Shown here one piece after another: positions 1 through 64,000 of a stretch of 64,000 nucleotides of DNA. The stretch covers positions 184,836 through 248,835 of IMG/VR virus record IMGVR_UViG_3300035703_000005. One strand, 5' to 3'. Numbering within the stretch: the first letter of the stretch is position 1; every line of letters begins with the position of its first letter. Below the pieces are notes generated by a model. That model searched no databases. It was not told the DNA's origin and worked only from the letters and a program-made list of their open reading frames with translations. Made by a program: the position numbers and the translations under genes.

Positions 1-544
1 CTGGATCAACAGTAATGTAAGAATTTCCAATAACTCCAATAACAGGATCAGTATTATCCCCCTTTGTTACGGTCGTTCCAATACCAACAGAAGCATAGTG
101 TACAACACCCTGAACTGAAACAGGCATGTTGTTAGCTCTAGTTACATAATAACCGTAAATATCTCCAGCATCACCAGTGAACGTGAATGTCTGTTCTGGA
201 TATGTTGCAGTTGTACCAGAACCAACCTGATTAATTCTCCAACGAGATCCGTTTAGTAGAATACCGGTCTGAGAAGTATAATTCTGATCCCCTCTATTAT
301 TTACGCAATATGGATAACCGGTTGTAGGAGCGAATCCATACGCATTAGTGTTACCAATTCCATATGGCTCATAATATCTGGTATCAGAAGGAACATCCGT
401 CTCAGCTGGAGTGGTGTTACTTGTAAAAAGTTTTAAAACTAGGTTTCTGGGAGACTGGTCAGCAAGACTTGCAGTGTGGTTGTTTTGTGCAACCAAGTAT
501 CTGAGTGACTCAAGTTCTCCAATATTTGGAACTAATAGTGCCAT
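1..544 (-). CDS. virion structural protein (truncated at window edge)
   Basis: Hand-translated open frame from ATG at 544: MALLVPNIGELESLRYLVAQNN...LKLFTSNTTPAETD...VGIGTT; runs off the window; TATAAATA late promoter upstream. Confidence 0.75.
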   Translation of the reverse strand, partial: MALLVPNIGELESLRYLVAQNNHTASLADQSPRNLVLKLFTSNTTPAETDVPSDTRYYEPYGIGNTNAYGFAPTTGYPYCVNNRGDQNYTSQTGILLNGSRWRINQVGSGTTATYPEQTFTFTGDAGDIYGYYVTRANNMPVSVQGVVHYASVGIGTTVTKGDNTDPVIGVIGNSYITVDP

Positions 545-588
545 TTAAACAACTCCCCTACAGGCTATGATTGTGTAATAACTATCTT

Positions 589-596
589 TATTTATA
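589..596 (-). promoter_or_regulatory. T4-type late promoter TATAAATA
   Basis: Exact TATAAATA on minus strand about 45 nt upstream of the ATG at 544. Confidence 0.7.
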
Positions 597-1269
597 ATTT
601 TAATTTTAAAGAGATTAAAAATCTATTGATATTGTTGACGGAGATAACATCAAACGTTAATATATCTCCAGCTACTATTGATTTACTCCAACCAACCAAA
701 TTATCATCACGAACCTTTCTTGAATTTGTCATTTGTGGATATACACCACCAACAATAGAAGAAAAAGTAGGAAAAGTTGAATAATTTGACTTCTTTATAT
801 CAATAGTCAAATCGCCCTGTTGATCAGATAAAATTACTAAAGATTCAATAATTCCACTTACATCAATGGTTACAGATCCCTTATTTCCAGGTAACATTGA
901 AATTGATCCACTATCAATAATATAATTAATTGTTCTAGTTAAATCTGCGGTTGTTGCAAGAGCTATTATAAAAACATCATCACCAATGTCAGGAGCATTA
1001 GTAAAAATAATGTTATTATTGGATACTACAAAATCCTGTGTGGGTTCTAAAATGGAATTATTTAAACTTACAATTAATTGTTGTTCATTGATTGGAACAT
1101 ATGAATCACCAGAACTGTATAATCCAAAAGTATGAGCAACTCCAGTAAATTGAGAATTTATGTTATCTAGTATTAGATTACTATACTGGATAGATTTAGT
1201 TGGTATCTCGTAATCAACACCAATCCTATATGGACCGGGTTCATTTAACGTTACTAAGTAGTCGGACAT
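592..1269 (-). CDS. virion structural protein
   Basis: 225-aa beta-rich ORF in the structural operon; LNNSILEPTQDFVV..IIFTNAP repeat type typical of cyanomyovirus tail proteins. Confidence 0.65.
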   Translation of the reverse strand: MSDYLVTLNEPGPYRIGVDYEIPTKSIQYSNLILDNINSQFTGVAHTFGLYSSGDSYVPINEQQLIVSLNNSILEPTQDFVVSNNNIIFTNAPDIGDDVFIIALATTADLTRTINYIIDSGSISMLPGNKGSVTIDVSGIIESLVILSDQQGDLTIDIKKSNYSTFPTFSSIVGGVYPQMTNSRKVRDDNLVGWSKSIVAGDILTFDVISVNNINRFLISLKLKL

Positions 1270-1601
1270 TATGATACTCCCGGAGTTACCAAAACGTTTC
1301 CTTGAACAGGTCGGGTTCTGTAAGAATTAGGAGAAATAAGAATAACATCATAAACATAACGGCCGCCTTCCATCGCACTTGTATCAGTATGTCCCATAGA
1401 TACTGAAATTCTTCCATTTAATCTATCTACGAATGTAAGAGTTAACGGATATGATGTAGAAGATGTTGGATGTTTTCTGATAGAGGAAATACCACTATAA
1501 CCAGTAAGATTTAATGGTGCGTTATTAGTATTTCTGATCGTAAAGGTGGCTTGAAAATCAACCCCCTGTTCAAGAACTAGATTTACATTTCTTGCAGCCA
1601 T
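1269..1601 (-). CDS. small virion/baseplate-associated protein
   Basis: 110 aa, NLVLEQGVDFQATFTI...LNLTGY...YVYDV pattern typical of cyanomyovirus structural proteins. Confidence 0.65.
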   Translation of the reverse strand: MAARNVNLVLEQGVDFQATFTIRNTNNAPLNLTGYSGISSIRKHPTSSTSYPLTLTFVDRLNGRISVSMGHTDTSAMEGGRYVYDVILISPNSYRTRPVQGNVLVTPGVS

Positions 1602-1622
1602 TGCTGTAATTCGTCCTTTTAG

Positions 1623-1868
1623 TTATTTATTGTTAGTCTGCATTTGTGAAACAAGTTCTTTCATTAGAGACTTCAATTCCAGTAAGTCGGATTTGATAGT
1701 CTCTATTTCAGAAACTTTATTTTTCAAATTATCAATTTCTTGCATTTCTTGGATTTTCTTTTTTTTAACCTCTTGATAATTAATGTAATCAATATCTGAA
1801 CAATTCAATATTGCTCCAGATTCACTATCACGATATAAATTAGGATTTCCTTCTACTGGTATTTTCAT
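1623..1868 (-). CDS. conserved cyanophage coiled-coil protein
   Basis: 81 aa, MKIPVEGNPNLYRDSESGAILN followed by heptad-rich C-terminus; tight operon packing. Confidence 0.65.
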   Translation of the reverse strand: MKIPVEGNPNLYRDSESGAILNCSDIDYINYQEVKKKKIQEMQEIDNLKNKVSEIETIKSDLLELKSLMKELVSQMQTNNK

Positions 1869-1869
1869 T

Positions 1870-4800
1870 TTAAATTGATGCTATTACACGTAGATCTCTA
1901 ATTAATGGTGTGAATGTCGTATTAGTTCCACTCATAATAATCTTAATTTGGAATCCATTGAATAATGGTAGATTTTTAGAAGTAAATTCATAGGATTTAA
2001 ATTCACCAATAGTTGAAGAAGGTAATACAAGTCTATCAGGTCTTCCACTATTATTTGCTGCACTTATCACTTGATTATTTTCATCTAAATTATCATAACC
2101 AGGGAAAAGTTCATATAATTGTGTAGATAGATCGGTATCAGATCTGAATAATCTATACATTACTCGGATATCACTTGTTGAATGCCTGTAAGCGTCAAAA
2201 AAGACTTTTAGATTATCAGATCCTCTTTCTAACCTTACAATTTTGGTAACATAACTACAAGCACTAGGATCATCTCTTAATGAATTGACTCTAGGATCTT
2301 TGGAATAATCAGAAATTTTTGAATTTAATCGGTTTCCAACAGTAATTAAATTTACTCTATCCAAATCAATTATAGGAGAAACTTTAGAATCAGTAGTTGA
2401 TAAGTTTACTTCCATTGTGAATGATTTTTTACCTGGGAAATCTTGTAAAAACTGATTTTCATTAACTTTAGAACAAATAATTCTTGGACTTGACAAGAAA
2501 TTATTAGAAGTAAGAGATATAGTTTCAAATCCCTGATCAACAAAAGCATTTATTGAATTATTATCGGGAGATCCGCCAGAAAAAGTTCTAATCTTAGCGG
2601 ATATTCCAGTTGATTGTGGAGTTAGAGTTTGAATGTTAGGTCTTACAACATTAAAAGATATATTTTGTGTGGCTTTTGGTGTTCTATTAGAAGAAGTTAA
2701 TTGTAAAGGATCATATGATCCACAACTCTTATTCTGATTAAAATATAGTTCTGGGAATCCATTTAAATTTCCTGCAGATCTATCAGTTCCATTAGTAGAT
2801 ATACCCAGTTTTACGTAATAGTAATCTAAATCAGTTGGATACTTCGAATGATCCGTTTCAGATAAATTATGAGTTCTGTTAATTCTTCTTAAAGAAATTC
2901 CATTCAATTCATATTTAAATACCTGTTGTGATGTAGAATAAGATGCTGGAATAGTAGAATCAATTCCTCTAGTTACGCCAGTTAAACTATTTGTTGAAGT
3001 GGTTACGCCAGTGTATCTAATTATTTCATCTCCGATTAAAATGTATCCAGGATTAAGAGCAGAGACTGGTAAATTTTCAAAACTTGTAAAAATTCCAACA
3101 GCACTTAAAGTTATATTAGAAGTAGCTGAAGAATTATAACTTGAATTTAATTTTTGTGGTTTTAGGTCAGATTCCAGTCCACTAAGAGTCACATAATCAT
3201 TTAAAGAATACATGCCATGATTATTATGTTTTACTTTGAAATGTAATCCGTCACTTATATTATTATTATAAGTTACAGTAGCTCCAGATAAAACTGTAGT
3301 TCCAGAAGTTCCGACATATATTAATTGGGAAGTACTATCTTGAATAATAGATCCTTGAATATTTTCAATTAATAAAGAATTAAATGATGAAATTACCCCT
3401 ACGTTATTAGGAATGGTTAAAATTAAATTTTTACCAAATCCATCAGTTTTTGTGTAATCTATGCTAAGAGCATCTCCATAAGCATAACCAGTTCCTCCTA
3501 TAGAAACTGTTGCAGCAACTGCAACTCCACCAGAAACAGTTAGGTTAACTTTGCCACCAACACCTCTTCCAGACAATGCGACTAGATCAACATTTGAATA
3601 TGTTATTGAGGATGAGGTAAATCCAGATCCAACTGAAGTAATCGATAATGTGCTTCCTATTCCTATCGCACCAACGACACTCTTTAACTTACCACTAAAA
3701 TTATTATTTGAACTTTGGAGAATAGTTACTCCTGGAGTTAAATTACTAACTTCACTTGAGGTTAAACTCTTAGCAATTCCAACTAGTGAAGATCTGGAAA
3801 TACAATCAAGAGGATTTGGTCGTAATGAAACAATTTGATTATTTCCGATATCCAGATCTGGATTATAGAATCTTACAGTGGTTTCTCCTTGATAAAAATT
3901 CGCTCTGTATAATTTTAACTTAAGATCTTCCAATTGACTTGGATCCCAAGTAGCTCCATTTTGTGATTTAAATAGGGAACCTAACAATGGTTGTTGTGAA
4001 ACAAGAATCTTTTCCGATTCTGCAAGATTAACAGTACTTATATCTTCTTCACCCATTCTCGAAATCCATACTGTATATTGATTTGAAGCAGATAATAGAA
4101 CTACACAATATGCATTACCTGTCTCAAGATATACTGGTGATGGGAAAGTGAACGTAGTAGGTACACTTGCATCTTCGGAAAGATTTACTTCTTCTGGTTC
4201 TAATACAACTTCACCAAAAGGTAATATTGTTTGAGTTGGTAAACCAGTCTGCATTGTTCTTACCTGAAGGGTAACTGGCAATCCAGATGTATCCTTCGTT
4301 TTAAAGAAAATCTCACATTTGGTCAAGAATACTCCATTTGCATCTGGAACTTCAAATGATTGAGCCAATGGATCAACCCATCTGGTTTGGGTAGTCGTTC
4401 TATTTGAAAAAGAAGTATTAGCTTGAAGAGTCGTATTTTGTTCGGATAATGTTCTGGTATCAGTTCTAACTTCTCTGGAGATATCTGCATTTCTAATTCT
4501 TAGGGTTGCATCTTCTACATTATTCAAAGTTCCCGCAGAAGTAAATACAGTTTCCGCTGTACTATCTACAGTACCAACAATTGTAGCATTAACATCACTT
4601 GTTGTAAGAGCAAATGTTTTAGTGCCAGTTTCAAAGGATGGTGTAGAAGGAAGTCTTGAATCTGGTATAAACAATGATCCGATTAAAGTTCCGGCATTAT
4701 CGGTAATCAATCTGACATTTTGAACAGTAGCAATAGCACCACTGGTTTGACCAACCAATTGCATATTTTGAACTATATAACCGTAAAATCCAGATGCAGA

Positions 4801-7800
4801 TTGTAATTCTAAACTTGCAGTATCAACGTTTAATAGAGTTGAAGTTGTGGAATACGAAGTGGATAAGTTTTCGGATATGTTATAAGGATTTTGAACAAAA
4901 ACTTGAGTTGGATTGTTATATGGACCATACTTGTGATCAGCTTTTGCAAGTCTAAACCTCGTAGATACTGATCCAGATGTTCCCTGAACAGTTTCTCCCA
5001 TTACAAAAGTTCCGGAAACCATAGAAATCTCAATAAGTTTTGGTATGACATATTGAGACATGTTTACATTATCAAAGAATGGATAGAGTCTCGTATTTGG
5101 CTTTAATCTTCTAGAAACAAATTCAATATTTCTAGATCTCATAGTGTGGATTACATCAGTAGAAACTACCCTTGGACCAAGATTTGTTTCATCAAATCTT
5201 TCTCCAACTCTATATTGAATGCCCTGTCTACTTTGTTTTTCTGTCGTTAATGTTGTAACATTTTCAAAGTTTGTAAATTGATCTCTAAAAGTTGTAGTAG
5301 TTGTTTGTGGTATTCCTCTACCTTTTTGGAAACTACCTCTGCTAGTACTTTGAGATACTTGTTGTGTACCAACAAGTATACTTCCCATACTTTGTCTACC
5401 AATATCCTGAGTTCCCGTCCAAGTAGTTTCCCAAGCACCCCAATCGATAGGAGACAACCCAGTATTAGTATCAACTCCAAGTTGTTGAATAGCACTTTCA
5501 TAACTACCCTCAACATCCACCGTTCTCTGACTTGTTCTAGTTTCTATCCATGTATCTGTGGATGGATTTAATTCTATAGCACCAATCCAGTTGACTACAT
5601 GGAATGGATTTACATTTTCAGATCTAGTTGCAAATTTATTTTCTAAGAAAACTATGTCGGTGTAATTTAAACAAACAATATCCCCAACTTTTTTAATATT
5701 TGGAGATCCCAAATTACTGACAAACCTTAAATCTGCTTGTGGATTAGATGTATTTCCTGCACCGATAACGAATTCCGAACCAAGAAGTAGATCTATAGAT
5801 GTAGTATAATGTTGTGGCCTCAAATGTCCCTCAGCAGTATCAATACTACATTTATAAGCAGGGTCTGAAATATTTCCACTGAATAAAGATTTAAAATTAT
5901 CTACAAAAAATCCACACTTAAATCTATCCAATTGAGTCTGTTCATCTCTCAGAGTTAAATTCTTAGTATCGGATTCCAACAAAGATAAAGATGTATAATA
6001 TTCTACATTTTTTAATCTATTTTCGATATTTGAAATATCTTTCATTCTATATCTTTTATGGTTCGAAAGAACCACTCTTACATCTCTAGTATTATAAACA
6101 TAAGGAGGTAGAGTTATTGTAGCTACTTCTAATGCATTATCAATACTATTTGGTAATTTTGGAGTTATAGATGGGACTCCACTATTAATGAAAAATCTTC
6201 CATCTTTATCCAAATATAGTCTATCAATTCTACCAAGATAATATGCATATGATAAATTTATAGACTTATCTTTACCAAAATTGTGTGGAGAAGAATTATT
6301 TTCTGTAGAAAATCTTCTAGAATCAAATTCAAAAGGAGAACTTGTGGCAGTTAATGGATTATATGGTAATACTCTTGGTCTTAAATCTATTATATCACTC
6401 GCATAAAATTGATCAACTTGAGGAAGATCTGAAGAATATCTCTCTTTATCATAAGAACTTACAGTTACAAAATCTCCAGAATCTGTTGGATCTAATGTGT
6501 AATTATTATAAACTACTTTTAATCTTCTTGTTGGAGGAGTGTTATCATCCTTCCTTGTAATAAATGAATAATCAATATACTCTAATTTTTGATTTTGATT
6601 TAGAATATAATCCGATAAAATATCACGATCTCCCTGAGTAAATGTCTCAACATTTGCTCTTATTTGAGATTCTTGGAAAATAATACTCTCACCTTCAATA
6701 AAGCTATTTTCATTTGAGTAAACAAATTCAATTTGATTTGTTCCATTATTTGAAACTAGTAAACCAACAGATCCACTTTTTTCACCAATAATTGCTTCAC
6801 CCTTAATACTATTGAGTATATTTGAATTTAAATTAGTAAGAGTTAATTTTGGAAGATCTGGATCATTCTGGTCTGAAGATTCATATATTGCTAAAATATT
6901 TTGAACATCTGGGACATTCAATGAAATATTCTTATCCTGAACCCTTGTTCCATAAAAAGTATTATATGATAATCCATCGTTTATGGATGTAGATCCAATT
7001 CCGGATGAATTTAAAGAAGATCCAGATACAACTAAAGTGGAACATCTATTAAAAATTTTATTTTTAGATGTTGCATTTTGTTTTCTGAATGTTACTGTAA
7101 GGGTCGCATTTCCATTAGCACTAATATTTTGCAAAGTAACCGTTCTTCCAGAAACTGTTAGTTTTTGGGAATTGAGAGACTCTACTACACCAGTTGAAAA
7201 TGTTAGATTATAATCTTCTTCATCAAAAGGTTCTAGTGTGTAATTGGAATTAGTTTCTAAAGTAACATTTAATCCATTGGAAACTACAGTAACCGGATAA
7301 GATTTTTTAATTATGATGTCCGAATTCGTTAAATCTATACTCGAAACATGTTGGTCCGGAAGTATTGAAAATAGATAAGAATTATTGGTATTTAAAATTT
7401 GGGGAGTAACCTTAGTTATATTAGTTACACTTGTCGTGGAAACTGGCAAACTTCCGCTGGAAACTCCAGCAACAGTTGTTGTTGCTTCCAAAACCACAGA
7501 ATTGGAAGTAGTTACTACTGTTTTTACTCTATTATAAGTGGGAGTTGAGTTGCCTTGAGTATAATAAGATAAGATATCACCAGTGTTTATGCCTACAAAG
7601 AATGTAGAACTTGAAGTTATAACTGTACTTATTCCACCGGATGCGGCAGTAATGGTAAAAGTTGAACCTGCTGGAGAAAGAAGAGTACCTTGTGATAAGA
7701 TGGTATCTGCGGTAAAAGATACCCCATTAGTTCCAACTACTTGTTTTATGTCTGAAATATTATAATCACGGACTGATGTTACGATTGAGGATGAATCCAC

Positions 7801-9375
7801 TCCATTTACGGTAATTGATTCATTCAGAGAAAAAGATCCGGAAACTTGATATAAAATAATTTGATTTGAGTTTGTTACGTTGGAAGCAAGATATCCAGTA
7901 GCACCACTATTCTTACCTTGTATGAACGCTGGTTTTGATATACTTACGGGAGTATTGAGATTTATATAATTATAAGTTTGAATATCATAAAAAGATCCTT
8001 CAAACTTAGTAGATGCATTATTATATTCAGCATTCTTAAGTTTTAAGTCATAAATTCTACCTACACCAATTTGAATTCCTGAGGATGATCCAGGTGTAGA
8101 TGTTCTATTTGAATAAAAATGAACTATAGATGTTGTGCCGAATCCTACAGGAGTTGATCCATAAACATTGTTAAGTTCTATCTGTTTACCCAAACTAAAT
8201 GGGATGGATACATTATTTTTATTTTCAGTTGTTCTTGGTTTTTCAGAATCTACTGAAATGGTGTTTATTGTTTCTACTTCATATCCTCTAACATATGCCT
8301 TGCCTGGAGAAATTTGTAGAGATAATAAATTGTCTGAGGGAACATTGCCCTGTTGGGTCAATTGATTATATTCATATACTCCATTATTTCCAACCTTATT
8401 ATTCAAAGATTCTTTAACGGAAACTTTAAAAGGATTTACGTAATAATCCCCAGATTCATCGTATGTTCTCCTAGCTAATTCATCTCGAATTAAGTTAAAT
8501 TGACTTTCATTTGAAAACTTTTTAATAATTCCGTTTTCTATTCTCAGAAGTTCAATAAAATCTTCATCATTGAAGTCATCTAAACTTTTTTTAATTAAAC
8601 TCGCAGTAATTTTAAGTCTATCTGCTCCTGGAGCTGCAAAGTTAGAAAATCCTCTAGCATTATCAAATAAATCTGGATTAGCTTGAGAAGCTACAGAAAT
8701 TGATTCTTCAATGAATAGACCAATTCTGTAAGATGGTGAATTATTATATTGATCTAGAATAACTGTCTGAGATGGAACATCTACGAAAAATCCTCGTATG
8801 AAAAATACTCCTTCTTGTATTTTGGCAGCAGAACCAGATCCAACAGATTCGGATACAATAGTTGTCGCAAATGATGATCCGGATCTAATAATACTTAATG
8901 AATATTGCAAATCTTCCAATATAATTAAATTTTCACCGTCAACAAAACTGTTGATTGTGAAATCAGTTTCTCCAGAACTTTGATATTTTACATATAATGT
9001 ATAATTTCCGTTTTCCGATTCTTGGTCAGTAATATATGACTCTATTAAGGCTTTAACTCCACTAATTTCCCCTTTTACATATCTACCAACTAACTGGGAA
9101 ATGTATAATGAAACTGGAACACCCAAGTGAGTTGGATCAATTTGAACATAAAAATAATCTGGGTCATAAGCTAATTGACCCGGAATAACTACGGAACCTT
9201 CTTTAAAAAAATGTTTACCAAATTTTTCGACTTGGTTTTGTAGAATTGACTGGAGTGTTGTTAATTCTCTAGCTTGAATAGGAATTCCAGGTTTAAATAA
9301 TACTCTTTGATAATTTTTTGTTGCATCAAAATCATCAAAATATGGAGAAGCATTTAGATTGGTGTTTTGTGCCAT
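1870..9375 (-). CDS. large virion structural protein, DUF4815/VrlC-like
   Basis: 2501 aa; N-terminus NLNASPYFDDFDATKNYQRVLFKPG..QARELTTLQ and DPLAQSF motif characteristic of DUF4815 proteins. Confidence 0.85.
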   Translation of the reverse strand: MAQNTNLNASPYFDDFDATKNYQRVLFKPGIPIQARELTTLQSILQNQVEKFGKHFFKEGSVVIPGQLAYDPDYFYVQIDPTHLGVPVSLYISQLVGRYVKGEISGVKALIESYITDQESENGNYTLYVKYQSSGETDFTINSFVDGENLIILEDLQYSLSIIRSGSSFATTIVSESVGSGSAAKIQEGVFFIRGFFVDVPSQTVILDQYNNSPSYRIGLFIEESISVASQANPDLFDNARGFSNFAAPGADRLKITASLIKKSLDDFNDEDFIELLRIENGIIKKFSNESQFNLIRDELARRTYDESGDYYVNPFKVSVKESLNNKVGNNGVYEYNQLTQQGNVPSDNLLSLQISPGKAYVRGYEVETINTISVDSEKPRTTENKNNVSIPFSLGKQIELNNVYGSTPVGFGTTSIVHFYSNRTSTPGSSSGIQIGVGRIYDLKLKNAEYNNASTKFEGSFYDIQTYNYINLNTPVSISKPAFIQGKNSGATGYLASNVTNSNQIILYQVSGSFSLNESITVNGVDSSSIVTSVRDYNISDIKQVVGTNGVSFTADTILSQGTLLSPAGSTFTITAASGGISTVITSSSTFFVGINTGDILSYYTQGNSTPTYNRVKTVVTTSNSVVLEATTTVAGVSSGSLPVSTTSVTNITKVTPQILNTNNSYLFSILPDQHVSSIDLTNSDIIIKKSYPVTVVSNGLNVTLETNSNYTLEPFDEEDYNLTFSTGVVESLNSQKLTVSGRTVTLQNISANGNATLTVTFRKQNATSKNKIFNRCSTLVVSGSSLNSSGIGSTSINDGLSYNTFYGTRVQDKNISLNVPDVQNILAIYESSDQNDPDLPKLTLTNLNSNILNSIKGEAIIGEKSGSVGLLVSNNGTNQIEFVYSNENSFIEGESIIFQESQIRANVETFTQGDRDILSDYILNQNQKLEYIDYSFITRKDDNTPPTRRLKVVYNNYTLDPTDSGDFVTVSSYDKERYSSDLPQVDQFYASDIIDLRPRVLPYNPLTATSSPFEFDSRRFSTENNSSPHNFGKDKSINLSYAYYLGRIDRLYLDKDGRFFINSGVPSITPKLPNSIDNALEVATITLPPYVYNTRDVRVVLSNHKRYRMKDISNIENRLKNVEYYTSLSLLESDTKNLTLRDEQTQLDRFKCGFFVDNFKSLFSGNISDPAYKCSIDTAEGHLRPQHYTTSIDLLLGSEFVIGAGNTSNPQADLRFVSNLGSPNIKKVGDIVCLNYTDIVFLENKFATRSENVNPFHVVNWIGAIELNPSTDTWIETRTSQRTVDVEGSYESAIQQLGVDTNTGLSPIDWGAWETTWTGTQDIGRQSMGSILVGTQQVSQSTSRGSFQKGRGIPQTTTTTFRDQFTNFENVTTLTTEKQSRQGIQYRVGERFDETNLGPRVVSTDVIHTMRSRNIEFVSRRLKPNTRLYPFFDNVNMSQYVIPKLIEISMVSGTFVMGETVQGTSGSVSTRFRLAKADHKYGPYNNPTQVFVQNPYNISENLSTSYSTTSTLLNVDTASLELQSASGFYGYIVQNMQLVGQTSGAIATVQNVRLITDNAGTLIGSLFIPDSRLPSTPSFETGTKTFALTTSDVNATIVGTVDSTAETVFTSAGTLNNVEDATLRIRNADISREVRTDTRTLSEQNTTLQANTSFSNRTTTQTRWVDPLAQSFEVPDANGVFLTKCEIFFKTKDTSGLPVTLQVRTMQTGLPTQTILPFGEVVLEPEEVNLSEDASVPTTFTFPSPVYLETGNAYCVVLLSASNQYTVWISRMGEEDISTVNLAESEKILVSQQPLLGSLFKSQNGATWDPSQLEDLKLKLYRANFYQGETTVRFYNPDLDIGNNQIVSLRPNPLDCISRSSLVGIAKSLTSSEVSNLTPGVTILQSSNNNFSGKLKSVVGAIGIGSTLSITSVGSGFTSSSITYSNVDLVALSGRGVGGKVNLTVSGGVAVAATVSIGGTGYAYGDALSIDYTKTDGFGKNLILTIPNNVGVISSFNSLLIENIQGSIIQDSTSQLIYVGTSGTTVLSGATVTYNNNISDGLHFKVKHNNHGMYSLNDYVTLSGLESDLKPQKLNSSYNSSATSNITLSAVGIFTSFENLPVSALNPGYILIGDEIIRYTGVTTSTNSLTGVTRGIDSTIPASYSTSQQVFKYELNGISLRRINRTHNLSETDHSKYPTDLDYYYVKLGISTNGTDRSAGNLNGFPELYFNQNKSCGSYDPLQLTSSNRTPKATQNISFNVVRPNIQTLTPQSTGISAKIRTFSGGSPDNNSINAFVDQGFETISLTSNNFLSSPRIICSKVNENQFLQDFPGKKSFTMEVNLSTTDSKVSPIIDLDRVNLITVGNRLNSKISDYSKDPRVNSLRDDPSACSYVTKIVRLERGSDNLKVFFDAYRHSTSDIRVMYRLFRSDTDLSTQLYELFPGYDNLDENNQVISAANNSGRPDRLVLPSSTIGEFKSYEFTSKNLPLFNGFQIKIIMSGTNTTFTPLIRDLRVIASI

Positions 9376-9381
9376 TTTAAC

Positions 9382-10977
9382 TTAGAACTCCAGTACAATT
9401 TTAATATCTTCTTTTTGGCTCGCTGATCTTGGAATAGGAGCTCTATTATCTATGTAGATTATTTCTCCGGATTTTTTATTAAATTCCGCTGAGCCTATTC
9501 CAGAAACAAAATCCACGCCTAACTGATATATTCTATTATTTATTGTTGTAGTAATACCACTAAAATTAGTATCAATCGATAAAGCTGGACCAATTATAGA
9601 ACTACAATTTATTGTTGTATCATATCCAACATCTGGATTTGAAGTAAATTTTATAATTCTAAATCCTGATTCACTTGAAGCTAATCCAGTTGGTTGATAA
9701 TACTTTAAAACTCCTGTTATAGGATCCCATGAAGCTACAAATCCAATAGCAGTAGATCCTAGTCCAACAGTTTGTTTAATTATAGAATCTACAGCATAAG
9801 TTGTGTTAGTTGTCACTCCAGAAAGTTTTAAGGCATCTAATCCACTTACAAGAGAAGTATTCAAAATTTCAACATCACTATTTCGGATAGTTGGATTTTT
9901 AATTATTCCAACTCTAGCAAAGTCATTTCCCAAAATGACATCTGGATTACTATCCAAAGTTTCATATCTAGAATAAAGGAGAACTCTATATGCTCCCAAT
10001 TCTTTGTAGATATCGTATCCATGGCCACCCCTAGGAGGAATAATAACATTAAAAGAAGCTATAGAAGTAGTACCAATTCCAGTGTTAGTTAAACTACTTA
10101 ATGGTCCTCCAATGTCAGATCCTGGAGCTCCAGGATAAAATTGAATAGTTCCATAACTATATCCAGAACCACCTTCAGTTACAAACACTTCCGAAACTTT
10201 TCCGAAAGAATCTATAGTGATAGTTGCTTTTCCTCCATCACCATCTCCCAAAATTGGTACATTGGAAAAAGATGTTGAGATTGGTTGATAATTTGAACCT
10301 CTATTATTAATTAATACAATTTCTACTTTACCTTCAATCGCATTATTTTTTGTAGCTATACTTTCACCACTGTTTCCCCAGTTCTCTGGGACAGGAATAT
10401 ATTCAATTGAATCGAATTTAACTATTTCTGATGGTTTAATCGTAAATAGATATTTCCAAATATAACCATCACCACTAGTTCCTGCAGCTCTTGGTTCCAA
10501 ATCAATAAATGTTGGCTGATCAAAAGAAGGTCTTCCCTTTGGATTTTCTGGATCAGTTCCATTTTGTAGACAAATATAAACCCTTAAATCCTCATTGATT
10601 ACGTAATAATTTGATTCGTATAGGGATGGAGAATTTGTGATGGGAGATGGATTGTATATACTATAATCATGCCTATACATTTCATACGTAGATCCAGAAA
10701 TCCATGTATTTTTTCTAATCAACCTTCTTACATCTTGAGATGTAATTTGCTTCATAGAAATTATTGTTTCTTTTATTTCATTTTCTTCTTTAAATCCATC
10801 CAAAGGTGCAGGAGTGTTGGTAATCCAAGTTGGAGAACCACCTGCAGAAGTATTCAATGCATTTGGCATACCAATGAAGGTATAATACCTGTCCGAAGTG
10901 TTAGCTACGCCAACAACATTCTTTACAAAGTTTTCAGCATTTAAAATTCTAAACTGATCTGATATAATAGCAGGCAT
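9382..10977 (-). CDS. gp8: baseplate wedge subunit (T4 gp8-like)
   Basis: 531 aa; YYVINEDLRVYICLQNG, SGDGYIWKYLFTIKPSEIVKFDS, C-terminal IIYIDNRAPIPRSASQKEDIKIVLEF; synteny gp6-gp7-gp8. Confidence 0.85.
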   Translation of the reverse strand: MPAIISDQFRILNAENFVKNVVGVANTSDRYYTFIGMPNALNTSAGGSPTWITNTPAPLDGFKEENEIKETIISMKQITSQDVRRLIRKNTWISGSTYEMYRHDYSIYNPSPITNSPSLYESNYYVINEDLRVYICLQNGTDPENPKGRPSFDQPTFIDLEPRAAGTSGDGYIWKYLFTIKPSEIVKFDSIEYIPVPENWGNSGESIATKNNAIEGKVEIVLINNRGSNYQPISTSFSNVPILGDGDGGKATITIDSFGKVSEVFVTEGGSGYSYGTIQFYPGAPGSDIGGPLSSLTNTGIGTTSIASFNVIIPPRGGHGYDIYKELGAYRVLLYSRYETLDSNPDVILGNDFARVGIIKNPTIRNSDVEILNTSLVSGLDALKLSGVTTNTTYAVDSIIKQTVGLGSTAIGFVASWDPITGVLKYYQPTGLASSESGFRIIKFTSNPDVGYDTTINCSSIIGPALSIDTNFSGITTTINNRIYQLGVDFVSGIGSAEFNKKSGEIIYIDNRAPIPRSASQKEDIKIVLEF

Positions 10978-11011
10978 TTTAAATTAAAGGTTTTATTTAT
11001 TTATTTACAAT

Positions 11012-14000
11012 TTATAGATCTCTTGTTCTACTAATCATTGGTCCAGTCAACAACCCAACTAAACCATTATTTGTGTACACGTCAAATTGTTTTGGAGAAC
11101 CCAAAACTCTATTTTCATAATCAAAAATCTTGGACCAACTATATCTACCATAGAAATTATTAGTATTAATTCCCGTATTATTCTCACCTCGTTTATAAAC
11201 TTCAACATAATTACCAGTTGGTCCTTCAATTGGAGCAAAATTACAAGTTACTGTTACTATTCCTGATGCAGCATTTGTGACGTTTTCAACAATATAAACA
11301 CCATCCAAAAATTCAGTAGAAGTACCAACTCTAGAAGCTGGATAATTTGACATTCCACCTAGAGAAGTAGTAATACCAGTTAAAGCATGACCAACAGTTA
11401 CATTACTATTTGTAATTACAAAGTAGTCCCCTTTAGACAATTGACTGTAAGTAATACCAAAAGAATTCAATGATGAATATCCAATTCCAAGAGTGCTGTT
11501 ATCATAAAACTCAGATTTAAGAACGAATTCAACTTTTGGTGAAGTTGTTCCAATTCCAGGAGTTCCTGCAACAAAAGTATTAATACCAATTATCGTTCCA
11601 TAATCACCCATAACCTTAAATGATCTGACAAATTCAGTTTTTGGAGAATCTGGTTCAATAAGAACCGATGGTGCATTTGATTGGGAATATCCAAATCCAC
11701 CATTTATAATAGTAACTGAAGTAACAACTCCCGCAGTAACATTTGAAATAGCAGTAGCTCTATTATAAATTGGATCTGCATAAATTGATGTTCCAGAAGA
11801 TCCAACAAAAATGTATCTACCTTCCAATCCAATTTCATTGATAAATAAACCACTTCTTAAATTGTTAACTTGATTTGTTTCTCTTAGAACCCAATTTGAG
11901 AGATCGAAAGAATAGTATAAATTACCTAATGATGTCAATATCACATAAAAATCATTGTATGAAATGTCTATAATATCTTCGGAAATATTTGTAGTCACTA
12001 AATTAAATGTAAATGAATTTGTAGATTTAATAACTGTACCAAAATCACCAACGGCTACAAATTCACCATCAACATGAATAACTTTGTTTAAATTAGCAGT
12101 AGTTGGCGATAATAAATCTTCCCAAATTACTCCATTCACACTACTGAGTATTACAGAATCATTACCAACAGCAATAATATTTGATGGTCCGTAAGCCAAA
12201 CTATTGAGTGTTTGTAATGTTCCGGAGAATCTACTTATTAGTGTTGTCGTTCCAATACCAACTCCACTAAATATCGAACTTAATCCTACAACAACTACGG
12301 TATCTAGATATGAAGAATACGTAATATCAGATATTGGACCAGTATATCCAGCAGAAACTCTAGCAGTCACTCCGACAGTAGGAGTAACAATTTCTCTTAA
12401 AAGATTTATTGCACTCCAAGGTCCAATAGTATTACCTACAGAAACTGCAGTAGCAACAGTTCCATAAGATCCACCGACAAAATACCTATTTGTACCAACT
12501 CCAATTATAGAATTGTAACTTATAGTAATTCCGAATCCAACTGAACTGGCCTGCCAAGAACTTCCATTTAAACTGTATGCAAAGGTATCGTTATCTCCAA
12601 CGGCAACAACATATTTGCCCGTATAAGAAATGGAATTTAAATCATACAGAGATGATATTCCAGTACTTGGTTTCCAATCTTTAATTGGATCCTTTCTTGT
12701 TATTGAAGATCTAGAAATAGTAACTACAGGATTTCCTGTATAAGCATATCCAACACCACCATCAGAAATAACTATTGATGAGATTGAAGATGAAGAAGAA
12801 ACTACAGAAGTACAAATAGCATCCTCTGTTATTCTGTTTTCACCAATTACAAGATCTCTAAGATCTTCAGCTACAGAATCAACATCCGAAAATAATGGAT
12901 AAGCATTGTCGATGTATATTGACTCATCAGTTGGCACTATCTTTTTAATTACATGTGCGTTTGGTTTAACACGACTTCTAATGCTTGGTCTACTCTTAGA
13001 ATAAAGTGAACCACTTATAATTTTATCTTGAGTTTGTTTGATCCAAGTTAATGGTCTATCTTTAGTCGAATCAGTCGTTATACCTACACTATTATATGTG
13101 AATGTGTCAAATTGGTCTGATGATATTATTTTTTTAACAGTTCTATCAAATTGATCAATATCCAATAAATCATTTTTATTTTCTCTAATAATAATTACAT
13201 CACCTTCTTTTATAGTTTTAGGTGGTTCAATTTGCTCAACATCAATAGAAGAACCTCTATAGTATAAAATACTACATGTAGAATTTTCCTTTGGAGCTTC
13301 TTTAAATATTATTCTAGAACCAGAATATGTGTATGAAGATTCTGGAGTCTGTAGAACATCATTGATATAAACAAATATATTATTTGTGATGTTTAAATCA
13401 GAACCAGGTATAGTTCTCAAACTCAATATTTCTCTAACATTATTTGTGGTTACACTTAAAGTAAACTTCTTTCTAAAACCATTAAAATTTGAAGATATGT
13501 CATCAAATTTTATAAATTGACCAGGGTAAAATCCGTTAAATTTATCATTTTGGATTTCTTTTACAGTTAAAGTAAATTCTTCAAATGAAGTTGATAATCC
13601 AGGATTAGTTGTTATTCCAATTACAGATAATACATCACCAACTTTATATCCAATGCCAGGATTATCTATTTTAAATGATATGATACTTGATCCTTGACCT
13701 ACAGTTACTGATATTTTAGCGCCCTGGCCAACGCCAGAACTCCCGCCAGTGTACGCTACACCAAGATTACTATAAGATGTAGGAATACCAATAACAACCG
13801 TTGGTAGGGAGGTAGTAGTATACCCAGAACCAGCGTTTACAATAGTAAATCCAGTTACAGTACCACCAGCACCAACAGATGCAGTGATGCTAGCTCCAGA
13901 TCCAATTGTAGATGCAATACTGACATTTATATTTTGTCTGTATCCGGACCCAGCACCAGTCAAACTAATTGCAGAAATAGTTCCTGCGGCTGATACTGTT

Positions 14001-17000
14001 GCTACTGCTGATGCTGGCAACAATGGTGCATAACCAAATCCGGTTGTAATTGCAACTTTAGAAATTTTACCAGCACTAGGAGTTCCAGATAAAAATCTTA
14101 CCACATTTTCGGAATTACCATCTATATCATAATCAACTTTTGGTTCTTGGAAAACATTATTGATAATAACAAAAGGATTATTGTTGATCAATGAAGAATT
14201 GTTTACATTATTAAAAATAGTTGTGGTTGTCTGACCACCAGATTTTAAAGTAAATTCTGTTGCGGCAATTCCAGTGAAAGATAAAGAAATATCGTCAAAA
14301 ATGATATTTTTATCTACTGGTTTTGAGGGATCAAATCTTCTAGTAAATACTCTACCAGAAAAAATAGAACCAGTTTCAAGACCAACTGGGCCAATTTTTC
14401 CATATGGAGCTGTTGTAAAGTAAATAACGTCACCATCAATATAATAATCTCCATTAAATATCGTTGCAGAAGCTCCTACAGTATGAATTCCAGAAACGCT
14501 ATTAAAATAACCCCTCTCCACATTTACAAAATTTGTCGAACCTATACCTATATTTTTAACAAGTAAGTATTCGGAATTAATATTGATTACATCATTGACA
14601 GCTAATGATGAAATTCCAGAAGAAACCTCGATAACTGAAGTTGTAGCAGTGGAAATTGGAGAATTTAAGGTAATTGCCAAAGATTTTCTTCTTAATTGAG
14701 TTTGTATTATTCCATCAATGGTTATAATTGTAGAAGGAAGTGGATCTTTATATTTTAAAGAATGTATGCCAGATCCTAGTCCAACAATATCAAAAAATAT
14801 ACTAGTAGATAATCCAGAAACCCTAAAGTTATTATCATCAATTTTATTGACAAATAAAGTTCGTGGTAATTTATCTGTACCTAGTACTGAAGGCGTAAAC
14901 GAAATACTATCATCTGGAGAATTTCCGCCAATATATGTTCCAGAAATAGATACTACGGATGTAGAAGCATATCCAGATCCTCCATTTACGACTTGAATTA
15001 AAGAAACAAGTCCATCATTGTCTCGATAAACATTAAAAATAGCACCTAATCCATTAGCATCGGTAGATGGTAAATTTAAGTAACTATTATTAGCTTCAGT
15101 CTGTATTCCAGTTGGTGCAGTTGCAGTAATAGTAAAACTTAAATCATTTGCTGGCGTAGACCCCTTAAAATAAGTACCCGCTATTGAAACCACATCCCCG
15201 ACTTTAAATCCAGATCCACCAGAAACTAATGAAAGGGATGTTGATAGAGGTTGACCTGTTCCAACGTCATATGTAATAAGTGCATTAAATTTAGCATTAC
15301 TTCCACTAGTAGTACCAAATCCAATAACATTTAAAAATAGTTGGTTACTTATTCCAGCTGGAACAACTACTGTAGAAATTCCTGTTATAGGACTAGTAAC
15401 TGCTTGTGCATATCCATTTTCAAAGATTGCTGTACCATCATAGTTTCCTACTTGCATTATTACGTCCAAATCACCAACAGCATAAGATGTTGTAGCAATT
15501 CCTATAGGCGATCCAATTCCATAATCATAAATCAATTCTTGTCCAGATTGGAAATTATGATTTATTGATGTAAAAGCGTTATTGGAGATATTGACTATCG
15601 CACTATCGGATGAATCAAATTCATATTTAAATAATGGAGTTCCTTTATTTTTCAGTTTAAATGTAGTTAATCCTACTACTGATCCGCTCCTAGAAATACT
15701 TGGATATACAACATTGGGAGCAGCAGTAGTACCAATTCCAATAATGGATGTTACTATCCCAATATAATTACCAATTGCAGACCAAACATCAGAACAACAA
15801 TTTTCATTATAAGTAGGACTACAAGAAGTATCCGCCAATATCCTAGTGTCAAATTGTTGAGGTTCCGTAAATACAGGTATTTGATATGAAGTGGATATAG
15901 CTACATTATTAATAACGTATTTCGATAAGTCAATAATATACTTAAATCCAGCTATAGTTTCTTCAGACTCTCCAGCTACATATGAAGTACCCAATCCACT
16001 CCAGTAAGCCAATCCGGCCTCAACAGACTTGTTATTTGATTTGTATTTAATGTCATGTGAGATTGCATCAACAATAAATCCAACATCTCTTTTGCAAATC
16101 TCACGATCCCAATCTATATTTGTTGTTATACCAGGATAAGACGAAGTAATAAATCCAACCACTTCCTCCTGAATAAACGATCTATTCAATTCCAAAAGAT
16201 CGGATGCATCAGCATATCTTCCATCCAATTCTTGAATAGAAGTTCCATCAAATTGGTCACTAATATCATCTATTGTTATGACTTTATTTGTTTTGTTGAT
16301 AATGAAATTTCTTAAAGATATCCCACCACTCAAAAATACTCTTTCAACTGAACCATCATCTAAAAAATCTTCTTCATATACTATAGTAAAGTTATCTTTT
16401 TCATATAGTGACTTGTGAGAATCTATATTTACCAAGAATGAAGATTGTTTATCGAGAACAGATGGTTTTAAATTGGTTGTTCTACCGATTCCGTGTGTTG
16501 CTTTGGTATAAATTTCCAAATCAGAAAATTCTTTAAATCCGGATGGGTGTATAATAGATCTTACAGACTCTCTCCAAATATCATATGGAATTTCACTCTT
16601 AATTGAATATGAAAACTTCTGGTAATAAAAATTATCGGAAATTCTTTGATTAAAATCGTTTAAAATTCCAACAGAGTTATCAATAACTCCCACCTTATCT
16701 CTAAATGGACCTAAAGTAGATCTTAGATTGAAACTATCATGATACTCTACTGTGCCTGTTATTTTTGATACTTCGCCGGTAATTTTATCTCCCGTTCTCA
16801 ATTCACCAAAAGAATTATTGGTTCTTAATTGATTTAAATCATTATCCCATCCATCTTCCATGACAATGGAAGAAAACTTAGTTGAAGTTACTCTTTCTTT
16901 AGAAAAATATTTAACATCATCAGCTAAAATCATATCAAAAACTGGCATGTCTTTTTTGTTTACGACATATCCCAAAGTAACTCCATCATCATACGTACCA

Positions 17001-20000
17001 AAAAGACCGGTAGATATTCCAGTCATATCATAAGTAACAGTATTATTCTGACTACTTATTCCAACTACTTCAAAAAATCTATATTCATATGATGAAGAAT
17101 TGAAATTAGACTTCGATTTTGTATTTGGAGTAAGTCTACAACCTTCGATAAAAATTTGATCACCAATTTCAAATGGGAAGATAAAATCAGTTTTACCATA
17201 TCCTGTAGAAATTAATGGATTAGAATTTGAAGAGTTAGCGAGTTCTAATGTTACCAAATCTCCAGAAACACTAATAAAATCAATATCATACCCATTAGAA
17301 TTGTAAATCGGTATAATATCGAGAGGTTCTGATAAATTAGTTACATTTTGGACAACATCAACTTTTACTATTGAACCACCACTGAGTTGAGGCTGTAACT
17401 TAATTTCTGTATTTTCTTTTACAAATAAAGTTGGTGGAGTATTATAATTTTTACCTCCAGTGATAATACCAATGTAATCAATTCTTCTTATATCTTTAAT
17501 TCCTATAACACTTGGTACACTTAATACAGGAGATAGAGTTGGATCTGTTGGATAATCAAATCCATCTTTAATTCTTTCTAAAGACTCTACTTTTCCAATG
17601 TTGGGAGAATTTAATTTTATTACTGCATCCTTACCTCTTTCGGATATAATGTTACTGACATATGGTAATTTGTCATACTTTCTGCCAGAAAAATTAATCT
17701 TAAGACTTGATATTGGACCATAAGCAGTTTTAGAACTAGTCAGATATTCAATTGTAGAGGATGCATAAGAATTTTTTTCTAATTCGGTTGGTTTATTTTT
17801 TAAATTAAAATTAAATACTCTATCAGAAGATTTATTAATAATAAATTTGCTATTTAATATATGAGATTTCAAAACAACTTTATTATTACCAATTACATCC
17901 TTATCGGAAGTAATTTGATTTTTTCTTTCATCTATTGGACTCTTTGGTAATAAGTTATAGTAAAGTAATTTTGGAAATCCAGAGATAGAAGTATCCAAAT
18001 CTACATATGATCCAGGGAATCCTGCAGTACCATTTCTCGTAATTGCAAATCCTATTTCAGTATTTCCTATAATTTCTAATTTCTTTTGGAAATCAACGTC
18101 AGCATAAAATTCCAGATACATATCAAGAATACTTGCATCTGAAAGATCAAATCTAATTACATTCCCATCAACAAAATGGAATGGAGGGTTTATTAAATAA
18201 AATCCGTGAGATGATCCGCCAACAGAATTGATATTTACTACTACATTATTTTTTATGTCAACTCTATTTTTGCATAGTTTTACATTATCAAAATCCGTTT
18301 TTAAGATATAATATACTTCATTATTTTGCAATCCATCGGCAGGATTACTGGAAACATATACTACTTTATCACCAGTTTTTAAACTGGTATCAGTTAAGTC
18401 AATTTTATTCTCATTTATGTTAATATCTGAATTAGTAAATTCAATTCTTTCTCCAGTAATTTTCCTGATTTCTGGATTATATAATATTTTTACAGAGTCG
18501 GTTTGATTATTAAATATTTTTAGTTCTATTTCATCACCGGTTAACAAATTGTGGTCCGCAGTAGTCGTTACTATTCCAGTAAATCTTTCCAAAGTTGACG
18601 TAACTTGGAAATTTTTTGTGGTTAATGAATGTGAAGCGCCTACAGTATTTAAAATATCATCAAAATTTACAAACTCTACACAATTTAAAGTTGTTCCTAT
18701 CCCACCAACACTACTAGTAAATCCTATAGTGGATATTCCAATATAATCAACACCAAAATTTACTGCATATACTGTTTGACCTTCATCAAAAGATATAGAA
18801 GTGGCGGATCCTACATTATTATATTTGAGTGGTGTACCATTAAATCCGGAAAAATAAGTTAATGGTTGACCAGTGTAAAACTTATGGTTTGGTATATAGA
18901 TTGATTTTTGTGGAATAAATCTAGATTCTACGCTACTTGTACCAATACCAACCAAAGACCTTGTAACTCCAGCCGTACCTGTTCCAACTGACTCACTAGG
19001 ATTGAAAAATACAATTTCATTTAAAGTAATAGAGTCGGAATTTGATCGTTCAAGATCAAATGTAAACTCAGTTGGTAGTAATTTTACTACATCAATTCCG
19101 GCTGTATGAACGCCTGTATTTTGAATTCTATTAACATAAAATCCAGATCTTTCTGGGGAAACTCCCGTAATATGAAGAATTTCGGTGCCTATGCCAATGA
19201 AATCATTTGATTTAAACCCGGAAATATCTTTTACGGTTATAAAAGTAGAAAGTCCGGTCGTAACTTGATCTTGAATATCATTTAGAAGTTCAATAGTTTT
19301 GTCTAAAACACTTATTACATGACTACCTTCAATAGTCGATGACGTTATAGTCGAAACTCCAGTAAGAATAATAGTTTCATTATTAACTAATTGATGAGGT
19401 TCATCAGTTTTTCCAACTACTTTTCTTGATTTAATATCAAAGTTAACTTTTATAATTTTATTATCGACAATAGAAAACTGTAAAACATCAGACCCCTTAA
19501 CTTTTGAAACTACAATATTTGCTCCACTTCCAGAAGTATTTTTATTTTCAATTACTAATCTATCGTCAACTTGATAATCTCTACCAGCTGAGAAAATAGA
19601 AGTTGAAGTGATTCCAGAAAAATTAACTGTATCTATTCTAAATTCTTGTTTATAATCTTCAGAAACTCTATCAATCAAATCGTAATATGAATTATTAAAA
19701 TTTAAATAATATGGACCGACATTTCTAGTTATGTTAAAAGTGCCAATATCAAGATCCTGATTAAAAACTGGTAAAAAGTTTTCTTTAATTGGTTGGTCTT
19801 TAAAATATTCACCAATTACATACGGATATGATGGAACAGAATTTCCAGTTGGATCAATACTTATGGATGTAAAATACGCATAAATTCCATCTGGATATTG
19901 TGGCGTTAAACACCATCTTCCATTATATTCATCAAGATCTCCAGAGCCCGTATAAACATAATCGTTAATGAAATATCCAGGCTCAAATCCCTGTGGACGA

Positions 20001-23000
20001 ACAAGTGGATCAGTGTTTGCCCTTAATTCATAACTGGTTCTTATTTGTCTAATAGAACCTCCAGATAAAGGATCATATCCATATGGACCATAAATTGGAT
20101 TTCCATCATATGCAAATCCAAGAATAGGTGAATGAGAAAGAGTATTTAAGTTCTCAGAATTGGTATCTGTAAAGTTATCATTTAATTGGAATCTGAGTTT
20201 TTTGGGAATATAGAAATTTATAAATTCTAATCCAAAATCTGGATTTTTACTTGGGTATAGAATTCCATCGTCTTCATCAGAAATTGATGGAATTGACTTG
20301 ACAACCTGATTTATTTTCCATTCAAATACATTGCCTAAAAATTTTGCATCCGACCCTCTATTAACAACTGACATGGTTGTGTTTGAGGATGCATATCCAA
20401 CACCACCAGAAATAATATTTACTGATACAACTCTACCATCTTCTATAATTGGATCAATCTGAGCAAACTGACCATTTCCATTAATTATAATGTCAGAGTC
20501 TTTTCTATATCCTCTACCTCTGTTGATAATTTTAACATCTCTAACGGTTCCGTTAATAATGATTGGTTTTAATACACATTCAGATATTATACTGGAAAAT
20601 CCTACATTAGGTCTTCTATGGTAATTTACAATATCCGTGCATCCATAAGAAACTCCACCATCTTCCAAATAAACATCAGTTATTGAACCAAGAACTATTG
20701 GTTCTAATAATGGTTGAACAATATCGGTTGATCCAATAGCAGATAATGCTTCTACTGAAACAGTTATTGCTGGATAACCAATAGTGTGAGTTCCAAATCC
20801 CAAACTAGAAAATTCTACAAATATATTATCAATGTAATTATTCCTAGTAGATGTTGTACCAATTCCCGCTTCAGATAACTTAAATTTATTTTTGTCGATT
20901 ACTTTTACATAATACTGAATTTGAGTAGATAATCCTGCAATTGGAGTACCAGTAGTTGAGTATTCAACTAATTCACCATCAGAAAAACGATGATTTGTAG
21001 CACAAATATATGAATCAAAGGTATTAATTCCAATGTTATCTTTTAAACTTAAAATAGAAGGTACTTTTACTTTTCTGTTGGAATATCCTTTACCAGGATC
21101 TTTAACAAATACTTGAGTAATAGTATTTTTACTTTTAATAGTTTCTATAACATGGAATCCAGAACTAATTCCTACTATATCAACCTCATTTACTTTATTT
21201 ACTGCATCTTGAAAAGTGTTGAAAATTTTGATTGAATTTGAACTGGTAATTCCAACAAAATACCTAGAACCATCAACTAAACCACCAATATTACTATTTT
21301 GATTAGATCTATAAATTACTTCTTCAGCGTCATCAAAATTGTGATCATTTAAAAAAGTAATAACATTAGTCAAAGTGTTTACTGCAGACTCTGGTCTAAA
21401 TCCTACGGATATTCTGGATTTAATTAAATTGGATTCTAAAATACAACCAGATCCATTTCCACCAGATATTGTAATTTTTGGTTTTGTTTGATAACCAATT
21501 CCTGGAGTTATTACTTTAACTGATTTTACTTCACCGACTAAATTGACATGTGCTTTCGCTCTAGATCCAGTATCGTCTTTAATTTCTAAAGGAGCAACAT
21601 TAATTACATCATAATTTTTACCAGAATTTGTAACATCAATAGAAACTAATTTTCCATAGTAAATGTTTTCATCAAAAAGAGTAGGAGATAATAATTCAAC
21701 TCCATTAGCCAAAAGTCCTACGGCTCTATTATTAGTTGTCCTATCATTTTTGTCATCAAAAACATTAAAAGCTCTGTTTAATCTAAACTTTTTTAATAAT
21801 TTTTGATTCTTTATTGTTTTATTCTCATATCCAGACTTGAAAAATCTATCGGATGAGATTCCAGAATTAAAACTTATATATTTTTTGGAAAAAAGATCAG
21901 TATTACTATAAGATAATTTAATATTATTATTATTGAGTTTAGTTACAAAATAATACCCTGTAGAAATTCCAGAAAAATTGCTGGAAATTGGATCATAATA
22001 AATTGAATCACCAGTGACTAAATTATGATTTTGTGAAAATAGTGTATCTGTAATGCCTGCTCCAGAACTAGAAGCATTTTTTTCCGTATTCTCTATGAAA
22101 AGAGTATAATTAGGTAGTCCTGTAGATGTTACATAGAAATTAGAATCTTCAGAATCTACATATGTATTCTGAACTCCTGATGGAATTTTTGAAAGTCCAT
22201 CAAAAAATCCACGATTATGATTTGCTTTATAAATTATCTTTTTTACAACTTTAGAATTTAAAAGATTAAATGTTGGATTTAAAGCCTGAACTACTAATCT
22301 GTTAGAATATTTTCTAATTGTATCTCCAGGATCAAATTCTACAGAAATTATAGAAACATTGGAAGAATTGTTAATTCCATCATCTAGTTTAATAATTTCA
22401 TCTTTATAAAAAGAGACTTTATCGTAGAGAACAACTCTAAATTTATTTGCGTCTAACTGAGAAACATTTTTTATTATGTGATTTGTAGGAATATTATAAA
22501 TCCAAGAATTAAATTGGAAAGAATCACTTAAATCTTTTCCGAATCCAGAAAGAGTAACTTTATCTCCTACTTTTAAATTAGAAGTTTTGGAAAAATCTAT
22601 AGAATCTATAACATTTACAATTCGGAAGTCTACTCTCGACGTATTTCCAAATCCAATATAACTAAAAGCAAATTTTTCTTCAACAATATCTAATCCATAG
22701 TCAAGATCTCTATCAATTCCAGTAACTCCTAAGAATTGATTATTTGTTTTATCCGAATAAAACAATTCTATTGTATTATAATTTTTGGGAGTTACTAAAA
22801 TTTTACCAGATTTGGAAAATCCAATGGTAGAGTCAACAAGAATAGTATCAGAATTTTTTGGAACACTCTCTAAAATTTTAGTTTTACCAGCAACTTGAAA
22901 TGCTCCTGATAATGAGGTCGAATCCAAAGAAATTTCGTATAAATTTTTATTTCTTAGTGGTCTAAATTCTACGTTAAAAATAGAAGCACTTACAGTTCCA

Positions 23001-23800
23001 ACACCACTAACATTTTGGAATAAAAAATTACCTCTAATTTGAGTAGGATCACCACCTGAAATTTTTTCTACTAATATATTCTTTGTAGTAAAATATGAAT
23101 TTGAAGATGGGATTATAGTAAAATCTTGAGGTTTAATAATTTCAATATCTTTATTATATAAAATTTTGAAAAGAATTTTATACGAAGTATCCGTTCCTTT
23201 AGACGTATAAAAATCTTTTGCTCGAATTAAAATATTTTTTACAGAAAGTTCGTCTACAAAATTTCTTGATTCAAATCCAGGTAAAAATTCAGATTTATAC
23301 TTTTCAAAAAATTCTTTGATAAAAAGATTACTTAAATTTTCTACAACAGAACCAGATGGATGTTCTGAAGCTTCAGTAGAAGAGAATGTTAAAAATTTGG
23401 AATCATCGACAGATTTTATTTTATCTATTCCACTAAAACCTCTAACACAATCTACAAATGAATTGGAAGTTTTTTCTTTGTAAGTAATAATCTCATTATT
23501 GATTTTCAACAACCCATAGGAGTCTGGCCAACCTTCAGTAGAATCGACATGTATTACATCATCAAAACTTAAAATCTCAGAAGTAGTTTGTGCAGAGGAA
23601 TTTAAGTTTGAAAAAGTAAAATTATCAATATTTTTATAACTAGGTAAATTTATTGATAAATCAATAGCTCCAGAAAAATGTTCTAAAGAATTATAGTATT
23701 CGGAAAGAAAAGCTTTAAAAAGTGGAGATTCCTCTGTCAAAAACTCAGGAATTTGAGACTGGAGGATATTATCGATTTTTACCTTTTTAGTGTTGGACAT
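11012..23800 (-). CDS. gp7: giant baseplate wedge initiator (gp7-like) with YHYH-type domain and beta-propeller repeats
   Basis: 4262 aa between gp6 and gp8; N-term ILQSQIPEFL..FLSEYYNSLE, FYTSKGT; many GxGY repeats; HSPILGFAYDGNPIYGPYG and DLDEYNGR..TPQYPDGIYAYF. Confidence 0.75.
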   Translation of the reverse strand: MSNTKKVKIDNILQSQIPEFLTEESPLFKAFLSEYYNSLEHFSGAIDLSINLPSYKNIDNFTFSNLNSSAQTTSEILSFDDVIHVDSTEGWPDSYGLLKINNEIITYKEKTSNSFVDCVRGFSGIDKIKSVDDSKFLTFSSTEASEHPSGSVVENLSNLFIKEFFEKYKSEFLPGFESRNFVDELSVKNILIRAKDFYTSKGTDTSYKILFKILYNKDIEIIKPQDFTIIPSSNSYFTTKNILVEKISGGDPTQIRGNFLFQNVSGVGTVSASIFNVEFRPLRNKNLYEISLDSTSLSGAFQVAGKTKILESVPKNSDTILVDSTIGFSKSGKILVTPKNYNTIELFYSDKTNNQFLGVTGIDRDLDYGLDIVEEKFAFSYIGFGNTSRVDFRIVNVIDSIDFSKTSNLKVGDKVTLSGFGKDLSDSFQFNSWIYNIPTNHIIKNVSQLDANKFRVVLYDKVSFYKDEIIKLDDGINNSSNVSIISVEFDPGDTIRKYSNRLVVQALNPTFNLLNSKVVKKIIYKANHNRGFFDGLSKIPSGVQNTYVDSEDSNFYVTSTGLPNYTLFIENTEKNASSSGAGITDTLFSQNHNLVTGDSIYYDPISSNFSGISTGYYFVTKLNNNNIKLSYSNTDLFSKKYISFNSGISSDRFFKSGYENKTIKNQKLLKKFRLNRAFNVFDDKNDRTTNNRAVGLLANGVELLSPTLFDENIYYGKLVSIDVTNSGKNYDVINVAPLEIKDDTGSRAKAHVNLVGEVKSVKVITPGIGYQTKPKITISGGNGSGCILESNLIKSRISVGFRPESAVNTLTNVITFLNDHNFDDAEEVIYRSNQNSNIGGLVDGSRYFVGITSSNSIKIFNTFQDAVNKVNEVDIVGISSGFHVIETIKSKNTITQVFVKDPGKGYSNRKVKVPSILSLKDNIGINTFDSYICATNHRFSDGELVEYSTTGTPIAGLSTQIQYYVKVIDKNKFKLSEAGIGTTSTRNNYIDNIFVEFSSLGFGTHTIGYPAITVSVEALSAIGSTDIVQPLLEPIVLGSITDVYLEDGGVSYGCTDIVNYHRRPNVGFSSIISECVLKPIIINGTVRDVKIINRGRGYRKDSDIIINGNGQFAQIDPIIEDGRVVSVNIISGGVGYASSNTTMSVVNRGSDAKFLGNVFEWKINQVVKSIPSISDEDDGILYPSKNPDFGLEFINFYIPKKLRFQLNDNFTDTNSENLNTLSHSPILGFAYDGNPIYGPYGYDPLSGGSIRQIRTSYELRANTDPLVRPQGFEPGYFINDYVYTGSGDLDEYNGRWCLTPQYPDGIYAYFTSISIDPTGNSVPSYPYVIGEYFKDQPIKENFLPVFNQDLDIGTFNITRNVGPYYLNFNNSYYDLIDRVSEDYKQEFRIDTVNFSGITSTSIFSAGRDYQVDDRLVIENKNTSGSGANIVVSKVKGSDVLQFSIVDNKIIKVNFDIKSRKVVGKTDEPHQLVNNETIILTGVSTITSSTIEGSHVISVLDKTIELLNDIQDQVTTGLSTFITVKDISGFKSNDFIGIGTEILHITGVSPERSGFYVNRIQNTGVHTAGIDVVKLLPTEFTFDLERSNSDSITLNEIVFFNPSESVGTGTAGVTRSLVGIGTSSVESRFIPQKSIYIPNHKFYTGQPLTYFSGFNGTPLKYNNVGSATSISFDEGQTVYAVNFGVDYIGISTIGFTSSVGGIGTTLNCVEFVNFDDILNTVGASHSLTTKNFQVTSTLERFTGIVTTTADHNLLTGDEIELKIFNNQTDSVKILYNPEIRKITGERIEFTNSDININENKIDLTDTSLKTGDKVVYVSSNPADGLQNNEVYYILKTDFDNVKLCKNRVDIKNNVVVNINSVGGSSHGFYLINPPFHFVDGNVIRFDLSDASILDMYLEFYADVDFQKKLEIIGNTEIGFAITRNGTAGFPGSYVDLDTSISGFPKLLYYNLLPKSPIDERKNQITSDKDVIGNNKVVLKSHILNSKFIINKSSDRVFNFNLKNKPTELEKNSYASSTIEYLTSSKTAYGPISSLKINFSGRKYDKLPYVSNIISERGKDAVIKLNSPNIGKVESLERIKDGFDYPTDPTLSPVLSVPSVIGIKDIRRIDYIGIITGGKNYNTPPTLFVKENTEIKLQPQLSGGSIVKVDVVQNVTNLSEPLDIIPIYNSNGYDIDFISVSGDLVTLELANSSNSNPLISTGYGKTDFIFPFEIGDQIFIEGCRLTPNTKSKSNFNSSSYEYRFFEVVGISSQNNTVTYDMTGISTGLFGTYDDGVTLGYVVNKKDMPVFDMILADDVKYFSKERVTSTKFSSIVMEDGWDNDLNQLRTNNSFGELRTGDKITGEVSKITGTVEYHDSFNLRSTLGPFRDKVGVIDNSVGILNDFNQRISDNFYYQKFSYSIKSEIPYDIWRESVRSIIHPSGFKEFSDLEIYTKATHGIGRTTNLKPSVLDKQSSFLVNIDSHKSLYEKDNFTIVYEEDFLDDGSVERVFLSGGISLRNFIINKTNKVITIDDISDQFDGTSIQELDGRYADASDLLELNRSFIQEEVVGFITSSYPGITTNIDWDREICKRDVGFIVDAISHDIKYKSNNKSVEAGLAYWSGLGTSYVAGESEETIAGFKYIIDLSKYVINNVAISTSYQIPVFTEPQQFDTRILADTSCSPTYNENCCSDVWSAIGNYIGIVTSIIGIGTTAAPNVVYPSISRSGSVVGLTTFKLKNKGTPLFKYEFDSSDSAIVNISNNAFTSINHNFQSGQELIYDYGIGSPIGIATTSYAVGDLDVIMQVGNYDGTAIFENGYAQAVTSPITGISTVVVPAGISNQLFLNVIGFGTTSGSNAKFNALITYDVGTGQPLSTSLSLVSGGSGFKVGDVVSIAGTYFKGSTPANDLSFTITATAPTGIQTEANNSYLNLPSTDANGLGAIFNVYRDNDGLVSLIQVVNGGSGYASTSVVSISGTYIGGNSPDDSISFTPSVLGTDKLPRTLFVNKIDDNNFRVSGLSTSIFFDIVGLGSGIHSLKYKDPLPSTIITIDGIIQTQLRRKSLAITLNSPISTATTSVIEVSSGISSLAVNDVININSEYLLVKNIGIGSTNFVNVERGYFNSVSGIHTVGASATIFNGDYYIDGDVIYFTTAPYGKIGPVGLETGSIFSGRVFTRRFDPSKPVDKNIIFDDISLSFTGIAATEFTLKSGGQTTTTIFNNVNNSSLINNNPFVIINNVFQEPKVDYDIDGNSENVVRFLSGTPSAGKISKVAITTGFGYAPLLPASAVATVSAAGTISAISLTGAGSGYRQNINVSIASTIGSGASITASVGAGGTVTGFTIVNAGSGYTTTSLPTVVIGIPTSYSNLGVAYTGGSSGVGQGAKISVTVGQGSSIISFKIDNPGIGYKVGDVLSVIGITTNPGLSTSFEEFTLTVKEIQNDKFNGFYPGQFIKFDDISSNFNGFRKKFTLSVTTNNVREILSLRTIPGSDLNITNNIFVYINDVLQTPESSYTYSGSRIIFKEAPKENSTCSILYYRGSSIDVEQIEPPKTIKEGDVIIIRENKNDLLDIDQFDRTVKKIISSDQFDTFTYNSVGITTDSTKDRPLTWIKQTQDKIISGSLYSKSRPSIRSRVKPNAHVIKKIVPTDESIYIDNAYPLFSDVDSVAEDLRDLVIGENRITEDAICTSVVSSSSSISSIVISDGGVGYAYTGNPVVTISRSSITRKDPIKDWKPSTGISSLYDLNSISYTGKYVVAVGDNDTFAYSLNGSSWQASSVGFGITISYNSIIGVGTNRYFVGGSYGTVATAVSVGNTIGPWSAINLLREIVTPTVGVTARVSAGYTGPISDITYSSYLDTVVVVGLSSIFSGVGIGTTTLISRFSGTLQTLNSLAYGPSNIIAVGNDSVILSSVNGVIWEDLLSPTTANLNKVIHVDGEFVAVGDFGTVIKSTNSFTFNLVTTNISEDIIDISYNDFYVILTSLGNLYYSFDLSNWVLRETNQVNNLRSGLFINEIGLEGRYIFVGSSGTSIYADPIYNRATAISNVTAGVVTSVTIINGGFGYSQSNAPSVLIEPDSPKTEFVRSFKVMGDYGTIIGINTFVAGTPGIGTTSPKVEFVLKSEFYDNSTLGIGYSSLNSFGITYSQLSKGDYFVITNSNVTVGHALTGITTSLGGMSNYPASRVGTSTEFLDGVYIVENVTNAASGIVTVTCNFAPIEGPTGNYVEVYKRGENNTGINTNNFYGRYSWSKIFDYENRVLGSPKQFDVYTNNGLVGLLTGPMISRTRDL

Positions 23801-23801
23801 G

Positions 23802-25670
23802 TTATCTTGTATATTTTCCGTTTAAGTAACTTGAAGTTGGGGTAAATAATGTTGCAGAAATGTTCTCACCTGAGGTAATAATATCTTCAATAATATTTAC
23901 CGTAGAATTTTGAACATCTACTTGTAAATATAGATCTTTTAATCCAACAACATCATTAGATTCTGGAATCGCTTGGACCTCTATCAATCCATTATTTAAA
24001 GAAGCTCCACTAATATTTACAACATCTAGAAGAACTTCTCCACGTTTGTAATCTACAGTACCAGCATTATTTTTAACGATAACAGGTTCATTATTTTCCA
24101 ATTTAAAGAAAAATATTTTACCAAAATTGGAATCTAATTGTGTATCAGCCATATAAACAACGTCACTTACACCATTAATAAAAAATCCAGTAGATTTTAT
24201 GGAATAACCATTCTTCTTGACATGAATCTCATTACCAAAACATAATTCATATGTTGCATTACTATTTAACTCAGGAATTAAATCTCTTCTCATCCTGACT
24301 TTAGTAATGTTTGACGTAATTGATTGATCAGTATCATCTATAAGAGCATTAACTTTACTGAATTTAAATCTTCCACCAAAACTATTGACATCGGAAGAAG
24401 ATGCATATGATATTAATGAATTTAAAACTTTAGTTCTAACTAACTCGGGATTAGTTGCTCTATTTACATTATAATAAATTGTGGTATCTAATTCAACATA
24501 AAGATATGAAAGATCTATAATTTCCGGTTGAATACCAGCGATAGAATATTGTTTTAAAGTTCTTAATATATCTTGTTTAGTAATTTGTGAAAGAAAATTA
24601 CCATTTCTAGGTTTTATAGAAATGAAAACTTTTCCATATTCAGGTGGATCAAGTTCTTCACCACCATAAGATGTGACCGAATCGACATTTGGATAAATGA
24701 ATGGTATTAATCCCTTATAATCGTTGGCGGTAACTGCACGATACTGAGAAGCATATACACGAGGAGCAAGATACTTTATCTTATCAATAGATTCTATATC
24801 ATCTCCATTTTCTGAAGCACTTAAAGTATTAACTAACGAGATTCCACTTGTAATATTTTGTAAGTTATTATCTTTTAAAATTCCAGAAAAAGTAAAATTA
24901 GAAGCCCCATTTCCAAGTCTTCCATTTGTTACAATATATGTGACATTAATTACACTTCCATTAGCTGGTTTTTTTCCAACAATGTTGTCTCCAAATATAA
25001 TTTCGTATTTTTGGTCCTCTATTTCTTGAATCAGGAAAATTCTCGAATTTCCATCAATATTTAAGATATTTGAATATGAACTATAAACTTCCGATACTTG
25101 ATTCCTAGCGGTAACTCTAATTGTTGTGGTATCTATGTTAGCGTTAGGTAAAATAAATCTTTGATTTGGTTGAGAATCATCTACAACGAATGTACTTGTT
25201 AGGTAAACACCTTCATATATCTCAATATTATTGAAAGTTGCAATACCATTATTGTCAACCGGTGTTGTAATATCATCCGGAATTGAAAAAATATAATTTC
25301 CATCTCTTACCGCTCCTAAAGCAACTTGTCCTGCAACAATTTTAACTGTTCTAGAGTCGGTTTGACTCATGTCTACAGTAAAATTAATCTTAGCTTTAGA
25401 AGACCTTTTAGATCTTGGAACATATCCTATATTTCTTGCAAGAGAAACTACATTTTCTCTAAGAGTAGCGCTGTCAAGAAATACTTCATTGACCGCCATG
25501 TTAGTGTTGAAGGCGGTAATGTAACTATTATATGCAAGTAAATCTATTAAAGTCGAGAAGTTAGATCCTTCAAAATCAAAATCAGTAAAATCACTGTTTG
25601 ATCTCAGGTAATCTTTAATTTGTGTTCTTAGATCCTGAAAATCTAAGTTGGTGAATTGATTGAAGGACAT
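23802..25670 (-). CDS. gp6: baseplate wedge subunit gp6
   Basis: 622 aa; LDFQDLRTQIKDYL..FTDFDFEGS..LIDLLAYNSY, SATLRENVVSLARNIGYVPRS, RAVTANDY. Confidence 0.95.
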   Translation of the reverse strand: MSFNQFTNLDFQDLRTQIKDYLRSNSDFTDFDFEGSNFSTLIDLLAYNSYITAFNTNMAVNEVFLDSATLRENVVSLARNIGYVPRSKRSSKAKINFTVDMSQTDSRTVKIVAGQVALGAVRDGNYIFSIPDDITTPVDNNGIATFNNIEIYEGVYLTSTFVVDDSQPNQRFILPNANIDTTTIRVTARNQVSEVYSSYSNILNIDGNSRIFLIQEIEDQKYEIIFGDNIVGKKPANGSVINVTYIVTNGRLGNGASNFTFSGILKDNNLQNITSGISLVNTLSASENGDDIESIDKIKYLAPRVYASQYRAVTANDYKGLIPFIYPNVDSVTSYGGEELDPPEYGKVFISIKPRNGNFLSQITKQDILRTLKQYSIAGIQPEIIDLSYLYVELDTTIYYNVNRATNPELVRTKVLNSLISYASSSDVNSFGGRFKFSKVNALIDDTDQSITSNITKVRMRRDLIPELNSNATYELCFGNEIHVKKNGYSIKSTGFFINGVSDVVYMADTQLDSNFGKIFFFKLENNEPVIVKNNAGTVDYKRGEVLLDVVNISGASLNNGLIEVQAIPESNDVVGLKDLYLQVDVQNSTVNIIEDIITSGENISATLFTPTSSYLNGKYTR

Positions 25671-26068
25671 TAGACTCTAGTTGGTTGTAAAATAAATTCT
25701 ATAATTTGAGGAGGAACTGACAAACCAACAATATCATAGGATATTCGTACATTCAAATCATTAGAATCTTCTGGATATGAAACAACTACAGAACTTTTTT
25801 TAATTCTAGGTTCAAAGTTTTTAAGTAATGTTTCAATTTCAAGTTGCAAAGAATATGCAACAGTTGGTGATTGCAATTCAAAAACAGAATCTTCAATCTT
25901 TGTTCCGAGAATGTAGTTATAAAATCGTTCACCCAGCCTTGTTCTGACCAAATTTATAACAGATTTTTTAATGGCATCCTCATTCGTAATTGAAAGAATG
26001 TCATTAGTCACAGGATTTCTCGCAAATGAGAGACTAATATCTTTAAATTTGCGAGAAATCCTAGTCAT
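25670..26068 (-). CDS. gp25: baseplate wedge subunit gp25
   Basis: 132 aa; FKDISLSF..NP, AIKKSVINLVRTRLGERFY, FEPRI; adjacent to gp6. Confidence 0.92.
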   Translation of the reverse strand: MTRISRKFKDISLSFARNPVTNDILSITNEDAIKKSVINLVRTRLGERFYNYILGTKIEDSVFELQSPTVAYSLQLEIETLLKNFEPRIKKSSVVVSYPEDSNDLNVRISYDIVGLSVPPQIIEFILQPTRV

Positions 26069-26108
26069 TACTCAAACTAAGGGTATTTATTATATGTATA
26101 ACACCTTT

Positions 26109-26366
26109 TTACCACTTTTTTCCGTAAATTGGTTCAGTACCATACTCCCAATCATCATAATCCTCATCATTACGAATTTTTTCATGAAGATCTGTTTGTT
26201 TCAATAAATCATGTTTTGGTGCTTTATCGTACATAACCTCGGAAATAACTTTTTTTTCGTTATTTTTTGAGTTTTGGATCATAGAATCATAGTCAGTGAT
26301 TAATTTTGTGGTTCCCCACATCTCTCTCATGTAATTTTTGTCTCTGTCTACGGGTAAATTTGACAT
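26109..26366 (-). CDS. conserved cyanophage hypothetical protein
   Basis: 85 aa, MREMWGTTKLITDY...DDWEYGTEP; precedes gp25. Confidence 0.65.
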   Translation of the reverse strand: MSNLPVDRDKNYMREMWGTTKLITDYDSMIQNSKNNEKKVISEVMYDKAPKHDLLKQTDLHEKIRNDEDYDDWEYGTEPIYGKKW

Positions 26367-26408
26367 TTTTAGCTCCTGATTAAAAAATCAGAACTTTTTA
26401 CGGGGTTG

Positions 26409-26876
26409 CTATCCCGAAATGTCTGTATTTTCTACAATTTTTAAGTCTTCTCCAAGAATTTCTGTCAGGTACTCCTTTGACCAAAAGCTATAATAGTCAG
26501 TTTCAGACAATTTTTTGCGAATTCCATTCAATTTTTTCTTAGATTGACATAAAATCAGATTAAATTTTTGATTATTAGTCTGGACTCCACCAATAAATGT
26601 CGGACTAGAGGATAAATCTTCAAAAAACTTATAATAAGAGAATTTTTCATTGTAAAATTGGACCCATTTCTTAATTTGATCAGGTCTCCAAAAATCTTCA
26701 ACAATAAAAACGATGACATCGTACCCAGATTCCGGTTCAATGTCATCGATGGGAGTCTCTACGATTAAAGTTTTTGATGAAGAAGCATATGGACAAATAG
26801 CAAATCCACCCAACTCAGGTCTTTGTTTAGATACTTCACGTATCCATTCATGAATGTATGCTTCTTTATCTGTCAT
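26409..26876 (-). CDS. hypothetical protein (DUF1415-like CPYA motif)
   Basis: 155 aa; WIREVSKQRPELGGFAICPYA. Confidence 0.55.
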   Translation of the reverse strand: MTDKEAYIHEWIREVSKQRPELGGFAICPYASSSKTLIVETPIDDIEPESGYDVIVFIVEDFWRPDQIKKWVQFYNEKFSYYKFFEDLSSSPTFIGGVQTNNQKFNLILCQSKKKLNGIRKKLSETDYYSFWSKEYLTEILGEDLKIVENTDISG

Positions 26877-26877
26877 A

Positions 26878-27036
26878 TTATCCTGCTGCTAGAGGAGACA
26901 TAGGATTTGGTTTTGGTGGAGCAACTGTTCTTGCATTTGATGCAACATCATATCCAAAAACCTTTGCTTCTTCTGGGGGTTGTTCCGGAGAATCCGCGGC
27001 AGTTGGTCCAACTTTTGGTGTTTGTTCTTCTGTCAT
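26878..27036 (-). CDS. small hypothetical protein
   Basis: Hand-translated 52 aa MTEEQTPKVGPTAADSPEQPPEEAKVFGYDV...; below ORF-track cutoff, tiles the operon. Confidence 0.55.
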   Translation of the reverse strand: MTEEQTPKVGPTAADSPEQPPEEAKVFGYDVASNARTVAPPKPNPMSPLAAG

Positions 27037-27083
27037 TTTTTTATAAATTTTATTTAAAATTATTTAGACTTTTTCCTCTTGAA

Positions 27084-27227
27084 TTATTTACCTTGACCTC
27101 GGTATGGTTTCCGAGCTTTGTTACGACTTGTAGCTGCATACTTAGTATGTTTTCCAAGTCCTTGAAGAGTTTTCTTAGGAGTGGATTCAATTACAGCTTT
27201 TCCACCAGATGATTTTTTTACAGCCAT
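27084..27227 (-). CDS. small basic conserved cyanophage protein
   Basis: Hand-translated 47 aa MAVKKSSGGKAVIESTPKKTLQGLGKHTKYAATSRNKARKPYRGQGK; GAGG SD upstream. Confidence 0.7.
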   Translation of the reverse strand: MAVKKSSGGKAVIESTPKKTLQGLGKHTKYAATSRNKARKPYRGQGK

Positions 27228-27293
27228 TTTAATACCTCACAATTGGTTTTTTACGCGCCGATTTAAACGCGCCGAACATAAAAATTAAAGAAT

Positions 27294-27319
27294 TCTAGGG
27301 GTTTCAAAGAACCCCTAGA
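27294..27319 (-). terminator. intrinsic terminator hairpin
   Basis: 10-bp perfect stem TCTAGGGGTT/AACCCCTAGA right after the stop at 27323, T-rich tail on minus strand. Confidence 0.75.
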
Positions 27320-27322
27320 GTA

Positions 27323-28075
27323 TCAGATAATACGAGTCTTCTCGTGACCCACACGAATCTTAGGATCGCACCAGATCTCAAATCCCGCTGCCTTTGCATC
27401 CAGACAGAAGGATACGTCTTCACCGCACATATCTTGAACTTCTCCAGAGTCAAACACTTGCATCTTCGGAGCGAACCAAGGATACTCTAGAGACTCAAAA
27501 ACACCATTCTTAATCAACACCCAACCGAAACCAGTATAGTCCACGGTAAAGGGCTTACGACGCTTCGTCATCGTTTCACCAGTCTCATGGTTCATGACTC
27601 CGCCATTGTTCTTAAAGTCATCTTCTTCAAGCCAATGAGCAACAGAAGTCGTATGACCATCTTCAGTCATATACCAACCAGCTGCAATGTCCTTATCCAT
27701 TGCAACGAGACGATAGAATTTTTCCGTATCGAAAACAATATCATTATCAATCCAGAGTTGGTAATCATACTTCAGTTTACCATCCCAAGGAATCTGTTTT
27801 GGACCACGAAGAACGTTTGCACCAAGAACCTTGCAACGTGCAAAGTTAACCATGGAAGAGTAGTCCTGTGAAATTTGAATACTTGCACCATTCTGGACAA
27901 GATCAAAACAAAGTTGAACAAAATTCTTTAGAAAAATATAAGAACATCCACGACCTGGAAGACAGAAAACAATCGATTTGCCACGAATCATATCTTTTGC
28001 TTCTTGCAAATCAAATTCGTCTTCGTTCTTTTTTGGAGTTGGAACTGTTGCTTTAATTGTGAATCCTTTTGACAT
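27323..28075 (-). CDS. conserved cyanomyovirus glycosyltransferase-like protein
   Basis: 250 aa; IVFCLPGRG, MVNFARCKVLG, WIDNDIVF (DxD), DMCGEDVSFC, IRVGHEK: GT-A-like motifs. Confidence 0.7.
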   Translation of the reverse strand: MSKGFTIKATVPTPKKNEDEFDLQEAKDMIRGKSIVFCLPGRGCSYIFLKNFVQLCFDLVQNGASIQISQDYSSMVNFARCKVLGANVLRGPKQIPWDGKLKYDYQLWIDNDIVFDTEKFYRLVAMDKDIAAGWYMTEDGHTTSVAHWLEEDDFKNNGGVMNHETGETMTKRRKPFTVDYTGFGWVLIKNGVFESLEYPWFAPKMQVFDSGEVQDMCGEDVSFCLDAKAAGFEIWCDPKIRVGHEKTRII

Positions 28076-28119
28076 AAAAATAGAATTGCGACGTTATTAT
28101 TCTACCACTACAAATCAAT

Positions 28120-28284
28120 TCATGCAATGGTTTCTGTGTTATTTATGGGTTTGTATGTAACCTTTGAAAAACGATGTTCTGGAAGTAAATTACAATATGC
28201 ACGGATCATTTCAATCTTATGCTGAAGATCGCACTTCAATACATTCTCTGCAATAACTTCATGATCTACAAAAATATTATACAC
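28120..28284 (-). CDS. small hypothetical protein
   Basis: Hand-translated 54 aa from GTG, overlapping the upstream stop. Confidence 0.45.
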   Translation of the reverse strand: MYNIFVDHEVIAENVLKCDLQHKIEMIRAYCNLLPEHRFSKVTYKPINNTETIA

Positions 28285-28426
28285 AATCTTCTTCAATTTT
28301 CATTAGAAGATCTTCAATTTCATTTCTCAATGAATCATTAATAACCAAAAGTTTATCTGTATCCAAACGGTGTTGAATGCAATCTACAAGTAAATCTTTT
28401 TCGTAATGATCTAATTTAAGTTCCAT
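28277..28426 (-). CDS. small hypothetical protein
   Basis: Hand-translated 49 aa MELKLDHYEKDLLVDCIQHRLD... Confidence 0.5.
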   Translation of the reverse strand: MELKLDHYEKDLLVDCIQHRLDTDKLLVINDSLRNEIEDLLMKIEEDCV

Positions 28427-28463
28427 ACTTTCTTTGAGCTTATTTCAAAACTTATATATGTTT

Positions 28464-28730
28464 CTACACTTTTGCAATTGCAATATATTCGAGATTATTT
28501 TGAATATATCCCTCATTTTTTGCTGATACAACTAAATCAGATTTATTTGTAAATCCAATGCGTTTTCCTTCTTCCAATTTATCACGCACATAAGAATACA
28601 TAATCATATCAATTTGTTTAGTTGTAATATTATCAATTATTTTTTGAACCGCTTCTTGAATATCGGAGTTTCTACTAAAAACTTCTAAGGCTATTACTTG
28701 TGCTTCGGTTAAAGTAACAATGCATTCCAT
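28464..28730 (-). CDS. hypothetical protein
   Basis: 88-aa ORF with ATAAATA late-type motif upstream. Confidence 0.55.
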   Translation of the reverse strand: MECIVTLTEAQVIALEVFSRNSDIQEAVQKIIDNITTKQIDMIMYSYVRDKLEEGKRIGFTNKSDLVVSAKNEGYIQNNLEYIAIAKV

Positions 28731-28860
28731 GAATAATACTTTTATATTTCAAAATATTTATTTTTAATTTACTTTGATGGGGGTAAAAAATTACCAAAAA
28801 AATTTTTGAATCGAAAGAGGCTTTATGAGCGCTTTTTGGGGTCGTTATAGATTAGGGTAG

Positions 28861-28901
28861 TTAGCGTTTTTTCAAACGGGGGCCACCGCGCCCCGCGCTA
28901 A
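28861..28901 (-). terminator. GC-rich hairpin at the early/late boundary, probable terminator
   Basis: CGGGG/CCCCG stem nested in TTAGCG/CGCTAA; followed by TTTG on minus strand. Confidence 0.45.
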
Positions 28902-29027
28902 CACAAACGCCCCGCCACATAACTGCTCAAACTGCTCATAAGCTCACGAACACCGCTGCTCGTTCTCCGATGTATTCGTGTCCCCTCCAAGTGCTCATAA
29001 GCCTCAGAGGGGACGCTACATAAACTC

Positions 29028-29252
29028 TCACACAGCCTTAGAGCACTTGTTGTTCTTGGTGACTGCAGCTGCATCACTGATAGCACCATGCAGGAATGCC
29101 CCTTTAGGAGCAGCATTCGCCCAAGCCCTCTGACCCGTGAGTGCTTTCACACCGCGACGGGAGGGCTTAAGCACAGTGTACTTAATCTGCCCCTGAACAT
29201 CAGCGACCAGCAGTTCGAGTTTGGTAGCAGTTGCGATGTTGATGGTGCTCAT
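29028..29252 (-). CDS. small early protein
   Basis: MSTINIATATKLELLVADVQGQIKYTVLKPSRRG...; start reassigned to the ATG at 29252. Confidence 0.6.
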   Translation of the reverse strand: MSTINIATATKLELLVADVQGQIKYTVLKPSRRGVKALTGQRAWANAAPKGAFLHGAISDAAAVTKNNKCSKAV

Positions 29253-29312
29253 GATGTTGTTAGCGAAGTGTGTGTGGTGAGTGTAGACGAATGTGAAGAG
29301 CTTATGTAACAA

Positions 29313-29573
29313 TCAATCACGAAGCTCTTGGATCATTTCATCCAGCTCAATGTGGTTCAGCTCAGGGTCATTCCAGAGTACACCATCAGGGGTGCAGCTC
29401 TTACCGAAATCATCAATCATAAGCTCTTGGAACTCGGCATAATCATCACACTGCAGAGCAATGCTGTAGAAACCATAATCATTGCCAATCCACAGAGCAA
29501 CATTCCAGGTCTCATAATTGCTCCAACCGTTGTAGGTCTCTTGTGCAAGCTTGGGCTGGAAGGTGGTGGTCAT
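29313..29573 (-). CDS. conserved cyanophage early protein (YNGWSNYETWNVALWI family)
   Basis: Recognisable motif; GAGGA SD in the repeat leader supports the start at 29573. Confidence 0.7.
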   Translation of the reverse strand: MTTTFQPKLAQETYNGWSNYETWNVALWIGNDYGFYSIALQCDDYAEFQELMIDDFGKSCTPDGVLWNDPELNHIELDEMIQELRD

Positions 29574-29580
29574 GTGTGTT

Positions 29581-29654
29581 CCTCTCAACATGGCTAAGAT
29601 ACCCCATCTGGCTACCCCATGGCATCATCTGTGGCCAGTTATTAAGCTGTCCAC
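29581..29654 (-). promoter_or_regulatory. early promoter cassette (TATCTT -10, AGCCATGTTGAGAG leader, two-box operator)
   Basis: + strand CCTCTCAACATGGCTAAGATAC ... GTGGCCAG-N8-CTGTCCAC. Confidence 0.75.
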
Positions 29655-29771
29655 TATTCACTCAGTTGTCAAGGTTCTATGGTAGGCTCATGATCCTTTG
29701 TGGCTTGAGCTTTACTTAAGCTTTCTTAAGCGGCTTAAGCACTCAGCCCCTTTATGCACTCCCACAGAGTT

Positions 29772-29801
29772 ATTATAAGCCATTCAGAGGGCTTATGTCA
29801 A
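29772..29801 (-). promoter_or_regulatory. consensus sigma70 promoter (leftward)
   Basis: TTGACA (29801-29796), 18 nt, TATAAT (29777-29772). Confidence 0.75.
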
Positions 29802-29837
29802 GCATGAGGATTAGAGCCCTTAGAGTGCTCATAAGGC

Positions 29838-29879
29838 TGTGGAAAACTTATAGACTTTTTCCACAAGTGTTGTGGAAAA
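29838..29879. promoter_or_regulatory. DnaA-box triplet 1
   Basis: TTTTCCACA at 29838-29846 (-), 29857-29865 (+), 29871-29879 (-). Confidence 0.8.
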
Positions 29880-29947
29880 CTTATAAGAACTGTGAGACCT
29901 TATGTGTAGCAAACTGTGTGGGTTCTGAGATTTATGTCCGGGTGCCA

Positions 29948-29976
29948 TTGACATTTTAGCGGTCGTGTGATAGCCT
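29948..29976 (+). promoter_or_regulatory. sigma70 promoter (rightward, antisense to all genes)
   Basis: TTGACA (29948-29953), 17 nt, TAGCCT (29971-29976) with an extended -10 TG. Confidence 0.7.
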
Positions 29977-29983
29977 GCCCGCT

Positions 29984-30111
29984 AAGATCACAAGGTCTCA
30001 GAGGCTTTTCAAGGGTGCTAACACAAGGTCTCAGAGGGCTTTAAGACTCTAGAAGCACCCTAAACTCACATGGCTTTGCGAAAGAAAGCTTTAACAAAGC
30101 CATGTTTTTTT
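29984..30111 (+). ncRNA. putative ~128-nt small RNA
   Basis: Downstream of the + promoter; AGGGTGCT/AGCACCCT stem; 16-nt direct repeat; ends in an 11-bp hairpin ACATGGCTTTG/CAAAGCCATGT plus T7; no convincing ORF. Confidence 0.6.
30068..30111 (+). terminator. intrinsic terminator
   Basis: 11-bp stem 30068-30078/30095-30105 followed by a run of T to 30111. Confidence 0.75.
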
Positions 30112-30131
30112 AGCCATTTATTTTAAGCCCT

Positions 30132-30165
30132 TTTTCCACAGCTTTTTCCACAGCGTTGTGGAAAA
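30132..30165. promoter_or_regulatory. DnaA-box triplet 2
   Basis: TTTTCCACA at 30132-30140 (+), 30144-30152 (+), 30157-30165 (-). Confidence 0.8.
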
Positions 30166-30250
30166 GCTATCATAACTCATTGTTAGCAACTCTCGGAGCA
30201 CTAGTAGTATGTAACTCCACTCCTCTCTAGGTGTTGTTTCCGTTGAGAGC

Positions 30251-30403
30251 TTAGGGGTCATAACTCTCTAACTCTACAGCCCCTTGAGCATAATCATCAT
30301 AGAACAGCTCATCCTCTGTGTGATTAGCATAGTGATCCATGATCTCTTGCTCAAAGTCAAAGAAGCTTTCTTCCCCGATAGGGTGAGCGTTAGCGATGTT
30401 CAT
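30251..30403 (-). CDS. small acidic early protein
   Basis: Hand-translated 50 aa MNIANAHPIGEESFFDFEQEIMDHY...; ATGA overlap with the upstream gene. Confidence 0.55.
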   Translation of the reverse strand: MNIANAHPIGEESFFDFEQEIMDHYANHTEDELFYDDYAQGAVELESYDP

Positions 30404-30585
30404 TTATTCCTCCTGGTGTTGTATTCTCCGAGATTCTCTACATAAACCTCGTTGACACTTTCGTTACCTTTGAGTTCCAGAAGCTCACGCCAATTCCATT
30501 CCTTTGGACTGACACAATTTGTAGCATCAACTGTGAAGTCAAGAGTAACTCTGTAGCGCGTAACTTTGTCGTTGATTGTTTGCAT
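30400..30585 (-). CDS. small early protein
   Basis: 61 aa, RYRVTLDFTVD...PKEWNWRELL. Confidence 0.6.
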   Translation of the reverse strand: MQTINDKVTRYRVTLDFTVDATNCVSPKEWNWRELLELKGNESVNEVYVENLGEYNTRRNK

Positions 30586-30905
30586 TGTGCGATGTCCTTT
30601 GAGTGTAACAAACTACGTAGCTATTTTATACTGTTTGAGGGTTTAAGTCAACAAAATTGTCATACTTTGACAACACTTCATTGATGACTTGATCTGTGAA
30701 ATAATCCACGATTTCATCATACATGAAGCTAATAGTTTCAGGTGAATAATTGTTCACCCAATTCGCTGAGATAAATGTTACTTCGGCTGATGGCATGATT
30801 CTTGAAAGTATTGTGCATAGCTTGGATTGAAACAACTGTCCCGCCATGTGGCGAAGATCAGTAGAGTCGTGGGAACGATTGCGATAGCAAATAGATGGCG
30901 TTTTT

Positions 30906-31106
30906 TCATGAGTTGTTAATCAGATCTTGTTCAATCTGTTGGAGCATGTTTTCTGTCCAAGCTTGAGGATCTGCGACACCATTGTTTGCGTAGAGTTGAC
31001 TATACCGTAGACCATAAAGATCTGGGTTTAGGTGTTGCAACTCTTCAAGAGTTTGAGCAATCCGAACCTGTAGAATGTAGTCGTCAATCATGATGCAAAA
31101 TGTCAA
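30906..31106 (-). CDS. small early protein
   Basis: 66-aa minus-strand ORF tiling the cassette. Confidence 0.55.
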   Translation of the reverse strand: MTFCIMIDDYILQVRIAQTLEELQHLNPDLYGLRYSQLYANNGVADPQAWTENMLQQIEQDLINNS

Positions 31107-31402
31107 TCATTTTTTGATGGTAAGCATCAGCGAGTTGCACAACATTATGAGATTGAGTAGGATCTTCAATCTCGTATTGTGTCATCTCAAGAGCAAAAAT
31201 GACGGTGGAGAGTAACTCTTGCAACTGTTCAAGCTTTTGAGTTTCAGTCATCATTTGGATTCACCTCTTTGAGAACTTGAGTGAACAATTCAATCGCAGC
31301 TTCGTTGCAGTTGTCTTTCTTCATTCGGTAAATGTAGAACTCCAATGCTTCAGTGATAGCTTCTTGTTTGAGTTCTTCCCAGGTTGGCTTTGTCATGATA
31401 AT

Positions 31403-31606
31403 TCAAGCCAAGATTGCGGACTTCATTTCAACATTGCGGATTTCCATCCGAGCATAATCATACCCCTCAACTTCCGTCAGTTGTTGATAGTATGCTTCAG
31501 CCGTAGAACGACAATCAAACAAGCAGAGAGAATCAAAGCTTTCGCCTTCATAATTCCAACCACCGATCACAGCATAAACTTGCACGAGGTTTGCTCCGTT
31601 GTTCAT
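31403..31606 (-). CDS. small early protein (leaderless)
   Basis: MNNGANLVQVYAVIGGWNYEGESFDSL...; ATG 7 nt after the TATCTT -10. Confidence 0.65.
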   Translation of the reverse strand: MNNGANLVQVYAVIGGWNYEGESFDSLCLFDCRSTAEAYYQQLTEVEGYDYARMEIRNVEMKSAILA

Positions 31607-31671
31607 GTGGCTAAGATACCAGGCCCAGAGTCCCCTCGGCGTGATCAGTGGACAGCCAGTGAACTGGCACA
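31607..31671 (-). promoter_or_regulatory. class A early promoter cassette
   Basis: -10 TATCTT 31618-31613; CGCCGA at -35; GTGGACAG-N8-CTGGCACA 31648-31671. Confidence 0.8.
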
Positions 31672-31680
31672 TTGCTACTC

Positions 31681-31701
31681 AAAAGGGGGCGAAGTGCCCC
31701 C
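31681..31701 (-). terminator. intrinsic terminator between cassettes
   Basis: GGGGGC/GCCCCC stem, TTTT on minus strand, directly upstream of the operator. Confidence 0.65.
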
Positions 31702-31713
31702 TAGTGTGCTCAA

Positions 31714-31881
31714 TCAGAACTCAATCGGTTCAAGAGTTGCTACACCGAGAACGCTCTCAATCATCGGGGATTCGGCATAAGTGTGCCCGACAGAATCAGC
31801 GGCCAGAGTGTCAAGCACTTGCAGCATTTGATTGCCGTTTTGAGCAACGCGAAGCATACCGATTGCGGTTTCTTTGGTCAT
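31714..31881 (-). CDS. small early protein
   Basis: MTKETAIGMLRVAQNGNQMLQVLD... Confidence 0.6.
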   Translation of the reverse strand: MTKETAIGMLRVAQNGNQMLQVLDTLAADSVGHTYAESPMIESVLGVATLEPIEF

Positions 31882-31963
31882 GATAAAAGGAAAAAAGTGT
31901 AGGGCAATTTGAGTGTCTTTAGAGCGCATCTCATTCTCATTCGCTATTCGCAAATGGCGAATG

Positions 31964-32173
31964 TTACTGAACTTCCTCTAGCAAATTGTTCAGGTATTCT
32001 TCATCATAAAGCTCTGCAATCTCTGTTTTAATTTCATCCTCACTCATGCCATCTAGATTGTCACAAATGGTGTCAACAGCAAACTGACACAAATCGCGGA
32101 CATCCATGCCATCAACAACATCAGTGGCATAAAGTTCAATCAGTTTGGAAAGCTGTTCTTTGGAAAGTGTCAT
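31964..32173 (-). CDS. small acidic early protein
   Basis: 69 aa, LIELYATDVVDGMDVRDLCQFA. Confidence 0.65.
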   Translation of the reverse strand: MTLSKEQLSKLIELYATDVVDGMDVRDLCQFAVDTICDNLDGMSEDEIKTEIAELYDEEYLNNLLEEVQ

Positions 32174-32176
32174 GAT

Positions 32177-32347
32177 TCAGATGGTAGCTGGGGACAGGGA
32201 AACTTCAACTCGCTTCAGATTCAATCCAGCAAGTTGCTCATTCACACGCTTGCAGATTGCATCAGTCGGGTTCTTTAGCTTGGACTTCTCATACCAAATG
32301 GTACGGCAGCCGTCGTTGGTTTCTACTTGGATTCGGATGGTTTGCAT
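32177..32347 (-). CDS. small early protein
   Basis: Hand-translated 56 aa MQTIRIQVETNDGCRTIWYEKSK... Confidence 0.55.
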   Translation of the reverse strand: MQTIRIQVETNDGCRTIWYEKSKLKNPTDAICKRVNEQLAGLNLKRVEVSLSPATI

Positions 32348-32371
32348 CACTTTGCGTTGCAGTAGTTAGGA

Positions 32372-32539
32372 TCAGTCAAAAACAACAGGCTTGAAGTCAT
32401 CCGCATAACAATTAGCAAAAGCTGATGCGATGGTGACACAATCAAAGACACCAAGTTGCTCACCGTTGCGAACAGCAACCCACATAGGCTTGCGGGTCTC
32501 AAGATCAGCGCAGGGAAGAAAGTTGGTTGCGTTGGTCAT
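32372..32539 (-). CDS. small early protein
   Basis: First gene after a class A promoter; MTNATNFLPCAD... Confidence 0.6.
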   Translation of the reverse strand: MTNATNFLPCADLETRKPMWVAVRNGEQLGVFDCVTIASAFANCYADDFKPVVFD

Positions 32540-32548
32540 TTGCGTTTG

Positions 32549-32619
32549 TCTCAACATGGCTAAGATACCAGAACTGGCTGGTCGTGGCGCGATCAGTGGA
32601 CAGCCGCTCAACTGTCACA
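32549..32619 (-). promoter_or_regulatory. class A early promoter cassette
   Basis: TCTCAACATGGCTAAGATACC ... GTGGACAG-CCGCTCAA-CTGTCACA. Confidence 0.8.
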
Positions 32620-32800
32620 CTCATAATCATAAGGCACAAGCTCTCTCGGTACGATTAACTGATTGTTGATCGAAAACTCATCCAAAAGATAATCAACTGT
32701 CATCTCCATTTGAGCAGCGTACCACTCAAACATCAGGTAAGTTTCCAATGGAATCTCGTAGCCTTCAGTTTCAACAATGGTGGGTTCTTTAGCCATGATT

Positions 32801-32961
32801 TTACCAGTTAATGAGAGTAGCTGTGTTACCAAGTTTGTTCTGCTCATCCACGATTTCCATAGCATGAACATAAGTTTTGACAGTGACATAACGGGCTTTG
32901 CCTTTAGTCTCAGGGAACAAGCCGAGTCGGTCAATGATGCGAACAGTATTAGAATGTTTCA
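32801..32961 (-). CDS. small early protein
   Basis: MKHSNTVRIIDRLGLFPETKGKARYVTVKTY...; start approximate. Confidence 0.55.
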
Positions 32962-33239
32962 TCTTTGTTTTCCTCAAGAGTGAAATCAGACTCGATACAA
33001 TCATACCAAGTCACCAAATCATAGTCTGGTTCCTGCATCCATTCTTCAGCTTCTTCCTTTGTGTTGAATGTCACAGTAGCAACGTTAGTCTCTTTGATGT
33101 GAACAGTGTAAGACATAATCAGTCAGCTGTGGATTGAATGAAGTTAGCAGTGGAGTGCAGAATGCTCCCCGTAGTGTAGCGAACCTGAGGAAAGATCAGG
33201 AACGCTACAATGAAGATCAGGCCGATTGTTTTCATCGTA

Positions 33240-33566
33240 TCAGTTCAGCCGCATCCCAGAGAAGAAAGGAACAGTCACCGAATTGTTGCGATAATCGGAG
33301 AAAGTTACGAACCATTCGCCTTTCTTTTGAAACACATAGTCACCGTTACCATGCTCTTTGAGAATAGCATTCAGACGGGACTTAGTGGTAGCGGTGCGCC
33401 AGCCACCATCAAACAGTTCAATCCAAGTCTCACCGATACGAGCAATCAAGTTACCGTGCAGGTAGACATCAGCAACATTGGTGCAGCTGACAACCTCAGT
33501 GTTGTCCAGCTTGAAGTCCACACCGTTGGTGATGGCTTTGTTCATTTGCTGTTCGATCTTACGCAT
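33240..33566 (-). CDS. conserved phage early protein
   Basis: 108 aa; VYLHGNLIARI..LFDGGWRTATTKSRLNAIL..VFQKKGEWFV, a motif common in phage early regions. Confidence 0.7.
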   Translation of the reverse strand: MRKIEQQMNKAITNGVDFKLDNTEVVSCTNVADVYLHGNLIARIGETWIELFDGGWRTATTKSRLNAILKEHGNGDYVFQKKGEWFVTFSDYRNNSVTVPFFSGMRLN

Positions 33567-33610
33567 GGTTTGTGAAGCGATTGTTTGGTGGGGGGTCTCG
33601 TTTCCCCCCG

Positions 33611-33677
33611 ATGTGGCTAAGATACCAGGCCCAGAGGCCCCTCGGCGGGATTGGTGGACAGCCCGCAGATTGGCACA
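33611..33677 (-). promoter_or_regulatory. class A early promoter cassette
   Basis: Near-identical to the 31607-31671 copy (ATGTGGCTAAGATACCAGGCCCAGAG..CCCTCGGCG..GTGGACAG). Confidence 0.8.
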
Positions 33678-33848
33678 CAGGCCCCGATTCGGCAGGATCC
33701 GACCCATACCCTGGCTGTCGCAAGTCGGAAGCGGTGAGACTCATTGCAGGCACTAGGGCAGAAACCGGAAAAAGCGTTGATTCTGGCCGCCAGGTAGGTT
33801 GGATCATCCCATGCAGCCAGAATCAGCGGGATCTGAGTTTGTGTTAGT

Positions 33849-34043
33849 TTAGAGTCCAGCTGGTTCGATGCAGTAATAGACTCGATCACCATTTGTGCTC
33901 AGTCCATGCACCCATTGGCCGCCATGTTCGATACAACTTTGGTGGTCAACTTGAATGCTGTGAACATAAAGAATGATGACACCAATGACCAACAAAATGA
34001 TCATCAAGAGTTGAAAGCCTGACACCCAATCATCATTAGTCAT
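33849..34043 (-). CDS. small membrane protein, pilin-like C-x3-GG-x-W family
   Basis: 64 aa; SGFQLLMIILL hydrophobic helix then CIEHGGQWVHG..YYC. Confidence 0.6.
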   Translation of the reverse strand: MTNDDWVSGFQLLMIILLVIGVIILYVHSIQVDHQSCIEHGGQWVHGLSTNGDRVYYCIEPAGL

Positions 34044-34046
34044 GAC

Positions 34047-34250
34047 TCAAGCCTCCTCGTATTCGTAATCATAAACCCGCATCACATCATCCTCAAGAAG
34101 CTTAAGCGTCCGTTCGGTAATCATGTGCGGTTTGATGTCACCTTGCTTGTTGAACAGCTGAGTAACCCAATAGGAGGCAATTTGCTCATCCCGTTCAGCA
34201 ATCTGTTCAAAGCAATCAGCAATCAGAAGCTCAAGATCGTTGTTGTTCAT
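34047..34250 (-). CDS. small early protein
   Basis: 67-aa ORF tiling the cassette. Confidence 0.55.
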   Translation of the reverse strand: MNNNDLELLIADCFEQIAERDEQIASYWVTQLFNKQGDIKPHMITERTLKLLEDDVMRVYDYEYEEA

Positions 34251-34293
34251 TGTAGGAAAAACGGAGGTTTTGATGTAGTAAATGTGGAGCTAA

Positions 34294-34461
34294 TCAGTCG
34301 GAGAAACCATAAAGATCCCAACCAGGCTCTTCCTCTTCAGTTTCATTCCAATACTGATCATACTCACATTCGCTCATAGCGAAGACCTTAGCCATTTCCT
34401 CGCGGTCAGCATCGGAGATCTCAAAGATTTCAGCGGGAAGGTCAACGATTTCGTTGAACAT
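34294..34461 (-). CDS. small acidic early protein
   Basis: MFNEIVDLPAEIFEISD...; GAGGA SD in the repeat leader. Confidence 0.6.
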   Translation of the reverse strand: MFNEIVDLPAEIFEISDADREEMAKVFAMSECEYDQYWNETEEEEPGWDLYGFSD

Positions 34462-34470
34462 TGGTTTGAT

Positions 34471-34544
34471 TCCTCTCAACATGGCTAAGATACAGGGCCC
34501 CAGCCCCCTTTGGCGGGTTTGGTGGACAGCCGCCCAACTGGCCT
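34471..34544 (-). promoter_or_regulatory. class A early promoter cassette
   Basis: TCCTCTCAACATGGCTAAGATAC ... TTGGCG ... GTGGACAG-N8-CTGGCCT. Confidence 0.8.
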
Positions 34545-34705
34545 ACCAACCGCGATTTGATTGCTCAAACAGCTTACGATCTAGGGCCTCTTCATACTCA
34601 TCGGGAGAGAGATAATCCTCCCAGCAACCTCTATCATCATAGCTGCGGTTGGAGTATTCCCAAGAGTAGGATTGGCCTTCATAAAAGTGCAGAACCATGA
34701 TCGTT

Positions 34706-34906
34706 TCAGAGAGTTTGGAAAGGTTGAGCTTCTTTGATGTCGCTGTTGTAATACTTACGGAAGATTGAGTTAATCGTATCGTACCATGGCTCATTGCCAC
34801 TCGGATACCCGCAATCTGCAGCCTGTTGAAGAAACTTAAGGATGCAAGTTTCCTCGTCTTGAGTGAACTTAACTCGGTTCAATGTGTAGCCGGTAGTCAT
34901 AATCAA
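34706..34906 (-). CDS. small early protein
   Basis: 66 aa, YTLNRVKFTQDEETCIL. Confidence 0.55.
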   Translation of the reverse strand: MIMTTGYTLNRVKFTQDEETCILKFLQQAADCGYPSGNEPWYDTINSIFRKYYNSDIKEAQPFQTL

Positions 34907-35181
34907 ACCAGTTGAAGTTGGGGTGCAGGTTGAACACTAAAAGTACCAAGCCGATCGCAAGAGATGCTCACTGCGTTTGCAGGTGCTCCCAGTTCATCAA
35001 CAACATCCCAGAAATCTTCTCCTTCTTCAATGACAACATAACCGAACACACCGGCGATGGGCATAGATTGAATGCCCCATCGTTCGGCTGAGCGTTGGGT
35101 ATCCCACCAAGTACGCTCATTCCAGAACATGTTAGGCTCATCATTGCGAGGGCCAAAAGTGATGCAGATAAACTTGCTCAT
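34903..35181 (-). CDS. small early protein
   Basis: MSKFICITFGPRNDEPNMFWNERTWWD...; first gene of the cassette. Confidence 0.6.
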   Translation of the reverse strand: MSKFICITFGPRNDEPNMFWNERTWWDTQRSAERWGIQSMPIAGVFGYVVIEEGEDFWDVVDELGAPANAVSISCDRLGTFSVQPAPQLQLV

Positions 35182-35190
35182 GGGTGTTTG

Positions 35191-35261
35191 TCTCAACATG
35201 GCTAAGATACAGGATCTGGCTGGGTTTGGCGGGATCAGTGGACAGCCCACCAACTGGCACA
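35191..35261 (-). promoter_or_regulatory. class A early promoter cassette
   Basis: TCTCAACATGGCTAAGATAC ... GTGGACAG-CCCACCAA-CTGGCACA. Confidence 0.8.
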
Positions 35262-35264
35262 TTG

Positions 35265-35654
35265 CTACACCATTGTCAGGCCATAATCGTTAAGCATAAT
35301 GTCACGAACATGCTCACGATCAAAGCTGTCACCAGTAAAGTCAGCTCCAGAGCTGATGTATTTCTGTGTAGCTTCCATCACCATGTCTCGGGTAGCTCCG
35401 ATCTTGTAGATACCATCATCCCCATAAAATGCGAGAACATAATCATAAAACTCTTCCATAGGCTTCTGAAGTTGTTTTACAATACGATTCAGATCATCAA
35501 TAGCACCATTCATTGCAGCTCGTGAGTAACCAGTAGCAAATGGGTAGGTCTTTTCATGATCATCTGAGCTTTCATCCACACCATAACAAACATTCACAGC
35601 TTCGGTGAGATTGTTAATCACTCGGAGCAAAGTGTCATCAATGTTGTAAGTCAT
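35265..35654 (-). CDS. early protein
   Basis: 129 aa; YPFATGYSRAAM and DFTGDSFDREHVRD segments; may be a fusion of two small modules. Confidence 0.65.
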   Translation of the reverse strand: MTYNIDDTLLRVINNLTEAVNVCYGVDESSDDHEKTYPFATGYSRAAMNGAIDDLNRIVKQLQKPMEEFYDYVLAFYGDDGIYKIGATRDMVMEATQKYISSGADFTGDSFDREHVRDIMLNDYGLTMV

Positions 35655-35857
35655 CAGATCACACCTTCAGCGATTTGATTCATCACATCCTGAGCATACT
35701 TCATGAACCGATAAGCTGTAACCTCATCATAAGTAACACCATCAAGCACATCTGAGCCCATGTAAGTATCAACAATCAACTTACATGCGTCGTAGAGAGC
35801 AGCGGTGTGTTCGTACTTTGAGTGAAATTGCATAGCGTTGTAAGTAGGCATTGTCAT
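35654..35857 (-). CDS. small early protein
   Basis: 67 aa, overlapping stop/start. Confidence 0.6.
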   Translation of the reverse strand: MTMPTYNAMQFHSKYEHTAALYDACKLIVDTYMGSDVLDGVTYDEVTAYRFMKYAQDVMNQIAEGVI

Positions 35858-36096
35858 CAGAAGTGTGCCTCAGAGTAGTCAAGTTGTGCAGAGTATTCTG
35901 CAATTTTGTTGTAGCACTTCTCACGAGTTTGTTCATCAGCACCCTCCATGAATGAGAAACAATACTTCATCCGTTGCTCAGGATGTGAGAGCACACGAGC
36001 AATCTCAGCTTGACGCTTCTGGTATGCAGCATTGTATGCGAACATCTCGCGGTCTTCAATGCTCATTGTGTGATACTTGCGTTGCATTGGATTCAT
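35857..36096 (-). CDS. small early protein
   Basis: 79 aa, first gene of the cassette. Confidence 0.6.
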   Translation of the reverse strand: MNPMQRKYHTMSIEDREMFAYNAAYQKRQAEIARVLSHPEQRMKYCFSFMEGADEQTREKCYNKIAEYSAQLDYSEAHF

Positions 36097-36169
36097 CTCT
36101 CAACATGGCCAAGATACCACCGCCAAGGCCCTCTCGGCGGATTTGGTGTGCAGCCCACCGATTGTCACA
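36097..36169 (-). promoter_or_regulatory. class A early promoter cassette
   Basis: CTCTCAACATGGCCAAGATACC ... TCGGCG ... GTGTGCAG-N8-TTGTCACA. Confidence 0.8.
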
Positions 36170-36333
36170 CCAGTTCCTTTAATTGCTCTTTGGAACAGAA
36201 CTTATAGGTATAACCTGGATAGAACTTGTTGACGAGATGGGGAACACCATAACGACCCAATTGGCCGTTTCCGTTATAGTTGACCCACACAACTTTGGTG
36301 GACTCTTCTACAAAATGTTCGTAGGGAAATGCT

Positions 36334-36891
36334 TTAGTCATCGGAAGAATAGTGAAATGCTCTGTTTTGTTTGTGTTTTGTTTGAGTTTGTTTAGAACTT
36401 GGCTTCTTACCGGATCTTACCTTACCTGCGGTAGTTTGTCCAATAGATTGATCTGGATTGTTACCGGCTTTGGCTTTACCGATCTTGAAAGAATCTCCTT
36501 TTTCTGATGTAGGATGAAGTTCAGCTTCTTGACCTTTTCTTTGAGTGATGACACTATGTTGTGCTTCACCAGAAGGGCCTTTTTTCTTACCAATGTTTCT
36601 CACCATTCTCTCAAAGCCTTTCCTAGATTGTTTCTTCGGATTCCTTGAGAGTTGGTATGCAACTTCGGTCTCGGGCTTTCCTTCACCTTTCTCGTCATAA
36701 GATCCAACGACTTTGCTGAATCCAACACCTTTTCTTCTGAGTTTCTTTTCAAGCGATTTTCTCTCACTACGATTCTCTTTTTCTGACTGAGATCCACGAT
36801 CACGAGATACCATTGCGGTGTCTCTTTCTCTCGTGTTTCTAATCATTTTATTGAGAGTAGCTTCATGCAAAAATTGCTTGAAAGTTTTCAT
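36334..36891 (-). CDS. putative internal head protein (capsid-targeting N-terminus), basic
   Basis: 185 aa; MKTFKQFLHE-A resembles the T4 internal-protein targeting sequence MKTYQEFIAE; CTAAATA late-type promoter at 36918-36912. Confidence 0.6.
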   Translation of the reverse strand: MKTFKQFLHEATLNKMIRNTRERDTAMVSRDRGSQSEKENRSERKSLEKKLRRKGVGFSKVVGSYDEKGEGKPETEVAYQLSRNPKKQSRKGFERMVRNIGKKKGPSGEAQHSVITQRKGQEAELHPTSEKGDSFKIGKAKAGNNPDQSIGQTTAGKVRSGKKPSSKQTQTKHKQNRAFHYSSDD

Positions 36892-37067
36892 GTCTAATCT
36901 AATTTTTTAAGTATTTAGATTAGTGTCGGTTTAGGTTGGAAAGCTGTCGTTCAATCTCTATCTTCATGGGCATCAGATGTGATACCATGAAGTGTTCATA
37001 CTCATTCTCTTTCATCAGGTTGCTGATGTTTTCAATCTGCAACAATGCGAGAATGAACTTAGTTTTC

Positions 37068-37274
37068 TCATCCATAGCTTCGGTCAAATCGGTGTTTGCA
37101 ATCAGGACACATAAAGTAAGCAGTTCGGTCTAGATCACGATCATAACATGCAATCACCCGACTGTAAAAGTATGGGGGAGAATAATTCTCCCACCGATCT
37201 TCTGGGATCAATGAATCAACCCAGTTTGCATCACATTCTGGGCAATTTTCTAGTTTGGTTACATCAGGTTTCAT
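37068..37274 (-). CDS. small Zn-ribbon protein
   Basis: 68 aa with CPEC ... CPDC. Confidence 0.6.
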   Translation of the reverse strand: MKPDVTKLENCPECDANWVDSLIPEDRWENYSPPYFYSRVIACYDRDLDRTAYFMCPDCKHRFDRSYG

Positions 37275-37669
37275 CGTTGATACAGATAACTACCGAAAGG
37301 ATCACACTTACTATAACACAATTCCCGAGAATTATCATCCAGAAGATTGTACCTCACACCCTTAGCTGGAGACTTCCAGGATGCAGACTTGTAGACATCG
37401 CCAGTGGATTTATCAATGAAACAATGCACCGAGCGACTGATACCATCCTTCTGAATCAGTTTGTAATACTTACGGCCTTCCTCCAGATAATACTCATGAT
37501 TCACACCTTTTTCTTTAATCTCTTCAATTTTGTTGATGTGATAATCTACATTCTCACCCCTAGCTGCTGCAGATTCATGCAGTCGCAGAAACCAAGCTTT
37601 CATGGACAGGTAGAGTGCGTCACACAACATGACACTATAATGTTGAACTTTAGAGTCGTTCATTTTCAC
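37271..37669 (-). CDS. conserved T4-like phage early protein
   Basis: 132 aa; GRKYYKLIQ..SRSVHCFIDKSTGDVYKSASWKSPAKGVRYNL. Confidence 0.7.
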   Translation of the reverse strand: MKMNDSKVQHYSVMLCDALYLSMKAWFLRLHESAAARGENVDYHINKIEEIKEKGVNHEYYLEEGRKYYKLIQKDGISRSVHCFIDKSTGDVYKSASWKSPAKGVRYNLLDDNSRELCYSKCDPFGSYLYQR

Positions 37670-37944
37670 AGAAGATGATAAATTAGTGGTTCAAGTGCAT
37701 CAACAGGTTGACCTGTTCTCTTCAACATGTAGTAACCTTGTAACATTTTAAGGTCACTACCTTTCTTGGGTATTTTACCCTTTGGTGGTGGAAGTGGATC
37801 ACCAAACTTTCTGGGTTTCCCAGGCTTTCTCTTCCACCACTTTTTTTCTTCCTCTAATTCACGAGGAAGTGTAACTGACCAACTCCGAACTTTATGCGTG
37901 AAGTTCATAATTTCAGTTGATGATTGTGTCAGTTTCAGGATCAA
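37666..37944 (-). CDS. small basic early protein
   Basis: WWKRKPGKPRKFG..GYYMLK; start uncertain. Confidence 0.5.
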   Translation of the reverse strand: MILKLTQSSTEIMNFTHKVRSWSVTLPRELEEEKKWWKRKPGKPRKFGDPLPPPKGKIPKKGSDLKMLQGYYMLKRTGQPVDALEPLIYHLL

Positions 37945-38125
37945 ATGTTACCTCAGTGATAACATCAAACTCATCAGTCATTTTCACATAATTCCATTCA
38001 CCTTCATCCTCACCTTCTTGGTAACAATGAATGAAACCTTCTGCGTCTTGTTTGACAAAACAACCATCATAGTTGTCTTCATCAAACACATAACCAGATG
38101 CAATCAATGCGTCAACGAAAGTCAT
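37913..38125 (-). CDS. small acidic early protein
   Basis: 70 aa, first gene after the promoter at 38141. Confidence 0.65.
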   Translation of the reverse strand: MTFVDALIASGYVFDEDNYDGCFVKQDAEGFIHCYQEGEDEGEWNYVKMTDEFDVITEVTFDPETDTIIN

Positions 38126-38140
38126 GGGAGTTGTGTGTTT

Positions 38141-38213
38141 CTCTCAACATAGCTAAGATACATCGTATCAGCGCCCAGTGGGGGGATTAGTGTGCGGTTC
38201 GCGGATTGGCACA
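38141..38213 (-). promoter_or_regulatory. class A early promoter cassette
   Basis: CTCTCAACATAGCTAAGATAC ... GTGTGCGG-N8-TTGGCACA. Confidence 0.75.
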
Positions 38214-38850
38214 AGGGGGCTGGGTTTGGGGGCGATCATACCAACCCCCAGTGAGTCCCGATCCCGTCTCAGTGAGATCCCTGTTGTGGCAATGGGTTTG
38301 AGTTTGAGCAAACTTTGATTTTTCTGCAATTTTACCCCAGTAGGGGATTGGTTCATCCATTGCAATCAGATTCATCAAAAATGAATTGTTGTAACTAATT
38401 GACTCAATCTTTCTTCTGCATCTCTTCAATGTCCTTCAACATTTCATCCAGACGCTTAGCACTTCGGGCATTCATAATGATGTCTGCAACACAATAGCCA
38501 AACGAGAAAAAGGCAGCAAATGCAAGAATAGCTGAAAACATAATTAACCTCCTACGGATTGAATAGTAATAACATCTAAAGTTTCCTGAGTTAGATTAAC
38601 TTCCTCAGGTTCATTTGTCTCCTCTAGATAAGCACTGAGAAGATCATAAATCAAACTCATTTGCTCATTGGTGAACAGGTATTGTTGTTCAGGGTGAAGA
38701 ATAGAAACATTCATATCAGTGCATTTTGTCCGATGACATGTTGAACCTTTCTCACTGCCATACGAAAGTTTGTAAAGTCCATTGTTTCGTCTTCTTCACA
38801 GAAATCTTCAAAGATCTTTTTAATTTGTTCTTCTGTAATTTGTGGGTCAA

Positions 38851-39081
38851 TCATTTCAGAACATGCACAAAGTCAAGGGAAAATACACACCAACCAGTGA
38901 GATCTGTCACATGTTCAACTAGACATTGTGCGATGGATTCGTCATCATCGTCGTCATCAACTTCCACTTCATAAGTGTTGCCAACGACAGAATCAATGAC
39001 GGATTGTTGTTCTTCTAGAGTGAAATCTTCATCATCAAAATCAAATGAAGCTTCAGTGACGTGGAGTAAAAGAGTTTTCAT
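38851..39081 (-). CDS. small acidic early protein
   Basis: 76 aa, VTEASFDFDD..LVEHVTDLTGWCV. Confidence 0.65.
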   Translation of the reverse strand: MKTLLLHVTEASFDFDDEDFTLEEQQSVIDSVVGNTYEVEVDDDDDDESIAQCLVEHVTDLTGWCVFSLDFVHVLK

Positions 39082-39244
39082 CAGACTTCATCCCTCATTT
39101 CAGAAAGTTTTTCATAAAGATCACGACATTGACCAACATCAAGACCAGTGATGTTACACATTTCACCCCAGTTTTCATTGAACTGATGTTCAACGATTGC
39201 CAGAATGGCATCCAATTCTTCAAATGTGAGAGTAGTTTGTGTCA

Positions 39245-39409
39245 TCAGTAGTTAGAAACAGTGGTGAAGATGATACCAGTTTCGTTGTAGCGAAGGTCAA
39301 CATCACACTGGTATTCCTCGCTCAAATTGTATGCGAGGTCATAAGCTTTGTCCATGTCAGTGGTAGTGTTCTCCCAAGGAGCTCCGTAACACTTAACATC
39401 AATTCGCAT
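39245..39409 (-). CDS. small early protein
   Basis: MRIDVKCYGAPWENTTTDMDKAYDLAYNLSEEY. Confidence 0.65.
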   Translation of the reverse strand: MRIDVKCYGAPWENTTTDMDKAYDLAYNLSEEYQCDVDLRYNETGIIFTTVSNY

Positions 39410-39420
39410 GGGGTGGATTC

Positions 39421-39493
39421 CTCTCAACATGGCCAAGATACCCGATCTGAGCCCCCAGTGGCGGGTCTGGTGTCCAGCCCGCCAACTGGCACA
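39421..39493 (-). promoter_or_regulatory. class A early promoter cassette
   Basis: CTCTCAACATGGCCAAGATACC ... GTGGCG ... GTGTCCAG-N8-CTGGCACA. Confidence 0.8.
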
Positions 39494-39498
39494 CTAGA

Positions 39499-39714
39499 TC
39501 ATTTGCTGCTCCGAGAACCACCGAATAACATGCCAATGAGCAACACAATCACAACATTCTGCCAGAATGCCAGACTAACTCCAAACCAACCCAGAACAAC
39601 ACCAAGCAACCAAGCTTGGAATGAAATAATACCACCAACTAGAAGAATGATAAGAGCAACAAGAGCAAGCAACTGCACTGCAGTCAGATCAAACTTTGTG
39701 TACCTTTTAGCCAT
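39499..39714 (-). CDS. small membrane protein (paralog of 50077-50265)
   Basis: AWLLGVVLGWFGVSLAFWQN, hydrophobic. Confidence 0.65.
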   Translation of the reverse strand: MAKRYTKFDLTAVQLLALVALIILLVGGIISFQAWLLGVVLGWFGVSLAFWQNVVIVLLIGMLFGGSRSSK

Positions 39715-39763
39715 GATAAAATGCCTCGTGAGAAAAAAGAATAGTAAGAGTATAGGTTATTAT

Positions 39764-39997
39764 TTAGCCTCCGAACAATTCATCAAACAGATTATCCATT
39801 TCCATCATTTCGTTCTGACGATCAATCTGATTACGCATCTCAACATAATACTGTTGTTCCATCTTGAGCTTCAGCAACTGATCACCAATCTCGTGCAGTT
39901 TGTTGTTAATTTCAATCCGATCCATTCCGTTCACCGTAGTAACGGTGATTGGCATACCTTGTGACATCGTGGTGCGTTCGGAGATTGTGTGAGTCAT
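39764..39997 (-). CDS. small coiled-coil early protein
   Basis: MTHTISERTTMSQGMP..DRIEINNKLHEIGDQLLKLK. Confidence 0.6.
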   Translation of the reverse strand: MTHTISERTTMSQGMPITVTTVNGMDRIEINNKLHEIGDQLLKLKMEQQYYVEMRNQIDRQNEMMEMDNLFDELFGG

Positions 39998-40004
39998 GGG
40001 GAAA

Positions 40005-40077
40005 CCTCTCAACATGGCTAGAATACATTGCCTGGCGTCCTCTGGCGAGTCACTAGGCCGGTTCCGGAACTGTCACA
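40005..40077 (-). promoter_or_regulatory. class A early promoter cassette
   Basis: CCTCTCAACATGGCTAGAATAC ... CTGGCG ... CCGGTTCCGGAACTGTCACA. Confidence 0.75.
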
Positions 40078-40330
40078 CTGTCTCCAATTCGGCGGCGATG
40101 GCGATGAGCTTGTGGCGGATGTTTTGCTTTGCGTTCCAACTCGGCCACGGATCGTTAACAGAGGCAAACGGCAACTCAGGTGGCTCTGGTTCAACCGGCA
40201 CTACCTGATCAGCAACAGCACGGATAGCAGCGCCAGCAAATCCTCGCGCCACTAGACGAAAAGGAGAGTCTGTATCAGGGCAACCACAGGCGGCAAGTAT
40301 TGCCTGAGCGGCAGGAGAAAGATCAGTCAT
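40073..40330 (-). CDS. small early protein
   Basis: 85 aa, MTDLSPAAQAIL..AAIRAVADQVVP..LIAIAAELE. Confidence 0.65.
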   Translation of the reverse strand: MTDLSPAAQAILAACGCPDTDSPFRLVARGFAGAAIRAVADQVVPVEPEPPELPFASVNDPWPSWNAKQNIRHKLIAIAAELETV

Positions 40331-40333
40331 CGG

Positions 40334-40543
40334 TCAGGGTGTCACAGTCTCTTTAAGTTGCTCTGCAGGATAGTTAAAAAGTTTATTAATCCTTTCAACT
40401 TCACTCTCAAAAAACTCCATTGCTTCCAAAGGTTCAATGTCATAAGTGTCAGCAAGTTCATCAAGTTTCCACCGCAGATCATCCATCTCCCAAAGTTGAG
40501 TGAGAATGAATAAACGAACTTCGTGCTTTTGTGTGTTTTTCAT
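40334..40543 (-). CDS. small early protein
   Basis: 69 aa, overlapping start/stop. Confidence 0.55.
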   Translation of the reverse strand: MKNTQKHEVRLFILTQLWEMDDLRWKLDELADTYDIEPLEAMEFFESEVERINKLFNYPAEQLKETVTP

Positions 40544-40755
40544 TTCAAATGGGGTGCAATTTGCGTTTGAAGTTTCAGTTGTTGAAGCAAAATACGGGCA
40601 AACTCTACTTCACCATAATCGGCACCATCGTCAAAGGCATCATCATAAGATCCATTGTCACTTGGAGAGTAATAATCACCATCCTCACAATGCTTACGAT
40701 CTGCAGTTTCTTGGAGTTTGGAGAGAAGGAATTGCAGTTTTTCGGTGTCAGTCAT
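40540..40755 (-). CDS. small early protein (paralog of 56207-56434)
   Basis: GSYDDAFDDGADYGEVEFAR. Confidence 0.65.
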   Translation of the reverse strand: MTDTEKLQFLLSKLQETADRKHCEDGDYYSPSDNGSYDDAFDDGADYGEVEFARILLQQLKLQTQIAPHLK

Positions 40756-40774
40756 CGGCGGTGTCCTTTGTTGT

Positions 40775-40841
40775 TGAAACTACTATAAGGGGTCACGGTC
40801 GGGTCTGTGGAGGATTTTGTACCAGTTCCGGAACTGTCACA
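40775..40841 (-). promoter_or_regulatory. early promoter cassette
   Basis: -10 TATAGT 40787-40782; box GTACCAGTTCCGGAACTGTCACA 40819-40841. Confidence 0.7.
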
Positions 40842-40844
40842 GTA

Positions 40845-41744
40845 TCACTTGACCCATTCTTTTTTCATGGTGAAGTTTGCATAACTGAACTGAAGACGAT
40901 TTACAAGTTTGAAAGTACCAAACCTGTTGGTCATTACATAACCTTCATGATCGCACTTTTCATCACCAAGATAACAAGATACTTCCTCAACGGAAGTGAT
41001 ACCTTCCATCAGAAGCTCTTTGATCTCAATGATGAGTTTGTAGAGAATCATCAGGTTGTTATCCATACCCGATTCTGCAATGTCGCGTTGTTCGCGGATG
41101 CACTTGTTCACAGCTACTTTGAGTTCTTGTCCTTCTTTTTGCGAAGGGAACTTAACAAAATTGATAGCCACACTTGCAAGACCAAGAAGCAAATCAATTC
41201 TACGACGACGGGAGGTAAAGTGTGCATCAGTTTTCAGGAACTTAACATTAGGAGATTGCAGTTCCTCATCAACACCGAACGATGCAACTGCGTCTTTCAG
41301 ATGAGTAGAACTGGTGTAGGAAGTGTGTGCAGCAATGATCACATTCTCATTCACAATGCGATCAAAGATGTATTCAATGGTGTTGGGCTTGTAGAAGTCG
41401 TTACCACCGAAACCGATGAAATCACCCTGCACAATACCTTTGATGCGAGGGAGATTGTCGAAACAAACATGCAGAATCGACGCAACATTTCCGTCATGAT
41501 TGACAGAAATGTCATAGTGAGAATAATTGATCTTGATTTTCTTCTTGTTGAATACACTTTTCGTACCAACAAAAAACCTACCCGTAAAAGGACAAGTGCC
41601 CCACACAACAGCTGGAGCCCCATCATACTTGACGGAGAGTTCGCTGTTGCGTTCCCGCAGGAATCGCAGGACATTCTTTGCACCATCCCGACCATCGTTC
41701 AGGATCGCGTCCTCTGGGTGTTCTAGGTGAAGATTCTTTTTCAT
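40845..41744 (-). CDS. ATP-dependent ligase/nucleotidyltransferase-like protein (leaderless)
   Basis: HLEHPED N-terminus, SVKYDGAP (KxDG motif I), VQGDF, HEGYV, FKLV; start at the ATG 7 nt after TATGAT. Confidence 0.6.
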   Translation of the reverse strand: MKKNLHLEHPEDAILNDGRDGAKNVLRFLRERNSELSVKYDGAPAVVWGTCPFTGRFFVGTKSVFNKKKIKINYSHYDISVNHDGNVASILHVCFDNLPRIKGIVQGDFIGFGGNDFYKPNTIEYIFDRIVNENVIIAAHTSYTSSTHLKDAVASFGVDEELQSPNVKFLKTDAHFTSRRRRIDLLLGLASVAINFVKFPSQKEGQELKVAVNKCIREQRDIAESGMDNNLMILYKLIIEIKELLMEGITSVEEVSCYLGDEKCDHEGYVMTNRFGTFKLVNRLQFSYANFTMKKEWVK

Positions 41745-41809
41745 GAGGCCATCATACATGAAAAAAGGGCCCTGTAAAGGGCCCCCGAACCAGTTCGCAA
41801 ACTGTCACA
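41745..41809 (-). promoter_or_regulatory. early promoter cassette with stem-loop
   Basis: -10 TATGAT 41756-41751; GGGCCC-N6-GGGCCC hairpin; box ACCAGTTCGCAAACTGTCACA. Confidence 0.7.
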
Positions 41810-41919
41810 CGAACTCAGCGATGTAGTAACCAATCGTTACATTGTATTGTTGTGCCTTTTGTTCCCATTCTTGCCATTCTTCATCATCAGCAAGACACTC
41901 AAGCAAAAGCAGTTGATCT

Positions 41920-42102
41920 TCAGTCATTCTCAGTCACATTTGTGTTAGGTTTATCAAGATAATCAATAACTTTTTTCAATTCATCAACCTTAGTTCCGGA
42001 TGGATTGTCAATGATTTCGCTCATAAGAACTTTCATTGCTTCCATCTTTTGTTGATGTAAACGTTGTAATTGTTCTGGATCGTGAAAGTTTGGGTCAATC
42101 AT
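41920..42102 (-). CDS. small early protein
   Basis: 60-aa ORF. Confidence 0.5.
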   Translation of the reverse strand: MIDPNFHDPEQLQRLHQQKMEAMKVLMSEIIDNPSGTKVDELKKVIDYLDKPNTNVTEND

Positions 42103-42294
42103 TGTAACGATAAACTCTAAATTATGTATCAGGTCTAAATCCTGGTTCTAATCCATTTACCATCGAATAAGGATAAAGTTTTCTTAGGATTGTATCACAT
42201 TTCCAGTATTCTTTACTGTCAATGACGGTTTTATTGATTTGATAATGTTTTACAGCTTGATAGAGTGTTGTACACTCATCCCCATTAAAGTCCA

Positions 42295-42528
42295 TCAAGT
42301 TGTAAAACTATCAACAACACGAGAAGGCTCTTCATCTACAAGAGCAAACTTATGTGCATTTACTACACGTTCCATGATGCGAGAATCATGAGCATTTTCA
42401 TACTCATCACGCCATTCTAGAAGAACATCGTGGCACTCATTATCATTCTCTGCGATGACACTTACGACGCCACCATACTCAGAGGAAGGAAACGGAACCC
42501 AATAATCAACAAGATAAAGATACTTCAT
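42295..42528 (-). CDS. conserved cyanophage small protein
   Basis: 77 aa, YLYLVDYWVPFPSSEYGGVVSVIAEND. Confidence 0.7.
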   Translation of the reverse strand: MKYLYLVDYWVPFPSSEYGGVVSVIAENDNECHDVLLEWRDEYENAHDSRIMERVVNAHKFALVDEEPSRVVDSFTT

Positions 42529-42583
42529 TTTCAGTGTTAAACTACTCCTTTAGTGTAAATGTTTTGTTTGGATTTGTCAAGAG

Positions 42584-42979
42584 TCAGAGACAATACTTTT
42601 TGAGGACGCGAAGAACCTCTCTAGGATTGTCTTGAATCGCAAAGGCTTCTTTCTCAATGTCTTTTCTGAATCCAAGAGGTCTGATATGACCATCACCAGA
42701 TTTGCAAATCTGTGCTACATGAACTGACTCGTGTGCAAAAGTTCGGTTAATTTCACTTTGCCAGTCTTCATAGATGTTTTTGGTGGTATCAGTACACATA
42801 GCTAAGATTGTTTTTCCCAGATCATTTTTTCGATCTTTGATTGTGATAGTCCAACCATCCCACTGATTTTTACTTCCACAAATTTTGTGATGTTCAATAA
42901 CAGCTACATTTGCTTGATTAAGAACCTCCAGGATCTCTTGATGTGTTGGCGTAAGATATTGGACAAACTCCATCACCAA
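42584..42979 (-). CDS. HExxH zincin-like protein
   Basis: 131 aa; TFAHESVHVAQ with downstream EKEA. Confidence 0.6.
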   Translation of the reverse strand: MVMEFVQYLTPTHQEILEVLNQANVAVIEHHKICGSKNQWDGWTITIKDRKNDLGKTILAMCTDTTKNIYEDWQSEINRTFAHESVHVAQICKSGDGHIRPLGFRKDIEKEAFAIQDNPREVLRVLKKYCL

Positions 42980-43371
42980 CCCCTGTCACTTAAGAAGCAA
43001 GCCAATTTCCAACCGAACCAACCAATAGCTCCACCAACCAACATTGCACCAATTCCAGAAGGAAGAGTGAACAATCCAAAGAGAATTGCAATAGCAGCAA
43101 TAAAGAAAGCCCCAGCACCAATCATGGTGCTGAAACTATCACCATCTCCACCACTACTAGAATCATTGTTCGATGAACCAGAACTATACGATTCTTGAGG
43201 TTCAGAGTATTCTTTTTTCTCAAAAACAGGGCTAACACAGAACGCATTGAAGCCTTCAATGTGTGCATACATTGATTCAACTTGTTCTTTGGCTTGCATA
43301 GGGCCAAGAGCATCAACTGTAGTTGATCGAATACCTTGACGAGGAGAAGTCCAGTCTACTTTGTATTTCAT
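42973..43371 (-). CDS. membrane-anchored early protein
   Basis: 132 aa; soluble N-terminus, Ser/Gly linker, C-terminal hydrophobic hairpin. Confidence 0.65.
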   Translation of the reverse strand: MKYKVDWTSPRQGIRSTTVDALGPMQAKEQVESMYAHIEGFNAFCVSPVFEKKEYSEPQESYSSGSSNNDSSSGGDGDSFSTMIGAGAFFIAAIAILFGLFTLPSGIGAMLVGGAIGWFGWKLACFLSDRGW

Positions 43372-43553
43372 GGGTTGAAGTAAATACGGTGATGTGAAAT
43401 AAACAGATAATCTTCAGGATCTTTTTCATCTACCACGATTTCGTGATAGATTGACATTGCATCTTTTTCCCGACCATCAGATGCAAGATCAGAACACCTT
43501 GATTCATGATAATTCTCAAGGTTTCTAATAAGTTGTTTGTATTTTTTACTCAT
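43368..43553 (-). CDS. small early protein
   Basis: 61 aa, overlapping start/stop. Confidence 0.55.
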   Translation of the reverse strand: MSKKYKQLIRNLENYHESRCSDLASDGREKDAMSIYHEIVVDEKDPEDYLFISHHRIYFNP

Positions 43554-43834
43554 CCAAATGCAGCCTCAAGTGGGTTAATTTTAAGTGGCATAGCCGTATA
43601 GGGAGTTGTATTATTCAATTCTACTACACTTCCCACTGTCTTACTATTGATTGGGGCATAAAATTGCCTTGTCTTTGTATTGTAAAAGCCCCAGATGGTT
43701 TTAACTGGTTTCCCAAGGTTGTAATCATACTGTTTGTGATGACGCAACCAGATAGCAGTAACATTACGCTTAAAATCCTTTTCTTGTTCGTAAGAATAAC
43801 CATCGGGAGCTTTGTGGAATAGTTCAACCGTCAC
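43550..43834 (-). CDS. conserved cyanophage early protein
   Basis: 94 aa, HKAPDGYSYE..FKRNVTAIWL..TIWGFYN..PINSKTVG. Confidence 0.7.
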   Translation of the reverse strand: MTVELFHKAPDGYSYEQEKDFKRNVTAIWLRHHKQYDYNLGKPVKTIWGFYNTKTRQFYAPINSKTVGSVVELNNTTPYTAMPLKINPLEAAFG

Positions 43835-44043
43835 TTCTCAATCTTCCAGTGTTCGTTACCTTTTTTCGGAACCCAAAAACAGTACATTCCATTCATAGAA
43901 ACCAGAAAAAGATGATCAACACCATCAATCACTTTTTCTTGTTCTACAGTACACATGTGGAACTGATCCATAATGTTATGGAATCGGTTCTTAGCTTTAC
44001 TGGACAGAGGAACAACGGAAACCCGTTTTGTTTTAGTAGTCAT
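43831..44043 (-). CDS. small early protein
   Basis: VVPLSSKAKNRFHNIMDQFHMCTVEQ..YCFWVP; start approximate. Confidence 0.65.
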   Translation of the reverse strand: MTTKTKRVSVVPLSSKAKNRFHNIMDQFHMCTVEQEKVIDGVDHLFLVSMNGMYCFWVPKKGNEHWKIEK

Positions 44044-44052
44044 AGTCTTTAC

Positions 44053-44121
44053 CAACATGGCTAACTTAATGCGTCAAGCAGTGGATTTGTGGATTTGGTG
44101 GACGGTTTGGGCTTTGTCACA
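44053..44121 (-). promoter_or_regulatory. class A early promoter cassette (variant)
   Basis: AACATGGCTAACTTA ... GTGGACGG-N8-TTGTCACA. Confidence 0.7.
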
Positions 44122-44450
44122 CCCTTGGATTTTGGTTTTGCGGGGGAACCCTTGGTGGCCTTGGGTTTTGATCCCTGAGAACCCTTGCGGCCACTAGACG
44201 GTTTCGCCTTTTTTTGCGATTTTTGGCTCACAGGGGTCTTACTACCCGTCTTGCGAACCCGATGCGAGTTTTTTAATTGTTCAAGCCGAATCTCTGCAAG
44301 CTGCCGAGTATCAACTACTTCAAGCTGTTGACCATCTGCAATAATCATGTATTGATTACCAAAGGGTACAGCAGCAAACTGAAAGTCTGGTGTGGTGAAT
44401 CCAGTGGGGCCATTGTCTGGATCCAAAATACTTGTGTTTGGAAAGTTCAT
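44061..44450 (-). CDS. early protein with Lys/Pro/Ser-rich tail
   Basis: 129 aa; GFTTPDFQFAAVPFGNQYMII then a low-complexity basic tail that runs through the next promoter. Confidence 0.6.
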   Translation of the reverse strand: MNFPNTSILDPDNGPTGFTTPDFQFAAVPFGNQYMIIADGQQLEVVDTRQLAEIRLEQLKNSHRVRKTGSKTPVSQKSQKKAKPSSGRKGSQGSKPKATKGSPAKPKSKGVTKPKPSTKSTNPLLDALS

Positions 44451-45553
44451 CGTTTGACAACAGAGATTGCAGGTTGGCCTTGTTGGAAGATTGTATCCAC
44501 CACAGCTTGGATCTTCTGGTGAGTAGAGATCCCAACTTTATTGAAGACGGGAACAACAACCAGACCAAAAGATTTGGTGTAGTTGTCAACATCACCAGGA
44601 ACCAGTTCACCACTACGGATGCGAGCTGCATCATCATGGTGCATCCGAATCACACGGCCAATGGTCTGGGAGATACCAATGTAGTCCATAGATCGCATGA
44701 AGATGACACCTTCCAAACCACTCACATTGATGCCCTCAGAGAGGATAGAATGGTGTAGCACAACAAACTTCTTAGAGTCATCCTTGCCCCATGCACTTAG
44801 GGTCTCAAAGAATACCTCACGATTCACCTTCTGACCGTTGATAATTGCACCAGTCTTTGCGGTGATGTAGAGATACGAGAACCCACGATCTTGCAACTGT
44901 TGAATGAAATCAGTCTCAGACATCAGTGCAGAGATCTGTTTGGTAGCTTTCGCACAGATTAACACTTTGTCCTTACCACATTCATCCAGAGTCTCAATCA
45001 GATTCTCACAATCTCGGTGTGCAGGAATCTTACCAGACTTCACCATCGGAAGTTGTTTCGCAAGAACTTTCGGAGGAAGGATGTAACCGCCTTGCACAAG
45101 TTCAGGTGCAGGAACATTACAAATGACCTGACCATAAACCTCAGGATCATTCATCCCAGGCTTACCGACTGCGAGAGAATGTTTGGGAGTCGCAGTGAAG
45201 AAGTAACAACGGTCAGCTTCGTGACTGAAGTATTCAGTTGCAGGGAAGAAGTTGCGTTTGACTGAGTTGTGAGCTTCGTCAAAGTAGATGGTATCAACTT
45301 TGATGCGAGATTGCTGCAGTCGTTCCAGAGAATTGTAAGTGGTGAAGATCAGTTTGTGACCGCGAGTGTTCACCCACCAGTCCACAATCTCTTGAGGTTT
45401 GGTAGTAGAATAGTGATGAGTTTCACCCGAGTGAACATGCAGAACACTTGCGTTGGTGATAAACTCTAGAAACTCAGAACACAACTGGTTGGCCAGAAGG
45501 ATGCGCGGAGCACAAACTACAATAGTCTTTTCAGTTTGCATTTGCGTTTGCAT
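44447..45553 (-). CDS. SF2 (DEAH) helicase, main portion lacking Walker A
   Basis: Motifs Ia APRILLANQ, II DEAH, III TAT, V LSEGIN, VI QTIGRVIR; Walker A lies in the upstream overlapping frame. Confidence 0.85.
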   Translation of the reverse strand: MQTQMQTEKTIVVCAPRILLANQLCSEFLEFITNASVLHVHSGETHHYSTTKPQEIVDWWVNTRGHKLIFTTYNSLERLQQSRIKVDTIYFDEAHNSVKRNFFPATEYFSHEADRCYFFTATPKHSLAVGKPGMNDPEVYGQVICNVPAPELVQGGYILPPKVLAKQLPMVKSGKIPAHRDCENLIETLDECGKDKVLICAKATKQISALMSETDFIQQLQDRGFSYLYITAKTGAIINGQKVNREVFFETLSAWGKDDSKKFVVLHHSILSEGINVSGLEGVIFMRSMDYIGISQTIGRVIRMHHDDAARIRSGELVPGDVDNYTKSFGLVVVPVFNKVGISTHQKIQAVVDTIFQQGQPAISVVKR

Positions 45554-45692
45554 CGTTTTGTTGGAATTGAATCATTGCATCTTTGATCATTTTCATCGTT
45601 TTCCCGCCACCAGTCGGGACGATTATCTGACCTTTGTTATGCAGTTGCATTAGATCAACTGCGCGTTGTTGGTGTGGTCGGAGATTCATCAT
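45531..45692 (-). CDS. N-terminal 53-aa fragment of the SF2 helicase (Q motif and Walker A), frameshifted
   Basis: Hand-translated MMNLRPHQQRAVDLMQLHNKGQIIVPTGGGKTMKMIKDAMIQFQQNDANANAN*. Confidence 0.8.
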   Translation of the reverse strand: MMNLRPHQQRAVDLMQLHNKGQIIVPTGGGKTMKMIKDAMIQFQQNDANANAN

Positions 45693-45696
45693 TGCG

Positions 45697-45766
45697 TTTC
45701 AACATAGCTAGAATACCCCTTACCCGTGGCCAGGGCAAGGGGCTGAACGATCAGAGATCCTTATGA
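45697..45766 (-). promoter_or_regulatory. sigma70 promoter with GATC-rich upstream element
   Basis: TTGCCC-17-TATTCT; upstream + strand CTGAACGATCAGAGATCCTTATGA. Confidence 0.7.
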
Positions 45767-46249
45767 GAAAAAGGTCGATCTATTAAGTTCTACAACGTAG
45801 TCAAAGACCTTTTTGAGTTTTTCTTCAGTCAGATCAAAACAAGATCCATAAAGATCGAAAGGAAGTTTGAAAGTTTGTTCTGCAGTCTTCTGCGGATTTG
45901 TTGACATAAATCTGTCAATTTTAGGACAAGAATTGATCTTGTTGAACATTTTTGGAAACTTGGAAGAAAACTCAGAAACATATTTGTATTTTGTGTCCGA
46001 GAATCTCCGAGAAATATCTTTAACAACTACATCATACTCACATTCACTGATGAAGTTCCAACGTTTTTTACAAATACTTTTAAGTCCCCTGAGATATAAT
46101 TCTCCAGGATTCAGTTGTTCAAGAGCTTCTCTGATAATCAAGTCTTTGATAGATGTAGTCCAACTCAAGGAAAACTCTGAATACTTTTCTTTCAGATTTG
46201 TGATTGTGGGTTTGTCGGTGATTGGGCAGTTCATAGTGGTTTGAATCAC
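45761..46249 (-). CDS. hypothetical protein
   Basis: 162 aa; preceded by TTGACT-17-TATTCT (46284-46256). Confidence 0.6.
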   Translation of the reverse strand: MIQTTMNCPITDKPTITNLKEKYSEFSLSWTTSIKDLIIREALEQLNPGELYLRGLKSICKKRWNFISECEYDVVVKDISRRFSDTKYKYVSEFSSKFPKMFNKINSCPKIDRFMSTNPQKTAEQTFKLPFDLYGSCFDLTEEKLKKVFDYVVELNRSTFFS

Positions 46250-46295
46250 AGGCCAAGAATAACGACAAGATTTTGAAAAGTCAAGAGGTTTTGGA

Positions 46296-46784
46296 TTAGG
46301 AAACCTTATCAGTGGTATAAGTATAATCTATGTTACATGCGTAGAGAACTTTCATCATTAAGTTCAGCGATCTCTGGTGCGGTCGTTGTTTCCACCCATA
46401 CCACTGAGTTCTTTTGCCTTTGTCGTATGGGGGATTCTGACCAACAGACCAGTATTGTTCAGCGGTTACATCATAGATTGTTTCGCCATCTTGCAACCAC
46501 CAATGAGTATCATTTCGGTAGTCAATTCCACTCATAGGAACTAACTTATCTGTGTTCATTAGATAGAACAAAGCCTGGGTGGAATGATAACAATGTCCGT
46601 ACATTGGATTTGTTACATTTTCTTCTCGGTATTTCTTGGTGAGAAGATCAGGACTCAATTGATTTTGAATCACTTTCATGACTGATTCAGTAATCTCATG
46701 AGTATAGTAAAAGGGGAGAAATCCCAGAGTGCGAGTCTCTGAGATCTCTCCATCTTTGTAAGAATGTCTTACAACTTGTTTCAT
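46296..46784 (-). CDS. Cys-His-Asp (transglutaminase/papain-like) putative hydrolase
   Basis: 162 aa; YGHCYHS, THWWL, IYDVT in catalytic-triad order and spacing. Confidence 0.5.
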   Translation of the reverse strand: MKQVVRHSYKDGEISETRTLGFLPFYYTHEITESVMKVIQNQLSPDLLTKKYREENVTNPMYGHCYHSTQALFYLMNTDKLVPMSGIDYRNDTHWWLQDGETIYDVTAEQYWSVGQNPPYDKGKRTQWYGWKQRPHQRSLNLMMKVLYACNIDYTYTTDKVS

Positions 46785-47308
46785 TCAGATAGATAATCCT
46801 TTTCGTATTCGATCAGTTCTCTAGGAACAAGATCCTCAAAAACATCAGAGACAGCACCCTTTTCTGGGTGGAAAAGAATAATGTTCAGGTACTCATATTT
46901 CTTGTGAGTAGGAACATGAATCACGAACTCGCCATCTCTATTTTCAGTAAGTTTACTGAGTTTGTTATTTTCTTCTGGTGTGATTTCGATAGTTTGACAA
47001 CACATGTAAAAAAGTGTTTTGAACTTTTCGTAATCGGTCAACCAGACATCTGCGTTGTCATAAACCATTCGTGCAACGAATTGTGGTGAAAGACAATGAT
47101 CTTTAGTTGTCTTGTTTCCTTTTCGTTTTGCAGACATTGCTGCAGAACTGATGTATCCTGTCTTATTTGGTTCTCCTGCACAAAATACTTGATCGTACAG
47201 GAGACGAGTCATTGAACGCTGTTTATATTGATTTGCAGTTTTCCAGAAAGGAAGAACTCCTTTCATTGCATAAAAACAAATCTCAGCAAAATCTTCCCAC
47301 TTATTCAC
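46781..47308 (-). CDS. hypothetical protein, weak HNH-like motif
   Basis: 175 aa; TKDHCLSPQ ... ITPEENNKL. Confidence 0.45.
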   Translation of the reverse strand: MNKWEDFAEICFYAMKGVLPFWKTANQYKQRSMTRLLYDQVFCAGEPNKTGYISSAAMSAKRKGNKTTKDHCLSPQFVARMVYDNADVWLTDYEKFKTLFYMCCQTIEITPEENNKLSKLTENRDGEFVIHVPTHKKYEYLNIILFHPEKGAVSDVFEDLVPRELIEYEKDYLSE

Positions 47309-48333
47309 AGCCAGTCCTCCTGATTGTCGGATTCAATTTGCGGAAGAAACTTAAACTCAACATCCTTCACGGGATCGTATTTTCCTGCACGATAATCATC
47401 AACAATTTGGATGCAACGATTCAACATATCCTGCATCATTTGGGACTTTTTGTATTCACGGATCTTCTGAATCTTATCAGAAGTCGCATTGTTCACAGAA
47501 CAAATGTTGACGACCTTATCAACTTTACCACTTTGAAGAAGATAACAATCATCAAAGAAACAACGAGGATCGTAGTCAAGATCCTTGACACCACCAGATC
47601 CAGAACCACCCTTAAAAGTCTTGGAAATGTATGCAACACCGTCAAGAGGAACGATGTTACTACGAGAAGAAAACTCTAGTCCAGATTTGAACTCATCACA
47701 CCACACGCGACGAGTAGTATCGTCGTAAGATTTTACTGGAGTAATGATACCATATTTGGCACGGAGTTTCTCGCGGAGAGCAGGAAACTCATTAGTTTTC
47801 TGATTAAGTCGAATCAGACGAACATTGATTGACTTATCATCATCAATGTCAATAATACCCTTGTCAACCATATTTGCAAGGGTAAGGATAACATCGTTTT
47901 GAGTGCGAGGTGCCTTCACATACTCATCATCTTCGTCATTTTCGTTAGACTGGAAGATCATTTCATCTTCAAGACTATCGAAAGAAACAACTGCAACAAA
48001 GATAGTTTTCCGACCAGCAAGATAGTGAGCTTGAAGTCGGTGTTCACCACAAATAAGCTCAAAAGTACCGTTACCAAGATCCTTTACCGTTGGTTGTTCA
48101 TAACTGAACAAATAACGACCTTCTTCGATACGAGACACAAATGAAGCTACAACATCTCGATCAAGACCTTCAGCACGCACCTTGTTGGTATATTTGTTAC
48201 CAGTTCGTTGAACAACTTTACCAAGTTCAACTTCAAGGAAATAATCAAAGTTTACTCCTTCTCCACGAGGAATGTGGTTGGAGTTAGTAACCAGTTCGAC
48301 TTTTTTATCGAACGGGAGATCTAATGGGTTCAT
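47305..48333 (-). CDS. ParB/Sulfiredoxin-like N-terminal domain protein
   Basis: 342 aa; QPTVKDLGNGTFELICGEHRLQA. Confidence 0.6.
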   Translation of the reverse strand: MNPLDLPFDKKVELVTNSNHIPRGEGVNFDYFLEVELGKVVQRTGNKYTNKVRAEGLDRDVVASFVSRIEEGRYLFSYEQPTVKDLGNGTFELICGEHRLQAHYLAGRKTIFVAVVSFDSLEDEMIFQSNENDEDDEYVKAPRTQNDVILTLANMVDKGIIDIDDDKSINVRLIRLNQKTNEFPALREKLRAKYGIITPVKSYDDTTRRVWCDEFKSGLEFSSRSNIVPLDGVAYISKTFKGGSGSGGVKDLDYDPRCFFDDCYLLQSGKVDKVVNICSVNNATSDKIQKIREYKKSQMMQDMLNRCIQIVDDYRAGKYDPVKDVEFKFLPQIESDNQEDWL

Positions 48334-48437
48334 AGTTAAAATGTTTGCGAGGTTTGCATTATGCTTGACTTTGCCCTCTATTGAGGTCGTTGTCGTCGCG
48401 TGAGAGGTTAGTTTAGAGACTTAACTCTCATCGGTCT

Positions 48438-48466
48438 ATTATATTAAAAAGATTTCAGAAGGGCAA
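48438..48466 (-). promoter_or_regulatory. sigma70 promoter
   Basis: TTGCCC-17-TATAAT with a ~100-nt leader to the ATG at 48333. Confidence 0.7.
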
Positions 48467-48613
48467 GCGTTTCGGGATCAAATTGTTCCTGAACACCACC
48501 AATCGGAAGCCAATCTTCAGGATCAGTTTCCATCATGGATTGATACAAATCGTTCTCATCCATGTAATCGTAGTTGAAATCGTCGTTCATGGGTGAATCA
48601 GTTGAACAAGGCC

Positions 48614-48690
48614 AAAATAATGTGGATTAGGGGAGAAGTCAAGGGGCTGACCGATCAGAGATCTTTATGATTGATCTCCGATCTCATAAG
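48614..48690 (-). promoter_or_regulatory. sigma70 promoter with GATC-rich upstream element
   Basis: TTGACT-17-TATTTT; upstream CTGACCGATCAGAGATCTTTATGA, a copy of the 45740s element. Confidence 0.7.
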
Positions 48691-48857
48691 TTTTTACTTT
48701 TCTATTCTAAGATTGTCACGACAATAAACAAATCGTCTCCATTCTTCATCCGTAAAATTATCAGATGCGTATGGAATACCTACAACGTAGGCACAGAACT
48801 TGTTAATATCTTCAGAATAATTGTTGGAAGCAATAATAGAACTAGCGAGAAGTTCAA

Positions 48858-49262
48858 TCATTTGTTCATTTGAAGAGTAGGAACGGGCATACCACCTTCG
48901 GTAGGCACATAGATGGTCACATTACCTTTGTTAGCACCTTCTTCCAGACCAGTAATATACAGATACTGCAGATACTCACGATTGTCTTTCAGCGAGTTAC
49001 CGATGATCTGGTTTGCTTTCGCAACACCTTGAGCACGAATCACTTCAGCATCTGCAAGTTGTTGTGCAGAATCTTTCTTTGCTTGTGCTTCAAGAACTGC
49101 AACTTGACGGGTATATTCTGCTTTTTGTAGTTCTGCTTTACCTGCAAGGGATTGTGCCCATACATTATAGAGCGGACCAATAACAGCATTGATAATCACC
49201 AAAGAAACAAGGAAAGAGACGCCAATGATACTAGCGTTGCGAAGAGTGTTGTCTTGATTCAT
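48858..49262 (-). CDS. membrane protein with band-7/SPFH-like coiled-coil tail
   Basis: 134 aa; N-terminal TM helix; AELQKAEYTRQVAVLEAQA..AEVIRAQGVAKANQIIGNSL. Confidence 0.65.
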   Translation of the reverse strand: MNQDNTLRNASIIGVSFLVSLVIINAVIGPLYNVWAQSLAGKAELQKAEYTRQVAVLEAQAKKDSAQQLADAEVIRAQGVAKANQIIGNSLKDNREYLQYLYITGLEEGANKGNVTIYVPTEGGMPVPTLQMNK

Positions 49263-49281
49263 AATTTACCTCAAATAAAGT

Positions 49282-49620
49282 TTAGGGAGTAATCCAATCG
49301 TAACCATCAGGTTCTTTAACAGTCTCATACCCATCATACTCATCAATACGATAAGGACCAGAGACTTCTTCAACAGCAAGTTTAGCACACATTCCGTCTG
49401 CTTTCTCACCCAGTTCTTCTACAACTTGAACAAGAATGGGATTATGACGAGGAATATCATAATCACCCCAGTATTTGCAACTGTTGAACATACTCTTGGA
49501 GTTTGGATTATATTCTGGATTAGGTTGCAATCCTTCATAACCCAGTTCAACCATTCGGTCCATTGCTTCATTGGATAGACCGAACCCACCGTAGCAGGCA
49601 TTATATACTACTTTAGTCAC
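49282..49620 (-). CDS. conserved phage protein
   Basis: 112 aa; KVVYNACYGGFGLS..PRHNPILVQVVEELG..YRIDEYDG. Confidence 0.7.
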   Translation of the reverse strand: MTKVVYNACYGGFGLSNEAMDRMVELGYEGLQPNPEYNPNSKSMFNSCKYWGDYDIPRHNPILVQVVEELGEKADGMCAKLAVEEVSGPYRIDEYDGYETVKEPDGYDWITP

Positions 49621-49883
49621 AGGGCAGCAACCTCATTCAGGAGTTTTTCAACATCAGACTCGGTAAGATGACCGATAACATCGTCAGTGATGGGAGTATC
49701 ATAGCACAGATGCCATTCATCTTCAACTCCTTTCAGCACGGCAAGTTCATACAGTCCAAGACCACCACCATAGGAGTTGGAAGATTTAATCACACTCACA
49801 CCATAACCATTGTCAAAGAAGTGTTTTGCTTGAACACCATCCCAGCTAGGGTGATCGTCAAAGTTAAGTTCAGTGAAGTTCAT
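49617..49883 (-). CDS. conserved phage protein
   Basis: 88 aa; FDNGYGVSVI..SYGG..GLYELAVL. Confidence 0.7.
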   Translation of the reverse strand: MNFTELNFDDHPSWDGVQAKHFFDNGYGVSVIKSSNSYGGGLGLYELAVLKGVEDEWHLCYDTPITDDVIGHLTESDVEKLLNEVAAL

Positions 49884-49885
49884 AA

Positions 49886-50080
49886 TCAGTTATAGGTACA
49901 GAGTTGAGTGATACGACCGTATTGAATGCCTTCAGACCATTTGCCACCAGCATCAAGACACGCTTGTTTGTTGGGAATAAATGATCGGTCTCCGTTAATA
50001 AAAAGATTGATAAACATTCCTCCAATAACAACAAGAATCAGAACAATCATCAGTTCAACAAGAGTGAATCCGTTTTTCAT
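49886..50080 (-). CDS. type IV pilin-like mini-protein
   Basis: 64 aa; MKNG|FTLVELMIVL class III prepilin cleavage/N-methylation motif; C-terminal C..GGKW..C. Confidence 0.75.
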   Translation of the reverse strand: MKNGFTLVELMIVLILVVIGGMFINLFINGDRSFIPNKQACLDAGGKWSEGIQYGRITQLCTYN

Positions 50081-50265
50081 TTGGAAGAAACGTTAGTTTT
50101 GAAGATAGCGTTAGCGAGAAAGATAATGGCAAAGTTCTGCCAGAAGGACAAGGATACACCAAACCAAGACAGAATCAGTCCAAGCAACCACGCCTCAAAG
50201 AAGAGACCAGCAACAGCAAGGACAATTACACCAAAAGCAACGCCAAGAGCAGTAGAAGTTTTCAT
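50077..50265 (-). CDS. small membrane protein (paralog of 39499-39714)
   Basis: EAWLLGLILSWFGVSLSFWQN. Confidence 0.65.
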   Translation of the reverse strand: MKTSTALGVAFGVIVLAVAGLFFEAWLLGLILSWFGVSLSFWQNFAIIFLANAIFKTNVSSK

Positions 50266-50403
50266 TTAGTTTCTCCAACATAAACATAATCGGGATGTTT
50301 GGCTTTAAAAGCCTCTACCTGCTCTTCAGTTTTAAGAAATACCGAAAGAGTAGTGTTCGGATGTTCCTTAAAGTAATACTTCACTTGAATGAGGTTTTTC
50401 ATA

Positions 50404-50787
50404 TCACGCAGGGATCACTAGTTCATTACCTTTAGGAGTATAACACTTCCACTCACCATCGGCAAAGATGTAAGCGTAGTCACCCCAAGAATCATTTACG
50501 GATTTGATAAAAGTATTGAAAGATTCGTGGAGTTTGGGATCTACGTTTTCTTCACCACGCTCAGCATAATAGAGAGGGCGGGGTTCCATTTCTTTCTGTT
50601 CCCAATCTTTATTAGTCCACAGAGAGCTGATGTCACCACCATCAATCAACTCTGCAGCTTGTTCGTAAGAGTCGAAGTGTTCTTTGAGTTTCCTACCATT
50701 CCACTCGGGATAATTATCCCAATGTGAATACACAGAGAGAACAGATCCATCCTTGAGTTGGATGCCGATTCGTCCGCGAGTTGCCAT
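50404..50787 (-). CDS. conserved phage early protein
   Basis: 127 aa; MATRGRIG..SVYSHWDNYPEWNG..LIDGGDISSL. Confidence 0.7.
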   Translation of the reverse strand: MATRGRIGIQLKDGSVLSVYSHWDNYPEWNGRKLKEHFDSYEQAAELIDGGDISSLWTNKDWEQKEMEPRPLYYAERGEENVDPKLHESFNTFIKSVNDSWGDYAYIFADGEWKCYTPKGNELVIPA

Positions 50788-50805
50788 GTGTCTTGATTGA
50801 TTACT

Positions 50806-50868
50806 TGGCTAGTATGATGCACCAGAGGGGTCTGTGGCGTCCTCAGTGGACAGTTCAGAAAGTGTCCA
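50806..50868 (-). promoter_or_regulatory. early promoter cassette, class B box orientation
   Basis: -10 CATACT; GTGGCG at -35; + strand GTGGACAGTTCAGAAAGTGTCCA. Confidence 0.7.
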
Positions 50869-51006
50869 AAGCGTCCTCTCACACTCTTGTCTAATGCAAT
50901 CAATAAAGTCCTGTTCTGTCCAGGTGTTCAAGATACTTTCAGTGGGATCATTTTCATCCCATGAAATAGTAAACGAACCATCTTGTTCTTCTGTTACTTC
51001 AATCAT
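50809..51006 (-). CDS. small acidic protein
   Basis: MIEVTEEQDGSFTISWDENDP. Confidence 0.6.
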   Translation of the reverse strand: MIEVTEEQDGSFTISWDENDPTESILNTWTEQDFIDCIRQECERTLWTLSELSTEDATDPSGASY

Positions 51007-51174
51007 TGTTGATTCTCCTTCACAACGCAAGATGCAGTGCATTTGAGATCACCAGAAACACCAACTACAGTGGATGTGTGTTGTGGTGTTTTTTCTGGCA
51101 TTAGATTATACGATACTATTGCAGAAATAAAAAATGCAAGTGATGGAATTGCAACATATTGCAAATAAGTTTTA

Positions 51175-51525
51175 CTATTCATGATCCTCATCCCAAGGCG
51201 CTTTACGATTTAGTATCTCTTTGAATCTTTCCATTATAACAGGATCCGGCGGTTGATTCAAGCGTTCAACAAGGGCATCAAAGTCTTTTGCAGGCAACAC
51301 AACTTTTTCAGGTTTTGCTCCCTTACCCCAAAACTTCTCAAACTCCCACTTATAATTCATATCGTGCCATCCTCCGCTAAGAGAATGCCAAAACTCTCCC
51401 CAAATGTGATAATCATCAAAGCGAAATCCATAATGAGACATCAATCTATACCACCACCAGAATGGCGTATACTTAATCGGATTTAATCCGATTATCCACT
51501 TATTTAAGAACACGGGAAAGTCCAT
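51175..51525 (-). CDS. hypothetical protein
   Basis: 116 aa; Trp-rich, C-terminal LPAKDFDALVERLNQPP. Confidence 0.6.
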   Translation of the reverse strand: MDFPVFLNKWIIGLNPIKYTPFWWWYRLMSHYGFRFDDYHIWGEFWHSLSGGWHDMNYKWEFEKFWGKGAKPEKVVLPAKDFDALVERLNQPPDPVIMERFKEILNRKAPWDEDHE

Positions 51526-52021
51526 TACTTTTTACTCATCACATAAGAATAATAAGAATCTCTGCCACTCAAATTATAAGGATCAAATCCTGGTTGATTC
51601 ATCGCATATTCATCGTTCATTTCAATCCACCCCGCAGATAATTCTTCAAAAAATGCACATCTATCTATGTTATCTTCTAGGGTTAAACGAAAATAGATTG
51701 CATTAGAGATTGCTCCAAATCCCCATGCAATCATTTCCCATTTACATGTTATGAATGTCATACATTTCATCTTCATCAAAGATACTCTCAAGGTATGTAT
51801 CAAAATCAAGTGCGGGTTCTGACATTACAAAGTGACCAAAACCCTCCTGTCCTTCAACATGATTACTCACATAATCTTGAAGAGCAAGAAAGATCTTCGC
51901 AGCTCTTTCCCTATCATGTTTCACGATAGCTGTATGAGGATGTGCAACAATGTTGGTAATTACATCAAAGAGTTCTTCAACTTTCATAGAGAAAGCTTTT
52001 TGATCCACATTGACTTTGAGT

Positions 52022-52921
52022 TTATCCACAATCAGGCATCCATAATGTAGAGAGTTTGTTTTTCTTTGCGGTGATGTTGAAGTGGTCAATCTGCCCATTC
52101 TTATGATAGATTCCACACCAGAGGAATCCATCATCCATCATCTCAAAGTGTATCATATCTATGTCCTTGACGACAATCTCATCAGGGTTCTTTTCATCGT
52201 TCATTTTTCAAGTTCGTCAGCAAGTTCATAAAGCACACGAGCATCAACTACCATATCCTCACCATTACCAAAGTGATAGTATTGAAACTCATTCACAATC
52301 TTACGAACAACAGTCGCAAGAGCTTCTCGCATATCATCTGTGGGTTCTACAATTAGTTCTCCACAAAATGCGTTCCAGATTGTTTGTGCTCTTGTGTTCA
52401 TTGATAAGGATTCTTGAGGTTGTCTAGAATTGCATTAAAAAACGCAACACGATCTTTGTCGTATTCTACATCAACTGAATGAGAATTGCAAAAATCTACA
52501 ATGGTTTTCTCAAGACGATCTGGATAGGAATGATTGAATCTTGCATAGGTAATGTGATTCTCAAACTGTTCACGCATCATCTCAAAAAGTTGGAAAAGTT
52601 CTTTTTGTGAGAGTTCTACTTCTCGTTCAGTTTCTTGATGTGATTGAAATTTGATGTTCATTTCAGTTCTCCATAAAGTTCAAGAATACGACGAGCAACA
52701 ACAATCGCAAGTTGTTTGTTGCCGATAGACATATCTTCGGTGATGTTTTTAGAACCTTCTTCGTGTCCCTTTTCACCCGATTTAATGTAAACTCCACCAT
52801 TATCTGCTTGGAGTTCTACACGATAAGTCATTCCTTCTGCTTCATCACAAAGTTCATAAACATCAGTGATGCTATGAAGAATATCCGTTCCAATAATGTT
52901 GTTGTAGAAATTGTGAGTCAT
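52022..52921 (-). other. run of four tightly overlapping small early genes (52022-52204, 52201-52401, 52398-52661, 52658-52921)
   Basis: Minus-strand ORFs with ATGA overlaps; TATAAT at 52950-52945 upstream. Confidence 0.65.
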
Positions 52922-52950
52922 TGTAATTAGGTGTTTATGAGAGTATTATA

Positions 52951-53229
52951 TCAAATAGAATGAGGATAACTTACTTTAGTCCAAGGAAGAGTTTTCAGTT
53001 CTTCATCAGTAAATTGAATACCATCATCATAACTTGCTTCATTCTTATAAAGATAAAACTGCTTGAAATTAACAACAGTTCCTCGTAAATCTCCATGTTC
53101 ATCTACTTGATAGACAAGCACATCACAATACTTATTCCTATCATAAGTCAGGATTTTTGCCTTACGAATAGGTGCTCCCTCAGCATCACCATAGGATTCA
53201 ATAGGATAATCAGTAAAGGCATCAAGCAT
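52951..53229 (-). CDS. conserved phage small protein
   Basis: MLDAFTDYPIESYGD..YDRNKYC; start after the class B promoter leader. Confidence 0.65.
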   Translation of the reverse strand: MLDAFTDYPIESYGDAEGAPIRKAKILTYDRNKYCDVLVYQVDEHGDLRGTVVNFKQFYLYKNEASYDDGIQFTDEELKTLPWTKVSYPHSI

Positions 53230-53250
53230 TTGGAGTTCCTTTGTGTATAA

Positions 53251-53312
53251 GAGTATTATAGGGTAAAAAGGGCACCAATGGAGATGCCCTTGTGCCAGTT
53301 CTTCAAGTGTCC
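53251..53312 (-). promoter_or_regulatory. class B early promoter cassette with stem-loop
   Basis: TATAAT; AAGGGCA/TGCCCTT hairpin; + strand GTGCCAGTTCTTCAAGTGTCC. Confidence 0.8.
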
Positions 53313-53605
53313 TAACTCCAATTAAAGTGTAAATGAGTTTGCCAGATACCAAAAGATTTCTCTCTCAACATATGAGCAATCACATCAGGAAGAAATCGTG
53401 TGTATTTGTCAAGAAACTCCCGTTCTTCAAGTTCTTCTGTTCCTTGTAGATAAAAGTCAATATCTACAAACTTCTCCCATCGTTTTTGGAAATAATCTTC
53501 TGGATATTGTGGAGAGTTATTGCGGGAGATTTGTAGGAAGATAGTTCTGCCTTCACCAGTCCCATAATAATCAATCACATAATACTTGTAGAATGGTTCA
53601 GTCAT
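53312..53605 (-). CDS. small early protein
   Basis: 97 aa, YYVIDYYGTGEGRTIFL. Confidence 0.65.
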   Translation of the reverse strand: MTEPFYKYYVIDYYGTGEGRTIFLQISRNNSPQYPEDYFQKRWEKFVDIDFYLQGTEELEEREFLDKYTRFLPDVIAHMLREKSFGIWQTHLHFNWS

Positions 53606-53761
53606 TATCCTATAAAAAGATTTGTAGAAATGTCGTAAAAGTATTGAGGTGGTTCGTCTGGTTTCTTTTCTGGTTCTGGTTGATAAGAACTTTGTGGTTT
53701 TTGTTGAGTTTTGAGATACTCTTTGACTTCTTCCACACTCATTTCGTAGAGTTTTGGTTGT

Positions 53762-54307
53762 TCAGTCATTTTTCAGTTTTCTCACTCGTTCAAGAAACTC
53801 ATTACCTTGTTGATACAATCGTGCAATCAAATCTTTGATGTCATCAATCGCAATCACATTATACTCTACATTCAGGTTTTCGCACATAAGAGCATCAACA
53901 GCACAGTCCAGTGCCATTGCCTGCATATGTTCTGGGGTAATTGGTGTGCCGTGAGGCATACCAGAACATTCTTCATTGTAAAAATGATTATATCGTGAGA
54001 GAACTGTTCTACTTCTTTCCTCTCGTTCCCATTGATCCTTCTCAATTTCAGCAAGACGAAGCATAGCATCCCCGTGTTTCTCATAGAGTTCATCAAGGGC
54101 ATCAAGTGCCTTGCGTTCTGCTTCACGGCGCTCAGCTTCCTCAAACATTGCATCAGGATAAGGTTCTTGATTTCTCATAAGTCGTTTCAGTTGTTCTTTG
54201 CCGTATTCAGTCAGTTCGTGTTTTTTATTGCGGAGTTCTTCAATCTCTTTTTGCGAAAGATTGACCCATACCATATCATCAGGATCTGGAAGGTTGTATT
54301 CAGTCAT
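53762..54307 (-). CDS. early protein (modular)
   Basis: 181 aa; acidic helical segments; ECSGMPHGTPITPEH. Confidence 0.65.
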   Translation of the reverse strand: MTEYNLPDPDDMVWVNLSQKEIEELRNKKHELTEYGKEQLKRLMRNQEPYPDAMFEEAERREAERKALDALDELYEKHGDAMLRLAEIEKDQWEREERSRTVLSRYNHFYNEECSGMPHGTPITPEHMQAMALDCAVDALMCENLNVEYNVIAIDDIKDLIARLYQQGNEFLERVRKLKND

Positions 54308-54510
54308 AATCCAATATTCCTCACATATTCGTGTGTGCGAACAACTTCTTGAACATCTTTGAGTTGTGTTTCAAGTTCTCTAATTTTAAGATAGAGTTCC
54401 TCCAAGTGTGATGTGAGTTGATAAATGTTTACCCTATCAATCTCATAACACCCACTACTATCTGTGAGGTCTCCAAAGATAGTTCTCCAATCGTCGGTTC
54501 TGTCAGTCAT
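54304..54510 (-). CDS. small coiled-coil protein
   Basis: 68-aa ORF, overlapping junctions. Confidence 0.55.
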   Translation of the reverse strand: MTDRTDDWRTIFGDLTDSSGCYEIDRVNIYQLTSHLEELYLKIRELETQLKDVQEVVRTHEYVRNIGL

Positions 54511-55244
54511 CGTAGCATCTCCTTGATTTTACGCAAACAATCATTAAATCCATCCACAAGCAATTCAGTATTTACATTCTGACTTCCTTCTGCTGATTGT
54601 TCTTTCGGCAACCATCTCTCCACCAAATCTACAAACTCATCACAACAATTAAAAGAATATCCAAGTTCATCTCTTACCATATTGTAGAGTTTTTGAGATT
54701 TATATTTCTCCACCAATCTATTCACAACCTCATCGGTAATGTATGAAGCAGGATTATCTTTCTCATCCCACTCTACTTCATCATAATGTTCTGGTTCATC
54801 AGGACAATATGATTCATCATACTTTCCTTTCTTCACATCATTAAACCACACACCTTCAAGCAAACGATGAGTTTCACCATCAATAATCTGTTTTAGAAGA
54901 ATTACATCATTATCATCCCTTTTGCTAATATACCAATAAACTTCATCAGGCAGGTCAAGACGATAATAAGTTTCATTATTATAAGAAACAATCTCAACTT
55001 TTCCTTCATTCACATATACCATTATTGGTTGAGATTTATGTGTTTCAATCTCTTTGAGGAGGTCAAGTTTCTTTTGAAGCACTTTGATTTCTGCTTCTGT
55101 TTTTTGAATATCGTTGGTAAAAGTCATTTGTTTCAGGTAAGGAGTAGCATCCATCACACCATCTTTGATTGCTTGTCTAAAAGCATTACGGAGACCATCA
55201 GCAACTTGTTCTGGTGTTTGGGGAGTTGGTTGAAATTCAGTCAT
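54507..55244 (-). CDS. early protein, WLP-x-E...G[FYW]N family
   Basis: 245 aa; C-terminal VERWLPKEQSAEG..DGFNDCLRKIK. Confidence 0.65.
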   Translation of the reverse strand: MTEFQPTPQTPEQVADGLRNAFRQAIKDGVMDATPYLKQMTFTNDIQKTEAEIKVLQKKLDLLKEIETHKSQPIMVYVNEGKVEIVSYNNETYYRLDLPDEVYWYISKRDDNDVILLKQIIDGETHRLLEGVWFNDVKKGKYDESYCPDEPEHYDEVEWDEKDNPASYITDEVVNRLVEKYKSQKLYNMVRDELGYSFNCCDEFVDLVERWLPKEQSAEGSQNVNTELLVDGFNDCLRKIKEMLR

Positions 55245-55522
55245 CAGAACTTTCCTCTTACATCTTTGAGTGCGTTGTTGTATCCTGCAAGAACATCAGA
55301 GTGATACTTATTCTCAATAGATTCTGGAATATTATCTTTGATCAAATCCATAACCCTATCAGTCAGTTTATCACAATCAATACCATATCCCACTTTCTTC
55401 CCAAGTTCTTCCCAAAGTTTATCATAAAAACTTTTAGGTTCTACTACTTTTTGATACTTTTCTCCGTGATAGTAAATATGATTATCATATTTGAGAATAA
55501 GAGAGGGGTCAATTTCAGTCAT
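55244..55522 (-). CDS. small protein, same family as 54507 and 62488
   Basis: GEKYQKVVEPK..AGYNNALKDV. Confidence 0.6.
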   Translation of the reverse strand: MTEIDPSLILKYDNHIYYHGEKYQKVVEPKSFYDKLWEELGKKVGYGIDCDKLTDRVMDLIKDNIPESIENKYHSDVLAGYNNALKDVRGKF

Positions 55523-56754
55523 TTGTGTAAAATACGAAGAGCGTTATAAAGGACTTTACCTTCTGGTGAGTATGCAGAAACATACTTATCCAGTTCATTT
55601 ACAAGTTCTTTGCACAGAGAACGATAGTCAACCTCATCATAATTCAGAGCATTGAGTGTTCGTTGCACAGTGATTTGTTCAAAACATTGCCCCAAGTCTA
55701 ACTCATTACCCTCAAAGTAGTCAATACCATCAGGACCATCCCACATCTTCCAATCATAAGTATTGGAAGTTAGATTATGATTGATTTCAATCTTCATTGT
55801 TTGTGAGTCCTACTTCAAGACCTTCAAATCTACCCATATTATAACCCATAACAAATGCGGAATGAACCCACTTATACATCAAATCCTTACGAGTATTCAC
55901 ATCTTCTACTTCACAATCACCGAAAAAATATTCACTACGAAGTGCAAAACCACCATTAAGGTCATTAAACCATTCCTGAAATGCTTCTTCAATTGTATCA
56001 TCAAAGTCCCAATCGTTTGCTGGATGTTTCATAGATCTAATGGTTGTTGATTGTTTTTCTTCCATTGTTCCTTCCAAGTGATCCATTTTTCTACACCTGT
56101 TTCTTGTTGCCCAGTCCAATGTTGCCCGTTTTCATCAATCGCATCAAGATAATGAACACCAGTCTTCGGGCAGATGACTCTGGATACTTGTGCGAATTTT
56201 ACTCTTTCAGTCATTTTCTTTCATACAAGGGTATTCAAACTTTTCACCAATACATTCTAACATAGTGCGGGCAAAGGTAATCTCACCATAAGCACAACCA
56301 TCTTCAAAGGCATCATCATAATTACCAGCACTTGGAGTATAATCATCTCCAAATAGACCTTCATAGCAGTGTTTTACCTCTGCGTATTCTTTGAGAACCT
56401 TGAGAAGAAGTGTGAGTTTTTCTTCGGTAGTCATTTCAATTCTCCATAAGAAAGTGTTTTGATTTCTTCTACAGTCAAGGTTTTGACATAACCACGAGGA
56501 TACTCATTATCATAAGCATTAAAGACAAAAACAGGAATGTTTCGTTCTTTACAGATTTGTTTGAACTTGTCTTCATTCAGTTCAAACTTACCAACATACT
56601 CAACATATGGATACATATCCCAAGATGCTACAAGTCCTCCTGTATAATAACCCCACTCAAACTCATCAAGTTCTTGAATGATGTTTTCTACCTCTTGAAT
56701 GTTCTCTGGATTAGTGTAGATGCGTCCGTATCCTTTGTATGTGAAGGCAGTCAT
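55519..56754 (-). other. run of small early genes (55519-55797, 55787-~56074, 56029-56214, 56207-56434, 56431-56754)
   Basis: Tiling minus-strand ORFs, most starting ATGAC. Confidence 0.65.
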
Positions 56755-56937
56755 TCCAAAATACCAAAAGCATAAAGTTGTCGTTCAATCCTTTGACTTG
56801 GTGTTCCAGTAAAGGCACCAACAAGTTCAGGATTTAGAGTATCAAGTTTAACAGCAAGTTCCCAACACTTCTCAAGTTCTTCTTGATAATCTTTGAGAAG
56901 TTCTTCTTGTTCAGTCATCAGGTTTCTGTGTGTATGA

Positions 56938-56998
56938 GAGTATTATAAGGCATCCACAGGGTTTATGGAGTGTCCTTGTGCCAGTTCTTCAAGTGTCC
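56938..56998 (-). promoter_or_regulatory. class B early promoter cassette
   Basis: GAGTATTATA ... GTGCCAGTTCTTCAAGTGTCC. Confidence 0.8.
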
Positions 56999-57921
56999 TT
57001 CAGTCCAATCAGTTTAGCAAATTCAGGAGTAATAGTGAGGTTTTGTTCTCTTACAAGATTACGAACTTCTTTACGAAGATTTATCCACTTGTTGTAGTAA
57101 TCTTGTGATGCTTTTTGTGCTCTGTTTTTAGCATCAAAGTCGCACTGGTGTTCGTAGGTTCTACTTTCGTAGTATCTCATTTAAGTTGCTCCAGAACACC
57201 AATAAAAGTATCAATACAATCTTTGGGAATGTGAAAAGGTTCCCCTGTTTTAGTTTCTTCAACTCCGTGAGTTGTGTATTGATTAATCTCTATAAGACCT
57301 TCACCATCATCAGTAAATTGGTAGAACCAACCATCTTCGTGGTGAATACGGATTTCTTGTGTGATTTGGTAAGTCATTTCAGTTCCTCAAAATTGGTGTT
57401 TAATTTCTTCTTCTGTTGCTATCTCCACAATAGGATAACTCATATCTTCATAATCATACAAGTCAAAATCCTTAATTAGGTTTGCGACAACATTATCGCA
57501 CAGATAATCAGCAAAAATTCCTGGGTCAAGTTCTCCATCATCTGTAAGCATCTCATCATCCCTATGCTTTTCAGGGTCAAACCTCACATAAAAAGTTACT
57601 TTATAACCTTTTAGATTTTCCAAAGCATCCTTTACCTTCTGTTGTTCCTTATGCTTTTGGATTTGAAGTTCAAGTTCGTTGAGTTGGTCTTCGGTCAGTT
57701 GTGTAAGGTCAATCATTTCAGTTCTTAAAGAGTTTGTAGATGGCATCAGCAATAGCAAGTGCTTCTTCTTTTTCCATAGTAATGTGAGTATGTCGTTTTC
57801 CATCTTGCCAATAAGAAATAGTGCAACCATCATCACTGGTGACAATATTTGAGTCTTCAACTGTGTAATACCATTCCTCATCAGGAAGAATGTTGATGCA
57901 GGTGCTGGTGTCAATTGCCAT
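56989..57921 (-). other. run of small early genes (56989-57180, 57177-57377, 57387-57716, 57718-57921)
   Basis: Tiling minus-strand ORFs between two class B promoters. Confidence 0.65.
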
Positions 57922-57942
57922 TTGGAGTTCCTTTGTCTATGA

Positions 57943-58003
57943 GAGTATTATAAGGCAAAAAGGGGTCTTGTGGAGACCCCCTGTGCCAGTTCTTCAAGTG
58001 TCA
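57943..58003 (-). promoter_or_regulatory. class B early promoter cassette with stem-loop
   Basis: TATAAT; GGGGTCT/AGACCCC hairpin; TGTGCCAGTTCTTCAAGTGTCA. Confidence 0.8.
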
Positions 58004-58188
58004 TTCAGGTTCTCCAAAGCATCAATAAAATATTCTACACAATCTTTAGGAATACGAAATTCTGTTGTTTTTGAAAGTAGTTGTTCAAAATAAACAATCT
58101 TTACAAAATCTACCTCTTCCCAAAATTGAAAACTCCAACCTTCTTCTTCATTTTGAATGATTTGTTGTTTTTTGATGTTGTATTTCAT
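57994..58188 (-). CDS. small protein (paralog of 57177-57377)
   Basis: EGWSFQF..FRIPKDCVEYFIDALE vs DGWFYQF..FHIPKDCIDTFIGVLE. Confidence 0.65.
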   Translation of the reverse strand: MKYNIKKQQIIQNEEEGWSFQFWEEVDFVKIVYFEQLLSKTTEFRIPKDCVEYFIDALENLNDT

Positions 58189-58315
58189 TTAGTTTTTACA
58201 CCTCTTCTTCTATCGTGTTCGGCAACTCTTGCCTTATCAACATTTCTACCCCAAATATCATATCTTTGTGTTTGAATGAACTTTTTGTTCCTTTCATCTT
58301 TCTTTTCAAATCTGT

Positions 58316-58507
58316 TCATTTCAATTCCTCAATAAGTTCATCACGCATTTGTTTGAGATTGTCTCCTGCCCAAATGTCAAGAGTTTTGTCGGCAAGTTTA
58401 ACTGCTTCCCAAAGTTTAGGATAGTTCCTCCAATCTACTACATCCTCATCAAGAGCAATCAGCAACTCAAGAATACAGAGTTTATGAAGTTTAAGAAAAT
58501 CAGTCAT
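58316..58507 (-). CDS. small early protein
   Basis: MTDFLKLHKLCILELL; first gene after the promoter. Confidence 0.6.
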   Translation of the reverse strand: MTDFLKLHKLCILELLIALDEDVVDWRNYPKLWEAVKLADKTLDIWAGDNLKQMRDELIEELK

Positions 58508-58524
58508 CGGTTTGATGTGTATGA

Positions 58525-58585
58525 GAGTATCATACCACTCCCAGAACCCCACAGAGCATCCCCTGTGCCAGTTTAGAAAGTGTCC
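58525..58585 (-). promoter_or_regulatory. class B early promoter cassette
   Basis: TATGAT; TGTGCCAGTTTAGAAAGTGTCC. Confidence 0.75.
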
Positions 58586-60007
58586 TCACCGAAGTTCCTA
58601 TAAATCACATCCATCCATATCTTATCAAAATATTTCCTGTCTTCATCAGTAATCATATTTGCTCTCATATACTCTTCAAGGGTGATTTTATTATCATCCA
58701 AGTATTTTTGGAGTTCTTCAATTGTTAACATAAACCTCAAAAAATATTTTTGTTCCACCCATAAGCATAACATCGTGTTCTATACTCACACTTCCTACCT
58801 TTGCTTTTCCTTGTTTGATTTTATCTGCGACTTGTAGAAAAGTTTTCTCCGTATCGTGAATATCGTGAGTTAGAAAATTTGATGCCTTTGTAATACCTGT
58901 GGTTGATGTTGCTACTGATGGACTTGTAAGATTGGATGCGACTGATGTGTTTGAACTCCATTTTTTGAATGCTTCATCAACTTCTGATACTGTTCGTTCA
59001 AACTCATCTGCTTTTATGACTTTTGGTTTTTCTTTCTTTCCGTAGAGTTCTTCATATTTTTGTATTAGTGGATTGGAACTACTCATAATTATCACACTCC
59101 AAAATAATATCACAACCTTCGTTTCGTAAGTTCAACGACCATACAGATTTTACCACATTGGATAGATTATTACCAACACTCATCCACACCTCACAATCCT
59201 CACCATACTCATTTGTATCAGGAAGAACACTCAAGATTTCTTTGAGTTGCCGAATGGTGAGTGCGTCAGTTGTGAATGGTTGGTTTCTTATATCAGTCAT
59301 TTCTTACACCGATGTAATGGAACACGAAGAAACTGAAAAAACCTTCCAATATATCCTATCTGTGCTCCACATTTTTGACAACAATACGATGGGTAGGTCA
59401 TCCTTCAACATCTCCACTCACTACAATAGGTTCTACATCACCACAGACAACTTCTGCTTTCATTTGTTCCATAATAATAGACACCTTATCCATAACTCTT
59501 TCTCTGGTTTCTTGTGTCCAAATACTATTTCCCACAACATTTAAACTTTTATAGAGAGTGTTATGAATTACCATAAGGTCTGCTGCTGATAGTTTAGTCA
59601 TTTTTCTACCTTTCGTGGGTCTTTACCTTTATGCCAAATAGTATGAAGTTCATCAACACGATTTTCCCAAATCATAGTATCTACAATGTATTCATATGGG
59701 TTTTCATAAGTATCTTCATACACTTCTCTAATGAAGATAGATTTATTTACCGATTGGGGGTATTTCATTTCTCATATTCCCCTAATTTATAAAATGCTCT
59801 AAAACCTTTAGCAAGAGCACCTTCTGGTAAGTCCCGATAATCTGGGTCATAATATTGAACCATTCCCAAAATTGCGGTTGCTGTTTCTACTGGGTCTGGG
59901 ATTTCTCCACTCCATTTTACAAGAGACCCACCATCTCCACCAATATGTTCTAAAAGATGAACCATTACTTTTTCCCAAGAATTATTAGGCAAATCACTGA
60001 ACTTCAT
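58573..60007 (-). other. run of small early genes (58573-~58731, 58718-59086, 59079-59300, 59398-59601, 59765-60007)
   Basis: Tiling minus-strand ORFs. Confidence 0.6.
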
Positions 60008-60026
60008 AGGGTTTCTTTGTATATAA

Positions 60027-60088
60027 GAGTATTATACACCAAAGGGCACCAGATTTCAAGTGCCCGTGTTCCAGTTTGGTAAGTGCCC
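60027..60088 (-). promoter_or_regulatory. class B early promoter cassette with stem-loop
   Basis: TATAAT 60036-60031; GGGCAC/GTGCCC hairpin; GTTCCAGTTTGGTAAGTGCCC. Confidence 0.75.
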
Positions 60089-60867
60089 TATGCTATTCTG
60101 CGTCTATTACTCTTGGATGTATCTATTCCTTTTCCTTTTTGATAAGAAACTACACCAGCAGCAGTTGATACATAACCAGTTATACAACATTCCCATCTTT
60201 GTGCGTTTATAATCTTTGAAGAAATAGCACCACCTTTTTTAGCATTTTCTACCAACTGCTCTGTTGTTAGTGCGAATATACCGACCTTATTTTCTTTATT
60301 TTTAGCAGAAACCTTCTTTCCATTTTCACTTCTTTGTTCGGCAGACAATCCAAAAAGTCCAGTTCCATTTTTCCTATTTACTTCTGCTGCCTTTTTACCA
60401 TTTTCTCTTCTTTCTTCTGTTGTTTGTGCGAATATAGCAGTTTTATTTTTCATATTATTGTGTGCTATTTTCTTACCATTTTCACTCATTTGTTCTTTTG
60501 TTAGAGTGAATATTCCTAAACCAAGTTCTCTATTTCTTTTACCAATTCTCTTACCAGTTTTCCTTCTAATAGAAAGAGAAACTTTTCCCCCACAACTTTC
60601 ATTCAAGCACCATTTATCAGTATTATAAACAGGTCTAATCAATCTTGTTTCAACTTCTTGTGCTTCTATCCAACCTTCATCACTAAACTGAAAGAGTTGA
60701 AGTATCTGCTTCTTTGGAGTATAAAGTTCCCAACACCATTTATGAGTTACTGGAGAACCACAATAATCTTCGTTGAAGTATTTTTCCTTATGAACCCCAT
60801 AGTAGTAATAGGGCACTTCTTCAAAGGTAATTTTATACAAGTATATTCTTGGACTTTGTGAAGTCAT
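60088..60867 (-). mobile_element. free-standing GIY-YIG (Seg-like) homing endonuclease gene
   Basis: IYLYKITF..YYYGVH..YCGS N-terminal nuclease pattern; four ~25-aa repeats (e.g. GIFTLTKEQMSENGKK); own late promoter. Confidence 0.8.
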
Positions 60868-60883
60868 AGTTCTGCTTCTAAAT

Positions 60884-60956
60884 TGTGTTCGCAATACTAT
60901 TTATACAAGAAAAGGTGCCCGAAGACACCTTTTCCACTCTTATGGATGCGAACACA
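60884..60956 (-). promoter_or_regulatory. late promoter TATAAATA embedded in a double hairpin
   Basis: TATAAATA 60905-60898; outer arms 60884-60893/60947-60956; inner arms 60910-60917/60926-60933. Confidence 0.75.
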
Positions 60957-60967
60957 TTAGAGCATTA

Positions 60968-61495
60968 TTATTTATCATCAATCCACTTGAACCCTAAAAG
61001 TTTATCAGCACAAAATCTAATCAAAAAATTCGGTTTATAAGGCATATAAAACCTCAAATAACCATTACCGATTGTATAATAACCTTTGTGTTTATTTCCT
61101 TGTTTAATTATAAAACCGGAAGTAAAATTATTTGTTCCAAGAGAAGTGCTATAAGTTAGTATAGATTTTTGTGGAAATTGTCCGTTCTTCTTCGCATACT
61201 CAAAGTCCTCAATAATTCTATCAAACTTTCGATTGTAATAATACTCTTGATGACATTTGAGTTGTGCGAACTTGTATTCTACATCCTCAATTAGTTTATC
61301 AATCTTCTCATCAAACTCTTGTGAGATTTCTTCTAATGACTTGGGTGGTTCTGGAATATCAAGATAAGGTTTGATTACATCAAAATACTCATAATTTTCT
61401 GTGTAATAAAAAGCACCACAAACATAAGGAAGAATACTTTGAGGTGCTTTTTTGAGTTTCTTTGGGTTGAGTTTGTATCCTATTTTTTCAGTCAT
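60968..61495 (-). CDS. hypothetical early protein
   Basis: 175 aa; MTEKIGYKLNPKKL...KPNFLIRFCADKLLGFKWID. Confidence 0.6.
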   Translation of the reverse strand: MTEKIGYKLNPKKLKKAPQSILPYVCGAFYYTENYEYFDVIKPYLDIPEPPKSLEEISQEFDEKIDKLIEDVEYKFAQLKCHQEYYYNRKFDRIIEDFEYAKKNGQFPQKSILTYSTSLGTNNFTSGFIIKQGNKHKGYYTIGNGYLRFYMPYKPNFLIRFCADKLLGFKWIDDK

Positions 61496-62354
61496 TTGTA
61501 ATCTTCAATATAATTTTGATAGTCAAAATCTGCCTTATCAAACTTCAAAGGTTCTGGAACATAAGGAATAGTAAAATACTTTTTGAGAAGTTCATACTGT
61601 TCGTTAGTTTCACTCGAATTAGCAACCAAGTTCATACACTCAAAGACATTTCGCACATCTTCAAGAGTTTGAATTTTACTTACATCAAGTTTGTGATTTA
61701 ATCTTTCAGTCATTTTTTTCTATCCATAAGGTATTCAAGTAGTCCCAAAAACATAGAACCTCCCATATAAACAAGCATAACAATCATAAGAAACTCAATC
61801 ATCTTTCAAATACTCCTCATCAATCAGAATAATAGTATCAAAAGGTTGTTCGCATCCCAATACACAATAAGAACCAAACTTATTCATCAAGTCCCACATT
61901 ACAAACTCACAGTATCCATTTTCATCTTCCTTTGGTGGAGTATAAGGAAACTTATCCAATTTACCGTGAGAGTTCCAAAAATCTTCCCAGAGTTTCTTAT
62001 GAAGTTCTTTACCGAACTTTGTAAGTTTGACTTTGACTGGGTAGTTGATGTTAAAGGATTTCATTACCACTCCAACTCCACATAAATGCACCACCCCAAA
62101 TAATCGGGAAGATTATCTTTCAGGTATTCTACCATATATTCCTGCAATTCGTAAACAGTTGGAGAGCATTCATCAATCGTAATACCATACAACAAATCCT
62201 CATCGTGAATACTATACTTCACCCATACATCAGAAACTCTCACACTGGCATAATTTACACCAGCAAATCTTTCTGTGGAGTTCTTGTGAAGTTCAAGTGC
62301 TTTTGTGGCAACCTCTTGAATTTGGAATAGATTATCTTTGATGGTGTCGTTCAT
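61492..62354 (-). other. small early genes (61492-61713, 61795-62064, 62064-62354)
   Basis: Tiling minus-strand ORFs; TAGAAT -10 at 62394-62389. Confidence 0.6.
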
Positions 62355-62487
62355 TTGTGATGATAATCCCAAATCTGTTGTTCCACCAATTCTAACACAT
62401 CAGGGGGCACATAGGAAGTATCTGTGGTTTTTGGAAGTTTTGCGACTTCCTCACAGATAAGTTCCAGTTCCATTAGGGTATAGTCAA

Positions 62488-62844
62488 TCATTTGAGGTTC
62501 TCTTTTAGATATTGAAGACAATCATTCCATCCTTGATTATATCCCATCTCATCTTCTTCATATTCTAACTCATCAGGCAACCATTTGGCAAAAATATTAC
62601 AGATGCCTTCAGCACCAACAATACCAAAAGAATTGAAATACTCAAGAAGTGTCTGTGGTTTTGGTTCTTCTACTCGTTGATACTTTACACCACCGATTTC
62701 AATAATGTCAGGGAGTTGTTGATTAGTCATTTGTGATTTCCTATAAAGACAATATTCTGGTTCAAAACATCCACCTTGAGTTGCGTTGGTTTCTACATCT
62801 ACTGGTGCATAACAGAACCCACAATCCCAGTATTTACATTTCAT
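62488..62844 (-). CDS. early protein, N-terminal Cys motif plus WLP-x-E family domain
   Basis: CKYWDCGFCY..CFEPEYC; GGVKYQRVEEPK..KWLPDE..GWNDCLQYLK. Confidence 0.65.
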   Translation of the reverse strand: MKCKYWDCGFCYAPVDVETNATQGGCFEPEYCLYRKSQMTNQQLPDIIEIGGVKYQRVEEPKPQTLLEYFNSFGIVGAEGICNIFAKWLPDELEYEEDEMGYNQGWNDCLQYLKENLK

Positions 62845-63283
62845 TTTGTCCCATCACAATAGATATGAGGATAACTGTCAGGATAACTTGCAGGTGGTTT
62901 TGAGATTACGGGAGAAACACAAGGAATTGTTTGAGAAGGAGTGAGGGGAGTATAAGGAGAACCAATATACATGCTATATGGAGATTTACTCAAATACTCT
63001 TCAATAATATTACAAGACCATCCATCCTCATAGAATTGCTTACCATAGAAAACAGCATCTTCCTTATTTGGAAAGGAAGCAACATAAGTGTCGTTGTGAT
63101 AGAGTGAATAAACTTTCATAATCAATCAGTAGTTTTAGAAGAACTAAAAGTCGTGTGAAGCAAAACGGCAAGAAATAAAAACCATCCCCAACCAGCAATT
63201 CCGTGAAAAGCAAGAATAATTGCTCCAATCACACAGGCAATAGAAGACAGATTAGCAAGAAGTAGAATAAGTGCGTGGTTCAT
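62841..63283 (-). other. two small genes (62841-63125; 63122-63283 membrane peptide)
   Basis: Tiling ORFs; the second is hydrophobic with GWGWFLF. Confidence 0.6.
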
Positions 63284-63300
63284 CGGTTTTATGTTTGTAA

Positions 63301-63362
63301 GGTTATTATACGACAAAGGGCACCTGATTTCAAGTTCCCTTGTGACGGTTCTTCAAGTGTCC
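63301..63362 (-). promoter_or_regulatory. class B early promoter cassette with stem-loop
   Basis: TATAAT; AAGGGCAC/GTTCCCTT; GTGACGGTTCTTCAAGTGTCC. Confidence 0.8.
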
Positions 63363-63646
63363 TTACCAAACTCCTTTTTGAGTTGTTCATATTGTTTACG
63401 ACGATTTTCTTTTTGTTGCTCTTCTTGTTTCACTCTCTTTTCATACTCTTCATCATTTTCAAGACGGGTTTTGTAGACATAGTAGTCTTTTCCTCCATTC
63501 CCATAATCATAATCATAATCAATACCTTCCCAACCCTCTTTTTTGCACCTTTGGAGTGTGGAAATGATTTTGTCTATTGAACCATAAAACTCACCATAGT
63601 AACAAAAATCTTTGCTTTCTTTGATTGTAATGCGTTCAGCAGTCAT
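63353..63646 (-). CDS. small early protein
   Basis: 97 aa; RLENDEEYEKRVKQEE..RRKQYEQLKKEFG. Confidence 0.65.
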   Translation of the reverse strand: MTAERITIKESKDFCYYGEFYGSIDKIISTLQRCKKEGWEGIDYDYDYGNGGKDYYVYKTRLENDEEYEKRVKQEEQQKENRRKQYEQLKKEFGKDT

Positions 63647-63666
63647 CAGTCCTCTGTGTGTATAGA

Positions 63667-63727
63667 AGTATTATACGACAAAAGGCACCTGATTTCAAGT
63701 GCCCTTGTGCCAATTTAGTAAGTGTCC
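63667..63727 (-). promoter_or_regulatory. class B early promoter cassette with stem-loop
   Basis: Near-identical to the 63301 and 60027 copies (GGCACCTGATTTCAAGTGCCC; GTGCCAATTTAGTAAGTGTCC). Confidence 0.8.
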
Positions 63728-63925
63728 TTATTGTCCAAACTTATTGTAAAGAAACACTCTTCCACCTCCCGCAGGAACAGTAACCGCAATATCATATCCC
63801 AGTTTAATAATAATATTTGCCAGATTGCTTCCGTGACTTTTAGCACTAAGAAAAGTATGAGGATAATGGTCAATAAACTCCACACTCTTACCAGGATTTT
63901 CAAGTGCTTCTGTGATTGCTTTCAT
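63728..63925 (-). CDS. small early protein
   Basis: 65-aa ORF ending at the cassette boundary. Confidence 0.5.
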   Translation of the reverse strand: MKAITEALENPGKSVEFIDHYPHTFLSAKSHGSNLANIIIKLGYDIAVTVPAGGGRVFLYNKFGQ

Positions 63926-64000
63926 ATAGAGAGCAGTGGTTCGTCCAGTTCCTCTGGTTGTTGCGTATTCGTATTTTGAGATAACATCATCTATTTCTGG

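What the first reader, a model, noticed from the sequence alone, without database searches (positions are those of the whole stretch)
29948..30111. Plus-strand ~128-nt structured small RNA sandwiched between the DnaA-box triplets
Seen: TTGACA-17-TAGCCT with an extended -10 TG on the + strand, the only convincing + transcription unit in a window whose genes are all on minus. The predicted transcript (~29984-30111) has an exact 16-nt direct repeat CACAAGGTCTCAGAGG (29989, 30022), an 8-bp stem AGGGTGCT/AGCACCCT and an 11-bp terminator stem plus T7, ending 20 nt before triplet 2. The terminator arm AGCCATGTT equals the sequence between the -10 and +3 of the class A early promoters, which may be coincidence. 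Inference: a primer or R-loop RNA for replication, an RNA with two repeated protein-binding sites (decoy), or a regulator of the DnaA-box element.
Basis: partly seen in the sequence, partly recalled or inferred. Interest (0 to 1): 0.8.

Follow-up and report, generated by a model that had tools for sequence, protein, structure and literature searches.

The report
Origin-like promoter unit between DnaA boxes
In a T4-like cyanophage, a conserved promoter fires a short non-coding transcript at an AT-rich block flanked by host-type DnaA boxes, which looks more like a replication-origin module than a structured regulatory RNA.

Summary
TTGACA-17-TGaTAGCCT is the only exact TTGACA/TAnnnT promoter on the + strand. 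The 10-11 bp hairpin plus T7 is the only strong terminator on either strand of the 64-kb window.

The window is a freshwater T4-like cyanomyovirus. About 50 related loci, including cultured S-PM2, share one architecture: a sigma-70-type promoter, a transcribed spacer of about 26-149 nt, a conserved T-run/AT-rich block, then TTTTCCACA DnaA boxes.

Four things are conserved: the promoter, the first ~25 nt, the T-run/AT block and the boxes. The RNA body is not. Its length, sequence and repeat number (1-4) vary. The 8-bp stem disappears in near-identical relatives that lack one 33-nt repeat unit. The strong terminator exists only in the window's own small clade. RNAalifold finds no consensus pairs across the wider family, and no covariation or Rfam match was found. 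Metatranscriptome contigs cover the flanking genes but not this RNA, which is weak negative evidence.

Best reading, at about 0.4: a cis-acting origin-region transcript, as at T4 oriE/oriF, here combined with host DnaA boxes. Rivals are a repeat-bearing decoy sRNA, or DNA-level operator and DnaA-manipulating sites. No paper describing this was found in the library searched.

The parts
29772..29801 (-). Divergent consensus promoter TTGACA-18-TATAAT, pointing away from the element. Its spacer carries one copy of the repeat core TCAGAGGGCTT (29784-29795, + orientation).
29838..29879 (.). DnaA-box triplet 1: three perfect TTTTCCACA boxes in -,+,- orientation, lying between the two divergent promoters.
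   Evidence: (all 6 perfect boxes of the 64-kb window lie in the two triplets; 1.55 expected)
29889..29904 (-). Degenerate inverted copy of the 16-mer repeat (13 of 16), upstream of the + promoter and so outside the predicted transcript.
   Evidence: I2, I7
29948..29976 (+). Sigma-70-type promoter: -35 TTGACA, 17-nt spacer, extended -10 TGaTAGCCT.
   Evidence: The -35 (TTGACA or TTGCCA), the spacing and the TGn are conserved in 33 distinct subfamily loci. Equivalent promoters occur in all wider-family loci inspected.
29977..29988 (+). GC-rich hexamer (GCCCGC) followed by TAAGAT. This TWAGAY motif is family-wide: it sits at the start site in 'long-type' promoters and serves as the -10 in 'short-type' ones.
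29984..30112 (+). Predicted non-coding transcript of about 128 nt. The start is inferred, not mapped.
   Evidence: No ORF. No RNA-seq support found.
29989..30042 (+). Two direct repeat units, 33 nt start to start (29989-30009 and 30022-30042), with core TCAGAGG(G)CTT.
   Evidence: D5. Copy number is 1-4 in relatives.
30013..30061 (+). 8-bp stem AGGGTGCT/AGCACCCT, specific to this lineage. Relatives L125, L139 and L141 lack exactly one 33-nt repeat unit and with it the 5' arm.
   Evidence: 43.6% of cells paired
30068..30112 (+). Intrinsic terminator: 11-bp stem with an inner 4-bp extension (-18.4 kcal/mol) plus a T7 run. The hairpin is present only in the window, L125, L139 and L141. Other subfamily members carry the 5' segment in the opposite orientation.
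30098..30131 (.). Conserved T-run/AT-rich block (ATGTTTTTTTAGCCATTTATTTT...), the lowest-GC stretch of the intergenic region at 23-27% against about 43%. Candidate unwinding element.
30132..30165 (.). DnaA-box triplet 2: two direct boxes 3 nt apart and one inverted box 4 nt further on. Conserved in S-PM2 and many IMG/VR cyanomyovirus contigs.

Best explanation
The unit is the transcribed arm of a conserved, origin-like non-coding module of T4-like cyanophages. A host-RNA-polymerase promoter fires a short, poorly structured, non-coding transcript into a conserved T-run/AT-rich block. That block is followed, and in this phage also preceded, by cyanobacterial-type DnaA boxes.

Proposed mechanism (inferred): early in infection, transcription from this promoter opens or primes the AT-rich block, through an RNA-DNA hybrid or through transcriptional activation, as at T4 oriF/oriG and oriE. 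Host DnaA bound at the flanking triplets helps unwinding or helicase entry, or gates the promoter. The RNA therefore acts in cis, and its exact sequence and fold matter little. In the window's own small clade, a recent local inversion created a perfect hairpin before the T-run, so that here a discrete RNA of about 128 nt is probably released.

Shown: the sequence features and their pattern of conservation. Inferred: that the promoter fires, that DnaA binds, and that replication starts here.
For: (1) The promoter and terminator are unique in the window.
(2) One architecture recurs in 34 IMG/VR loci selected only by the AT block plus a DnaA box, in 33 distinct subfamily loci, and in cultured phages (S-PM2, Sf-FR1, DSL-LC03, S-SZBM1, S-RIM32, S-CAM3, P-TIM40). 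Each has TTGMCW, a 17-18 nt spacer and a -10 (often TGn-extended TATAAT or TATACT), aimed at ...ATGTTTTTTTARMCATTTATT followed by DnaA boxes.
(3) Selection falls on the ends, not the RNA body. Invariant columns are RNA positions 1-10, the TCAGA core and the last ~28 nt. The distance from TWAGAY to the T-run varies from 60 to 149 nt and is only ~26 nt in S-PM2. Repeat number is 1-4.
(4) There is no conserved fold. Relatives fold weakly, z from +0.5 to -2.6. A strong hairpin next to the T-run exists only in the window clade: -18.4 kcal/mol against -8.5 or weaker elsewhere.
(5) The AT block is the GC minimum of the region, and all six perfect DnaA boxes of the 64 kb flank this unit.
(6) Lineages without DnaA boxes keep the promoter plus an AT-rich stretch, which matches the minimal T4 oriF/oriG layout of promoter plus A+T-rich unwinding element. 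[quoted passage not shown]
(7) The phage encodes a helicase whose closest relatives include one annotated UvsW; UvsW is the enzyme that removes origin R-loops in T4.
Against: There is no direct evidence of transcription. Four freshwater metatranscriptomes gave contigs over the flanking genes but none over 29608-30091. Only one RNA run held 2 of 11 sampled words of the RNA.

There is no replication evidence of any kind. The cumulative GC skew shows no turning point here.

The strong terminator in this phage would stop transcription just before the AT block, which fits a released RNA at least as well as a primer.

The family RNAs are A-rich and G-poor (A 0.39, G 0.16), not the G-rich type that favours stable R-loops.

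The very high conservation of the first ~25 nt, and of the promoter spacer across marine and freshwater lineages, exceeds what a plain promoter needs. It could reflect an RNA seed or an operator.

The DnaA triplets could serve another purpose, such as DARS- or datA-like handling of DnaA.
Confidence: 0.4

Rival explanations
1. A trans-acting phage small RNA whose function lies in a conserved 5' seed (UWAGAUCACAAGGUCUCAGAGGGCUUU) and 1-4 repeated UCAGAGG(G)CUU modules. It would act as a sponge or decoy for a host or phage RNA-binding protein or RNA. The DnaA boxes would be a separate neighbouring element.
For: The 5' ~25 nt and the repeat core are invariant across 18 distinct transcripts. Repeat modules vary in number as in known multi-site decoy RNAs. 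Lineages L127/L128/L140 and marine L131/L135/L142 keep the promoter, 5' end and repeats without DnaA boxes. The window's RNA has a strong terminator and a significant folding energy.
Against: There is no conserved structure and no conserved terminator. In the wider family the transcribed spacer shrinks to 60 nt, and to ~26 nt in S-PM2, and shares no repeat. The repeat core also occurs outside the transcript: in the spacer of the divergent minus promoter, and inverted upstream of the -35. That points to DNA-level sites or promoter-module duplication. No complementary target was found in the window. No RNA reads were found. There is no Rfam match.
Confidence: 0.2
2. A DNA-level control region rather than an RNA gene or an origin. 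The repeats (TCAGAGGGCTT) would be operator sites for a phage or host DNA-binding protein that controls the two divergent promoters. The DnaA-box triplets would manipulate host DnaA, by titration or by DARS-like reactivation. The + transcript would be a by-product or an insulator.
For: The repeat core is found 4 times against 0.56 expected. One copy lies in the spacer of the divergent consensus promoter and one degenerate copy is inverted upstream of the + promoter. Triplet 2 (two direct boxes plus one opposed, 4-bp gap) resembles the three-box DARS core, in which boxes I and II are opposed across a 5-bp gap (PMC6868365). The promoter spacer and start region are conserved far beyond the two hexamers.
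Against: This does not explain why a near-consensus promoter is always aimed at the T-run/AT block at close range. Nor does it explain why the AT block itself is so conserved. No candidate binding protein was identified; the flanking genes are small proteins of unknown function. The repeat motif is restricted to one subfamily.
Confidence: 0.2
3. The promoter, repeats and hairpin are chance or decaying by-products of duplicated early-promoter modules and have no function of their own.
For: Modules inside the transcripts of relatives are near copies of the reverse complement of the divergent promoter's -10 and spacer. The terminator hairpin arose by a local inversion. The region is indel-rich.
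Against: The promoter geometry, the 5' motif and the AT block are conserved across very divergent marine and freshwater cyanomyoviruses. The promoter-terminator pair is unique in 64 kb.
Confidence: 0.07

Closest known systems
Phage T4 oriE (early-promoter-dependent origin with evenly spaced direct repeats)
   Same: A T4-like phage. A promoter that needs no viral factor. A cluster of direct repeats next to it. A non-coding or leader transcript implicated in initiation (PMC3016281).
   Different: The T4 repeats are 12-nt units and their role is unproven. There are no DnaA boxes in T4 oriE. Here there are only 2 direct copies (1-4 in relatives), 33-36 nt apart, and the repeat is confined to one subfamily. 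No sequence homology was tested or claimed.
[quoted passage not shown]
   Same: The minimal layout of a promoter followed within about 100 bp by an AT-rich element whose sequence need not be specific. The RNA body is unconstrained. A UvsW-like helicase is present in the phage.
   Different: The T4 promoters are MotA-dependent middle promoters, whereas here the promoter is of the sigma-70 -35/-10 type. R-loop formation is untested. In this phage a strong terminator precedes the AT block. Host DnaA boxes are added.
DnaA-box-containing origins (bacterial oriC; P1 oriR and iteron plasmids)
   Same: Clusters of consensus host DnaA boxes bracket an AT-rich stretch and direct repeats, with neighbouring promoters facing toward and away (like mioC/gidA at E. 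coli oriC; from general knowledge).
   Different: No Rep or initiator gene was recognised nearby. No DnaA-trio pattern is evident. A T4-type replisome is not known to use DnaA.
DARS1/DARS2 core (three DnaA boxes, I and II opposed)
   Same: The three-box geometry, with one box opposed across a 4-5 bp gap.
   Different: DARS are chromosomal sites that regenerate ATP-DnaA. They are not associated with a promoter-AT block unit. No function was tested.
Known cyanophage non-coding RNAs (CfrI of S-PM2; Rfam motifs wcaG, manA, glnA)
   Same: Non-coding elements of T4-like cyanophages.
   Different: CfrI is an antisense RNA at psbA. The Rfam motifs are structured cis-regulators with covariation. The present unit matches none of them and has no conserved fold.

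Membership tests
Structured trans-acting sRNA with intrinsic terminator | Own promoter | tested here: met
   TTGACA-17-TGaTAGCCT is unique on the + strand and conserved in relatives.
Structured trans-acting sRNA with intrinsic terminator | Terminator hairpin conserved among homologues | tested here: not met
   The 11-bp stem is present only in the window, L125, L139 and L141. Its core pairs are broken in up to 15 of 18 sequences. The hairpin next to the T-run is -8.5 kcal/mol or weaker in about 30 other members.
Structured trans-acting sRNA with intrinsic terminator | Conserved secondary structure with covariation | tested here: not met
   The 8-bp stem has 43.6% of cells paired. Whole-structure measures are within the range of the shuffles. 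RNAalifold gives -3.4 kcal/mol with no compensatory pairs in the subfamily and no pairs in the wider family.
Structured trans-acting sRNA with intrinsic terminator | Discrete transcript observed | tested here: inconclusive
   No contig over 29608-30091 in 4 metatranscriptomes, although the flanking genes are covered. One RNA run holds 0.18 of the words. These are contig data of low depth.
Structured trans-acting sRNA with intrinsic terminator | Match to a curated RNA family | tested here: not met
   Rfam 15: nothing at gathering score in the window or in 10 related loci, and only chance-level hits at E up to 10.
T4-type transcript-primed origin (oriF/oriG, oriE) | Promoter directed at a nearby A+T-rich unwinding element | tested here: met
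   The promoter ends at 29976. The AT block at 30098-30131 has 23-27% GC against about 43% locally. The arrangement is conserved.
T4-type transcript-primed origin (oriF/oriG, oriE) | Persistent RNA-DNA hybrid used as leading-strand primer; autonomous replication of the cloned segment during infection | not testable with these tools
   Needs S9.6/DRIP, RNase H mapping and a plasmid replication assay.
T4-type transcript-primed origin (oriF/oriG, oriE) | Evenly spaced direct repeats (oriE type) | tested here: inconclusive
   Two direct copies 33 nt apart plus one inverted degenerate copy. Relatives have 1-4 copies spaced 33-36 nt. Absent from the wider family.
T4-type transcript-primed origin (oriF/oriG, oriE) | Position at a switch of transcription direction or nucleotide skew | tested here: inconclusive
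   Divergent promoters are present, but all genes are on the minus strand and the cumulative GC skew has no turning point at 30 kb. The review notes that not all T4 origins show this feature either.
DnaA-dependent origin | Cluster of consensus DnaA boxes next to an AT-rich element | tested here: met
   Six perfect TTTTCCACA boxes in two triplets against 1.55 expected in 64 kb. The AT block abuts triplet 2. That this is the cyanobacterial box consensus rests on general knowledge.
DnaA-dependent origin | DnaA binding and DnaA-dependent unwinding or initiation | not testable with these tools
   Needs EMSA or ChIP with host DnaA, and replication assays.
DARS-like DnaA-reactivating element | Three-box core with boxes I and II opposed | tested here: met
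   Triplet 2 has two direct boxes and one inverted box with a 4-nt gap, against a 5-bp gap in DARS. The match is in geometry only; function was not tested.

The most novel reading that the evidence does not exclude
T4-like cyanophages carry a dedicated replication origin in which a host-polymerase transcript primes or opens a conserved AT-rich block, and host DnaA is recruited through consensus DnaA-box triplets. This would be a DnaA-assisted, transcript-primed origin in a T4-type phage, a group thought to initiate without DnaA. The ~128-nt RNA of this window would be its primer or activator.
Probability: 0.3. Interest if true: 0.75.

Novelty: new variant of a known kind. Interest (0 to 1): 0.6.

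Why it matters
Replication origins of cyanomyoviruses, which are among the most abundant phages in the oceans and in lakes, have to my knowledge not been mapped. The T4 paradigm has no role for host DnaA. This conserved promoter-AT block-DnaA box module gives a concrete, testable candidate origin, or else a device for manipulating host DnaA. It is present in the cultured model S-PM2, where it can be mutated and mapped. It would also link phage replication to the host's initiator status.

Tried and rejected
- Rfam at gathering and permissive thresholds, on the window and on 10 related loci: nothing.
- blastn of the region against 50,697 phage records: only the 34-nt DnaA triplet of S-PM2. A typical relative's region hit 37 cyanophage records, always in unannotated intergenic DNA. 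A low-GC relative hit one record.
- RNA evidence: 22 RNA runs shared words with the 1.3-kb stretch, but the four that were laid covered only the flanking genes. A search with the 135-nt RNA alone found 19 DNA runs and one weak RNA run.
It says nothing about host oriC.
- Literature: no paper linking cyanophages with DnaA boxes or origins, or describing this RNA. The Syn9 transcriptome paper and the T4 oriE paper are not held.
- Inverted repeat spanning the promoter (I8): not maintained in relatives by eye, so dropped.
- G-rich or purine-rich R-loop signature: only a modest purine excess, 0.55 against 0.48, due to A and not G. This is not supportive.
- 5' hairpin AGAUC/GGUCU: 98% paired but essentially invariant, so uninformative.
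- Coding potential: there is no ORF in the RNA. By my own reading, the minus-strand ORF across triplet 2 (30118-30261) reads the boxes in a different frame in relatives, so it is not a gene.
- A minus-strand T4-late-promoter-like AATAAATG in the AT block, and a 5-8 codon minus-strand micro-ORF there. Both were seen by eye, both are absent from S-PM2, and neither was pursued.

Full report
What the window is. The large ORFs match T4-type baseplate wedge proteins and a helicase. The helicase's closest relatives are Synechococcus myoviruses at up to 67% identity, and one of them is annotated UvsW. The region is identical to IMG/VR contig 3300035703_000005, which is 248,835 bp long. The RNA sequence occurs in many freshwater DNA metagenomes. 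The window is therefore an uncultured freshwater T4-like cyanomyovirus. The finding lies in a ~660-bp non-coding gap (29592-30250) between small minus-strand genes of unknown function.

The 16-mer is exact at 29989 and 30022, and a degenerate inverted copy lies at 29889-29904. A scan of the whole window found a single + strand TTGACA-N16-18-TAnnnT, this one, with a TG extension. It also found a single perfect hairpin of at least 8 bp followed by at least six T on either strand, also this one. All six perfect TTTTCCACA boxes of the window are in the two triplets that flank the unit. The predicted 130-nt RNA folds at -40.8 kcal/mol, z = -3.78.

Relatives. Three pattern scans recovered homologous loci: the DnaA triplet, the T-run/AT block, and the -10/start region. 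Cultured S-PM2 is among them, and other cultured cyanomyoviruses were found by blastn.

Among 34 loci chosen only for the AT block plus a nearby DnaA box, every lineage inspected has a near-consensus -35 (TTGACA/T or TTGCCA/T). The spacer is 17 nt, or 18 in two related loci, and leads to a -10-like hexamer on the same strand, aimed at the block. Two forms exist. In the 'long' form, which includes the window, a TGn-extended -10 (TATAAT, TATACT or TAGCCT) is followed by a GC-rich hexamer and then a TWAGAY motif. In the 'short' form, TWAGAY itself sits 17 nt from the -35.

After the promoter comes a spacer of 60-149 nt, measured from TWAGAY to the T-run; in S-PM2 it is only about 26 nt. Next is a block conserved at the sequence level (AAACAC..ATGTTTTTTTARMCATTTATT), and then the DnaA boxes. 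Some lineages (L031, the window subfamily) also have boxes behind the promoter.

The RNA body is not conserved. In the window's own subfamily there are 33 distinct loci and 18 distinct transcripts, of 87, 97, 107, 120 or 130 nt. The invariant positions are the first 10 nt, the TCAGA core, and the last ~28 nt (AAAGCTT...ATGTTTTTTTA). Repeat modules number one to four.

L125, L139 and L141 are the window sequence minus exactly one 33-nt unit, so they lack the 5' arm of the 8-bp stem. Counted on the alignment, that stem is paired in 43.6% of cells. The outer eight pairs of the terminator exist only in the window clade, and the core pairs are broken in up to 15 of 18 sequences. The 5' hairpin is essentially invariant and therefore uninformative. 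No measure clearly exceeds the shuffles.

Other subfamily members carry the terminator's 5' segment in the opposite orientation (CAAAGCC instead of GGCTTTG). The perfect hairpin therefore looks like a recent local inversion. RNAalifold finds only a weak A-run/U-run pairing in the subfamily and no pairs in a 19-sequence sample of the wider family. Relatives fold weakly, z from +0.5 to -2.6, against -3.8 and -4.1 in the window clade. A strong hairpin next to the T-run is unique to that clade. The family RNAs are A-rich and G-poor. Rfam has no match.

Is it transcribed? This remains unknown. Many freshwater metatranscriptomes share words with the 1.3-kb stretch. In the four that were laid, however, contigs cover the flanking genes (29478-29537, 30208-30310, 30400-30600), and one covers the AT block and boxes (30102-30152). 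None covers 29608-30091. A search with the RNA alone returned 19 DNA runs and one RNA run holding 2 of 11 sampled words. These are low-depth contigs, partly from relatives, and small RNAs are often lost in library preparation. The result is therefore only a weak negative.

Interpretation. Selection acts on a promoter, its start region, an AT-rich block a short and variable distance downstream, and DnaA boxes. It does not act on the length, sequence or fold of what is transcribed. That is the signature of a cis-acting arrangement.

The closest documented parallels are the T4 origins (PMC3016281). [quoted passage not shown] The transcript forms a persistent R-loop there, independent of specific sequence. 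[quoted passage not shown]

The present module adds consensus host DnaA boxes, as in bacterial and plasmid origins. I therefore read the unit as the transcribed arm of an origin-like module, with confidence about 0.4. In this particular phage the new hairpin probably makes the transcript discrete, at about 128 nt.

Points against this reading:
- There is no replication or R-loop evidence.
- There is no GC-skew turning point.
- The RNA is not G-rich.
- The terminator precedes the AT block.
- The 5' region is more conserved than a plain promoter requires.

Rivals.
(a) A trans-acting decoy or seed sRNA. This is supported by the invariant 5' end, the variable number of repeat modules, and lineages that keep the promoter and repeats without DnaA boxes. 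It is weakened by the absence of a conserved fold or terminator, and by the ~26-60 nt spacers elsewhere in the family.
(b) A DNA-level control region. The repeat core TCAGAGGGCTT also lies in the spacer of the divergent consensus promoter and, inverted, upstream of the -35 (4 hits against 0.56 expected). Modules inside relatives' transcripts copy that promoter's -10 and spacer. Triplet 2 has the geometry of the DARS core.
(c) Decaying promoter duplications with no function. This is unlikely given the breadth of conservation.

Prior description. The literature searches found no description of DnaA boxes, origins or this RNA in cyanophages. The library is incomplete, and some key papers are not held. 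I class the unit as a new variant of a known kind: a transcript-associated phage origin, here combined with host DnaA boxes.

Noticed in passing
window 29784-29795 (+), 29122-29133 (-), 29998-30009, 30031-30042: The repeat core TCAGAGG(G)CTT occurs 4 times against 0.56 expected. One copy sits in the 18-nt spacer of the divergent consensus promoter. Modules inside relatives' transcripts (for example in L014 and L004) are near copies of that promoter's -10 and spacer in reverse complement. This suggests that the repeats arose by duplication of promoter modules, or that one factor binds all of them.
   Followed up: partly
window 29587-29595, 32553-32561, 34478-34486, 35195-35203, 40011-40019, 44054-44062 (all minus strand): A recurrent ~75-nt minus-strand motif upstream of small genes. 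It has a GTGACAG / GGCTGTCCAC part, then GCCAG, then TATCTT-AGCCATGTT-GAGAGG and the ATG. It has a -10-like TATCTT but no TTGACA-type -35.
   Followed up: partly
L011 about 3960-4400 and L126 (homologous place), + strand in promoter orientation: In two relatives an HNH homing-endonuclease-like ORF sits on the + strand about 190 nt downstream of the conserved + promoter. The AT block and DnaA triplet are largely replaced. A mobile gene seems to have landed behind this promoter.
   Followed up: no
L001 (AJ630128.1 16731-21764), tRNA features at locus 2432-2588 and elsewhere: The S-PM2 GenBank record annotates several tRNAs over this locus, some overlapping CDSs. ARAGORN finds no tRNA in the 5-kb stretch, and Rfam finds none in the equivalent IMG/VR locus. 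The coordinates of those features appear to be wrong.
   Followed up: yes
window 29702-29745; S-PM2 L001 2150-2330: CTTAAG-type short direct repeats lie in the long 5' leader of the divergent minus-strand transcript. S-PM2 and other relatives have AAATCTTAAG / GAGATTT repeat arrays at the equivalent place. They may be part of the same origin-like region or a separate leader element.
   Followed up: no
L151-L270 (genome contigs): The exact three-box pattern (two direct TTTTCCACA 3 nt apart, then an inverted box 4 nt on) occurs in more than 120 bacterial genomes. In the rows shown these are mostly Pyrinomonadaceae (Acidobacteriota) and some Clostridia. The sites are presumably chromosomal DnaA-binding sites with the same geometry.
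   Followed up: no
window 1-26000 versus 27000-64000: There is a sharp compositional break. The structural module, with giant ORFs of 2501 and 4262 aa, has about 30% GC. The region of small genes has 40-46% GC. All genes are on the minus strand.
   Followed up: no
L127, L128, L130, L140 (promoter orientation, +20 to +290): One lineage has three or four ~36-nt tandem units (AAGATCACAAGGTCTCAGCACATTTATAAGGACAT) after the same promoter. At the conserved 3' block it has an A-run in place of the T-run, and it has no DnaA boxes. The promoter-repeat unit can therefore exist without the boxes.
   Followed up: partly

What the first reader, a model, noticed from the sequence alone, without database searches (positions are those of the whole stretch)
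31607..44121. Class A promoters replace the -35 with a conserved CGCCRN element and carry the operator in inverted orientation
Seen: in the copies from 31.6 to 44.1 kb the -10 is mostly TATCTT/TATTCT, and the hexamer 16-17 nt upstream is usually CGCCGA/CGCCAC/CGCCAA/CGCCAG rather than TTGACA. The box reads GGACAG-N8-CTGGCACA on the + (template) strand. In class B (50.8-63.7 kb; mostly TATAAT; hairpin at -35) the same asymmetric box reads on the minus (sense) strand. The 29631 and 50846 copies are hybrids. Established: T4 middle promoters keep the sigma70 -10 but swap the -35 for a MotA box. Inference: two temporal or host-range promoter classes using one dimeric activator, with class A needing a remodelled sigma region 4. 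No MotA/AsiA equivalent is visible in this window.
Basis: partly seen in the sequence, partly recalled or inferred. Interest (0 to 1): 0.7.

Follow-up and report, generated by a model that had tools for sequence, protein, structure and literature searches.

The report
Two cyanophage promoter cassette families
The repeats are two sequence families of the same kind of gene-start cassette found throughout T4-like cyanophages, each with a 24-base two-fold-symmetric upstream site and a normal -10 box; the "flipped operator" is real, but it is a variant of a widespread design, not a separate mechanism.

Summary
The window is the last 64 kb of a 248.8-kb freshwater T4-like cyanomyovirus, with all genes on the minus strand.

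**Class A (29.6-40.1 kb), ten cassettes**
- The -10 is TATCTT or TATTCT.
- CGCCRN sits 16-17 nt upstream of it.
- The box reads GGACAG-N8-CTGGCACA on the + strand.

**Class B (53-63.7 kb), seven cassettes**
- The -10 is TATAAT.
- A stem-loop covers the -35 region.
- The box is on the sense strand.

**What the box is**
- It is a 24-bp quasi-palindrome, TGTGNCAGT-N6-ACTGNCACA, with one strong and one weak half.
- Its dyad sits near -53.5 in both classes.
- The strong half is distal in A and proximal in B.

**How common both designs are**
- A box followed by 28-31 nt and a -10 is found in S-PM2, P-SSM2, P-HM2, B3 and Syn9.
- Both cores occur in many IMG/VR contigs.
- Syn9 uses the A orientation, and B3 uses both.
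- The parts recombine freely between copies: orientation, -35 filling, stem-loop and -10 type.

**Interpretation**
- The likely mechanism is one -35-independent promoter design driven by a dimeric box binder.
- The cassettes resemble PeSL elements.
- Nothing supports sigma remodelling or separate timing for the two classes. Timing could not be tested.
- MotA and AsiA are absent from the whole genome.

This is a new variant of a known kind and of moderate interest.

The parts
29583..29652 (-). Hybrid cassette: B-orientation box (29631-29652, GGACAG..CTGGCCAC on the sense strand), TGCCAT at the -35 position, class A -10 TATCTT (29596-29601) and leader AGCCATGTTGAGAGGAA
   Evidence: the same hybrid type recurs in at least 10 unique IMG/VR cassettes
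31600..31671 (-). Class A cassette: box 31650-31671, CGCCGA, -10 TATCTT 31613-31618
32549..32619 (-). Class A cassette: box 32598-32619, CGCCAC, -10 TATCTT 32562-32567
33606..33677 (-). Class A cassette: box 33656-33677, CGCCGA, -10 TATCTT 33619-33624
34474..34545 (-). Class A cassette: box 34524-34545, CGCCAA, -10 TATCTT 34487-34492
35191..35261 (-). Class A cassette: box 35240-35261, CGCCAA, -10 TATCTT 35204-35209
36098..36169 (-). Class A cassette missed by the 22-mer search: box about 36148-36169 (TGTGACAAT..CTGCAC), CGCCGA, -10 TATCTT 36111-36116
38142..38213 (-). Class A cassette missed by the 22-mer search: box about 38192-38213, CCCCAC at the -35 position, -10 TATCTT 38155-38160
39422..39493 (-). 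Class A cassette: box 39472-39493, CGCCAC, -10 TATCTT 39435-39440. The spacer TTGGCGGG can pair with CCCGCCA
40007..40077 (-). Class A cassette: box 40056-40077, CGCCAG, -10 TATTCT 40020-40025
40782..40841 (-). Promoter with a nearly perfect palindromic box (TGTGACAGTTCCGGAACTGGTACA), TCCACA at -35 and -10 TATAGT
41751..41809 (-). Hybrid: A-orientation box, GC hairpin with T-run (41765-41786), -10 TATGAT; lies upstream of the DUF6267 gene
44055..44121 (-). Degenerate class A copy: box 44100-44121 (3 mismatches), no CGCC, TTAAGT in place of the -10, leader TAGCCATGTTGG
50800..50867 (-). Hybrid or degenerate copy: B-orientation GGACAC, proximal AACTGTCCAC, CGCCAC, weak -10, AGCCA leader
53240..53312 (-). 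Class B cassette: box 53291-53312, stem-loop with T5, CTCCAT, -10 TATAAT 53255-53260
56927..56998 (-). Class B cassette: box 56977-56998, CTCCAT, -10 TATAAT 56942-56947
57932..58003 (-). Class B cassette: box 57982-58003, 9-bp stem-loop with T-run, CTCCAC, -10 TATAAT 57947-57952
58514..58585 (-). Class B cassette: box 58564-58585, stem-loop without T-run, -10 TATGAT 58529-58534
60016..60088 (-). Class B cassette: box 60067-60088, stem-loop, TTGAAA-17-TATAAT (60031-60036)
63290..63362 (-). Class B cassette: box 63341-63362, stem-loop, TTGAAA-17-TATAAT (63305-63310)
63655..63727 (-). Class B cassette: box 63706-63727, stem-loop, TTGAAA-17-TATAAT (63670-63675)
52930..52950 (-). Class B -10 and leader core (TATAATACTCTCATAA) with no box upstream

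Best explanation
Classes A and B are two sequence families of one kind of intergenic regulatory cassette. The cassettes sit in the hyperplastic region of small ORFs of a freshwater T4-like cyanomyovirus (family Kyanoviridae).

**Anatomy of each cassette (shown)**
1. A 24-bp quasi-palindromic box, TGTGNCAGT-N6-ACTGNCACA, with its dyad near -53.5.
2. Variable filling at the -35 position:
   - CGCCRN in class A;
   - TCCACA or TTGAAA inside a stem-loop, often a terminator, in class B.
3. A sigma70-family -10 of the form TAnnnT: TATCTT in A, TATAAT in B.
4. A family-specific conserved leader, then a Shine-Dalgarno sequence and ATG.

**How it works (inferred)**
- Host RNA polymerase uses the -10.
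- It is recruited or stabilised by a dimeric protein bound to the box. That protein is either of the host or brought in by the virion.
- The -35 hexamer is therefore dispensable and free to vary.
- A near-symmetric site bound by a dimer works in either orientation. The flip between A and B only changes which half-site is strong and does not signal a different mechanism.

**Origin of the two families (inferred)**
- They are lineage "dialects" kept alike within each family by common descent and recombination, as with the PeSL cassettes of other T4-like phages.
- Class A fills the GC-richest block of the genome. That block is shared with many freshwater metagenomic phage contigs.
For: **Identity of the genome**
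- Pfam finds gp6, gp8 and a giant baseplate protein.
- blastn hits only Synechococcus phages.
- The source runs are freshwater or lake metagenomes.

**Cassettes are real and multi-copy:**

**Same dyad position, strong half-site on opposite sides**
| Set | Distal half (matches of 8) | Proximal half (matches of 8) | Copies with the named bias |
|---|---|---|---|
| Class A | 7.4 | 4.7 | 34 of 42 distal stronger |
| Class B | 4.5 | 7.5 | 96 of 103 proximal stronger |

- The centre mode is -53.5 in both.
- Some boxes match on both strands: window 40818, and B3 at 115173 and 90466.

**The design is family-wide**
- The 22-mer occurs 15 times forward and 7 reverse in S-PM2, against 0 and 1 for the control.
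- It also occurs in Syn9, P-HM2, P-SSM2 and B3.
- CTGNCACA-N28-31-TANNAT occurs 46 times in five cultured phages against 2 in controls.
- The class A core is in 74 IMG/VR stretches and the class B core in at least 120.

**Parts mix freely**
- Syn9 has A-orientation boxes before gp55, gp63, gp68 and gp75, with TATTCT or TATAGT; the gp63 copy also has TTGAAA.
- B3 has both orientations.
- Hybrids occur in the window.
- Class-A-rich contigs also hold class B cores.

**Other support**
- An RNA-level role for the box is unlikely, because the two classes present opposite strands in the transcript.
- The class A block has 42-45% GC against 35.2% for the genome. It is syntenic at 72-92% identity with many contigs, with modules present or absent.
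- Comeau et al. 2014 describe PeSLs as composite terminator/promoter cassettes in hyperplastic regions, with variants that carry a Mot box (PMC4122927).
- T4-like cyanophages are reported to lack motA, asiA and T4-type middle promoters (PMC5780444; PMC2984593).
Against: - No transcription start, timing or binding data exist for this phage. Promoter function is inferred from position, the -10 match and conservation alone.
- The RNA runs gave only low-depth contigs of relatives.
- No binder is identified.
- The palindrome is not enriched in small, picocyanobacterium-sized genomes: about 49 matches against about 64 control matches in about 205 genomes. A host regulon that uses it is therefore not evident.
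- A dyad at -53.5 is not a classical class I or class II activator position.
- Whole cassettes are conserved over about 75 nt, including the leader. Conservation of any single element, CGCC included, may reflect shared descent and not selection.
- CGCC is class-specific (53% of class A against 1% of class B). A class-specific contact cannot be excluded.
Confidence: 0.6

Rival explanations
1. A and B are two temporal or host-range promoter classes served by one dimeric activator, and class A (CGCCRN, flipped box) also needs a remodelled sigma region 4, in the manner of T4 MotA/AsiA.
For: - CGCC is specific to class A: 53% against 1%, and 8 matches against 0.01 expected in the window.
- Class A lies further from TTGACA than class B (14% against 42% reach 4/6).
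- The two classes are clustered in separate blocks.
- Both classes coexist in several phage genomes, which fits a division of labour.
Against: - No MotCF or AsiA is present in the genome.
- Nothing sits at -30 that resembles a Mot box.
- Orientation, -35 filling and -10 type are uncoupled in Syn9, in B3 and in the hybrids.
- Syn9 uses the A orientation throughout its small-ORF region.
- Extended -10 promoters and activator-dependent promoters need no sigma remodelling (established knowledge).
Confidence: 0.12
2. The box is an operator for a phage-encoded early protein that shuts these promoters off, or retunes them, at the early-to-middle switch. Initial firing relies on the -10, partly an extended -10, alone.
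For: - The palindrome is not enriched in picocyanobacterium-sized genomes. This favours a phage-encoded binder, which could not be present at time zero unless it is packaged.
- In class A, T at -15 (58%), G at -14 (66%) and G at -13 (95%) resemble an extended -10.
Against: - A site centred at -53 does not overlap the polymerase footprint the way typical repressor sites do.
- The fixed distance to the -10 in more than 140 cassettes suggests a stereospecific contact with polymerase, as expected of an activator.
Confidence: 0.12
3. The cassettes are mainly recombination modules, in the manner of PeSLs. Their sequence is conserved by gene conversion and spread, and the box has no dedicated protein partner.
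For: - Whole-cassette conservation includes the spacer and the leader.
- Modules are present or absent among syntenic contigs.
- Variant joints lie near cassettes in metagenomic contigs.
- There is a published PeSL precedent.
Against: - The box is conserved across genera whose remaining cassette sequence has diverged completely: S-PM2, P-SSM2, P-HM2, Syn9 and B3.
- It keeps its two-fold symmetry and its distance to the -10. Homogenisation within a genome cannot explain that.
Confidence: 0.1
4. The box acts in RNA, as a 3'-UTR or processing signal of the upstream transcript.
For: In class B the box lies just upstream of a terminator-like hairpin, so it would be transcribed.
Against: - Classes A and B place opposite strands in the transcript.
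- The box does not itself fold in class B.
- Rfam finds nothing in the window.
Confidence: 0.03

Closest known systems
PeSL (promoter-early stem-loop) cassettes of T4-like phages (Arbiol et al. 2010, PMC2839356; Comeau et al. 2014, PMC4122927)
   Same: - They are multi-copy, conserved intergenic cassettes in the hyperplastic regions of a T4-like genome.
- Each sits in front of small ORFs and carries a promoter, a Shine-Dalgarno sequence and a start codon.
- Class B also has the stem-loop or terminator next to the promoter.
- Sequence dialects differ between phage lineages, and a published variant (PmSL) replaces the -35 with another element.
- Modules are present or absent between relatives.
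   Different: - PeSLs have a recognisable sigma70 -35. Here it is mostly absent.
- The conserved upstream element is a 24-bp palindrome at about -53, which PeSLs are not described as having.
- Class A has no stem-loop.
- Recombination at the cassettes was not shown here.
Early-gene regulatory element of T4-like cyanophages (Doron et al. 2016, ISME J 10:1437; paper not held, abstract recalled from memory)
   Same: - As I recall the abstract, early genes of Syn9 are controlled by a novel regulatory element that is abundant and conserved among T4-like cyanophages, while host-like promoters drive middle genes.
- The box-plus -10 design found here is present before the small ORFs of Syn9 (gp55, gp63, gp68, gp75) and in four other cultured cyanomyoviruses.
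   Different: - I could not read the paper, so identity with the published motif is unverified.
- To my knowledge, two orientation and -10 dialects within one genome, and the CGCCRN filling, are not described.
T4 middle promoters (MotA box with AsiA sigma appropriation)
   Same: A sigma70-type -10 is kept while the -35 is not used. The setting is a T4-like phage.
   Different: - The Mot box (TGCTT) sits at -30. Here the shared element is a palindrome at about -53.
- There is no MotA or AsiA in the genome.
- Cyanomyoviruses as a group are reported to lack both.
Activator-dependent (-35-less, type 2) cyanobacterial promoters such as NtcA-activated ones
   Same: A palindromic dimer site upstream of a TAnnnT -10 with no usable -35.
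   Different: The NtcA site is GTA-N8-TAC centred at about -41.5 (own knowledge; the motif is cited in PMC3037559). Here the sequence is different, longer, and centred about 12 bp further upstream.

Membership tests
PeSL cassettes of T4-like phages | Multi-copy conserved intergenic element in a hyperplastic region of a T4-like myovirus, directly upstream of ORFs, ending in a Shine-Dalgarno sequence and start codon | tested here: met
PeSL cassettes of T4-like phages | Stem-loop (terminator) joined to the promoter | tested here: inconclusive
   Class B meets it: median z -3.65, and 4 of 7 copies have a T-run. Class A does not: z about 0. In the metagenomic class B set only 47% have z below -2.
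PeSL cassettes of T4-like phages | Sigma70-like -35 and -10 separated by about 17 nt | tested here: not met
   The -10 is present. At least 4/6 matches to TTGACA are reached in 14% of class A and 42% of class B copies. In the window only three class B copies have TTGAAA.
PeSL cassettes of T4-like phages | Indels or gene swaps between close relatives bounded by the cassettes | tested here: inconclusive
   Modules are present or absent among syntenic contigs, and joints lie near cassettes. Breakpoints were not mapped to the cassettes.
T4 MotA-dependent middle promoters | Mot box (a/t)(a/t)(a/t)TGCTTtA centred at about -30 | tested here: not met
   The -35 to -30 hexamers are CGCCRN, CCCCAC, CTCCAY or TTGAAA.
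T4 MotA-dependent middle promoters | Phage encodes MotA and AsiA | tested here: not met
   AsiA has no match. MotCF scores 13.9 bits (cut-off 25) inside a UDP-glucose dehydrogenase gene.
Cyanomyovirus early-promoter element (Doron 2016) | Conserved non-sigma70 element upstream of genes in many T4-like cyanophages, Syn9 included | tested here: met
Cyanomyovirus early-promoter element (Doron 2016) | Same sequence as the published motif, lying upstream of mapped early transcription starts | not testable with these tools
   The paper and its start-site tables are not held. RNA runs were uninformative.
Sigma54 promoters | TGGCAC-N5-TTGC at -24/-12 | tested here: not met
   CTGGCAC lies at about -50 to -43 and is not followed by TTGC at the required spacing. 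Cyanobacteria lack RpoN (own knowledge).
NtcA-type activated promoters | GTA-N8-TAC centred near -41.5 | tested here: not met
   The box sequence and the centre at -53.5 differ.
Extended -10 promoters | TG at -15/-14 | tested here: inconclusive
   In the window, 4 of 10 class A copies have TGG before TATCTT and 4 of 10 have TG directly abutting it. In 64 metagenomic copies T at -15 is 58%, G at -14 is 66% and G at -13 is 95%.

The most novel reading that the evidence does not exclude
All Kyanoviridae share an undescribed activation system that does not depend on the -35.
- A dimeric protein, packaged in the virion or a conserved picocyanobacterial factor, binds a 24-bp palindrome at -53.5 and recruits host RNA polymerase to promoters that have only a -10.
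- The A and B dialects (strong half distal with CGCCRN, or strong half proximal with a stem-loop) are functionally distinct sub-classes. They could differ in timing, in strength, or in read-through from upstream genes.
- This would be the cyanophage counterpart of T4 MotA/AsiA, built on a different principle.
Probability: 0.15. Interest if true: 0.75.

Novelty: new variant of a known kind. Interest (0 to 1): 0.42.

Why it matters
T4-like cyanophages are major killers of marine and freshwater picocyanobacteria. How they launch transcription without the T4 toolkit (Alt, Mod, MotA, AsiA) is still unsettled.

What this analysis adds:
- One palindromic upstream site at a fixed distance from the -10 runs through cultured marine phages and hundreds of metagenomic contigs.
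- It tolerates either orientation and almost any -35 filling.
- That narrows the search to a dimeric box binder.
- It also gives a simple sequence rule for annotating these promoters in metagenomes.

If the two dialects proved to be functionally distinct, one genome would carry two built-in expression programmes. If not, they are a clean example of cassette families spreading through hyperplastic regions.

Tried and rejected
1. **CGCC as the 3' arm of a hairpin pairing with the box spacer (TTGGCGGG with CCCGCCAA).**
   - Across 56 anchored class A cassettes, 57.8% of positions pair, against 55.4 ± 0.9% after permutation (12 of 2000 shuffles reach it).
   - CGCC is conserved whatever the spacer. 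Only one sub-family pairs 8/8.
   - Class A shows no excess folding. Rejected as a general explanation.

2. **A shared CNCCRM hexamer at -35 in both classes.** Only loosely true. GCC[AG] is typical of class A, CCAC(A) of class B, and about 12% of class A copies carry CCCCAC or CCCCAT.

3. **Sigma54 reading of CTGGCAC.** Wrong position, no TTGC.

4. **MotA and AsiA.** Absent. The weak MotCF hit is spurious.

5. **A host regulon using the palindrome.**
   - An exact scan of genome contigs gave hits in scattered taxa.
   - In 401 Cyanobacteriota genomes there is no enrichment in genomes of 2.5 Mb or less. My hand tally is about 49 against about 64 control matches.
   - Genomes of 5 Mb or more are clearly enriched.
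   - This is inconclusive for degenerate sites.

6. **Transcription starts or timing from public RNA runs.** Only low-depth Logan contigs of relatives were found, with no pile-ups of ends.

7. **Rfam and tRNA scans of the window.** Nothing found.

8. **Literature.** Doron 2016 and Mann 2005 are not held. No held paper pairs 'cyanophage' with the box core TGGCAC in a promoter context.

9. **Class A block as a recent foreign insert unique to this phage.** Rejected. The block is syntenic with many metagenomic contigs.

Full report
**What the window is**

The window is bases 184,836-248,835 of a 248,835-bp IMG/VR virus record rated complete.
- ORFs at 9.4-25.7 kb match T4 baseplate proteins gp8 and gp6. 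They flank a 4262-aa protein.
- blastn of 29-36 kb hits only Synechococcus phages.
- The DNA runs that hold the sequence are freshwater, lake and subsurface metagenomes.

It is therefore a freshwater T4-like cyanomyovirus. All genes in the window run on the minus strand. From 64 kb down to 26 kb they are mostly small ORFs, as in a hyperplastic region.

**Checking the observation**

The 22-mer box matches 18 times against 2.4 expected. Profile searches define 10 strong class A copies at 29.6-40.1 kb. They also define 9 class B copies at 53-63.7 kb, with further class B copies across the record ends and near 142 and 145 kb.

Class A:
- The -10 is TATCTT in nine copies and TATTCT in one.
- The hexamer 16-17 nt upstream is CGCCGA, CGCCAA, CGCCAC or CGCCAG in eight copies.
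- CGCC-N18/19-TATYYTRGC occurs 8 times against 0.01 expected.
- No copy has a TTGACA-like -35.

Class B:
- The -10 is TATAAT in 6 of 7 copies.
- The -43..-14 segment forms a stem-loop, with median z of -3.65. Four of seven copies have a T-run. Class A does not fold beyond chance.

The hybrids at 29.6 and 50.85 kb are real. Two more exist at 40.8 and 41.8 kb.

**What the box is**

In phage B3 and in P-SSM2 and P-HM2 the sequence upstream of ACTGGCACA is usually TGTG(A/C)CA(G/C)T. Some sites match the 22-mer on both strands. The box is thus a 24-bp quasi-palindrome, TGTGNCAGT-N6-ACTGNCACA.

I scored both halves in 64 unique class A and 120 unique class B cassettes taken from IMG/VR.

| Class | Distal half (matches of 8) | Proximal half (matches of 8) | Copies with the named bias |
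|---|---|---|---|
| A | 7.4 | 4.7 | 34 of 42 distal stronger |
| B | 4.5 | 7.5 | 96 of 103 proximal stronger |

- The dyad is at -53.5 (mode) in both classes, taking the hexamer as -12 to -7.
What flips is which half of a symmetric site is strong.
- The two weak halves (GGCTGTCCAC and AAGTGTCCT, read from the dyad) are no more alike than either is to the strong half.

**How widespread the design is**

- The 22-mer occurs 15 times forward and 7 reverse in S-PM2, against 0 and 1 for the control. The S-PM2 copies show the class B layout down to the leader.
- CTGNCACA-N28-31-TANNAT occurs 46 times in Syn9, S-PM2, P-SSM2, P-HM2 and B3, against 2 in controls.
- Syn9 carries the A orientation (TGTGNCAS-N8-STGTCCAC) before gp55, gp63, gp68 and gp75. 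The -10 there is TATTCT, TATAGT or similar, and the gp63 copy also has TTGAAA at -35.
- B3 carries both orientations with TATAAT-like -10s.
- Five large class-A-rich contigs also hold class B cores.
- A recurrent metagenomic sub-family joins a B-orientation box to a class A -10, like the 29.6-kb copy.

Orientation, -35 filling, stem-loop and -10 type are therefore interchangeable modules.

**The CGCC element**

- I first thought it was the 3' arm of a hairpin with the box spacer. The test failed: pairing is barely above permuted controls, and CGCC is conserved whatever the spacer.
- CGCC is nevertheless class-specific, at 53% of class A against 1% of class B.
- About 75 nt of each cassette is conserved, including the spacer and the leader. 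I therefore cannot separate selection on CGCC from shared descent.

**Where class A sits**

- The class A block is the GC peak of the genome, at 42-45% against 35.2% overall.
- It is syntenic at 72-92% identity with many metagenomic contigs, which differ in which modules are present.
- The class A core is rare in cultured phages: only S-CAM9 and S-8S53 give partial hits.

**Mechanism**

Shown:
- the anatomy of the cassettes;
- the symmetry of the box;
- its fixed distance to the -10;
- its spread across the virus family;
- the absence of MotA and AsiA.

Inferred:
- A dimer on the box recruits host RNA polymerase to a -10-only promoter.
- The -35 position is therefore free. In class B it is used to house the terminator of the upstream gene.
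- An RNA-level role is unlikely, because the two classes transcribe opposite strands of the box.

Whether the binder is of the host or of the phage is open:
- The palindrome is not enriched in picocyanobacterium-sized genomes.
- It is enriched in large cyanobacterial genomes.

**Comparison with what is known**

- The cassettes behave like the PeSLs of other T4-like phages. They fail the PeSL -35 criterion, and class A also fails the stem-loop criterion.
- They are not MotA-type middle promoters.
- From memory, Doron et al. 2016 reported a novel conserved element controlling early genes of T4-like cyanophages. The Syn9 sites found here are probably that element, but I could not read the paper.
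- The two-dialect arrangement within one genome and the CGCCRN filling appear to be undescribed details.

**Verdict**

This is a real, highly non-random feature. It is a new variant of a known kind. Sigma remodelling and temporal classes are not supported, and timing remains untested.

Noticed in passing
window 29590-29599 and the same place in the other class A cores: An ATG lies 4 nt after the class A -10 (TATCTTAGCCATGTTGAGA). It is in frame with the downstream ORF, which has its own Shine-Dalgarno sequence, in 36 of 55 metagenomic cassettes and in 6 of 8 window copies that share the leader. Chance would give about one third, but many copies are near-duplicates. It could mark a leaderless start or be a relic.
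   Followed up: partly
window 36334-36891 (-): A 185-aa ORF in the class A block has a sub-threshold Pfam match to the S-adenosylmethionine lyase family (25.4 bits, cut-off 28). It may be an anti-restriction early gene.
   Followed up: no
window 29772-29801 (-): A perfect sigma70 consensus, TTGACA-18-TATAAT (12/12), lies about 170 nt upstream of the 29.6-kb hybrid cassette. It is the only canonical promoter in the class A block.
   Followed up: no
L266:3107-3130 and 5191-5214; L317:2708-2731; genomes G277, G315, G355, G287: The same 24-bp palindrome (TGTGACAGTT-N4-AACTGTCACA) is enriched in large cyanobacterial genomes, for example 14 matches against 1 control. It lies about 300 bp upstream of right-handed beta-helix protein genes in Mojavia and Pelatocladus. 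It is also common in Acidobacteria. This suggests an unidentified transcription factor with this specificity.
   Followed up: partly
window 31396-35857: Contigs of the best DNA run and of one RNA run show variant joints near cassettes: 34531 to 35281, 31621 to 32792, 32374 to 32544, and 35857 back to 35188. This hints at gain or loss of modules in the population.
   Followed up: partly
genome 108115-108172 (-), 142127-142194 (-), 145317-145389 (-), 1433-1519 (-), all outside the window: Further cassettes lie outside the hyperplastic block. One is class-A-like: TGTGACAGTT..AAGTGTCCAC, CTCCAA, TATTCT. The others are class-B-like: one precedes a CbbQ/NorQ-type AAA ATPase gene near the gp45 clamp, one precedes a 764-aa ORF, and one lies across the record ends.
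   Followed up: partly
window 1870-23800 (-): There are two giant structural ORFs. One is 4262 aa with a YHYH domain, lying between the gp6-like and gp8-like baseplate genes. The other is 2501 aa with DUF4815.
   Followed up: no
class leaders: window 31600-31612 and equivalents; 53240-53254 and equivalents: The 13-19 nt after the -10 are nearly invariant within each class: AGCCATGTTGAGAGGAA in A and ACTCTCATACACA in B. Class B-type leaders are also seen in S-PM2. This is more conservation than a promoter needs, so it may be a translational or RNA-stability signal.
   Followed up: no

What the first reader, a model, noticed from the sequence alone, without database searches (positions are those of the whole stretch)
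44447..45692. SF2 helicase split by a +1 frameshift at a short tandem repeat
Seen: the Q motif (LRPHQ) and Walker A (PTGGGKT) lie in a 53-aa ORF (45692-45531). Motifs Ia-VI are in the +1 frame (45553-44447). The switch occurs at CAA-AAC-GAT-GCAAAC-GCAAAT-GCAAAC-TGA, an A4 run plus a GCAAAY x3 repeat, and the second frame has two ATGs overlapping the first ORF's end. Both halves are otherwise intact with their promoter. Inference: programmed frameshift, slipped-strand phase variation, a translationally coupled split enzyme, recent pseudogenisation, or an assembly error.
Basis: seen in the sequence. Interest (0 to 1): 0.6.

Follow-up and report, generated by a model that had tools for sequence, protein, structure and literature searches.

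The report
Naturally split phage helicase gene
A core helicase gene of a freshwater cyanophage-type virus is really cut into two overlapping genes (a 53-residue piece carrying the ATP-binding loop and a 368-residue remainder), and the same cut is found in many wild relatives under purifying selection, so it is most likely a working two-piece enzyme and not an error, a dead gene or a programmed frameshift.

Summary
A 53-aa ORF (45692-45531, minus strand) holds the Q motif and Walker A. A 368-aa ORF in the +1 frame (45553-44447) holds motifs Ia-VI.

It is not an assembly error. An independent assembly of the probable source run reproduces the junction with no differences.

It is not unique. At least 20 other assemblies carry the same break at the same loop, in 11 sequence variants of two types:
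- Type A, as in the window: the C-ORF lies +1 to the N-ORF and overlaps it by 23 nt, or 26 nt where a variant has an earlier ATG.
- Type B: the C-ORF lies -1, with an ATGA or TGATG stop/start overlap.

The two types share a homologous C-ORF start. They differ by 4 nt upstream of it. Every variant keeps at least two in-frame ATGs.

Both halves show dN/dS of about 0.03-0.2 among split alleles. A complex model rebuilds the first RecA domain from the two chains (0.81, best control 0.01).

Best reading: a translationally coupled split gene whose two products assemble. It co-circulates with continuous alleles. Programmed frameshifting, phase variation, pseudogenisation and error are poorly supported. 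Translation and assembly are inferred, not shown.

The parts
45531..45692 (-). ORF-N, 53 aa. It carries the Q motif (LRPHQ, 45669-45683), strand 1, Walker A/motif I (PTGGGKT, 45597-45617), helix 1 and a new tail, NDANANAN, before the stop.
   Evidence: The exact protein is also called on an ENA contig with the same layout. 21 clusters of similar short N-fragments are on record.
44447..45553 (-). ORF-C, 368 aa (364 aa if started at the second ATG). It carries a new head, MQTQMQTEK, then motifs Ia, II (DEAH), III (TATP), IV-VI and the C-terminal region.
   Evidence: PHROG 16 'DNA helicase' matches at E 5.8e-49. Identity to cultured cyanophage helicases is 57-67%.
45527..45560 (-). Junction cassette of 34 nt, between the conserved QFQ codons and the conserved TIVV codons. 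Continuous relatives have 15-18 nt here.
45531..45553 (-). The 23-nt overlap of the two ORFs. It holds ATG 45553-45551, ATG 45541-45539 and the ORF-N stop TGA 45533-45531.
44447..44450 (-). ATGA stop/start overlap of ORF-C with the next gene (44450-44061). It shows the usual gene-junction style of this genome.
   Evidence: At least eight 4-nt overlaps lie on the minus strand between 42.9 and 50 kb in the ORF list.

Best explanation
The window belongs to a complete 249-kb T4-like, cyanophage-type virus genome. Its second SF2 helicase is a gene found as one ORF in over 400 cultured cyanomyovirus records. In a freshwater clade of this virus type that gene has been converted into two overlapping cistrons.

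Origin (inferred):
- An insertion of about 23 nt entered the surface loop between helix 1, which follows the P-loop, and the motif Ia strand.
- It introduced a stop for the upstream part and ATG codons for the downstream part. This is type B, with an ATGA or TGATG overlap.
- A later 4-nt deletion just upstream of those ATGs gave the window's type A. Here the upstream ORF reads on for eight more codons into the start of the downstream ORF, and so looks like a +1 frameshift.

How it most likely works (inferred):
- ORF-N is translated to its UGA.
- ORF-C is started at AUG 45553 or 45541, either independently or by termination-reinitiation.
- The 53-residue piece supplies the Q motif, the central strand and the P-loop. 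It co-folds with the 368-residue piece to rebuild RecA domain 1.
- The pair then works as the ordinary helicase.

Shown: the sequence layout, its recurrence, selection on both halves, retention of the ATGs, and an in-silico complex. Not shown: translation of both ORFs, their assembly, and any activity.
For: 1. The break is real DNA.
- The Logan contig of the probable source run (3292 nt, depth 47.7) covers 45090-46500 with 0 differences and 0 gaps.
- A contig from an independent freshwater study covers 45437-45652 with 10 substitutions and no gap.

2. The break recurs.
- 21 protein clusters of short N-fragments (48-83 aa, about 104 member sequences) end at this site. They come from ENA, JGI and Logan, on contigs up to 18 kb.
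- DNA from IMG/VR, JGI, ENA and Logan loci gives 11 distinct junction sequences, 5 of type A and 6 of type B.

3. The junction has the layout of two cistrons.
- Types A and B share a homologous 23-nt block that is in frame with ORF-C.
- They differ by 4 nt upstream of it, so ORF-N lies +1 or -1 to ORF-C.
- Every variant keeps at least two ATGs in the ORF-C frame. The type B stops overlap an ATG as ATGA or TGATG.
- The same overlap style joins neighbouring genes in this window.

4. Both halves are under selection among split alleles.
- Pairwise dN/dS is 0.03-0.2 for the N part and 0.03-0.17 for the C part in most pairs, with dS up to about 1 or saturated. A few N-part pairs reach 0.36.
- Within two split-only clades the N part has 17.5 synonymous against 5.5 non-synonymous changes (P = 7e-8 against neutrality).
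- All C parts are open over 359 codons.

5. The cut is in a permissive place. It falls in a loop of variable length (residues 45-50 of a continuous relative), between helix 32-44 and strand 51-56.

6. The complex model supports binding.
- Score 0.81, best of 3 controls 0.01.
- In calibration that mark was reached by 51 of 78 solved complexes and by 2 of 108 mismatched pairs.
- The runs agree in at least 95% of contacts, and the partner's pLDDT is 80-82.
- The N strand (residues 21-24) sits between ORF-C residues 114-123 and 140-149 and also touches 87-94.
Against: - No expression, protein or activity data exist. Only contigs could be laid, not raw reads, so heterogeneity inside a population was not examined.
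- Continuous alleles with nearly identical flanks co-circulate and interleave with split ones on the C-part tree (at least 5 label changes). Recombination may therefore carry 'selected' sequence into split alleles and inflate the signal of selection.
- The genome has another ResIII helicase of 499 aa, so loss of this one might be tolerated.
- No Shine-Dalgarno-like sequence is evident before the ORF-C ATGs (read from the sequence).
- The complex model may simply recall single-chain helicase folds.
- Splitting a RecA domain at its central strand is structurally demanding.
Confidence: 0.72

Rival explanations
1. Programmed recoding. Ribosomes shift +1 (or hop) in the overlap and make one fused helicase. 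ORF-N alone is only a termination by-product.
For: The two frames overlap by 23 nt. The zero-frame stop follows directly, as at prfB-type sites. Both halves are under selection.
Against: - Close relatives of type B would need a -1 shift at the homologous place, and type A differs from them only by 4 nt. Two opposite recoding mechanisms in one clade is unlikely.
- No known shifty motif is present. The last codon before the stop is AAC, and its tRNA cannot re-pair at +1.
- No X XXY YYZ heptamer occurs in type B (read from the sequences).
- There is no stable RNA structure: z = +1.0, and 166 of 200 shuffles fold at least as well.
- No matched take-off and landing codons are conserved, which argues against hopping.
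- The conserved ATGs would not be needed under this model.
Confidence: 0.06
2. A non-functional (null) allele. The helicase is broken in these strains and persists because it is dispensable, or because recombination keeps reshuffling the broken junction into intact flanks.
For: - Continuous alleles co-exist and interleave with split ones on the tree.
- A second SF2 helicase is present in the genome.
- Only this clade shows the break: 3 of the 6 closest IMG/VR loci, and none of the 74 more distant ones.
Against: - dN/dS is about 0.1 in both halves, also inside split-only clades.
- No secondary stops or indels occur in any of about 20 split loci.
- All 11 junction variants keep start codons placed at the upstream stop.
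- The gene is present in 418-419 cultured cyanophage records, i.e. it is core-like.
- Split alleles are frequent and found in many studies.
Confidence: 0.13
3. A sequencing or assembly error in this contig.
For: None beyond the general frequency of frameshift errors in metagenomic contigs.
Against: - An independent assembler gives the identical sequence from the probable source run.
- The difference from continuous relatives is 19 nt, not 1 nt.
- The same junction occurs in many unrelated assemblies.
Confidence: 0.01
4. Slipped-strand phase variation that switches the helicase on and off through the GCAAAY repeat or the A4 run.
For: Short imperfect repeats are present. Both in-frame and out-of-frame alleles exist in nature.
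Against: - The unit is 6 nt, so copy changes keep the frame.
- Each type has a fixed length (34 or 38 nt) in all samples.
- Continuous alleles have unrelated 15-18-nt linkers and are not repeat-number variants.
- TRF finds no array, and A4 is too short for frequent slippage.
Confidence: 0.03

Closest known systems
Cyanomyovirus 'helicase' (T4-like gene cluster 36; PHROG 16), e.g. S-SCSM1 SSCSM1_238, S-SKS1 SWZG_00243, S-SM2 SSM2_068
   Same: Orthologous sequence, with 57-67% identity over the C part, all SF2 motifs and the same length when the two ORFs are summed.
   Different: Those are single ORFs of 391-412 aa. Here the gene is two overlapping ORFs, cut between motif I and motif Ia.
Naturally split enzymes that assemble from separate subunits, e.g. 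Nanoarchaeum equitans and Methanopyrus kandleri reverse gyrase (PMC4117796), and the 'genes-in-pieces' NrdA of phage Aeh1 (from my own knowledge, not checked here)
   Same: A protein that is one chain in relatives is encoded as two genes whose products associate.
   Different: - Those splits lie between modules or were made by an inserted homing-endonuclease gene. Here the cut lies inside RecA domain 1, after the P-loop helix.
- Nothing sits between the pieces.
- Split and unsplit alleles co-exist in one viral population.
T4 uvsW / uvsW.1 (PMC1524935)
   Same: It is a T4-type phage SF2 helicase locus once read as one ORF and later found to be two adjacent ORFs.
   Different: uvsW.1 is a C-terminal 76-aa ORF outside the motor core. 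Here the small ORF is N-terminal and carries catalytic motifs. This gene is not uvsW: a separate 499-aa ResIII helicase lies elsewhere in the genome.
Programmed +1 frameshift genes (prfB type)
   Same: A zero-frame stop lies inside an overlap with the +1 frame.
   Different: There is no shifty codon and no stimulatory element, and relatives have the opposite frame relation.

Membership tests
SF2 helicase/translocase (Pfam ResIII/DEAD + Helicase_C) | Q motif and motifs I, Ia, II, III, IV-VI in order, forming two RecA-like domains | tested here: met
   All motifs are present when ORF-N and ORF-C are read together. ResIII profile positions 2-50 fall on ORF-N and 51-163 on ORF-C, and Helicase_C falls on ORF-C. 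The fold of a continuous relative matches SF2 motors such as LlaBIII, ISWI, RadD and XPB at E down to 2e-15.
SF2 helicase/translocase (Pfam ResIII/DEAD + Helicase_C) | Motor core on one polypeptide | tested here: not met
   A stop at 45533-45531 and a frame change separate motif I from motif Ia.
Cyanomyovirus helicase (T4-like GC 36 / PHROG 16) | Orthology to the helicase conserved in cultured cyanomyoviruses | tested here: met
   PHROG 16 matches at E 5.8e-49. tblastn finds 419 records for the C part and 418 for the N part.
Translationally coupled overlapping cistrons | The start codon of the downstream ORF lies at or within a few codons of the upstream stop, and this is conserved among relatives | tested here: met
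   All 11 junction variants keep at least two ATGs. The overlaps are ATGA, TGATG or 23-26 nt.
Translationally coupled overlapping cistrons | Downstream translation depends on upstream translation or termination | not testable with these tools
   This needs reporter or ribosome-profiling experiments.
Programmed ribosomal frameshift | A conserved shifty site with a stimulator, and a conserved frame relation among relatives | tested here: not met
   The frame relation is +1 in type A and -1 in type B. The junction RNA folds no better than shuffles. No known motif is seen in the sequence.
Simple-sequence contingency (phase-variable) locus | A repeat tract whose copy number varies among strains and toggles the frame | tested here: not met
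   TRF finds no array. The length is fixed within each type, and a 6-nt unit cannot toggle the frame.
Pseudogene | Relaxed selection and further disruptions | tested here: not met
   dN/dS is 0.03-0.2 in most pairs. 17.5 synonymous against 5.5 non-synonymous changes in the N part of split-only clades (P = 7e-8). No further stops.
T4 UvsW | Orthology to UvsW | not tested
   One database record labels a homologue UvsW. The genome holds a separate 499-aa ResIII helicase that fits UvsW better by size. No direct comparison was made.

The most novel reading that the evidence does not exclude
The split is not merely tolerated but maintained. Delivering the P-loop on a separate 6-kDa peptide would give these phages a benefit, for example a regulatory one or escape from a host defence that recognises or inhibits the intact helicase. 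That would explain why split and continuous alleles persist side by side across many freshwater populations. It would be a natural case of an SF2 RecA domain assembled from two chains.
Probability: 0.12. Interest if true: 0.8.

Novelty: new variant of a known kind. Interest (0 to 1): 0.6.

Why it matters
- **Annotation.** It shows how to tell a real split gene from a frameshift error or a recoding site using comparative data alone. The signs are opposite frame relations with a conserved start codon, and purifying selection on both pieces. Pipelines would flag this as a pseudogene or merge it wrongly.
- **Enzymology.** If the two pieces do assemble, this is a natural fragment-complementation system. 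The Q motif and P-loop of an SF2 motor are supplied in trans by a 53-residue peptide, cut inside a RecA domain. That placement is unusual among known split enzymes and is directly testable.
- **Population biology.** Split and unsplit alleles co-exist in wild phage populations. This offers a natural experiment on the cost or benefit of gene fission.

Tried and rejected
- Tandem Repeats Finder at the junction found nothing.
- The RNA fold of 45470-45600 is no better than shuffles.
- The promoter scan found no site directly upstream of ORF-N.
- phmmer of ORF-C against PDB sequences gave no hit at E 0.01. The fold search gave only generic SF2 motors.
- Literature searches for a split cyanophage helicase or a naturally split helicase with Walker A in trans found nothing on this case.
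- Translational hopping was considered and dropped. No take-off and landing codon pair is shared by the variants, and the only downstream AAC in frame would delete motif Ia (read).
- A second split site upstream of Walker A was suspected from proteins that start at MPTG (P0003, P0020). It was rejected because the upstream frame is open and holds LRPHQ, so these are gene-caller starts.
- The insert may derive from a duplication of an upstream 18-mer. The resemblance is only weak (12 of 2000 shuffles score as well, low-complexity sequence).
- One contig of run X5 crosses the junction with 2 gap letters whose position was not listed. This is unresolved, and the single read-laying run was already used.
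- The exact 368-aa ORF-C is not on record as a called gene.
- The large profile search was not run.

Full report
**Context**

The window is the last 64 kb of a single 248,835-bp virus record. IMG/VR classes it as linear and CheckV estimates it at 100% complete. The helicase and its neighbours match T4-like cyanophages (Kyanoviridae). The best cultured matches of the large ORF are S-SCSM1 (67%), S-SKS1 (64.5%) and S-T4 (61%), and 419 phage records hold a homologue. Runs that hold the stretch are subsurface and freshwater metagenomes from 12 studies. The host was not determined.

**Observation**

On the minus strand a 53-aa ORF (45692-45531) reads MMNLRPHQ...PTGGGKT...QFQQNDANANAN and then stops. 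A 368-aa ORF in the +1 frame (45553-44447) begins MQTQMQTEKTIVVCAPRILL and carries motifs Ia to VI.

Pfam ResIII is cut cleanly between them: profile positions 2-50 fall on the small ORF and 51-163 on the large one. PHROG 16 'DNA helicase' matches both. Cultured relatives have one ORF of 391-412 aa.

The break falls in the variable linker between the helix after the P-loop and the motif Ia strand. In an AlphaFold model of a continuous relative this is loop 45-50, between helix 32-44 and strand 51-56 (mean pLDDT 69).

No consensus promoter lies directly upstream. TRF sees no tandem repeat.

**Not an artefact**

Logan's independent assembly of the probable source run gives a 3292-nt contig (depth 47.7). 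It covers 45090-46500 with no differences and no gaps. A 221-nt contig from an unrelated freshwater study crosses the junction (45437-45652) with 10 substitutions and no gap.

The exact 53-aa protein is also called on an ENA contig with the same gene order and an overlapping downstream gene.

Compared with continuous close relatives, the window does not differ by one base. It has a 34-nt junction where they have 15-18 nt.

**The break is widespread and comes in two forms**

A search with the 53-aa piece alone found 21 clusters of short proteins (48-83 aa, about 104 member sequences). They come from ENA, JGI and Logan and sit on contigs up to 18 kb. All end at this site, either as ...QFQQNDA(N/T)ANAN or as ...QFQ(Q/E/N)Q(K/N).

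I fetched DNA from IMG/VR, JGI, ENA and Logan and catalogued the junction between the conserved QFQ and TIVV codons. There are 11 distinct sequences.
- Five are type A: 34 nt, ORF-C +1 to ORF-N, and an overlap of 23 nt, or 26 nt where a variant has an earlier ATG. The window is one of these.
- Six are type B: 38 nt, ORF-C -1 to ORF-N. The ORF-N stop overlaps an ORF-C ATG as ATGA, or abuts it as TGATG.

The last 23 nt of both types are homologous and in frame with ORF-C. They give MQ(T/M)Q(M/S)QT(E/G)K. The two types differ by 4 nt just upstream: one type B variant minus CAAA gives type A exactly. Every variant keeps at least two ATGs in the ORF-C frame.

Among the six IMG/VR loci closest to the window (90% identity or more), three are split and three continuous. 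None of the 74 more distant loci is split.

**What this implies**

A 4-nt indel upstream of the ORF-C start is harmless only if ORF-C is initiated on its own. It merely changes the tail of ORF-N, from QK-stop to NDANANAN-stop. Under a frameshift model the clade would need a +1 mechanism in some members and a -1 mechanism in others at the same place.

The signals expected of frameshifting are also missing:
- No shifty codon is present. AAC before UGA cannot re-pair at +1.
- Type B has no X XXY YYZ heptamer.
- The junction RNA folds no better than shuffles (z = +1.0).
- No take-off and landing pair for hopping is shared.

Stop/start overlaps of 4 nt are the normal junction between genes here, including between ORF-C and the next gene at 44447-44450.

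**Selection**

Among split alleles the N part (42 codons) shows dN/dS of 0.03-0.2 in most pairs, with a few reaching 0.36. Its dS runs from 0.1 to saturation. The C part shows 0.03-0.17 with dS of 0.2-1.0.

Within two clades that contain only split alleles, the N part has 17.5 synonymous against 5.5 non-synonymous differences. About 79% non-synonymous would be expected if it were neutral (P = 7e-8). No split locus has a further stop or indel over the 359 aligned codons of the C part.

There is a caveat. On the C-part tree, split and continuous alleles interleave, with at least 5 label changes and some split alleles nearly identical to continuous ones. The junction has therefore moved by recombination or changed state repeatedly. 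Part of the constraint seen could have been acquired in continuous backgrounds.

**Assembly of the two pieces**

A complex prediction of ORF-C with ORF-N scored 0.81, against a best control of 0.01. In the tool's calibration that mark was reached by 51 of 78 solved complexes and by 2 of 108 mismatched pairs. The three runs agree in at least 95% of contacts, and the partner's pLDDT is 80-82.

In the model:
- The ORF-N strand (residues 21-24) lies between ORF-C residues 114-123 (the strand ending in TATP) and 140-149.
- It also touches 87-94, around DEAH.
- The ORF-N helix packs on ORF-C residues 9-35.

This is the ordinary first RecA domain rebuilt from two chains. It supports the model, but it may reflect the predictor's memory of single-chain helicases.

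**Family**

The enzyme is a generic SF2 motor. Foldseek's best matches are the motor of the Type ISP enzyme LlaBIII, ISWI/Snf2, RadD and XPB. phmmer finds no PDB sequence. The genome has another ResIII helicase of 499 aa, a better candidate for UvsW.

I found no paper describing this split. Precedents for enzymes made from split genes exist, such as the split reverse gyrases (PMC4117796), and for two ORFs at a T4 helicase locus, uvsW/uvsW.1 (PMC1524935). Those cuts are not inside RecA domain 1.

**Verdict**

The feature is real. It is best explained as a translationally coupled split helicase gene whose products assemble (confidence about 0.7). The main rival is a tolerated null allele (about 0.13), followed by recoding (about 0.06). 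Error and phase variation are close to excluded.

It is a new variant of a known kind. Interest is moderate to high because the cut lies inside a catalytic domain and because split and unsplit alleles co-exist in nature. Translation, coupling, assembly and activity remain to be shown.

**Limits**

- Only contigs could be laid, not raw reads, and the one call allowed was used on 2501 bases.
- The 2 gap letters in one X5 contig were not located.

Noticed in passing
window 11012-23800 (-) and 1870-9375 (-): Two giant ORFs of 4262 aa (one YHYH domain, E 1.2e-21) and 2501 aa (DUF4815, E 3.2e-60) lie in the 30% G+C part of the window. They are probably virion or fibre proteins.
   Followed up: partly
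window about 26000-28000: G+C rises from about 0.30 (1-26 kb) to 0.40-0.47 (28-50 kb) within one phage genome. The low-G+C block coincides with the giant ORFs.
   Followed up: no
window 45689-46305: Contigs from other freshwater runs join about 45689-45722 to about 46282-46305. Related strains therefore lack the 162-aa ORF at 45761-46249, which has no PHROG match.
   Followed up: no
window 45715-45760: A G+C-rich hairpin (CCCCTTGCCC...GGGTAAGGGG) followed by TATTCT sits just upstream of ORF-N. A similar hairpin plus TATTCT is seen upstream of the helicase in relatives L150 and L151. It may be a terminator/promoter module. The consensus scans did not report it.
   Followed up: no
window 45693-45715: An upstream ATG that extends the helicase in frame in relatives (MLKRDL... 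or MLRRNS...) is out of frame in the window, because the leader is 5 nt shorter. The conserved start is therefore the Met before (I/N)LRPHQ.
   Followed up: partly
window 44540-44620 (ORF-C residues about 305-328): An insertion of about 18 aa after motif VI (HHDDAARIRSGELVPGDVDNYT) is shared with S-SCSM1 and the freshwater clade. It is absent from S-SKS1, S-SM2 and S-T4.
   Followed up: no
window 45485-45526; loci L007, L089: Two split sub-clades have Cys in the motif Ia strand (TIVVCAPR or TIVVCCPR), where continuous and other split alleles have TIVVVAPR. It is not universal among split alleles.
   Followed up: no
G000:C1:152174-152611 (outside the window): A second ResIII-type SF2 helicase of 499 aa lies in the same genome and is a likely UvsW candidate.
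   Followed up: no
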